Source: Verrucomicrobiota bacterium
Lineage (GTDB): Bacteria; Verrucomicrobiota; Verrucomicrobiia; Limisphaerales; UBA9464
DNA: 35,692 nt
Assembly: GCA_031384285.1 (NCBI GenBank)
Contig: JANNAJ010000264.1
Coordinates: forward strand, 1-35,692
Direction of reading: 5' to 3'
Below are positions 1 through 35,692 of the stretch, piece after piece (the stretch's first letter is position 1; each line of letters starts with the position of its first letter). The notes beneath the pieces were generated by a model. The model was not told where the DNA came from, searched no databases, and was given only the letters and a program-made list of their open reading frames with translations. A program made the position numbers and the translations under genes.

Positions 1-38
1 CGGTTCTTCTGCCGCCAGACTTTCAGGGTCACTTTCAT
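1..38 (-). CDS. sdhB: Succinate dehydrogenase/fumarate reductase iron-sulfur subunit, 5' end only (runs off the window)
   Basis: Not in the ORF track. The reverse complement from 38 reads ATG AAA GTG ACC CTG AAA GTC TGG CGG CAG AAG AAC = MKVTLKVWRQKN, a typical SdhB/FrdB N-terminus. It lies downstream of sdhC-sdhA, and its ATG overlaps the ORF6N stop (ATGA). Confidence 0.8.
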   Translation of the reverse strand, partial: MKVTLKVWRQKN

Positions 39-607
39 GGGGAAACTTTCGCTCGGGACCGGGAGCGGGGCTTTGGTCCTCGCTCGGGATCGTTGGTGTG
101 AAATCCTATCTCGCGCTTCTGGGCCGGAGTCGGCGGCTCCATGAGCTCGCGGATGGCGTCGAAGACGGCCCGGAACTGCTCGTCATACTTGCGTTCCAAG
201 CTGTCCAGCTTCCGGGCCAGGTCCACATTGGATGAAAGCAACTGCCGCAATTGGACGAAGGTCCGCATGATGGCGATGTTCACTTCGACGGCACGCGGAC
301 TATTCAAAACACCGGACAACATCGCCACGCCCTGCTCGGTGAAGGCTAGGACGCTCTTGGAATACTTGAGCTGCGCCTGCCCCGAGGATGTCACCGTTTG
401 TGATATCCTCAGGATCTCTTCCCGGCTGAGCGCGAACATGAAGTCTTCGGGGAACCGCTCGATGTTCCGTCGGACCGCTTGGTTGAGCACACGGGTCTCG
501 ACGTCGTAAAGCTCGGCCAGATCGCGATCCAGCAGCACCTTCTGCCCCCGCAAGAGCAGAATCCGGCGCTCGATGCGCTCGGCGGGGATCAGGGTGGAGT
601 CACTCAC
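35..607 (-). CDS. ORF6N-domain putative DNA-binding protein
   Basis: RILLLRGQKVLLDRDLAELYDVETRVLNQAVRRNIERFPEDFMF, AFTEQGVAMLSGVLNSPRAVEVNIAIMRTF and a C-terminal KREIGF are hallmarks of the ORF6N family. The GTG start overlaps the upstream stop (GTGA). Confidence 0.9.
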   Translation of the reverse strand: MSDSTLIPAERIERRILLLRGQKVLLDRDLAELYDVETRVLNQAVRRNIERFPEDFMFALSREEILRISQTVTSSGQAQLKYSKSVLAFTEQGVAMLSGVLNSPRAVEVNIAIMRTFVQLRQLLSSNVDLARKLDSLERKYDEQFRAVFDAIRELMEPPTPAQKREIGFHTNDPERGPKPRSRSRAKVSP

Positions 608-1344
608 GATATTTTATCCTCGCTCGATTGGATTGTCTTTTCGAGCACAGCCAAACATTGCTCCGCTTCTCGCGCATCTTTAGTGCCTGGATGCTTTTGG
701 ATTACTTGTTTGTAGACGTTCCTCGCTTCATCCCAGTTACCTTCGCATTCCCGTTTTGACGCCTGTGACACCCAGCTGCCGTCCACAATGGAAGTCGTAA
801 TAAATACTTCCTGCTTGGAATCCAGCAGAACCCAAGTTCTTGCCCATTTTTCCCCGATTCTCTGCCCTCGTGATATTTGTGCAGCTGCAATAAGCATTGC
901 GAACGGCAAAAATAAAACGACGTTCCGTTTTACGCCCTGCCACGCAGTCATCTCTTGTCCCGTTGGACTTCCGAAGACTCGCAATCCCATTATCGCTTTG
1001 CCCACAAATCTGCCTCCAAAATTATCGCGAAGAAGCCAGATTCCAAGCATAGCCCAAGTAAGAAACATGACACCTTCGTCATAATTGCCGACAAGCCCTT
1101 TCAAGACATCAATGAAGAAAATATTCCCGAAGATTCGATTCTGAATCGGAACATTCTGAAAGGATATGCCAACAGATCCGGCAACGATGGGAACAACTAG
1201 CCAAATGAGCGAATAGTCCACCAAGAAGGCACCTGCTCGTCTCAGGAAGTAAATGCTTGAACACCTGTTGCAAACCGGCAGACCAAAAATATGCGCACTC
1301 ACGCCAACTAGGCTCTCGTTACCGCATAGAGGACACAGGTTCAT
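604..1344 (-). CDS. RDD-family membrane protein with an N-terminal CxxC...CxxC motif and a C-terminal TPR-like helix pair; low GC
   Basis: RRAGAFLVD (RDD R/D motif), GKAIMGLRV and QRIGEKWARTWV; N-terminal CPLC and CNRC; C-terminal EARNVYKQVIQKHPGTKDAREA. I prefer the ATG at 1344 to the ORF-track start at 1377. Two sampled 60-nt lines are 48% and 37% GC. Confidence 0.75.
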   Translation of the reverse strand: MNLCPLCGNESLVGVSAHIFGLPVCNRCSSIYFLRRAGAFLVDYSLIWLVVPIVAGSVGISFQNVPIQNRIFGNIFFIDVLKGLVGNYDEGVMFLTWAMLGIWLLRDNFGGRFVGKAIMGLRVFGSPTGQEMTAWQGVKRNVVLFLPFAMLIAAAQISRGQRIGEKWARTWVLLDSKQEVFITTSIVDGSWVSQASKRECEGNWDEARNVYKQVIQKHPGTKDAREAEQCLAVLEKTIQSSEDKIS

Positions 1345-1396
1345 TCGTCGATTTTGCACAGCATCCCGAGGCCGCAATCGTAGCCTGAAGTTTATC

Positions 1397-3355
<1,959 letters not shown>

Positions 3356-3356
3356 G

Positions 3357-4136
3357 TTACTTCGCGCCTCCTTTCAGTGCCTTCACGGCGCCCGGGGCGT
3401 CCGGGACGACCCCGGCCTTCACGCGGTCCGCGTAGGCTTTGCCGTGCTGGAAGACGAGCACAGAGACAGGGATCGAAGCGTAACCGAGGAAGATCGCGAG
3501 GCTCGCGGCCTTGGCGAACGCCCCGATCCGCGGGCCCCAGACGTGGTCCTTCAGGCCGAGCGACTGGAACATCGCCGCGAGCCCGTGCCCGAGGTGGACG
3601 CAGAGCAGGCCCACCGCCACGAGGTAGAACAGAGCGACATACCACACGCTGAACCCGCAGACGATCATCGCGTAGATGTCCGGATGCCCGCTGTTCGGCT
3701 CGTAGAGCTCGTCGAAGTCGAAGCCCGCGCCGTTGATGGAATCCACGACCGCGGTGAAGTGGAGAAGGTGGTAGACGATGAAGGCGAGGACGATCAGGCC
3801 GGACATCAGCATCGTCCGCGACGCGAGGGAGGCCCCGAGGTCCTTGGTCTTCCCGGCATACGGCTGCGGCCGGGCGGCCTTGTTCTGCGCGCTGAGCGCA
3901 ACCGCGGAGGCGACGTGCAGCACCACCATGGCGAGCAGCCCGATCCGCGCCGGCCAGAGGATCTCCGGCGTGGTCTTCAAGAAGTGGCCGTACCGGTTGA
4001 TCGCCTCCGGCGGCAGGAAGAACTGCAGGTTGCCGACCATGTGCCCGGTCACGAAGAGGAAGAGGCCCGCTCCCGTGAGGGCCATGATGTACTTCTTCCC
4101 CAGGGAAGATCGCCAGATGCTTTGCAACAGGTTCAT
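3357..4136 (-). CDS. sdhC: Succinate dehydrogenase cytochrome b558 subunit (single-subunit membrane anchor)
   Basis: [13 protein letters not shown]...[10 protein letters not shown], about five hydrophobic helices with conserved His residues (GHM, LHV, YHLLH, VHLGHG), and it lies immediately upstream of sdhA. Confidence 0.93.
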
Positions 4137-4180
4137 GGACTCGTGCCCGGGAGCGTCACCGGACGCCCTCCGAGTGAATC

Positions 4181-4210
4181 CATCTAATGGCCGAAAAAGA
4201 CGAGCGTCAA
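4181..4210 (-). promoter_or_regulatory. Possible sigma70 promoter for the sdh operon
   Basis: On the minus strand, TTGACG is followed after 17-18 nt by TTAGATG. The -35 match is good and the -10 match is weak. Confidence 0.3.
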
Positions 4211-4233
4211 CGCATGAGCGGAAATTTGAGGCG

Positions 4234-4950
4234 TCATCCCGGCGAAGTTCCGCTAATGCCCGTCATCAGAAGGCGCCCGGGCAACTCGGTGAGCGCGGCC
4301 ATCCGGTCCGGTCCGGAGGCCACGCGACGGTCGACCAGCAGCGCCCGCCAGCCCGCCGACCGGGCGCCGTCGAGGTCTTCGCGGCAGCTGTCCCCGACGT
4401 GCATCAAAGCCGACGACGGCAGCCCGAGACGGTCGGCGGCATGGACGAAGATCTCCCGCGACGGCTTGTGGGCACCGATCTCGGCGGAGGCGACCACGAA
4501 CTCGAAGCGGTCGGCCAACCCGAGGCGGCCCAGGAGCGGCCGCAGGCGCTCGTCCCAGTTCGAAACGACCGCGACCCGCAATCCGCGGGCGGCGAGGACC
4601 TCCAGGCACGGCACCACGTCGGGGAAGACCCTCCACGCATCCGCTTCGGTGAACCGATGCCACAGGGCCTCGAACAGATCCGGGTCCGCGGCCCGCCCGG
4701 TCAGTCCGGAGAACGTCGCCCGCACGAGGTCCATCCAGGCGCGGCGGGAATAGCCGAAGCCGTCTCCTTGGTGTGCCGTCCGCCAAGCGGAACGGAAACG
4801 CGCGTCGAGCGCCTCGGCGTCCAACGCACCGATCCCGAGACGGCCCGCGACGTCGGCGTAGACACCGCCCACCGAAGGCCACGGCTCGATGAGCGTGCCG
4901 CCGACATCGAAGGTCACCGCGCGGACCTCGGTGCCCCCGGTCCGGTTCAT
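4234..4950 (-). CDS. HAD-IA family hydrolase
   Basis: Motif I FDVGGTL, motif II VVSNWD, motif III KP and motif IV HVGDSCREDLDGA. The likely start is the ATG at 4950 (MNRTGG), which overlaps the upstream stop; the ORF-track extension to 5562 overlaps another gene. Confidence 0.9.
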   Translation of the reverse strand: MNRTGGTEVRAVTFDVGGTLIEPWPSVGGVYADVAGRLGIGALDAEALDARFRSAWRTAHQGDGFGYSRRAWMDLVRATFSGLTGRAADPDLFEALWHRFTEADAWRVFPDVVPCLEVLAARGLRVAVVSNWDERLRPLLGRLGLADRFEFVVASAEIGAHKPSREIFVHAADRLGLPSSALMHVGDSCREDLDGARSAGWRALLVDRRVASGPDRMAALTELPGRLLMTGISGTSPG

Positions 4951-6962
4951 CGCACGCTCACCCGCAGATAGCCCGCTGCATCCGGCACCGGTATCTGCTT
5001 GAAGCTGAACTTCCCGGGCGAATTGGTCGCTAGCGTCGCGGCGACCGCCACCCACGGCCCCGTGGGGGACACGGAGCGCTCCAGGCCCACGGCCACCGGC
5101 ACGCCCGTCAACTGGAAATCGAGGCGGAGGTTGCCGTTCGGCCCGAGCACGACCGCGCTGGGCCCGGCTGTCACGGCGACGGGCGGCACGGTCGTCGTGG
5201 TGGCCAGGACCCACGGGCCGGCGGTGTAGGCGTGGGCACCGACTTTCGGCGCGACCCGCAGCGCGAAATCGCCGGCGACCGGCGGCGTCAGCTCGAAAAA
5301 CGGCTCCGGGACCGTCGAGGCCTTGATGTCGGTGAGTTGCTCGACACCCGTGAACCGCACGTCGTCGAAATAGAAACCGCTCGTGAAGTTCGTCCCCGGG
5401 AAATAGGTCACTCCGTTGCCCTTCACCACGGAGTAGACGAACCGCACGCTCATCTCCTGGCCCGCGAAGGGCGCGAGCGCGACGGAACGGGCGGTGAACC
5501 GGTCCTCGATGGTCCCCCCGTTGTTGACGGCCCGGCCGGACTGCTCCCAGACCGTGACCCACGACGTTCCGTAGTTGGTCGAGACCTGGACGCTGGCGAC
5601 CTGGTTCGTGGTCGCGGCCCCGAGCCGGGTCGCGAAGCTCAACGTCCCTCCGGGCGTCGAGCGGATACGGGGAACGAACGTGAGCGACTCAGGCTCGGGC
5701 GTCTGTGTGGCCAGATGATAGCTCGCGAGACCGGTCGCCCGGCTTTCTGTCGAGACCACCAGATAGCCCGGGGTGACCGAAGCGACAAAATCGCCCGCGC
5801 CCGATTCCGCCCCGAACACCGCCGTCAGCGGCACTCGCCGCGCATATTCCCAGACATAGGCCGTGGCGCCCGGCACGAACGTCGACGCGTAGGTGTTCGG
5901 CCCGCCGAGAAACGCTGAGCCCGGGCCGGCCACGACCGGAGGCACGTAGGTCATCCGGAGGTCCATCTTCACGTTGGCACCGCCGGACACGGTGATCTCC
6001 TTCGGAGCCGGCGAGAATCCCGGGCCGCTGAAGCGGACGAGGTGCGGACCGTCCTGGGACGGAACCGCGTAGCCGCCGGACGCCGTGGTGACGGCGAACG
6101 AGTTGCCGTCCGACACCTCGACCGTGATCCCGCCCACGCCTTCGCCGATGTCGTAGAACTGGTTCCCGTTCAGGTCGTAGTACGCCACGCCCGTGACCAG
6201 CGGCGGCAGATCGAAGCGCGAGCCGAAATCGAGAGTGACCACCTGCGGACCGACCGTGTTCGTCTCGCCCGGCCGGATCACCGTGCGGGAACCATTGATC
6301 ACGCCGATGCCGACTTCGCGGAACACCGGGTTGTGGTTGCTGACGCGGTGGCCGACGCCGACCTGGACGCCCCCGGGGCCGAAGCCCCAGTCCACCTCGA
6401 ACCCGGCGTGTCCGTACTCGGCCGATCTCGAGTACGCGAACACGCTCTCTCCGCCCGCGGCCGCGGGATAACCGGACCGCTGGAAACGGTCGCCCGTCGT
6501 GTTCACGATGTTGGCCGAACCGGCCGGATCCGTCTCCTCGTGGGCCTGGAGCGCGTTGTCGAACATCCACGCGGTGTGGCCGCGGGCCATCTCGGACAAG
6601 CGCGGCTCGAATGCGAGCGGCTGCGCCGGCACCAAGGCCGCGAGATCGGCGCGCAGCTTCGCGAGGTCGACACCGAAGAACCCGTAGGTCTCGACGATGT
6701 CCGGGTCCGTCGTCGCGGCAAGCCGTTCGCCTTCGGCCTTCGGATCGGCCCGTGTGCGGTTGACGAGCTCCAGATACATCTGCTCCTCATCGGTCGGGTC
6801 GCCGATCAGGTACCGGTCGCCAGCCGAAGCCGGCGCGGCATGTCCGGTCGCGGCGGGGGCGGGTCGGAGAAAGACCGGCGGCGCCGGCGGCCCATGGAAA
6901 TCGGCGAGCGCGCCCGGGACACCGGTGACGGCAAAAGCGAAGAGGAGATGGCGGATCTTCAT
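4947..6962 (-). CDS. Secreted CAP (SCP/PR-1) domain protein with C-terminal beta-rich domains
   Basis: Signal peptide MKIRHLLFAFAVTGVPGALA; CAP motifs EQMYLELVNRTRADP, LSEMARGH, GES and GHR...FREVGIG; followed by a GVAYYDLNGNQFYDIGEG SdrD-B-like domain and a jelly-roll-like region. Confidence 0.8.
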   Translation of the reverse strand: MKIRHLLFAFAVTGVPGALADFHGPPAPPVFLRPAPAATGHAAPASAGDRYLIGDPTDEEQMYLELVNRTRADPKAEGERLAATTDPDIVETYGFFGVDLAKLRADLAALVPAQPLAFEPRLSEMARGHTAWMFDNALQAHEETDPAGSANIVNTTGDRFQRSGYPAAAGGESVFAYSRSAEYGHAGFEVDWGFGPGGVQVGVGHRVSNHNPVFREVGIGVINGSRTVIRPGETNTVGPQVVTLDFGSRFDLPPLVTGVAYYDLNGNQFYDIGEGVGGITVEVSDGNSFAVTTASGGYAVPSQDGPHLVRFSGPGFSPAPKEITVSGGANVKMDLRMTYVPPVVAGPGSAFLGGPNTYASTFVPGATAYVWEYARRVPLTAVFGAESGAGDFVASVTPGYLVVSTESRATGLASYHLATQTPEPESLTFVPRIRSTPGGTLSFATRLGAATTNQVASVQVSTNYGTSWVTVWEQSGRAVNNGGTIEDRFTARSVALAPFAGQEMSVRFVYSVVKGNGVTYFPGTNFTSGFYFDDVRFTGVEQLTDIKASTVPEPFFELTPPVAGDFALRVAPKVGAHAYTAGPWVLATTTTVPPVAVTAGPSAVVLGPNGNLRLDFQLTGVPVAVGLERSVSPTGPWVAVAATLATNSPGKFSFKQIPVPDAAGYLRVSVR

Positions 6963-7024
6963 CGTCCGGCATCTTTTAGACGAACGCGCGGCCACCGGGC
7001 GAGCGCAAAGGCCCCGATTCGGGA

Positions 7025-8482
7025 TCAGCGAGGCGTCTCGCCGACCACCGCCGCAAGGTCCTCGGATGTCCAGTTCTGCCGGATCGCCTCGAGCGCGTCG
7101 GCCGCCCGGCCATGTTGCCAGACCGCGTATCGGATCGCGAGGAGCGGATCACGGAGGCACGGCGGTTGCGCCAAGAGCCCGGCGAGGAAACCGGCGAGCA
7201 CGTCGCCGCTCCCGCCCTGCGCCAAGCCCGGGTTGCCGCTTGGGTTCACGAAGACGGGGTCCTCCGGCCCGGGACCGGCGACGAGGGTCTGGTGCCCCTT
7301 CAGCACGACGTGGCATCCGCCCGCCGCGGCAGCGGCCGCCCGGAGGACCTCCGAACGCCCTGCCGCCTCCGGAACGTCCCCGATCATCCGCTTCGCCTCG
7401 CCGGGATGCGGCGTGATGACCCGGAGGGCGCCCGGCAGAACGGGGCCGTTGCCCCGCACGTCCTCCGCCAGCCAATCCAGCGCGCTCGCATCCGCGATCA
7501 TCGGGACCGGCAGATCCCGCCAACAAGCGACCACCTGGGCGCGTAGCCACGCCGGGACATCGGCTCCGGCGAGGCCGGGCCCGACCAGCAACGCCGAGAT
7601 CTTTTCCGGCAACGCGACGGACCCGCTCCAAGCCTTCACCATCGGAGCGCACATCTGCGATGCGACCGGCACATAGGCATCCGGCGACGTCACCACGGTC
7701 ACCAGACCGGGACGGGTGCCACCGGCGCCGCGCGCAGCGAGCACCGCGGATCCGTGGTAGCCGGAGCTGCCCGCGATGATCACGAGATGCCCGAAACTGC
7801 CTTTGTGCGAGACCACCGACCGGGGAGGAGGGAAACCCGCGAAATCTTCCGGCATCGTCCACATCGTGCCGGACCCGAGACCGGCCCCGGGGAGGGTTTC
7901 CGGCCGGGCCGACAACCCGATGTCCGTCGCGACCTCCAGCCGGCCGACATGCTCCCACGCCCCCTCTCGCAGGAGACCTTGTTTCGGTGCACCGATGGTG
8001 AGCGTCACCGTCGCACGGACAGCGCCACCGCGGGGCCTCCCGGTGTCGGCATCGAGACCGGACGGGATGTCGACCGCGAGGACCGGCACATCGGAGGCAT
8101 TGACGGCGGCGACCAACTCGACCCATTCAGGCGAAAGGTCGCGGTCGAGGCCGGTGCCGAAGAGCCCGTCCACGATGAGGACGGGGCGCCGGGGGGAAGC
8201 GAGCTGGGCGGCGAGGTCCGAAAGGGCATGGGCCGGGTTGAAGGCATTGATCGGCTTGAGGTCGCGGTCGGCGACCAGGGGGGCCGCGGCACGGACATCG
8301 TCGCCGTTGTGCCCGCGGCCGGCGAGCATCACCACGCGGTCGCCGGCGCGCGACATCGCGCGGATCTTCGACGCGACGCGTTCGCCGACGCGTGCGATCA
8401 CGTCCTTTTCCCGGGCGCCCGCGGCCCAGGAGGCGTTCTCCCAGGCGAGCATCTGTCCGGCGGTCAGGACGGGGATGGGCAT
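7025..8482 (-). CDS. nnr: Bifunctional NAD(P)H-hydrate epimerase/dehydratase
   Basis: YjeF_N motifs GRGHNGDD, VDGLFGTG and AVDIPSG; YjeF_C motifs SHKGSFG, GPGL, DASAL, ITPHPGEA, VLKG and GGSGDVLAG. Start taken at MPIPVL (8482). Confidence 0.93.
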   Translation of the reverse strand: MPIPVLTAGQMLAWENASWAAGAREKDVIARVGERVASKIRAMSRAGDRVVMLAGRGHNGDDVRAAAPLVADRDLKPINAFNPAHALSDLAAQLASPRRPVLIVDGLFGTGLDRDLSPEWVELVAAVNASDVPVLAVDIPSGLDADTGRPRGGAVRATVTLTIGAPKQGLLREGAWEHVGRLEVATDIGLSARPETLPGAGLGSGTMWTMPEDFAGFPPPRSVVSHKGSFGHLVIIAGSSGYHGSAVLAARGAGGTRPGLVTVVTSPDAYVPVASQMCAPMVKAWSGSVALPEKISALLVGPGLAGADVPAWLRAQVVACWRDLPVPMIADASALDWLAEDVRGNGPVLPGALRVITPHPGEAKRMIGDVPEAAGRSEVLRAAAAAAGGCHVVLKGHQTLVAGPGPEDPVFVNPSGNPGLAQGGSGDVLAGFLAGLLAQPPCLRDPLLAIRYAVWQHGRAADALEAIRQNWTSEDLAAVVGETPR

Positions 8483-8591
8483 GTTCGTCGATCGGTGCGG
8501 ATGAGGAGCGGTGCGCGGGCGGCCCTGATGGCCCGAGGCGGCCCCAGCAGGACCGTTGTCGTGGCAACGCGCGCGGAGAGCAAGCAACGGT

Positions 8592-10058
<1,467 letters not shown>

Positions 10059-10156
10059 CGTTCGAGACCATCGTAGTGCCGGACCGCGATCTTGCCAACG
10101 ACCCCGATGGCTCCGCGATGCGGGCCCGGGGCCCGGGCCGTCTCGGAAGATTTTTG

Positions 10157-10184
10157 TGGCAATGGAAGGCTCGTTTGCTACTTT
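10157..10184 (+). promoter_or_regulatory. Possible promoter of dksA-rpmG-rpsR (extended -10)
   Basis: TGGCAA-N16-TACTTT, with the -10 preceded by TGn (TGCTACTTT), in an AT-richer divergent intergenic region. Confidence 0.3.
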
Positions 10185-10264
10185 GCGCGGCCTTCGTTCC
10201 GGCCAGCCGTCCTCGGGGATGCGCTGTCGGCCAAGGAAACCAGCATCCGGCTCGGGAAAACACT

Positions 10265-10888
10265 GTGAGCGCCAACAAAAATTCGGCCAAGAAGACGGCC
10301 CCGAAGACCCCCTTGGTCCACGGCAAGACCGTGGGCTCGGCGAGCGCTGCCTCCATCCTGGGCCGCCCGCTGGCGAAGAACTCGAAGACCGCGGCCAACA
10401 ACCTGAGTTGGATGCCGGTCAACAAAATCAAGCCCGAGTGGCAGAAGTTCTACCAGAACCTGCTCGACCTGCACAGCCGCCTACGCGACCAGATGAGCGG
10501 GCTGGCCAAGGAATCCCAGTCCCAGATGGAGAGCTACAGCCTCCACATGGGCGATTCCGGCACCGACAATTTCGACCGCGATTTCGCCCTCAGCCTGCTC
10601 TCGTCCGACCAGGACGCGGTGTATGAGATCGAGGAGGCGTTGAAGCGTATCGAGAAGGACACGTACGGCGTCTGCGAGCTCACGCAGAAGGTCATCCCCA
10701 AAGCCCGGCTCGAAGCGATTCCTTGGGCTCGCTTCACGGTCGAGGCCCAAGCCCAGCTGGAGAAGGAAGGTGCCCTCAAGCAACGTCGTCTCGGTGCCCT
10801 CGGCACCGTGGATGCCGCCGGCGGCTCGGAAGCCGACGAAGGCGACGACGAGCCGGACGAGAAGCCCTCAGCCAAAGAGAAGGAATAA
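10265..10888 (+). CDS. DksA/TraR family transcription factor, single-Cys variant
   Basis: Coiled coil with HMGDSGTDNFDRD, then IEEALKRIEKDTYGVCELT...IPKARLEAIPWARFTVEAQ. The start is uncertain; I chose the GTG at 10265 because it lies downstream of the putative promoter. Confidence 0.85.
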   Translation: MSANKNSAKKTAPKTPLVHGKTVGSASAASILGRPLAKNSKTAANNLSWMPVNKIKPEWQKFYQNLLDLHSRLRDQMSGLAKESQSQMESYSLHMGDSGTDNFDRDFALSLLSSDQDAVYEIEEALKRIEKDTYGVCELTQKVIPKARLEAIPWARFTVEAQAQLEKEGALKQRRLGALGTVDAAGGSEADEGDDEPDEKPSAKEKE

Positions 10889-10894
10889 GGATTT

Positions 10895-11062
10895 ATGCCC
10901 CGCGAAGTCGTTACCATCGAGTGCACGGAAGCGCGCAAGGAAGGCAAGCCGCCCTCCCGCTACCAGACCACCCGCAACAAGAAGCTGCAGACCGAGAAGG
11001 TCGAGAAGAAGAAGTTCAATCCCTTCCTCCGCCGTCACACCCTGCACCGCGAAATCAAGTAA
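10895..11062 (+). CDS. rpmG: 50S ribosomal protein L33 (form lacking the Zn ribbon)
   Basis: Below the ORF-track size cutoff. Translates to [55 protein letters not shown] (55 aa), with AAGGA upstream. Confidence 0.95.
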
Positions 11063-11065
11063 GCC

Positions 11066-11314
11066 ATGCCCCGCAAGACCAAACTCGAGGACAAGAAGAA
11101 GCGCCGCAATTCGTCCTCGCGCACCCCGCGCCCGAGGCCGAAAGTCGATTTCACCATCGACGCCATCGACTACAAGAACGTCACGATGCTCAAGCAGTAC
11201 GTGACGGAGAACGGTCGCATGCTGCCGCGCAAGTACACCGGCCTTCCCGCCCACTATCAGCGCCGTCTGTCCGTCGCCATCAAGCGCGCCCGGCAGATGC
11301 TGTTGATGAAGTGA
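11066..11314 (+). CDS. rpsR: 30S ribosomal protein S18 (no Cys)
   Basis: [26 protein letters not shown]...[13 protein letters not shown]18 signature. Confidence 0.95.
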
Positions 11315-11341
11315 GCTAGTCCCGTCGGTGCCGTCGAGAAC

Positions 11342-11367
11342 CCGCTGGCTGACGCCAGCGGTTTTTT
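11342..11367 (+). terminator. Rho-independent terminator after rpsR
   Basis: CCGCTGGC-TGAC-GCCAGCGG is a perfect 8-bp stem followed by TTTTTT. Confidence 0.85.
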
Positions 11368-11375
11368 CTCGCACC

Positions 11376-11400
11376 ATGGATGCAATCGATTTGCATCCAT
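11376..11400. promoter_or_regulatory. Putative Zur (Fur-family) operator overlapping the znuA -35 element
   Basis: Perfect 10-5-10 inverted repeat ATGGATGCAA-TCGAT-TTGCATCCAT, 24 nt upstream of znuA, in an operon that encodes its own Fur-family regulator. TTGCAT-N16-TAGGAT (11391-11418) resembles a sigma70 promoter. Confidence 0.7.
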
Positions 11401-11424
11401 AAAACCGACGGTTAGGATCCGGCC

Positions 11425-12375
11425 ATGCTTTCCCGTCGTTGGTTCGTCGCCCTGCTGGCCTCCGTCGGCTTCACGTCCGGGATGGCGTCGGGGGCCGAGG
11501 CGACCCGGCTCCGGGTCCTCACCTCGATCCCGCCGCTGTATTGCTGGACGGCCAACGTCGCCGGCTCGTTGGCCACGGTGGAGAACCTCCTGCCGGCGGA
11601 CGTCAGCCCGCACGACTACCAGTTCCGGCCGCGCGACCTGAAACGCATCGGGGCGGCCGACGTGATCGTCCTGAACGGCCTCGGCCTCGAGGATTGGTTC
11701 GCCCGCGCGATCCGCGCCAATTCCAAGGATGCCAAGAAGAAGATCGTCCACATCGCCGACGGCCTGCCGGAAGCCGTCCTGGTCCGTCACCTCCCGACGA
11801 TCGAGGTCGGTGCCGGGAAAGGCACAGCTCCAGCCCACGACCACGATCACGACGACGCGGGCAAGCAAGGGAACCCGCACCTGTGGCTCGATCCGCAGAT
11901 CGCCCGTCACGGTGTGAGCAACATCCTGAACGCGCTGCAGGCCGCGGACCCTGCCAACGCTGCCGGCTACGCGATGAACGCGACGGCCTATCTCGCGAAG
12001 CTCGACGCGCTCGACGCGGAGATCCGCGCGGCGACCGCCACGATCCGCGGACGCCCGGTGGTCACCTTCCACGACGCGTTCCCCTACTTCTGTCGCCGAT
12101 ACGGGCTGGACCTGGTCGGCGTCATCGAAGAAGTGCCCGGCACCGATCCCTCGACACGATATCTCGCCGCTCTCCTCAAGGTCGTCCGGGCCAAGGGCGT
12201 GAAAGTCCTCTTCACCGAACCCAGCTCCGATCCGCGTCTCGCGAAACGCCTCGCCGACGACCTCGGCATCGCGGTCGCGGAACTCGACGTGCTCGAGACC
12301 GGGCCGCTGACGCCGACCAGCTACGAGGACGGCATGCGGCGGAACCTCGCCGTGCTGCGGCAGGCCTTGAAGTGA
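11425..12375 (+). CDS. znuA: Zn/Mn ABC transporter substrate-binding protein (ZnuA/TroA family)
   Basis: Signal peptide, SPHDYQFRP, NGLGLE, His-rich loop HDHDHDD, NPHLWLDP and TFHDAFPYF. Confidence 0.9.
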   Translation: MLSRRWFVALLASVGFTSGMASGAEATRLRVLTSIPPLYCWTANVAGSLATVENLLPADVSPHDYQFRPRDLKRIGAADVIVLNGLGLEDWFARAIRANSKDAKKKIVHIADGLPEAVLVRHLPTIEVGAGKGTAPAHDHDHDDAGKQGNPHLWLDPQIARHGVSNILNALQAADPANAAGYAMNATAYLAKLDALDAEIRAATATIRGRPVVTFHDAFPYFCRRYGLDLVGVIEEVPGTDPSTRYLAALLKVVRAKGVKVLFTEPSSDPRLAKRLADDLGIAVAELDVLETGPLTPTSYEDGMRRNLAVLRQALK

Positions 12376-12377
12376 CC

Positions 12378-13166
12378 ATGGCCGAGATCCGCTTCCATCC
12401 CGGCGGTCTGGCCATCGAATCGCGCGGTGTCCGCGTCACCCTCGGGGACACGCAGGTGCTGCGGGGCGTCGACCTCCACGTGCCGCGCGGGAAGATCGTC
12501 GCGCTCATCGGTCCGAACGGATCCGGCAAGACCACCCTGCTCCGTTGCCTGCTCGGGCTGCAGAAGCCCGATGCCGGCGAGATCCGCCTGTTCGGCGAGC
12601 ACATCGGGCCGAAGGTCCTGAAACGGGTCGGCTACGTGCCTCAGCGGCTCCCGCTCGACCGCAGCTTCATCCTGAGCGTCCGCGAGTTCCTGGCGCTGCG
12701 CCTGCCAGGGACCGCCGGATGGTTCTGGCAGAGCCATCGCCGCACCGACGCGCTTCTCCGCGACGCCCTCGAAGGATTGGACCTCGAGGGGATCCTCGGC
12801 CGGCCGCTCTCCGGACTCAGCGGCGGACAGCTCCAGCGGGTGCTCATCGCCTCCAGCCTCCTCACGAAACCCGAGCTCTTGCTGCTCGACGAGCCGACCG
12901 CCGGCGTGGACCGCCCCGGCGAGCAGAGCTTCTACGAGCTCATCACCGAGGTGCACCGGCGCCACAAGCTCACCGTCGTGCTCGTCTCGCACGACCTGTC
13001 GATGGTCTACCGGCACGCCTCCCGAGTGTACGCGCTCAACGGGGTCATCTGCTGCGAAGGCACGCCCGAAGAGGTGATGAGCGCCGATTCGCTCAAGCAG
13101 GCCTACGGCATCCATGTGACGCCCTACCACCACGACCACGGCCCCGGGCACCACCATGTTCACTGA
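12378..13166 (+). CDS. znuC: Metal ABC transporter ATP-binding protein
   Basis: GPNGSGKT, GYVPQ, LSGGQLQR, LLLDEPT, VSHD and a His-rich C-terminal tail. Start at MAEIRF (12378). Confidence 0.92.
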   Translation: MAEIRFHPGGLAIESRGVRVTLGDTQVLRGVDLHVPRGKIVALIGPNGSGKTTLLRCLLGLQKPDAGEIRLFGEHIGPKVLKRVGYVPQRLPLDRSFILSVREFLALRLPGTAGWFWQSHRRTDALLRDALEGLDLEGILGRPLSGLSGGQLQRVLIASSLLTKPELLLLDEPTAGVDRPGEQSFYELITEVHRRHKLTVVLVSHDLSMVYRHASRVYALNGVICCEGTPEEVMSADSLKQAYGIHVTPYHHDHGPGHHHVH

Positions 13167-13983
13167 AGCCTACATGCAGCGCGCCTTGGTCACGGCCCTG
13201 CTGCTCGGGCCGCTGTGCGGGCTCATCGGCGTGTTCGTCACCGCGCGGCGCATGGCCTTCTTCAGCGACACCATCTCCCACGCGGCGCTCGCCGGCATCG
13301 CGGTCGGGTTCTGGCTCGGGTTCGCCGACCCGACGCTGCCGATGGTCGCGGTGAGCCTCGGCGTCGCCGCGCTGATGCTCTGGCTCAAGGAGAAGACCGA
13401 CCTGCTCACCGACACCATCATGGCGTTGCTGCTCAGCGGATCGGTCGCCTTCGGCATCGTGGTGATCAGCCTGCTGAAGGGCTTCCGCGGCGAGCTGCAC
13501 CGGTACCTGTTCGGGGACATCCTCAGCGTCGGTCCGCAGGAGGTCTGGCTCGCGTTCGCCGTGTCGGCGGTCGTCGCCGCGGCGGTGGCCGTGCGGCTGG
13601 ACGCGCTCACGCTGCTCACCGCCAGCGAGGACCTCGCCCATGTCTCGGGCATCCCGGTGCGACGGCTGAACTACGCCTTCGTGCTCGTCCTCACCGTCGT
13701 CGTGGCGCTGAGCATCCGGCTTCTCGGGATCATCCTCGTCACCTCGCTGCTGGTCATCCCGCCGGCGGCGGCGCGCAACATCGCCCGGAACCTCCGCCAG
13801 CAGATCGTGCTCGCGGTCGTCGCCGGCGCGCTCGGTGGCGGCGGCGGGGTCGCCCTGAGCTACCGCTTCGACCTTCCCTGCGGCCCGTCGATCGTGCTGA
13901 CCAGCGTCGCCCTGTTTCTCGCGACGCTCGCCGCCAGCCGTCTGCGGCAGGCCTCCGGCCGGGCGCTCCGCTCCGCGCCATGA
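13156..13983 (+). CDS. znuB: Metal ABC transporter permease (ABC-3)
   Basis: RRMAFFSDTISHAALAG, YLFGDIL and GIILVTSLLVIPPAAAR. Confidence 0.92.
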   Translation: MFTEAYMQRALVTALLLGPLCGLIGVFVTARRMAFFSDTISHAALAGIAVGFWLGFADPTLPMVAVSLGVAALMLWLKEKTDLLTDTIMALLLSGSVAFGIVVISLLKGFRGELHRYLFGDILSVGPQEVWLAFAVSAVVAAAVAVRLDALTLLTASEDLAHVSGIPVRRLNYAFVLVLTVVVALSIRLLGIILVTSLLVIPPAAARNIARNLRQQIVLAVVAGALGGGGGVALSYRFDLPCGPSIVLTSVALFLATLAASRLRQASGRALRSAP

Positions 13984-14468
13984 GCTCTCCCTGCTCCCGC
14001 CATCCGCATCCGCACCGGCTCATCCAGCAGCCGTTGACGGAGCTGACCGAGAAGCTGCGCAGCAAGTCGCGGAAGATCACCGCGCCGCGCCAGGCCATCC
14101 TCGAGGTGCTCCGCCGGCACCAGCATCCCATCACCAACAAGGAGATCCATGCCGCGCTCGGCACGGCCGATTGCGATCTCGCGACCGTCTACCGCAACCT
14201 GCACACGCTCGAGGACATGGGCATGGTGCGGCGCTTCGATTTCGGCGACGGCGTCGCGCGATTCGAGCTGCTCGAGGAAGGTGACGACGGGCACCATCAC
14301 CACCTCGTCTGCACCGGATGTTCCGCGGTCGTGGAGGTGGAGGGCTGTTTCCCGACCGAGCTGGAGCAGACCCTTGCCCGGCGGCACGGCTTCACCCGCG
14401 TCACCCACAAGCTCGAGTTCTTCGGCCTCTGCCCGAAGTGCGCGCCGGTCGGGCCGGCATCTCCCTGA
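13980..14468 (+). CDS. zur: Fur-family metalloregulator, probably Zur
   Basis: TAPRQAIL, ATVYRNL, HHHHLVCTGC and FFGLCPKC; ATGA overlap with znuB. Assignment as Zur rather than Fur is inferred from context. Confidence 0.8.
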   Translation: MSSPCSRHPHPHRLIQQPLTELTEKLRSKSRKITAPRQAILEVLRRHQHPITNKEIHAALGTADCDLATVYRNLHTLEDMGMVRRFDFGDGVARFELLEEGDDGHHHHLVCTGCSAVVEVEGCFPTELEQTLARRHGFTRVTHKLEFFGLCPKCAPVGPASP

Positions 14469-14478
14469 ACCCACCGCC

Positions 14479-14841
14479 ATGCGACTCGACCAATGGCTCT
14501 GGGCGGTGCGCGCCCACAAGACACGGACGCTCGCGGTCGAGGCCATCAAGGCAGGCCAGGTGGAGATCGGCGGCGTGCCGACGAAGCCCGCGCGCGAGGT
14601 CCATCCCGGAGAGATCGTCACCGTGCGGTCCGGCCCGATGATGCGGACGCTGAAGGTGCTCGGGGCACCGCCGGCCCGCGTCGGCGCGCCGCTCGTGCCC
14701 CGGTACGCCGAGGACCTGACGCCGCCTGAGGAGCACGCCAAGGCGCGCGAACAGGCCGTTCTCTCGCGATCACTGCGCCCGAAAGGCACCGGGCGTCCCA
14801 CCAAACGAGACCGCCGGGCGTTCGACCAGTTGCATCTCTGA
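14479..14841 (+). CDS. hslR: Ribosome-associated heat shock protein Hsp15 (S4 domain)
   Basis: MRLDQWLWAVRAHKTRTLA...KPAREV and a C-terminal GRPTKRDRR. Confidence 0.92.
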   Translation: MRLDQWLWAVRAHKTRTLAVEAIKAGQVEIGGVPTKPAREVHPGEIVTVRSGPMMRTLKVLGAPPARVGAPLVPRYAEDLTPPEEHAKAREQAVLSRSLRPKGTGRPTKRDRRAFDQLHL

Positions 14842-15001
14842 CGGCTTCGTGGCCAACCCCAGCAATCACCTCGTCACGTCTCTCGATCACGATCTGACGT
14901 GACGGCCGGGCGGAGTCGGGATAGGCGCAGGCGACGATGGAAGCCCGATCGCGATGGTGTCGATGGCGGGCTGCCGTCGGACCGGTCGCTCTCCGGGTTC
15001 C

Positions 15002-15345
<344 letters not shown>

Positions 15346-15366
15346 ACATTACCAGCCGGCATCACG

Positions 15367-16677
15367 TCAAGGATGGCTGCGGTAACGGCGCGGGAAAACG
15401 ACGCGGAACGTCGTGCCTGCTTCCGCCGAACTAGCGATCTCCAGGCTCGCATCCAGCAATTCACACAGGCGTTTCACGATCGAAAGCCCGATGCCTTCAC
15501 CGGGATGATGCTGGGATGATGCGGTCGGGGTGACGGGCTCTTCGGGCGATGGCAGCACCTGCGAGGTTTCCCCCTTGATGGCGGCGGACTTTTCATCGGA
15601 CTCCTTCGCGCTCGCTGTGGCTTCTTGCAAGCCGTCCACCATGGATGTGCCCGCGTCGGTCAACATTCCTGGACCTGTATCCTTGACCATCAGCCACCAA
15701 CTCTCCTTCTCCTCGCCCCAGTTCACGGTGACGCCGCCGTCCACGGTGTATTTGAGGGCGTTCACCAACAGATTCTTCGCCACGCGTCGGACTTTATCGG
15801 CGTCGCCCTCGACATCAAGATCCGCTTGCCCTTCGGCTTTTAGGAACAGCTTGCGTTCGTGCGCGAAGGGTTGATTGGCGTCGCACAGTTCCGTGATCAA
15901 TGCGCCGGCGTCGAATGCCGCGATCTCCCGATTTTCTTGGCCAGCTTCCAAGCGCGCCAGGTCCATCAATTCAGCCAGCATCGTGGTCAGACCTTGGGTG
16001 GCCCGCTGCAGGAACTTCGTCGCTTCCACCCGGTCGGCTTCGTCCATACCAGTCCGGCCGACCATCGTTGCCGCCATGCTGACGCCGAGAACGTCGCTGT
16101 TCAGATCGTGGACCGCCTGATGGATGAGCGCGGCGCGGCGCTGCTCGAGTTCATCCACCGTCGCCATGGCGCTCGTCAAGTCGACCACCCGGCTGGCGGC
16201 TTCCGCCTGCTGCATGCGCTCGTATTGGGCGGCGCTCTCGCCGATGGTGTCATTGATCAGGTGGAGCAGCTGGCGATGCGCCTCCAGCAACACCGCCGGC
16301 TCCAGTTCCGGATGCGCGGCGACGATGCTGCCCAGCTCTTCAAACACGCAGAGCTGGAGATGCCCGCATTCGCTGATGAGTTCCTTCAACCGGTAGCCCT
16401 GCTGCCAGCGATGCAACCCGTGCTTGATCCCTTCTTGCTTTTTTTCAACCTCGGCCGTCCGGGCGTCCACTCCGCCCGGACGGGAGCGCAGTCTGAGTCC
16501 ATAGGCGTCGAGGATGGCGGGAACGTGATCGAGGAACTGCCCGATCGTGAGCGCGCGCCCGGTCATCTGTTCCGGGTCGGCGCGATCCAGCTTGCGCCAA
16601 GTCGAAAGGATGGCTTCCCGCCGCGCCGCAAGGAGATCACTCAAAGCCACCAACTGCTGGCTCGGTGTCAGAGGCAT
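15367..16677 (-). CDS. Cytoplasmic sensor histidine kinase (RsbRD_N-like + HisKA + HATPase_c)
   Basis: N-terminal LLAARREAILSTW...HGLHRWQQGY (RsbRD_N-like); H-box AVHDL, N-box NLLVNALKYT, G1 VKDTGPG and G2 GEGIGLSIV; no transmembrane segment; more A/T-ending codons than neighbouring genes. Confidence 0.88.
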   Translation of the reverse strand: MPLTPSQQLVALSDLLAARREAILSTWRKLDRADPEQMTGRALTIGQFLDHVPAILDAYGLRLRSRPGGVDARTAEVEKKQEGIKHGLHRWQQGYRLKELISECGHLQLCVFEELGSIVAAHPELEPAVLLEAHRQLLHLINDTIGESAAQYERMQQAEAASRVVDLTSAMATVDELEQRRAALIHQAVHDLNSDVLGVSMAATMVGRTGMDEADRVEATKFLQRATQGLTTMLAELMDLARLEAGQENREIAAFDAGALITELCDANQPFAHERKLFLKAEGQADLDVEGDADKVRRVAKNLLVNALKYTVDGGVTVNWGEEKESWWLMVKDTGPGMLTDAGTSMVDGLQEATASAKESDEKSAAIKGETSQVLPSPEEPVTPTASSQHHPGEGIGLSIVKRLCELLDASLEIASSAEAGTTFRVVFPRRYRSHP

Positions 16678-16678
16678 C

Positions 16679-18184
<1,506 letters not shown>

Positions 18185-18434
18185 CGGATGGACCTTCGTT
18201 AAACGGGCCAGATGGAACAGGGCGGCGAAGGGGAAGGCGAAGGAAAAATCCGTCACATCGCGCGGCACGACGTCCGGCAAAACGAGCGCGGAGTCCGAAA
18301 CGGCGGAAAGATGGTGCTCTCGGGCCTGCTCGTCGGCCTGTCCGTGATTGTGTCCTAGGTGTCCGCCGCTTCCGACCGCACCCGGTCCCGCCGGGCGCAT
18401 TGACCCGGAGTCCGGCGCTTGCACATCCTCCGAC

Positions 18435-20072
18435 ATGTCCGCGGCCCCGCTTGAAACGACCTCCCTTGCGCCTCAGACCGCATCGGTGCCGGCCGCGCGC
18501 TGGGACTGGCCGTTCTTGGCGCTGCTCGCGGCGCTCTGGACGTGGGCGATCGGCATCGATGCACCGTTCTGGCAGACCAATCCGGACTACTCGTACGGCT
18601 TCATCGTGCCGGTCCTGATGGTCTTCTACCTCTGGAAGCGGCTCGGCCAAACAGACCCGCCGGCATGGCAGGTCGCCACAGGCGGACCGGTTGGCCGACG
18701 TGGGTTGAACCCTTGGCTGTTGGCGGTCCCGGCGCTCGGGTTGTTCCCGCTCGAGGTCTACCGCATCGAATACTTCCAGTCCGGTGTCGTGCTCTGGGTG
18801 ATCAACCTCGCGACGGTCGGCTTCACCTTGGCCGGGGCGTGGTGGTTGGGCGGACGCCGGCTCCTCGCGACGGTGGCGTTCCCGGTCCTGTTCTTCCTCA
18901 CCGCGGTCCCGTGGCCCGCGAAGATCGCCACGCCGGTGCAACAGGCCTTGATGACGAACGTCGCGCAGGTCGTGTCGGAGATGCTCCTGTGGCTCGGCGT
19001 GCCGGTGCAGCTCGAAGGCGCGGTGCTGCATCTCACCAAAGGACCGGTCGGCATCGTCGAAGCATGCAGCGGCATCCGGTCGCTCCAATCGGGCCTCATG
19101 GTGAGCCTGGCCGTCGGCGAGCTCCTGTGGCTGACGCGGCGGCGGCGGATCGGGCTGGTCGCCTTCGCGGTGCTGCTGGCCCTGACCAGCAACCTCGTCC
19201 GGACCTTCACGCTCTGCTGGATCATGGAGAAGGGCGGCGGCGACGCGATGCACAAGGCCCACGACATGGTGGGCAACATCGCGATGTATTCGCTCTACGC
19301 GCTCATCTACGGCGTCGGGAAACTGCTCGAGCCGCGCGGCGGCGCCCCTTGGCCGGAAGGCTCGGGAGGGCCGTGGAAGGCGCGCCTCGCCGGGCTGCGC
19401 TGGACCGCGGTGCCGGAGCTGCGGCCGCTCCTCGCCGCCAGCGCGCTGATGTTCGCCGTCGTGCACGGTTGGTACCACGTGTTGACCCTCCAGGTGAAAC
19501 CGCAGACGACGCCCTACTTCACCGCCAAGATCGACAAGACCGCGGGCACGGAGAAGCAACCGTTCGACGAGCAGGTCTGGGGACGTCTCGGCGCCACCGA
19601 AGGCGAGCAGGTGCGGCACCGGACCTCGACGGCACCGGCGGGTTTCGTGGACGCCTACCACCTCTTCTGGCGGCCGTCGCCGATGAGCAAGACCGCGCTG
19701 CACCACCGGCCGGACATCTGCATGCCGGGCTCCGGTTGGAAGCAGGTCGGCGACGTCGAGACCGTCGAGGCCTCGCTCGATGGACGCCCTTTGCGGTGGC
19801 TGCTCTTCCGCTTCGAGAAGAGCGACCTGAAGGCGCTCCAACTCTGGGGCGTCTGGCGCAACGGCGAGCCGGTGGAGATGGATTATTCCGCCCGTATCTC
19901 CGTCCTGCCGGAGAAATACCATCCCTTCCCCAGCGCCCGCCATCTGATGGGCGTCGAGCTGGTATCGGTCTTCCTGCCCTACCGCGGCGACGCGGCCCCG
20001 AAGACATCGACCCTCACCGCGATGCTCCCGCAGCTCTTCACCTATCGCCCGCCCGAGACGCCGGCGAAGTGA
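18435..20072 (+). CDS. Exosortase/archaeosortase family protein fused to a C-terminal EpsI-like domain
   Basis: [10 protein letters not shown], catalytic triad candidates [11 protein letters not shown] (Cys), NLVR (Arg) and AHD (His), multiple TM helices, and an EpsI-like [12 protein letters not shown]. Start taken at the ATG at 18435. Confidence 0.88.
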
Positions 20073-20082
20073 CCCCCCGGCT

Positions 20083-21831
20083 ATGTCGAAGACACCGGAC
20101 ACGGATCCTCCGAGACCGGGCGTCGTGCGGGTCGGTGGTTGGCGGAGGAATCCGGACCGGGTCCGGGACGCCGTGCTCAGATGGGGCGGCGCGCTGTTGC
20201 TCCTCGCGGTCGCTGCGATCGTCGCCTACAAAGCGGTCTATCCGGTCGTCAAGGTCAGGCGCGGACGCGACCATGCGCTGGACGTCGAGCGGCTCCTTCG
20301 CCGGGGCGAACTCAAGAAGGCATCGGTCCGGCTCAAGTTGGCGCTCCATTTCGCACCGGAGGACCCTGGAGTGCTCCGCACAGCCGCCCGCTACTGTTCC
20401 ATCCTGCGCCTGCCCCAAGGCCTGACCTACCACGAGATGCTGCTCGGCACCGGCCAAGCGACCGATGCCGACCGCCGCGGCTATGTCGAGTTGGCGGTGG
20501 ACCTGGGGCGCGTCGACCTCGCCGCACGGCAACTGCGAGCGCTGCTGCAGGAGAACCCGAAGGACATCGGCTTGCTCCACCTGCTGGTCCGCCAACAGCG
20601 CGCCGCCCGCGATCTGGCTTCCGCGACAAGGACCGCGCGTTTCGCCCTGTCGCTCCGCCCCGAGGAGGAGCGCAGCCAACTCATCCTCGGACGGCTGCTC
20701 ATGGACAGGCGCGACTCCCCTGCGCTCCGCTCCGAAGGACGCCGCCTGCTCTGGGGCCTCGCGGTCGGAAACGGCCCCGGCCACGACGATGCCGCCGACC
20801 TGCTCATCGGTGATGCGGACCTGTCGCCAAGCGAGCGCGAGCTGCTCGCAAGATCCGTCGCCGCCCGGCCCGGCAACGGGCTGCGCGACCAACTGCTCGT
20901 CGCTGGACTCCGCCTGCCGGCCGAACCCGGTCGCAGCAACGCCGTGGTCGCCGAGACGATCCGCTCGCTCTGGCCGCGGGCGGACGCGGAAACGCTGCCC
21001 GTCATCGGCGATTGGGCCAGCCGCCACGGCGGCTCGGACGTCCTGTTGGATCTGATACCCGTCGACGGCGCCCACACCAACCGGATGTGGGCGCCGATGC
21101 GTGCGCTGGCGCTCGCCGATGCGCGGCGATGGGACGAGCTCGCGAAGGTGCTCAACGAGGCCGCCGGCCCGCTCGGCTCGTTCGTCTCGACCAGCCTCAA
21201 GGGACGCCTAGCCTTGTCGCGCGACCGCCGCGCCGAGGCCGAAGGACATCTCCTCGCGGCCATCGAGCTGCCCGGCCTGTCGGTCAGCCAGTGCCGTTTC
21301 ATCGCGAGCGAATCGGAGCGCGCCGGCTTCACCCGCCTCGCCATCCGGGCCTGGCAGCGGATCGAGACGGACCCCGAGGAATCGGTCGGTGCCTGCCTGC
21401 AGGTGCTGCGGCTCGCGCGCCCGTTGGACGACACGCCGCTGGTGTTCGACACCGTCAAACGTCTGAACGACTACATCCCGGGCGACGACCAGGTGGCAGG
21501 CGAGCGTGCCTGGTTCGAGCTGTTGCTCAAGCAAGGCACCGACCACGGCAAGGACACCGCGGCGATGCTGGCGAAGAAGTACCCGGCAGAACCGCGCTGG
21601 CGTTATCTCGCCGCCTTGGCAGAGCTGCGCGCAGGACGGCCGGAGCCGGCGCTTGCGATGGTCGAGGCGGACCTCGGCCGCTGGACCGAACTGGAGCCCC
21701 GGTGGCAGCTGGTCGGCGTTCTCGCGCTGGCGGAGAACCAGCAACGCGAGGCCGCGCGCGGTCTGGCCCGGCGCATCGACCCGAGGAAACTCCGGTCCGC
21801 CGAGCTCCAGCTGCTCACGCCTTGGCTGTGA
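20083..21831 (+). CDS. Membrane-anchored all-helical (TPR-like) protein
   Basis: One N-terminal TM segment (WGGALLLLAVAAIVAY) and repeated helical motifs (ALHFAPED, LLQENPKD, ALSLRPEE, LAKKYPAE); starts 10 nt after the exosortase stop. Confidence 0.65.
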   Translation: MSKTPDTDPPRPGVVRVGGWRRNPDRVRDAVLRWGGALLLLAVAAIVAYKAVYPVVKVRRGRDHALDVERLLRRGELKKASVRLKLALHFAPEDPGVLRTAARYCSILRLPQGLTYHEMLLGTGQATDADRRGYVELAVDLGRVDLAARQLRALLQENPKDIGLLHLLVRQQRAARDLASATRTARFALSLRPEEERSQLILGRLLMDRRDSPALRSEGRRLLWGLAVGNGPGHDDAADLLIGDADLSPSERELLARSVAARPGNGLRDQLLVAGLRLPAEPGRSNAVVAETIRSLWPRADAETLPVIGDWASRHGGSDVLLDLIPVDGAHTNRMWAPMRALALADARRWDELAKVLNEAAGPLGSFVSTSLKGRLALSRDRRAEAEGHLLAAIELPGLSVSQCRFIASESERAGFTRLAIRAWQRIETDPEESVGACLQVLRLARPLDDTPLVFDTVKRLNDYIPGDDQVAGERAWFELLLKQGTDHGKDTAAMLAKKYPAEPRWRYLAALAELRAGRPEPALAMVEADLGRWTELEPRWQLVGVLALAENQQREAARGLARRIDPRKLRSAELQLLTPWL

Positions 21832-21846
21832 AAAGGTCGCGGCGGA

Positions 21847-23523
21847 TCACCGCGAGCGGAGCAGATGGTAGGTGTGGCAAGTGGTGCATTCCGAGCGGGC
21901 GCTTCCGCCCGGCTTGTGGCAATCGGCGCACGAGGCCTGCGATGGCAGATTGATGTCGGAAGTCGTGCGGCTCTCACGGACGGCGTGGCATCCGTCGCAG
22001 CTCATCTGGCCGTGCTTCTCGTGGGTGAAACGTCCGCCCAGGAGCCAACGGTCCGGGATCACCGGGCGCGTCACCTTCGCGAAGGAGCCGGGGTCGGGAC
22101 GGACCTCGTGGCAGTAGGCGCAACCGGCGTAGTGGGCCCGCCGTTCGGCGCTGATCCCGGGCTGGGCCTGCCGCGGATCCCCGGTGAAGAGCACCAGCTT
22201 CTCCAGCGATTCACCGCCGCCGAAGGTCTGCCGCATCCGCGTGACGTTCTGCTGTGCGAACGCATCGACCTCGTCCCGGCGGGGCGGACTTCCCGCCGCG
22301 ACCAGCTCCTTCGTCTTGATCTCGGCGTAGAGCAACGGCAGTCCGCGCAGCTTCGCCCGGACGGCTGCGACCTCACCATGCGGGAGCTTGAGCTCCGGAT
22401 GCACTGGATCGAACTGCAGGTCGTGGCACGCCGCGCAATGCTGGTCGTAGCGGATCCGCGCCATGTAGGATCCCGTGGCGTCCGGCACGTGGCAATCGAC
22501 GCACCCGAGCGGATTCCCGCCCAAGCGGACGGTCTCGCCGAGATGCAGGGCGTGGTTGAACCTCAAGGTGTCCGGGTCCTTCAGGCCGCCCGCGCGAACG
22601 CCGAAATCCGGGTGCCCTTGCCCGAACGACGCGATCAAGTTCGTGCGACCGCCCGGCGGGCGCGGGGTCCGGAAAGCGATCAAGCCCGCTTGGACCGGCG
22701 GGTCGAACCGTTCGGACCCGATGCCCAGACCTTTGGCGGACGACTGCTGCATCACGTCCGCATGGTCATGGCAACGTGCGCACTGCACATCTTCCGGCGC
22801 GGCCATCGCGAGCCCTTGGTGCTCGACGTGACAGACCGAGCACGAGTGACCTTGGACCACGTTGGGCTGATGGAACTCATGCTGGTCGTGGCAGACGGCG
22901 CACGATTGTCGGTCCATGGCGCTCATCGGGACCACCCCGGCCGGGAGCTTCGCGAACTGGTCCTTCCCGAAGGGCGCAGGATGCGAGCGCAACGCCATCT
23001 GGGCCCAGGAAGCGACGCCCGAAGCGGCCGCACGATGGCAGGCGGCACAACTGTTCGGCGCATCGAGGCGTTCTTTGGCAACGCGGGCGAAGGAATCACC
23101 TTGGTGGGGCTTCGACACGGTCCGGGGCGAGAGGATCCTCCAACGCCATCCGCTTCCGAGCCCGATGAGCAAGCACGCGAAGGTCACCGCGACGACCGCA
23201 AGGGTGGTCCGGCCGCGGAGATTCCTGAGGGTCCGCTGCGGTGCGCAGACCACGGCCGGGCATCCGCACGAACCATCGGGCCGAGGTCCGTCGACGCACG
23301 GCCCGCCGTGTTCCTTGGCCCGGGTGCATCGCCATGCGCCCTTCTCTTCGCCCTGAAGTTTGTCCAGGACGGGTCGGCAATCAGCGGTCGCGCGGCAGGC
23401 ACCGCCCGCGGTCGGCCCCATGCGGCACGGTTTCCCGTCGCAAGCATGACCGCAGACCCACGCATCGGACGGCCGTTCATAGCGCGCAGGATCGGATCCT
23501 GGAGATGGCAGATTGTCGGTCAT
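21847..23523 (-). CDS. Membrane-anchored decaheme cytochrome c with an N-terminal Cys-rich tandem repeat
   Basis: Ten CxxCH motifs (CAACH, CAVCH, CSVCH, CARCH, CVDCH, CAACH, CAYCH, CDGCH, CADCH, CTTCH); FNHALH and FTHEKH as c3/c7-like distal His motifs; TM segment TTLAVVAVTFACLLIGLG. The start at 23523 (MTDNL) overlaps the upstream stop (TGATG). Confidence 0.88.
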   Translation of the reverse strand: MTDNLPSPGSDPARYERPSDAWVCGHACDGKPCRMGPTAGGACRATADCRPVLDKLQGEEKGAWRCTRAKEHGGPCVDGPRPDGSCGCPAVVCAPQRTLRNLRGRTTLAVVAVTFACLLIGLGSGWRWRILSPRTVSKPHQGDSFARVAKERLDAPNSCAACHRAAASGVASWAQMALRSHPAPFGKDQFAKLPAGVVPMSAMDRQSCAVCHDQHEFHQPNVVQGHSCSVCHVEHQGLAMAAPEDVQCARCHDHADVMQQSSAKGLGIGSERFDPPVQAGLIAFRTPRPPGGRTNLIASFGQGHPDFGVRAGGLKDPDTLRFNHALHLGETVRLGGNPLGCVDCHVPDATGSYMARIRYDQHCAACHDLQFDPVHPELKLPHGEVAAVRAKLRGLPLLYAEIKTKELVAAGSPPRRDEVDAFAQQNVTRMRQTFGGGESLEKLVLFTGDPRQAQPGISAERRAHYAGCAYCHEVRPDPGSFAKVTRPVIPDRWLLGGRFTHEKHGQMSCDGCHAVRESRTTSDINLPSQASCADCHKPGGSARSECTTCHTYHLLRSR

Positions 23524-24356
23524 CAGTTGGCCCCTGCCCCTCCCGAGAAGGCGAAGACGAGCACGACGTGGAGGACGGTCAGGATGAGAAGGCTGTAGGT
23601 GAGAGGGATGTGGACGAACAGCCAGAGCTTCAGGCTCAGCTGCAGGGATCTCTGGTAGTCCAGGCCGTCTTTCTGCGCGACCATCACGGCGAGTTCCCCG
23701 AGCACCTTGCGCTGTTCCGGGGCGAGGAACCGGTCGAGGTCGGCGATACGGGCTTCGATCCGCATCAAAGGACTCCGCACCTCGGCGAGATGCCTCCATC
23801 CGTTCATCGGCCGCCCGAGGAACCCGGCCAGGTGGAGCTTGTAGAAATCCGCGACCGCGGTGGACCGGGTCGCCGCGACGGACGCCAGCGCCAGAGCCTC
23901 GGCATCCTCGGCCAGTTTGCGGCGGATGGCCGGGATGCGCTCGTAGAGCGCCTCACATCCGCGGGCCGTCAGCCGACGCGGCACGATCCGCGACCAGACG
24001 AGCCCGGCCACACCGCTCGCGGCGACCGCCAGATAGAGCGAAGCCAACGCCGCTTCGAATGCTCCGGTCGGCCAACGCCAACCGGTGTGGGCGAGGAAGA
24101 GCGCGAGCGAGAAGTAGCCGACGTAGGCATGGAGCTGGAGCCACGTCCTGGAGTTCCCGAGAGGAAGGAACGGCAGCTTCTTCCGCGCGTTGTAGGCGGT
24201 GAGGAACAAGCAGACGGCGAGCAGGAGCCAACCGCTGAGGTAGGCGAGATGCCGCATCACCGGCGCCAGCTGCCGGTGTCCCCAGGACAAGGCGACCACG
24301 GCCGCGACCAGCAGCAGCACCCCGGAAAGACGGCGTTTTACGGTGGTGCGCATCAT
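23523..24356 (-). CDS. Integral membrane protein with putative heme-b ligating histidines (ferric-reductase-like TM domain)
   Basis: About five to six hydrophobic segments with His pairs WLQLHAYVG...FLAH and WLFVHIPLT...VLHV; translationally coupled at both ends. Confidence 0.7.
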   Translation of the reverse strand: MMRTTVKRRLSGVLLLVAAVVALSWGHRQLAPVMRHLAYLSGWLLLAVCLFLTAYNARKKLPFLPLGNSRTWLQLHAYVGYFSLALFLAHTGWRWPTGAFEAALASLYLAVAASGVAGLVWSRIVPRRLTARGCEALYERIPAIRRKLAEDAEALALASVAATRSTAVADFYKLHLAGFLGRPMNGWRHLAEVRSPLMRIEARIADLDRFLAPEQRKVLGELAVMVAQKDGLDYQRSLQLSLKLWLFVHIPLTYSLLILTVLHVVLVFAFSGGAGAN

Positions 24357-26095
24357 CGGTGCAACCAGGTGGCGAAGGTGTCGAGCCGGGTCATGTCCAT
24401 GCGCTTCAAAGCATCATGGGGACAGGCCCGTTCACATGCGGGCCCGCCGTATTGGTCGATGCAATGGTCGCACTTCGTCGCCTTGAGGACGGGTCTGGAC
24501 TCCTTGTCCGTGACGAAGTCCCCGCCCGTGTCCCGCGCCTCGACCATGCGGATGGCGTCGTAAGGGCAGTTGTTCGCGCAACTCGTGCAACCGATGCACG
24601 TCGCCTGGTTGATCACCACGTCGCCGGCCGAGGCGTCGCGGTGGATCGCCCCGGTCGGGCAACCGATCATGCAGACAGGATCCACGCAATGCATGCAGGA
24701 CTGCGCCACCTGGATCCCGGCGCTGACCGGGCCTTGGCGGAGGAAGCGCGGGTTGTTGTCATGCGTCGCCGCGCAGGCACGGACACAGTCGTCGCACCGC
24801 GTGCAACGGGCGAGGTCGATGACCATCGTCGCCGTGCCGTTGAAGATCCGGCGGCCCGTGAGGAACTCCATGAGCTCCGGTCCGATCCGCTGCGCGAAGC
24901 CGCCCTGCTCCTTCAGCGGATCGTCATCGTCGGCGTCGAGCTCGTCCGTGGTGAGCGGCCCCGGCAGAAGAGCGTTCGGCGCGCCGGGCAGCACGACCTG
25001 CTCCATGACCCGGGTCGGGACGAAGAGGGTGTGGGTATACCCGATGACGCGGAGCGAGAACTGGAACGGGACCGCCGCACCGGGATCCCGCCAATTGTGG
25101 GCGATCTCCCGCAGGCCGAACCAGCGTCCCGCGCCAAGGTAGTTCAAGGTGCGCTGGCCGCTGCCGAAGCGCTTGGAGAGGCGCCCGAACCCGGACCGGA
25201 TGAAGATCACCCCGTCCGGATAATCGCCCTCTTGGGCGATGACCGTTTCTTTGTCGACCGAGTTCGTGCCGGCCTTCGCGAGCTTCTTGTAGTCCCCGGA
25301 CCAGTCGTATTCGCCGTAGGTCCCGAACTGGGTCTGGGCGGCCACCTGGGCGAGCTGCTCCTCGTCGAGATGCTGGAAGATGGGGAACGAACGGAGGGCG
25401 TTCGAAAGCGTGTTCTTCCGATAGAGCGCGTCGATGTGCGCCCGGAGCGCAGCATCGTTCTTCAGGATGTCGCGGAGCCCCTGCCACCGGATCTCCAGAA
25501 GCTCCGCGTCGTCGGAATCGCACAGGACGGTCGCGGTCCGCGGCATGCGGCTGAGGGCCGCGATCTCGCCGAAGAACTCGCCCGGGCCGAGGGTCACCGT
25601 CTTGTTCTTCCCGATCAGCCGGGGCACATCCTGCAAGAAGACCCGCGAACCGCTCTCCGGGTCCGCGCCGCCGCCGCCGCCCAATTCCTCAGGGGTGCGG
25701 ACCTCGGGGTTCCGATGGTTCGCCCAAAGCTGGGCGACCGCGCGGAAGACCGACCGCTTCGCCGGCTCGCGACGGCCGAGCACCCGGTCCGGGAGGCCGG
25801 GAGGCAACACGACGCGGACGTCCCCGCCCACGATCATGAACGCGGAGGACCCGTAGTCGCCGGCGCGGACGATGATCTCCCCGCGCTTGAAGCGGCGGAT
25901 CCGGGTATCGCTCCGGAGGATGGTCCGGAGCGGTTGCTTTTTCGGGAAGCTCTCCGGGTCCATGTCCTTGAACGGCGCGAGCGAGGCGATCCGGTCGAGG
26001 TCTGCGTCAGGGAACTCCGGGTCGAACGGATTGTCCTGACGCCCGAGGCGTTCGATCTGGTTCCGGGGCGTGTCCATGGGTTCGGAAGCGGACAC
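24353..26095 (-). CDS. Tandem cyclic-nucleotide-binding domains fused to a four-cluster [4Fe-4S] (DmsB/NrfC-like) domain
   Basis: cNMP domain 1 has GEIIVRAGD...LGPGEFFGEIAAL..MPRTATV; domain 2 is degenerate (VIAQEGD...LGAGRWFG). Cys groups are CTRCDDCVRAC, CMHCVDPVCMIGCP, CIGCTSCANNCP and CDHC...CERACP. The start is either the GTG at 26095 or the ATG at 26077. Confidence 0.9.
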   Translation of the reverse strand: MSASEPMDTPRNQIERLGRQDNPFDPEFPDADLDRIASLAPFKDMDPESFPKKQPLRTILRSDTRIRRFKRGEIIVRAGDYGSSAFMIVGGDVRVVLPPGLPDRVLGRREPAKRSVFRAVAQLWANHRNPEVRTPEELGGGGGADPESGSRVFLQDVPRLIGKNKTVTLGPGEFFGEIAALSRMPRTATVLCDSDDAELLEIRWQGLRDILKNDAALRAHIDALYRKNTLSNALRSFPIFQHLDEEQLAQVAAQTQFGTYGEYDWSGDYKKLAKAGTNSVDKETVIAQEGDYPDGVIFIRSGFGRLSKRFGSGQRTLNYLGAGRWFGLREIAHNWRDPGAAVPFQFSLRVIGYTHTLFVPTRVMEQVVLPGAPNALLPGPLTTDELDADDDDPLKEQGGFAQRIGPELMEFLTGRRIFNGTATMVIDLARCTRCDDCVRACAATHDNNPRFLRQGPVSAGIQVAQSCMHCVDPVCMIGCPTGAIHRDASAGDVVINQATCIGCTSCANNCPYDAIRMVEARDTGGDFVTDKESRPVLKATKCDHCIDQYGGPACERACPHDALKRMDMTRLDTFATWLHR

Positions 26096-27400
26096 CTAGG
26101 CGTCGAGCACGAGATCGCCCTTCGGCCGGCAGACGCAGGTGAGGCAAGACCCGGCCTCGCCCGGATCGGCCTTGGACAGGTACTCCACCTCGCCTTGCTT
26201 CACGGCCACCGAACAGGAACCGCAACTGCCGGCGCAGCAGCCGGAATCGATCCGGACGTCGTTGGCGCGAGCGAAGTCGAGGAGGTTCAAGAGCGCCGGA
26301 TCCCAGCGCACGACCTTGCCGGATTTCCCGAAGGTGACGTTGACCACCTTGCCGCCGGCGTCGGCCTTGCGGAGGGTCAGCGTGTCGCTCGTCTTCTTGA
26401 TGGTCGCGGGCCCGAACGCCTCGTAGTGGATCTTCGCCTCGGGCACGCCCCAACCGATCAACCCTTCGTACATCGACTTCATGAACGACCCGTTGCCGCA
26501 CATGTAGTAGTCGTAGTTGCTGGACGGCAACGCCGCCTTGAGCACGTCGGCCGTGAGCCGGCCCGCCGTGTGGAAATCCTTGCCCTGGACGTCCGCGGGG
26601 CCGGGCTTCGAGTAGCAGACGTGGAGCCGGATGTTGTCGCACCGGGCCGCGAGCTGCTCGACCTCGGCCTTGAGCATGTGGTCGGCCCGGCTGCGACAGA
26701 CGAAGAAGAACCAGGTCTCGCGCTCCGACCCGATGGCGGCGATCTCGCGGGCCATCGACAGGACGGGCGTGACGCCGACGCCGGCGCTGATCAAGACGAC
26801 GGGCGTCTGCTTCTCCGTCTCGAGGTAGAAGTGGCCGCCGGGCGCCTTGACGTTGAGGATGTCGCCGTCCTTGACCCCATCGGCGAAGAAGCTGGACCCG
26901 ACGCCGGGCGGTACGCCGGGTTTGTCGGGCGGGGCTTTCTCGTTCTTGATCGTGACCCGGTAGAAATCGCGGTCCGAAGGCGCCGAGCTCAGCGAGTAGC
27001 AGCGCACCACCTGTTTGTCCCGTCCGGGGATATCGAGACCAAAGGTGAGATACTGGCCTGCCTTGAAGGCCGGGATCGCCTTCCCGTCGTGCGGCTTGAG
27101 CACGAAAGAGAAGACATCCTCGCATTCATGGAGCTTCTCGGCGACCCGGAACTTGCGCCACCCGTTCCAAGAAGATTTCTCCTGCTCCGTCTGGTCCCAC
27201 CGGCTCTTCGCGAGCCGGACCTCGTACGCGAGCCTCTCGCTCTCGAGCGCGAACTGCCTCCGCTGCTGCACCAACCTCCGGACGGAGCTGACGACCGCCA
27301 GGCCTGTCTGGGCAGCCACGGCGGCGAGCAGTCCGAAGCCGATCACCAGCCCCGGGTTCGCCCGTGCACTTTCCACCGAGATCAGGAGAAGGGTTTGCAT
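26096..27400 (-). CDS. FNR-like FAD/NAD(P)H oxidoreductase with a C-terminal [2Fe-2S] ferredoxin and an N-terminal membrane anchor (Hcr/PaaE-like architecture)
   Basis: FKAGQY, RCYSLSS, GVGS, ISAGVGVTP, YMCG and IHYEAFG; 2Fe-2S motif GCCAGSCGSC...CLTC; hydrophobic N-terminus GLVIGFGLLAAVAAQTGLAVV. This gene is the C-terminal 434 aa of the 1701-aa ORF in the track. Confidence 0.9.
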   Translation of the reverse strand: MQTLLLISVESARANPGLVIGFGLLAAVAAQTGLAVVSSVRRLVQQRRQFALESERLAYEVRLAKSRWDQTEQEKSSWNGWRKFRVAEKLHECEDVFSFVLKPHDGKAIPAFKAGQYLTFGLDIPGRDKQVVRCYSLSSAPSDRDFYRVTIKNEKAPPDKPGVPPGVGSSFFADGVKDGDILNVKAPGGHFYLETEKQTPVVLISAGVGVTPVLSMAREIAAIGSERETWFFFVCRSRADHMLKAEVEQLAARCDNIRLHVCYSKPGPADVQGKDFHTAGRLTADVLKAALPSSNYDYYMCGNGSFMKSMYEGLIGWGVPEAKIHYEAFGPATIKKTSDTLTLRKADAGGKVVNVTFGKSGKVVRWDPALLNLLDFARANDVRIDSGCCAGSCGSCSVAVKQGEVEYLSKADPGEAGSCLTCVCRPKGDLVLDA

Positions 27401-27409
27401 CGTGCTAGA

Positions 27410-27426
27410 CGGTTGATTATCAACCG
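27410..27426. promoter_or_regulatory. Perfect palindrome in a divergent promoter region (putative operator)
   Basis: CGGTTGAT-T-ATCAACCG (8-1-8) lies within the 60-nt gap between the divergent starts at 27400 and 27461. Confidence 0.5.
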
Positions 27427-27460
27427 AGGTGTGCGAAGTAAACTTCTTTGCTGGGCCCGG

Positions 27461-28588
27461 ATGAGTTTCTTCGCCCGCCTCCGCGCGGTTTCTTTCGGTG
27501 CGGCCCTTTCCTTCGCGGCGACACCATCGCGCGCGGAATCCGCGCTGGCCCGCTACATCGGCGCCAGCTCCTGCGCCACGGCTTCGTGCCACGGCGGCGC
27601 CGGGGACCAGCGCGACCAATGGGTCCGCTGGAACACCAAGGACGTCCACCGCCGCTCGGGCGCGACGCTGACCATGGCAAGGTCCGTGCAGATCGGCGCT
27701 GCCGCCGGCATCCGTGACGTGTCGGACGACGCCCGCTGCACGGTCTGCCATGCGCCTTTCGCCGACGTCCCGATGGCACAGCGCATCGGCCCGCTCGACC
27801 GCGGCGACGGCGTCTCCTGCGAGACCTGCCACGGCCCGGCCGAGCCGTGGATCCGGGCGCACACCCGCACCGCGAAGGACGGCTACACGCATGGCGACAA
27901 GGTCGCCGCCGGCCTCCGCGACCTGCGCAACCCGTACGTCCGCGCCAACACCTGCGTCGCCTGCCACGAGAACGTCGACCGCGGACTCCTGAAGGCCGGG
28001 CATCCGGAGCTCATCTTCGAGCTCGACGGCCAGACAGCAGGGGAACCGCGCCACTGGATGGAACGCACCGGCTGGGACGGCGGCCAAGCGTGGCTCGTCG
28101 GCCAAGCGGTCGCGCTCCGCGAGGTGAGCTGGCAGCTCGCCCGTCCCGGGCAATCCGACAGTCGCCTCGTCGCCCGCCAAGCCGGCCTGCTCTGGGTGGT
28201 CCAACGCGCTTCGCGGGCCATCGGCCAAAACACCTTCGCATCCCTCGCCGTGCAGTCCTCGGCCGACAAGACCCGCGCCGCGGCCGACGACCTCGCGAAA
28301 GACATCGCCGCCCGACCTTGGGCGCTCGGGCTGACCGCCGCCGTGCTCAAGCAGTTGGCTTCGGCCACCGAGGATTTCCGGGACGCCGGGACGCCCGCGG
28401 AGATCCAAGCCCGCCGTGGCGAACGTCTCGTGCTGGCGCTCGACCGGTTGCTCGCCGCCTCCGACCGTGCCGTGGAGACCCGCCTCGATGCCGAGATGAA
28501 AGATCTCTTCCGGCTTGCCCAATCGTTGCCCGATTTCGATCCGGCCAAGTTCGCCGCCGCATTGGAGAAGTTCGCCGCGAAGCTCTGA
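27461..28588 (+). CDS. Exported tetraheme cytochrome c (c554-like) with a helical C-terminal domain
   Basis: Signal peptide ending PSRA; YIGASSCATASCH (atypical CX4CH), CTVCH, DGVSCETCHGP and CVACH. This gene is the C-terminal 375 aa of the 1409-aa ORF in the track. Confidence 0.85.
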   Translation: MSFFARLRAVSFGAALSFAATPSRAESALARYIGASSCATASCHGGAGDQRDQWVRWNTKDVHRRSGATLTMARSVQIGAAAGIRDVSDDARCTVCHAPFADVPMAQRIGPLDRGDGVSCETCHGPAEPWIRAHTRTAKDGYTHGDKVAAGLRDLRNPYVRANTCVACHENVDRGLLKAGHPELIFELDGQTAGEPRHWMERTGWDGGQAWLVGQAVALREVSWQLARPGQSDSRLVARQAGLLWVVQRASRAIGQNTFASLAVQSSADKTRAAADDLAKDIAARPWALGLTAAVLKQLASATEDFRDAGTPAEIQARRGERLVLALDRLLAASDRAVETRLDAEMKDLFRLAQSLPDFDPAKFAAALEKFAAKL

Positions 28589-28654
28589 AGATCTGTCACC
28601 GGGGCTGCCCCGTTGACGAGCCGGTCGTAGAAAAGCATCAACCGCGCCGACGCG

Positions 28655-30433
28655 ATGCCCGTACCCGAGTCCGCTCCCAAATCCGCTCCCGAAGGCACGT
28701 CCGTCCGACCACCGGGGATGGGACGGTCCGATTTTTTGCCTTGGGTGGTCTGCTTGGTTTTCGGCCTGTTCATAGCGACGCTGCCGCACTGGATCCGGCC
28801 CCTGCCAGGCCAAGGTCCAGGCTGGATCGCCAGCCTTGACGAGCTGGGCTGCTACCTCTCGGTCGGCGCCCAAGCCTACCACAACCATCCGTGGAGTCTC
28901 ACCGATCCGGTGCTCCCGGACGGAGGCGACAGCATCTATCCCGCCCTGCAGCTGGTGCCCGGGATCTGGATCGCGAAGCTCTTTGGCCTCGGCCCGATGG
29001 GCATCACCCTCGGATGGCGCATCTGGGCGGGGTTGACGCTCCCGACGGGTTTCTACCTGCTGCTGCGCCGGTTCGTCGGACGTCCATGGGCGGCCGCGGC
29101 GCTGACCGCCCTGCTGCTCGCCGACCACGGCCTGACCGAGAAGCGTCTCGTGGACCGCCATTTCTTGGCGTTCTTCCGGATCCTGGCCTCCGACGGAACC
29201 GACCCCCTTTTCGGTTCGTGGCCGCAGTTCCTCCACCAATGGAGGCTCATCACACCCGGACTTAGCCTCGTCTTCCTGTGCGCACACGTCGGCCTGTTGG
29301 CGCGCGCTCTCCGGACGCCCTCGCGGTCGGCGATCGTCCTGTCTGGGCTCGGGTTCGGACTGCTCTTCTGGAGCTACTTCTACTATTGGACCGCGGCTTC
29401 GGTCGCATTGGTCCTCTGCTGGCTGGTGGACCGGTCGGCCCGGAAGACCTATCTCCACACCGGTGGGATCGGGTTCCTCGTCGGCCTGCCGGCATTGGCC
29501 CAGAACGCCTGGACCAAACATGCGGCGGTACCGGGCTGGCTCCAGAACGTGGACCTGTTCGTGCCCGTGCCTCGCTTGTCCGAACTCACGTTTCCGCCGG
29601 TCGCCATCGCCACGACCCTCGCGTCCTTCGCATGGTGCTGGTGGCGACGTCGGGACCTGTTGCCGTCGGCAGCGATGGCATCCGCCGGGATGCTCTGCTC
29701 GAACCAACACATCCTGACCGGCATCGGCATCCAAGACGGCCATTGGGCTTACGTCTGGGGGCCGTTCTTGGGCGTGACCCTGGCGATCCTCGCGGCGGAT
29801 CTCGCCGCGCCGCACCTGTCCGGGCGGCCGCGGTGGACGGGACTGCTGGTGGCGGCCTTGGCGGCGCACCTCGGGACCGGCATCATGTTCCGCGTCTGGG
29901 AAGGCACCGGTTGCCGGGAACCGCTCGCCCTGAACGCCGACTGGCGACGGTTCGTCGAGCAGCGGGTCGCCTTGTCGTCCCCACCGCTCGAGCCGAACGC
30001 GGTCGTCGCCGGAGACCGTGGCTTCGCCGATTTCGCGTTGATCCAGGAAAACACGCGGGCCCTGCTGGGGGCCGCGTTCCTCAGCCCCTCGGTGGACGCA
30101 TCGGAGCTCGATGAACGGACGGCCCTCAACGACCTTCTGCTCGGACTTTCCGCCTCCGAGAGCCAGTCGAAGTTCGCCCGGGACCTCGCGGCCGAGCCGG
30201 GCCTCTGGGCGCAGGTCCCGGGAGTCCGCGCCCGCAGTCTGGCCCGTGGCTCGGCCATCTATCGCAGCGTGGCAGCCCATGTCCCCGGCGCGCTCCGACG
30301 CTACGGCGTCCGTTACGTGGCGCTGCCCGCGGCGACGCCGACGCCGCGCTACCTGGCCGAAGGTTGGAAGCGCCTCCAAGCGGGGCCGCACTGGCAGTTG
30401 TGGGAACGCGTCCCGCCCGTGCTGACGAAGTGA
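28655..30433 (+). CDS. Polytopic membrane protein of unknown function (possibly GT-C-like)
   Basis: More than ten hydrophobic segments, an acidic DE pair after TM1, GLLFWSYFYYW and a soluble C-terminal domain ending LRRYGVRYV. The function is inference only. Confidence 0.55.
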   Translation: MPVPESAPKSAPEGTSVRPPGMGRSDFLPWVVCLVFGLFIATLPHWIRPLPGQGPGWIASLDELGCYLSVGAQAYHNHPWSLTDPVLPDGGDSIYPALQLVPGIWIAKLFGLGPMGITLGWRIWAGLTLPTGFYLLLRRFVGRPWAAAALTALLLADHGLTEKRLVDRHFLAFFRILASDGTDPLFGSWPQFLHQWRLITPGLSLVFLCAHVGLLARALRTPSRSAIVLSGLGFGLLFWSYFYYWTAASVALVLCWLVDRSARKTYLHTGGIGFLVGLPALAQNAWTKHAAVPGWLQNVDLFVPVPRLSELTFPPVAIATTLASFAWCWWRRRDLLPSAAMASAGMLCSNQHILTGIGIQDGHWAYVWGPFLGVTLAILAADLAAPHLSGRPRWTGLLVAALAAHLGTGIMFRVWEGTGCREPLALNADWRRFVEQRVALSSPPLEPNAVVAGDRGFADFALIQENTRALLGAAFLSPSVDASELDERTALNDLLLGLSASESQSKFARDLAAEPGLWAQVPGVRARSLARGSAIYRSVAAHVPGALRRYGVRYVALPAATPTPRYLAEGWKRLQAGPHWQLWERVPPVLTK

Positions 30434-30493
30434 CGGCGGCGGGCCTTCGCGCACCGCTTGAAATGCGCCGGCCGCCCCGCCAGCCTGCCGTCC

Positions 30494-31273
30494 ATGCTCG
30501 CGCTGTTCACGGAGATGCTCGATCCCCGCAATCTGCTCACCAACCCGGTGATGTGGGTCGTAGCGGCGTTCCAGTTGTGGATGTTCATCGACGCCTTGCG
30601 CCGGCAGGAGTGGATCTGGGCCGCCTGCATCTTCTTCTTCTCGATGATCAGCGCGCTCCTCTACTTCTTCATGGTCTATCGCCAGGCAGGCCCGGCGTCC
30701 GGCGGCGGACCGACCCGCGGTTTCGAGCTGCCCGGGGCGAAAGAGCGCCGGCGCATCAAGGAGCTGGAAGGCCGCATCCATCACCTCGACAACGCCCGCG
30801 ACCACCTCGATCTCGCGGATATCTACTTCAGCCAGGGCAAGCTCCCGAAGGCCGAGGCAAGCTACCGCGCGTCGCTCCAGCGTGATCCGTCCGACGTCGA
30901 TGCCGTCGCCCACCTGGGGCAGTGCCTTCTCCGCGCCGGCCGCGCCGGCGAGGCGGAACCGCTTCTCTCGCGCGTCGTGGCGGCCGATGCCAAGCACGAC
31001 TACGGCCACACGTTGATGGCGCTCGCAGAGACGCAGACCGCGCTCGGGAACGACGACGGCGCGTCCGTCTCGTGGCGACGGGTGCTGGACAACAACGCCT
31101 ACGCGCGCGCCAAGGTCCAGTTCGCCGAACTGCTGGCGAAGCGGGGTGAACGGGCCCGGGCCCGGACCGAGCTGGAGGAGGTCGTCAGCGACGACCAGCA
31201 CGCGCCGAAGTTCCAGCGCGACCGCGACAAAGTCTGGGTCCGCCGCGCGCGGTCGCTGCTCGCATCGCTGTGA
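30494..31273 (+). CDS. PLDc_N-like membrane hairpin plus TPR protein
   Basis: LWMFIDALRRQEWIWAACIFFFSMISALLYFF followed by TPR repeats (LADIYFSQGKLPKAEASYRASLQRDP and others). TTGAAA-N17-CAGCCT lies just upstream of the ATG at 30494. Confidence 0.75.
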   Translation: MLALFTEMLDPRNLLTNPVMWVVAAFQLWMFIDALRRQEWIWAACIFFFSMISALLYFFMVYRQAGPASGGGPTRGFELPGAKERRRIKELEGRIHHLDNARDHLDLADIYFSQGKLPKAEASYRASLQRDPSDVDAVAHLGQCLLRAGRAGEAEPLLSRVVAADAKHDYGHTLMALAETQTALGNDDGASVSWRRVLDNNAYARAKVQFAELLAKRGERARARTELEEVVSDDQHAPKFQRDRDKVWVRRARSLLASL

Positions 31274-32412
31274 CGACGAAGCTTCCTGCCGACCGCCGCT
31301 GGCTCCGCTCAGGCACGGAGTTCATGGCGACCTTGCATGGATCCATCGGCGCGGCCCGCGGGTCGGTGCGGCTCGAGTTCTACATCGTCGCGCCCGACAC
31401 CGCCGGAACGGCCGTCCGCGACGCCTTGGCGGACGCCGCCGGCCGCGGCGTCGCCGTGCGGGTGCTCGTCGACGCGCTGGGGACGACGGCCCTGCCGTCG
31501 GGTTTCTGGCGGCCGGTCACCGGTTCCGGCGGCGAGGTCAAGATCTTCAACCCGCTCACTTCGCGCCGGCTCCCGGTGCGGGACCACCGCAAGCTCGTGG
31601 TGGTGGACGACGAGGTCGCGATCGTCGGCGGGTTCAACCTCAGCGACGACTACGCGGGCGACGGCGTCGCGAGCGGCTGGGCCGACTGCGGGCTCGTGCT
31701 GCGGGGGCCCGCCGTCGCGGGATTGGCCCGGTCGTTCGACCTGATGTCCGCGCTCTGCGACGCGACCCAGCCTCGCGCGATGCTGGCGCGGCTCGGCAAA
31801 GGCCACCGACCGCAGGCGGAGACGATCGCGCCGGGGACGCAGCTGCTCCTCAGCGGTCCCGGCCGCAAGCCGAACGCGTTCCAGAGACTCCTCCGGGAGG
31901 ACGTCGCCCGGGCGCGGACGGTCCGTTTCGTCTCCGCGTATTTCTTGCCGGGGTTCCAGATGCGCCGCCTCCTGCGCCGGGCTGCCAAGCGCGGCGCGCA
32001 GGTGCAGGTGATCGTCCCCGGCAAGTCGGACGTCGCGCTCTCGCAGCGCGCGGCGCGGCATCTCTACACGGGATTGCTCCGCGCCGGCGTGGAGATCTGG
32101 GAGTACCAGCCTCAGGTGCTCCACACGAAGCTGTTCCTCGTGGACGGAGCGGTGTACGTCGGCTCGTCGAACCTCGACACCCGCAGCCTGCACATCAACC
32201 ACGAGCTGATGATCCGTCTCACCGATCCGGAGGTCGTCGCCGGAGGCGAGGCGCTGTTCGCCGACATGCTGGGCCGCTCACGGCGCATCGATCCCGCGAG
32301 TTGGCGGGCATCGCGGCCGTGGTGGGAGAAGCTCCGCGAGCGTTGGGCCTTCTGGATCCTCTCGCAGGTCGATCCCTACGTGACACGTTGGCTGGTGCTC
32401 GGCCCGCGCTGA
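31270..32412 (+). CDS. Phospholipase D superfamily protein, cardiolipin synthase-like (ClsB type, no N-terminal TM)
   Basis: Two HKD motifs: RDHRKLVVVD...GGFN and LHTKLFLVD...GSSNLDTRS. GTGA overlap with the upstream gene. Confidence 0.88.
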   Translation: MTTKLPADRRWLRSGTEFMATLHGSIGAARGSVRLEFYIVAPDTAGTAVRDALADAAGRGVAVRVLVDALGTTALPSGFWRPVTGSGGEVKIFNPLTSRRLPVRDHRKLVVVDDEVAIVGGFNLSDDYAGDGVASGWADCGLVLRGPAVAGLARSFDLMSALCDATQPRAMLARLGKGHRPQAETIAPGTQLLLSGPGRKPNAFQRLLREDVARARTVRFVSAYFLPGFQMRRLLRRAAKRGAQVQVIVPGKSDVALSQRAARHLYTGLLRAGVEIWEYQPQVLHTKLFLVDGAVYVGSSNLDTRSLHINHELMIRLTDPEVVAGGEALFADMLGRSRRIDPASWRASRPWWEKLRERWAFWILSQVDPYVTRWLVLGPR

Positions 32413-32476
32413 GGCCCGCGACACCGCCGAGAATTTTCCTCTCCCCGTTTCCCGTCGCCGGGTCTTTGCTGTCGGG

Positions 32477-33880
32477 ATGCAGCCCCGGCCGATCCTCCGC
32501 ACGGACCGACGTGATTTCCTCCGGCTCGCCGCCGGCGCGACCGTGGCCTCGGGCCTCGGCGCCTTCGGCACGTCGTCCGCGCAGGTTCCCGGCCAACGGC
32601 CGGCGCGCACGGCCGGCGTCTCCGTGCTCGGACCGCGGTCGCGCGTCCCGGTGGGCCTGATCATCGACGACTCGACCTGCCTGGTGAACCTGAACCGCTT
32701 CGCCATGCCGCAGTTCGACGCGGCCTTCTCCGGCGCCGCCGCGGTCTACCACCGGCCCTGGCGCGAGTGGCCGGTGGAGATCCCCGACGCCTTCGTGCGC
32801 AAGTTCGGCGAGTGGTGCGCCGGCGCCGGGGTGAAGGGCAAGTACAGCATCGTCCCCTTCCCCGCTTGCGTGGGCCGGATCGACCGCATGCTCCCGGGCT
32901 GGACACCGCAGGAGCTCCGGGACTCGATCGCGCTCGTCCGGTCCGTGATGGCGCCGAACTGGGACATCCATCCGGAGATGACCACCCACACCCGGGTGAT
33001 CGACCTCAAGACCGGGCATCCTTTCCAGGAATTGTCGCCGAAGTTCATGGAGAACTGGGAGTGGACCACCGGCCGCAGCGCCGACGAGATCGCTGCGTAC
33101 ATGGCGCACGCGCTGAGGATCCTCAAGGATATCGGCCTCCACTGCGACGGCATCACCACGCCGGGAAGCTTCGGCAACAAGGCCCTGCCTCAGCTGGCGC
33201 AGGCGACGTTGGACGCCGTCCGGAACGTGTCGAAGTCGGAGGTGCCGCACTACTTCCGGCACCTCTTCGACAAGGGCGACGAGAGCGTCGCCCCAAGGGT
33301 GGAACTTGCCGCGGGACTCGACGGACCGGACCCACGCTGCGTCGTGAGCATCATCGGTTGCACCGGCGATTGGACGGGCGGCTGGGACTGCACCACGCCC
33401 GGCGGTGCCGACAAGTTCATCACCGCCGACGGCCGGCACGGCCGCTTGGTCGACGTGATCGCCCGGGGCGAACCGGCGTTGATGGTGGCGCACTGGACCG
33501 GCATCTACTTCAACGGCTACGAGGTAGGCTTCGAGATCTTCAAGGAGGTCGTCGGCCGGCTGCACGTGCGGTTCGACAACCTCCTCTGGATGAAGCTCGG
33601 CGAGGTCTCCCGCTACTGGGCGGCGAAGGAGCTGACCCGCATCGGGCGCGACGAGCACGCGCTGGATCTCCACGCGCCGTTCGCCTGCCCTGATTTCACG
33701 GTCCGCTTCGAGGCGATGCCCGGCCGGGCTCCGGTCCTGCGCGCCGGCGCCGAGGAGACAGGCCTCAAGGAGGTCGCGGGACCGCTCGGTCTGTCATCCG
33801 GCACCTGGTGCCGCGCGGGAAACCAGGTCACCGCTTGCTTCGCCCTACCGCGCGGGGCGTCGCGTGTGTCCTTCGCCTGA
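32477..33880 (+). CDS. Tat-exported hypothetical protein (possible deacetylase/GH57-like barrel)
   Basis: Twin-arginine signal DRRDFLRLAAG...SSA, LIIDD near the mature N-terminus and HPEMTTH; codon usage matches the host pattern. Confidence 0.65.
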   Translation: MQPRPILRTDRRDFLRLAAGATVASGLGAFGTSSAQVPGQRPARTAGVSVLGPRSRVPVGLIIDDSTCLVNLNRFAMPQFDAAFSGAAAVYHRPWREWPVEIPDAFVRKFGEWCAGAGVKGKYSIVPFPACVGRIDRMLPGWTPQELRDSIALVRSVMAPNWDIHPEMTTHTRVIDLKTGHPFQELSPKFMENWEWTTGRSADEIAAYMAHALRILKDIGLHCDGITTPGSFGNKALPQLAQATLDAVRNVSKSEVPHYFRHLFDKGDESVAPRVELAAGLDGPDPRCVVSIIGCTGDWTGGWDCTTPGGADKFITADGRHGRLVDVIARGEPALMVAHWTGIYFNGYEVGFEIFKEVVGRLHVRFDNLLWMKLGEVSRYWAAKELTRIGRDEHALDLHAPFACPDFTVRFEAMPGRAPVLRAGAEETGLKEVAGPLGLSSGTWCRAGNQVTACFALPRGASRVSFA

Positions 33881-33977
33881 CCTCGTCACCACGACCCACA
33901 GCCGCGTGTGGCGGCCGTTGCTGGATCCGACGTGAAGAATCGCTCGCCTCGGTCCGTCTCTGGACGCCAGCTTACCG

Positions 33978-35692
33978 ATGATGCGACACGGCCATCCGAT
34001 CCGCTGGGCAGCGGCGCTCCTTTGCGCCGTCGCTTTCGTCGCGTGCGGCGCGGCGGGTCCGGAGACGGCGGAGTTCTTCGAGAAGCGCATCCGGCCCGTC
34101 CTCGCCGAGCACTGCTTCGAGTGCCATTCCGCAGATAGCAAGAAGCTGAAAGGCGGCCTTCGCACGGATTCTCGCGCCGGATTGCTCGCGGGCGGCGACA
34201 CCCGTCCCGCCGTCGTGCCGGGCGCCGCGGAGAAGAGCCTGCTCATCGAGGCCGTCCGCTACCGCGGTGCGGACCTCCAGATGCCTCCGAAAGGTCGCCT
34301 GCCGGACAGCGTCGTCGCCGATCTCGCCGCGTGGATCGACCAAGGAGCGACGTTCCCGGAAGCGGAGACCGGAACCGTCCGGACACGGCCCGGGGTGGAG
34401 CCGGAGAAGAAGCCTGACCATTGGGCCTTCCAGCCGGTCCGCGCGGTCCGGCCGCCCTCCGGGCCCGGCAAAAATCCCGACCCCAAGAACCCGATCGACC
34501 TCTTCATCGCGGCGAAGCTCGCCGAGCACGGACTCGTCCCGGCCCCGCCCGCCGACCGGCGCACCTTCATCCGCCGCGTCGCGTACGACCTCACCGGGCT
34601 GCCTCCCGGACCGGGCGAGGTCGAGGCCTTCGAGGCGGACCGCGCACCGGACGCGGCCGGACGCCTCGTGGAGCGTCTGCTCGCATCGCCAGGTTATGGC
34701 GAACGGTGGGGGCGGTGGTGGCTCGACGTTGCGCGCTACGCCGACACGAACGGGCAGGACGAAAACAAGGTGATGGCCAACGCGTGGCGTTATCGCGACT
34801 GGGTCATCCGCGCCTTCAACGACGACAAACCGTTCGACCAGTTCACCACCGAACAGCTCGCCGGCGACCTCATGCCGACCGAAGGGGTGCCCGAGAGGAC
34901 GGTCTTCGACCGCTGGACGGCCACCGGCCTTCTCGTGCTGGGCCCGAAGATGCTCGCCGAACAGGACAAGCCAAAGCTGGTGATGGACCTCGTCGACGAA
35001 CAGATCGACGTCGTGAGCCGCGCGTTCCTCGGCCTGACCGTCGGGTGCGCGCGCTGCCACGACCACAAGTTCGACCCCATCGCGGCACGCGACTACTACG
35101 CCTTGGCCGGCATCTTCAAGAGCACGCGCTCGATGGAGAACCTGGATTTCGTCTCCAAGTTCAACGAGCGACGGATCGCCTCGCGCGACCAGCTTGCCGT
35201 CATCGAAGCGCACGAGAGATCGACCGCCGCGAATGCGAAAGCCTCGGAATCTGCGGTCCACGCGGCCGATGCCGCGCTGGTCGCCGGCCGCCGGTCCGGG
35301 TTCGGCGGCTACCTCGCTGCCGCGACCAAAGGACCCACGGAGACCGCCGCGGCGGACCCAGAGATCGTCGGACGCCTCCGTTCCTTGCTCGGGGCCGATC
35401 CGGCGACCAACTCCGTCAGCCGGACCCTCCGCGCCGCGGCGGCCTCGCCGGACCGCCTCGCGAGATTGCTCGGCCCGGTCGACGCCGACGCCGGGGCCTC
35501 GGCGGGACTGCGCCTCGGGCCCGGCAAGGTCGGCGCCGGATTCGTCGCGACCGGCTCGAACCATCTCGAACTGCCGCACTCGTCCGCGCTCGACCCGGCG
35601 AAGCTCACGGTCGAGACCTGGGTCCGGGCCAAGGAGTTCGCGAAAGGCGGCGACGCGCGGCGTTGGCTGGTCGACAAGAACGCCGATGAATG
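33978..35692 (+). CDS. Planctomycete cytochrome c / DUF1549 (PSD1-type) protein with a LamG-like insert; 3' end beyond the window
   Basis: Not in the ORF track because there is no stop in the window. Reads MMRHGHPIRW...EFFEKRIRPVLAEHCFECH...HWAF...NPIDLFI...RRVAYDLTGLPP...YGERWGRWWLDVARYADT...CARCHDHKFDP, then LTVETWV (LamG-like). Confidence 0.9.
   Translation, partial: MMRHGHPIRWAAALLCAVAFVACGAAGPETAEFFEKRIRPVLAEHCFECHSADSKKLKGGLRTDSRAGLLAGGDTRPAVVPGAAEKSLLIEAVRYRGADLQMPPKGRLPDSVVADLAAWIDQGATFPEAETGTVRTRPGVEPEKKPDHWAFQPVRAVRPPSGPGKNPDPKNPIDLFIAAKLAEHGLVPAPPADRRTFIRRVAYDLTGLPPGPGEVEAFEADRAPDAAGRLVERLLASPGYGERWGRWWLDVARYADTNGQDENKVMANAWRYRDWVIRAFNDDKPFDQFTTEQLAGDLMPTEGVPERTVFDRWTATGLLVLGPKMLAEQDKPKLVMDLVDEQIDVVSRAFLGLTVGCARCHDHKFDPIAARDYYALAGIFKSTRSMENLDFVSKFNERRIASRDQLAVIEAHERSTAANAKASESAVHAADAALVAGRRSGFGGYLAAATKGPTETAAADPEIVGRLRSLLGADPATNSVSRTLRAAAASPDRLARLLGPVDADAGASAGLRLGPGKVGAGFVATGSNHLELPHSSALDPAKLTVETWVRAKEFAKGGDARRWLVDKNADE

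Follow-up and report, generated by a model that had tools for sequence, protein, structure and literature searches.

What do the five genes at positions 21847 to 28588 of the window (the whole stretch of Verrucomicrobiota DNA analysed here, 35,692 nucleotides) do, and do they form the complete cytoplasm-to-periplasm redox wire that the first-pass annotation saw in them? That annotation knew of no characterised system with such an architecture and added that similar uncharacterised clusters might exist in other genomes. The caveat was correct. Together the genes form the conserved core, ptdC-D-E-F-G, of the Ptd multiheme cluster, and ptdABCDEFG has already been described and named in a 2023/24 preprint (bioRxiv 10.1101/2023.11.21.568154). 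The architecture was thus on record under a name, but as far as the accessible part of the preprint goes the cluster is left uncharacterised, its naming authors calling the function "completely unknown" (bioRxiv 10.1101/2023.11.21.568154). We consider it rather probable that ptdCDEFG encodes a quinone-independent electron conduit from NAD(P)H to the periplasm, probably regulated by cyclic nucleotides (cNMP), for which we infer the direction of flow, the gating, the acceptor and the cofactor occupancy.

Gene limits, junctions and synteny

As judged from translations and sequence, all five genes are present with the limits and junctions first proposed. The minus strand carries ptdC (26096..27400; a membrane-anchored NAD(P)H:acceptor reductase of 434 aa), ptdE (24353..26095; a cytoplasmic cNMP and four-cluster ferredoxin protein, 580 aa from a GTG), ptdF (23523..24356; a 277-aa inner-membrane protein and putative transmembrane di-heme b carrier) and ptdG (21847..23523; a 558-aa bitopic decaheme cytochrome c). 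On the plus strand, the divergent ptdD (27461..28588; an exported tetraheme cytochrome c of 375 aa) starts at 27461, separated from the ptdC start at 27400 by an intergenic region of 60 nt (27401..27460). The TAG of ptdC (26098-26096) abuts the GTG (26095-26093) of ptdE, an ATGA overlap (24356-24353) joins ptdE to ptdF, and a TGATG overlap (23525-23521) joins ptdF to ptdG. Because PtdE homologues have 574 aa, the ptdE start is probably the ATG at 26077, six codons past the GTG, which would leave an 18-nt gap after the ptdC stop. The ptdG start at 23523 is backed by homologues starting at the same alignment column, and each of the five genes is single-copy in the host genome.

The ptdC/ptdD intergenic region holds a perfect 15-bp palindrome (27411-27425; one match against 0.07 expected) that is shared only with the closest relatives (loci L001 and L002) and was present in 0/33 other divergent intergenic regions; no sigma-70-like promoter was found in the 60 nt. 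Weak transcript evidence comes from metatranscriptome contigs of a relative (four runs, 90-99% alike to the window) that cover ptdG-F-E-C, a single 3555-nt contig covering 23827-27381; such libraries may hold DNA, and one contig does not equal one transcript.

The block keeps together in other genomes. Among the best 80 of 552 metagenome loci, a set skewed to the query's relatives, PtdF followed PtdE on the same strand at 55 of the 56 loci whose downstream sequence runs to 900 nt or more, PtdG came after PtdE/PtdF at 40/41 loci with at least 2.7 kb downstream, and PtdC lay immediately upstream of PtdE at 45/52. Where at least 7.5 kb of upstream sequence was present, PtdC was somewhere in the locus in 20/20 cases and PtdD in 18/20; one PtdE homologue (L047, 1/56 loci) had no partners. 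All five genes were syntenic in the five of five genome loci whose PtdE is full-length, one of them in a MAG of the Phycisphaerales (Planctomycetota), and the set also occurs in 10 other genomes of the phylum sample, namely those having PtdE. Synteny, stop/start overlaps and single-copy genes support the view that the five genes form one functional unit.

Set against ptdABCDEFG as given in the accessible part of the preprint (bioRxiv 10.1101/2023.11.21.568154), the host here is a freshwater Verrucomicrobiota and not a marine or saline lineage, ptdD is divergent, and neither ptdA (pentaheme) nor ptdB (porin) was found in the window or the host genome (95.5% complete) with the queries used. Three metagenome loci (L104, L116 and L118), whose PtdE is 48-50% identical to that of the window, have the gene order A-B-C-D-E-F-G. 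Neither a porin nor a cyclase was found among the large ORFs scanned in the window, as the first-pass annotation had it, and the window lacks a terminal reductase as well as any outer-membrane component. Next to the cluster, relatives carry a large decaheme and a barrel-like protein, and a large decaheme with LVIVD repeats adjoins ptdG in about half of the Verrucomicrobiota-type loci.

Electron entry and the cyclic-nucleotide domains

PtdC contains the Pfam domains FAD_binding_6, NAD_binding_1 and Fer2, all above cut-off, arranged as an Hmp-like FAD/NAD(P) module followed by a C-terminal plant-type [2Fe-2S] domain. A hydrophobic N-terminal helix at about residues 17-37, with positive residues after it, was read from the sequence, and helix and domains together bear out the membrane-anchored FNR-like/2Fe-2S reductase proposed for this gene. 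Among NCBIfam profiles, flavohemoprotein matched with 265 bits in its FAD/NAD part (profile positions 140-396), and the full-length likeness was to reductases of the GbcB, Hcr and PaaE type, all below the equivalog cut-offs. PtdC shares the module order FAD-NAD-[2Fe-2S] with Hcr and PaaE and the N-terminal membrane helix with NqrF. Unlike Hcr, PaaE, GbcB and phthalate dioxygenase reductase, however, it is membrane-anchored, and its partner would be the Fe-S protein of a membrane complex rather than an oxygenase. Held at the membrane by its one helix, PtdC would transfer hydride from NAD(P)H to FAD and single electrons to its [2Fe-2S] cluster, from which they would reach the four [4Fe-4S] clusters of PtdE.

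PtdE, which has more than 4629 homologues, consists of two cNMP-binding domains (Pfam cNMP_binding, 86.6 bits against a cut-off of 27.5), the first with an insertion, and a C-terminal four-cluster [4Fe-4S] domain with four Fer4 motifs at about 424-571. The fusion of 16 cluster cysteines to cNMP domains stands, all 16 being kept in 33/33 sequences. These 16 conserved cysteines correspond to four clusters, whereas the accessible part of the preprint gives two 4Fe-4S clusters for PtdE (bioRxiv 10.1101/2023.11.21.568154). An alignment of the ferredoxin part to the HDCR subunit HycB3 (7qv7_A, chain residues 6-162, E 3.5e-16) spans all four Cys motifs. Like DmsB, NrfC, HybA and HycB, PtdE has a C-terminal domain with four Cys motifs, which aligns to HycB3 and ArrB-type subunits; unlike them, it has no molybdopterin, hydrogenase or NrfD-type partner and carries two cNMP domains in the same chain.

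The first cNMP domain has a conserved canonical phosphate-binding cassette, in which G176, E177, A180, L181, R183 and R186 are invariant (25/25 sequences) and residue 187 is Thr or Ser in 31/33; the G, E and R show no variation in either of two phyla. The tandem N-terminal domains, of which the first looks competent to bind a nucleotide, may switch or tune the flow, and control by a cyclic nucleotide is plausible. The same chain might instead run constitutively, its cNMP-type domains binding another ligand or acting as a scaffold or dimerisation module, in the manner of some effector domains of the CRP/FNR family. Consistent with that, the second domain has no canonical phosphate-binding cassette in the alignment, an insertion of about 50 residues, itself poorly conserved, interrupts the first, a cyclase was near the cluster in only 2/80 metagenome loci (both weak matches), and the cNMP-fold domains of CooA, NtcA and CprK bind ligands other than cNMP. 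However, the Gly-Glu...Arg-Thr/Ser cassette is where known cNMP binders touch the cyclic phosphate, its invariance across two phyla would be unexpected for a mere scaffold, and the host genome has two class III cyclases (PF00211), both outside the window. We hold a constitutive chain to be a possible but doubtful account of these domains.

The first-pass annotation had also offered that the set might report the periplasmic redox state inward, as a signalling device and not a bulk conduit, and cNMP domains are indeed common among signalling proteins. Such domains are inputs, however, and no DNA-binding, kinase, cyclase or other recognised output domain was found in PtdE with Pfam and NCBIfam, which leaves inward reporting with little support. 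Moreover, a sensor would need far fewer cofactors than the flavin, the five Fe-S clusters, the two putative b hemes and the fourteen c hemes of this set, and a non-systematic look saw no conserved regulator gene beside the cluster; we regard a signalling device as very improbable.

The membrane protein, its predicted docking and the cytochromes

PtdF has at least 827 homologues, all unnamed, and is predicted to contain five TM helices and a cytoplasmic helical domain at about 122-240 (AF2 model, pLDDT 90.9). The two His pairs noted earlier in this protein, H76, H90, H249 and H263, are invariant in 30/30 sequences and are spaced i, i+14 on each of two helices. No Pfam or NCBIfam family was above cut-off, the scores being 16.9 bits for Ni_hydr_CYTB (cut-off 30.1) and 15.5 bits for DUF4405 (cut-off 26.7). 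PtdF was not among the matches of the PF01794 model in the host genome, and hhalign gave a probability of 0.4% against 16 local PF01794 members. Foldseek returned nothing at E <= 0.001, the best VIA-align rows were generic helical bundles (Z 11.2), and the Z of 7.8 to Hyd-1 cytochrome b is within the noise range for helical proteins. Since no recognised heme-protein family matches, it is the His pattern alone that argues for heme binding, and we put PtdF forward as a putative transmembrane di-heme b carrier. Each b heme would lie between a His from helix 3 and a His from helix 5, and the two hemes (H76/H249 towards the cytoplasm, H90/H263 towards the periplasm) would move electrons across the membrane.

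PtdE would dock at the cytoplasmic face of PtdF. In a complex modelled with two hemes from PtdF, residues 1-135 of PtdG and residues 405-580 of PtdE, with our own unpaired alignments, the PtdE Fe-S domain docks on this face with a median ipSAE of 0.75 (best of three controls 0.00), a passing score being model confidence and not a measurement. The mark applied is reached by 58/80 solved complexes and 2/110 mismatched pairs, counts that hold only roughly here because the alignments were our own and a ligand was co-modelled. The runs share at least 64% of contacts, with a partner pLDDT of at least 78. The contact segments of PtdF (3-5, 59-73, 122-138 and 239-243) are all on the cytoplasmic face by the positive-inside rule, with H76 and H249 one to two helical turns away; those of PtdE are Cys motifs I and IV (428-444 and 548-562), and the invariant Y15, R17 and P18 are among the PtdG residues touching PtdE. 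A terminal Fe-S cluster region of PtdE is predicted to sit against PtdF by motifs I and IV, whereas in NarGHI the motif I/IV end of the four-cluster subunit faces the catalytic subunit and not the membrane anchor.

PtdG counts 10 CXXCH, in agreement with the ten-heme cytochrome first described, and exactly 10 occur in 105/120 representatives of at least 500 aa; Pfam Cytochrome_C7 is above cut-off. A cytoplasmic Cys8 module (about 15-95) precedes the single TM helix (about 105-127), after which comes the periplasmic domain with the ten CXXCH. The eight cysteines, along with Y15, W22, P37, P51 and P95, are kept in 149/149 sequences. This cytoplasmic eight-cysteine module is previously unremarked, the accessible part of the preprint having PtdG as periplasmic (bioRxiv 10.1101/2023.11.21.568154), whereas the PtdG sequences carry both the module and the TM helix. 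Held at the complex by its own helix and by this module, PtdG would accept electrons from PtdF on its ten periplasmic c hemes.

The exported four-heme cytochrome seen at first is PtdD, which has a signal-peptide-like N-terminus and four heme sites, three CXXCH and one CX4CH, the latter counted because its column is CXXCH in 8/13 aligned homologues. The CX4CH is the first heme site, a further difference from ptdABCDEFG as far as the accessible part of the preprint describes it. A c554-like heme domain (Cytochrome_C554, 36.3 bits against a cut-off of 20.8) is followed by a C-terminal helical domain without known family. Being soluble, PtdD would take electrons on to an acceptor or an outer-membrane module outside the window. 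Its C554 match raises a specific form of the conduit, in which NAD(P)H would drive the periplasmic detoxification or reduction of nitrogen oxides or hydroxylamine and the catalytic end would be the c554-like PtdD, joined by PtdA in clusters that have it. The closeness of the PtdC FAD/NAD module to the NO-inducible flavohemoprotein would fit, as would the high transcription of ptdAB in nod-transcribing bacteria, reported in the accessible part of the preprint, where nitrogen cycling was raised as one option (bioRxiv 10.1101/2023.11.21.568154). However, the domain matches reflect generic likeness in heme packing and FNR fold, no nitrogen-oxide gene was found among the large ORFs scanned in the window, and the LVIVD decaheme beside ptdG in about half of the Verrucomicrobiota-type loci points outward to insoluble or extracellular acceptors, and we consider this specific form unlikely.

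Direction of flow and known conduits

The conserved block, the invariant ligands, the coherent topology and the predicted docking support, in silico, the complete redox wire that had been proposed. Reductases of the FNR-[2Fe-2S] kind, as typified by Hcr, PaaE and phthalate dioxygenase reductase, pass NAD(P)H electrons to partners, and an electron moves outward with the membrane potential and inward against it. On this precedent and this potential, we infer an outward flow. Inward flow would have the cytochromes take periplasmic or extracellular electrons and deliver them to NAD(P)+, as reverse electron transport for a lithotroph. All cofactors are reversible in principle, and the accessible part of the preprint reports ptd genes from nitrite oxidisers of the Nitrospirales (bioRxiv 10.1101/2023.11.21.568154), organisms that require electrons to flow in reverse. 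But on the way through the di-heme conduit the electrons would have to overcome the membrane potential and also the redox gap to NAD(P)+ (-320 mV), and none of the five genes supplies a proton-coupling element. The FNR-[2Fe-2S] proteins of the PtdC type are NAD(P)H oxidases towards their partners, and this copy comes from a Verrucomicrobiota lineage of freshwater sediments and lakes; inward flow seems quite improbable.

For outward export, the NADPH oxidase/FRD superfamily and Fre-MsrQ-MsrP offer a parallel, since they lead electrons from NAD(P)H over a flavin and two stacked b hemes outward without quinones, with two helices that supply two His pairs as ligands of the FRD-type b hemes; the Ptd path is proposed to work alike. 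Unlike the FRD superfamily, of which PtdF is no detectable member, PtdF has five predicted helices and not six, the Ptd flavin module has a protein to itself, five Fe-S clusters would stand between flavin and hemes, and the acceptor would be a multiheme cytochrome.

As in MtrCAB/CymA and the Geobacter Pcc conduits, multiheme c cytochromes would lead electrons off the inner membrane. The inner-membrane entries of these porin-cytochrome conduits (CymA for MtrCAB; ImcH or CbcL for Geobacter Pcc) oxidise quinol, whereas the Ptd entry would draw on NAD(P)H via Fe-S clusters and b hemes. If this reading is true, ptd would provide an inner-membrane entry that is fed by NAD(P)H, not quinol, and that, unlike CymA, ImcH or CbcL, bears a second-messenger domain.

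Layout of the gene cluster and its presence in RNA libraries

The genome to which the window belongs, G000, measures 4.65 Mb in 776 contigs and is 95.5% complete, and the window is one complete contig of it (C63, 35.7 kb) with a G+C content of about 67%. Close relatives are labelled as Verrucomicrobiota MAGs, and the metagenome runs that contain this stretch come from freshwater sediment and lake. When we translated the region, we recovered the four minus-strand genes and the single divergent plus-strand gene that had been read in the first-pass annotation, namely ptdC (26096-27400, 434 aa), ptdE (24353-26095, 580 aa), ptdF (23523-24356, 277 aa) and ptdG (21847-23523, 558 aa) on the minus strand, and ptdD (27461-28588, 375 aa) on the plus strand. 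The junctions are as described there: the TAG of ptdC is followed by GTG (26098-26093), ptdE and ptdF overlap in ATGA (24356-24353), ptdF and ptdG overlap in TGATG (23525-23521), and a gap of 60 nt (27401-27460) separates ptdC from ptdD. Since the homologues of PtdE are 574 aa long, the protein probably starts at an ATG six codons past the GTG rather than at the GTG itself.

The ptdC/ptdD intergenic region holds a 15-bp perfect AT-rich palindrome at 27411-27425 (one match against 0.07 expected, in a genome of 67% G+C). It was considered as a conserved FNR/CRP-like operator and rejected, because it is shared only with the closest relatives, loci L001 and L002, and occurs in none of the 33 other divergent ptdC/ptdD intergenic regions. 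A promoter scan returned no sigma-70-like site, and six terminator-like sites were found against 3.9 expected. Four metatranscriptome runs contain contigs that cover ptdG, ptdF, ptdE and ptdC and are 90-99% alike to the window; one of 3555 nt spans both the ptdC/ptdE and the ptdE/ptdF junctions and one of 2099 nt spans ptdF/ptdG. As these data are contigs rather than reads, no meaning can be given to their low cover over 27408-27674 and over ptdD, and for ptdG-F-E-C they show presence in RNA libraries only.

Just downstream of ptdG and convergent with it lie an exosortase gene (EpsH family, 145 bits) and then the gene of a 582-aa TPR-like protein (18348-21831). On the other side, the gene next to ptdD (28655-30433) encodes a multi-pass membrane protein of 592 aa that matches no Pfam family; beyond it come genes for a TPR protein and for a PLD-type, cardiolipin-synthase-like protein. 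A sigma-54 response regulator (8592-10058), a Fur-family domain that ends a long ORF (13215-14468) and a histidine kinase (15367-16677) are situated 5-13 kb from the cluster, and a planctomycete-type PSCyt1/PSCyt2 (DUF1549) cytochrome c protein (33978-35690) is cut by the contig end.

A named cluster with a conserved core

The part of the preprint available to us (bioRxiv 10.1101/2023.11.21.568154) describes a 'ptdABCDEFG' operon in marine or saline Alpha- and Gammaproteobacteria, Nitrospirales and Planctomycetes, in which PtdA is a pentaheme with a beta-sandwich, PtdB a porin, PtdC an FAD/NAD(P) oxidoreductase, PtdD a periplasmic tetraheme, PtdE a cNMP-domain protein with 4Fe-4S clusters (two are counted), PtdF a transmembrane ferric-reductase-like protein and PtdG a decaheme. 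According to its authors, the function 'remains completely unknown'. The initial statement that no characterised system has this architecture thus stands as far as function is concerned, but the architecture itself has carried the name ptdABCDEFG since 2023/24. Full-text searches, whose coverage excludes subscription journals, found no other description of it, and the ptd names turned up only in the preprint.

To judge from sequence, the five genes first noted correspond to ptdC, D, E, F and G. They are tied to the preprint's set indirectly, not by direct comparison with its proteins, through three metagenome loci (L104, L116 and L118) in which the genes run A-like, B-like, C, D, E, F, G and whose PtdE is 48-50% identical to that of the window. 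The succession of a cNMP/4Fe-4S protein, a transmembrane protein and a decaheme that marks the Ptd cluster is found here and in the loci counted below.

All five genes, in the same order, are present in the five genome loci out of five that have a full-length PtdE, one of them in a Phycisphaerales MAG at 45% identity. In metagenomes, 552 stretches encode a relative, and we took the best 80, a sample skewed to the kin of the query. PtdF follows PtdE in 55 of the 56 loci with at least 900 nt downstream, and PtdG follows PtdF in 40 of the 41 with at least 2.7 kb downstream. PtdC lies directly upstream in 45 of the 52 loci with at least 1.4 kb upstream; where at least 7.5 kb is available upstream, it occurs somewhere in the locus in 20/20 and PtdD in 18/20. 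The explanation that the ptd genes came together by chance is rejected on these synteny counts, and the gene-neighbourhood check proposed with the annotation has come out in favour of a unit whose core genes are syntenic elsewhere. The sole exception for PtdF and PtdG is a lone PtdE homologue (61% identity) among unrelated genes in L047 (3624-5402), where neither ptdC nor ptdF nor ptdG occurs within 3.6 kb upstream and 10 kb downstream.

The PtdE homologues number more than 4629 and were seen in Verrucomicrobiota and Planctomycetota. Of 401 genomes that sample the phylum evenly, 11 have PtdE, G000 included; in each of the other ten PtdF stands beside it, with PtdC, PtdD and PtdG nearby in most. 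Eight of the nine other genomes of the genus encode PtdE, the only one lacking it being 54% complete, and the frequency is 1/15 elsewhere in the family and 1/16 in other families of the order. The ptd set is patchy, like an accessory module.

What surrounds the five genes differs among loci. PtdA-like pentahemes occur in 10 of 93 loci and a PtdB-like protein of about 490 aa with no Pfam family in 9 of 93 (L004, L005, L031-L121). When PtdA-like and PtdB-like ORFs from L035, L036, L099, L104, L112, L116 and L118 were used as tblastn queries against G000 (95.5% complete), PtdB was not found, and the PtdA-like queries matched only other multiheme ORFs at 22-27% identity. The window copy appears to be a variant without ptdAB of a cluster known by name since 2023/24. 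In Verrucomicrobiota-type loci, two other genes often come after ptdG instead (in 10 of the 19 loci that extend at least 9 kb downstream). One encodes a protein of some 800 aa, the other a decaheme of about 1300 aa whose LVIVD repeats are beta-propeller repeats. The same pair is found in G000 on contigs C535 (L016, 3-5448) and C371 at 49-69% identity, the C535 protein being about 830 aa long; the L032 homologue of the latter has only a sub-threshold match to Alginate_exp, an outer-membrane barrel family (E 0.0022). This protein and the LVIVD decaheme may form the outer-membrane end of the system. Among the large ORFs scanned in the window we found no outer-membrane barrel with a cytochrome partner, as in Mtr/Pcc-type porin-cytochrome conduits, and no porin, as had been noted at first reading. 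We therefore take C-D-E-F-G as the core; what differs from locus to locus is the outward-facing end, with A-B or the barrel-like protein plus LVIVD decaheme as accessory modules.

Cofactor sites and predicted contacts

PtdC has FAD_binding_6, NAD_binding_1 and C-terminal Fer2 domains in Pfam, in agreement with the FAD/NAD(P) oxidoreductase of the Ptd cluster, preceded by a hydrophobic helix and then an Arg-rich stretch that we read from the sequence. In NCBIfam, its FAD/NAD part shows the greatest likeness to NO-inducible flavohemoprotein (265 bits), and the full-length protein resembles the Hcr, PaaE and GbcB reductases, every score being below the equivalog cut-off.

The cNMP_binding domain of PtdE (PF00027) scores 86.6 bits against a cut-off of 27.5, and its ferredoxin region can be aligned, all four Cys motifs included, with residues 6-162 of the HDCR filament protein HycB3 (7qv7_A, E 3.5e-16). 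All 16 cluster Cys that had been counted in the window copy are conserved in 33/33 aligned homologues, so PtdE has sites for four clusters, against the two stated in the preprint. Ferredoxins of the DmsB/NrfC/HycB type share these four motifs (16 Cys), but they usually pair with a molybdopterin or hydrogenase catalytic subunit or with an NrfD-type anchor, whereas PtdE comes without such a partner: as first observed, neither the cluster genes nor the window's large ORFs include one, and NCBIfam equivalog scores are far below the cut-offs.

In known binders, the Gly-Glu and the Arg of the phosphate-binding cassette hold the cyclic phosphate. The corresponding G176, E177 and R186 in the first cNMP domain of PtdE are invariant in 25/25 sequences, and the residue after R186 is Thr or Ser in 31/33. 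The second cNMP domain is without the canonical cassette; the sequence at that place is different but conserved. G000 encodes two class III cyclases. No cyclase is linked to the cluster, tblastn over the 80 loci giving only two weak matches. Nucleotide control of PtdE is plausible because the cassette of the first domain is conserved and the genome has these two cyclases.

One genome (L041, G290:C1, 9126-10857; L040, 11895-14288) carries a second PtdE copy split into two adjoining ORFs, the first with cNMP domain 1 and the second with the remainder; beside its first PtdE copy, ptdG is seemingly frameshifted into two ORFs with 2 and 8 hemes. The PtdE homologue of another genome in the genus of G000 (G403:C53:9698-11431) has one in-frame TAG.

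PtdF matches no Pfam or NCBIfam family above cut-off, and its homologues, at least 827, are all unnamed. The two His pairs noted in this membrane protein, H76/H90 and H249/H263, are each spaced i, i+14 and are invariant in 30/30 sequences. In an AF2 model (pLDDT 90.9), five long helices span the membrane, and helices 4 and 5 are separated by a helical domain. Following the positive-inside rule, the N-terminus, the loop 56-71 (with invariant N56, R58, K59, K60 and P65) and the helical domain are predicted to be cytoplasmic. This would put H76 and H249 close to the inner face and H90 and H263 close to the outer one, which is the layout of two stacked bis-His b hemes, and we infer that PtdF binds heme at these sites.

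A similar pattern, two bis-His sites on two transmembrane helices, is known from the ferric reductase/NOX family (PF01794), and putative heme ligation by PtdF would follow the same scheme. PtdF could nevertheless not be assigned to that family. PF01794 has no match in PtdF at E <= 0.1, and in a search of the whole genome it matched only contig C30, not PtdF; hhalign of PtdF against 16 local PF01794 members gave a probability of 0.4%; and no structural match was convincing. Indeed, Foldseek found nothing among solved structures at E <= 0.001, and the wide VIA-align search gave generic helical matches, the best being chemoreceptor sensor bundles (Z 11.2), with a designed di-heme bundle at Z 8.1 and Hyd-1 cytochrome b at Z 7.8, all within the tool's stated noise range for helical proteins. 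Two profile searches of PDB sequences (A1 and A2) returned chance-level rows only (E 0.65-0.81). In the ESM Atlas, the PtdF homologue P0231 retrieved only its own clusters and low-TM neighbours, of which those with PF01794 or DUF4405 reach TM 0.35-0.38. In its mode of action PtdF would resemble a di-heme carrier of the NOX/FRD or cytochrome b type, but we prefer to regard it as a separate family.

The 10-heme cytochrome of the first reading is borne out by 10 CXXCH motifs in PtdG, and exactly 10 are present in 105 of the 120 PtdG representatives of at least 500 aa. The roughly 95 residues ahead of the single transmembrane helix of PtdG form a module that contains eight Cys. Searching with a profile built on residues 1-150 retrieved 760 representative clusters at E <= 0.001, 382 of them at E <= 1e-30. 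When the best 150, less two representatives with a non-N-terminal module, were aligned with the query (148 plus the query), C24, C33, C43, C49, C66, C76, C86 and C93 are present in 149/149 sequences, as are Y15, W22, P37, P51 and P95. Since the heme domain must be periplasmic, we place this Cys8 module in the cytoplasm, and the eight invariant Cys would fit two four-Cys metal sites, either Zn or Fe-S. The AF2 model of the module (pLDDT 69) is too weak for a fold search. Elsewhere in G000, contigs C570 (1433-4366) and C272 encode multiheme cytochromes (5 and 4 CXXCH) with an N-terminal multi-helix membrane domain, the former also with a C-terminal TPR-like region.

PtdD has a c554-like domain in Pfam and a signal-peptide-like N-terminus, as read from the sequence. 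Three CXXCH and one CX4CH, the latter aligned with a CXXCH of the homologues, give the four heme sites of the tetraheme cytochrome first proposed, in agreement with the periplasmic tetraheme of the Ptd cluster.

We predicted a complex of PtdF, PtdG 1-135 and two hemes with PtdE 405-580 as the scored partner. The ipSAE was 0.75, 0.73 and 0.75, against 0.00 in all three controls; in a calibration that is only rough here (own alignments, ligand included), this mark is attained by 58/80 solved complexes and 2/110 mismatched pairs. The runs agree in at least 64% of contacts, with a partner pLDDT of at least 78. The predicted contacts on PtdF (3-5, 59-73, 122-138 and 239-243) are the cytoplasmic segments of the topology and flank H76 and H249, and those on PtdE involve Cys motifs I and IV. 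PtdG 15, 17-20 and 34-35, which include invariant residues, would also touch PtdE. A good score could come from the model's memory of a known structure, but this is unlikely on the PtdF side, since profile searches of the PDB found no related complex among solved structures by sequence.

The proposed electron path and its significance

The conserved unit, the cofactor ligands and the predicted docking support in silico the redox wire first suggested for these genes. In the simplest reading, electrons would pass from NAD(P)H through FAD to the [2Fe-2S] cluster in PtdC, on to four [4Fe-4S] clusters in PtdE, then from the inside to the outside heme b of PtdF, and from there through the ten c hemes of PtdG and the four of PtdD to an acceptor.

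Outward flow is favoured, because reductases of the PtdC type are NAD(P)H oxidases and because an electron that leaves the cytoplasm goes with the membrane potential. Electrons flowing inward to NAD(P)+ would go uphill in both respects, and no coupling element belongs to the ptd set. An outward path that bypasses the quinones would dissipate rather than conserve energy, as would be expected of a regulated valve, or of a line that supplies low-potential reductions in the periplasm or outside the cell. We hold it to be possible but rather doubtful that PtdCEFG(D) is a second-messenger-gated electron valve, in which cNMP binding to PtdE would open or close a quinone-independent path from the NAD(P)H pool to the periplasmic multiheme cytochromes, with PtdF as a new di-heme b family and with a new Cys8 metal module that would tie the decaheme cytochrome of PtdG to the cytoplasmic Fe-S chain.

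What is new beyond the preprint is the division into core and accessory genes, the sites for four clusters in PtdE, the candidate His ligands of PtdF, the Cys8 module of PtdG and the predicted model of PtdE docked on PtdF. To our knowledge, bacterial electron routes out of the inner membrane draw on the quinone pool. If NAD(P)H fed the route directly, reducing power and membrane potential would both be spent on bringing electrons of low potential to the outside; such a route might act as a safety valve for redox balance, supply reductases or lead into extracellular electron transfer. The conserved cNMP cassette on an Fe-S carrier makes second-messenger regulation of the wire directly testable and, if true, this would be the first direct cNMP control of transmembrane electron flow in bacteria. 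With more than 4600 PtdE homologues counted, the ptd system, whose wire is itself a prediction, is widespread and offers a candidate, open to testing, for the control of electron export by a second messenger.
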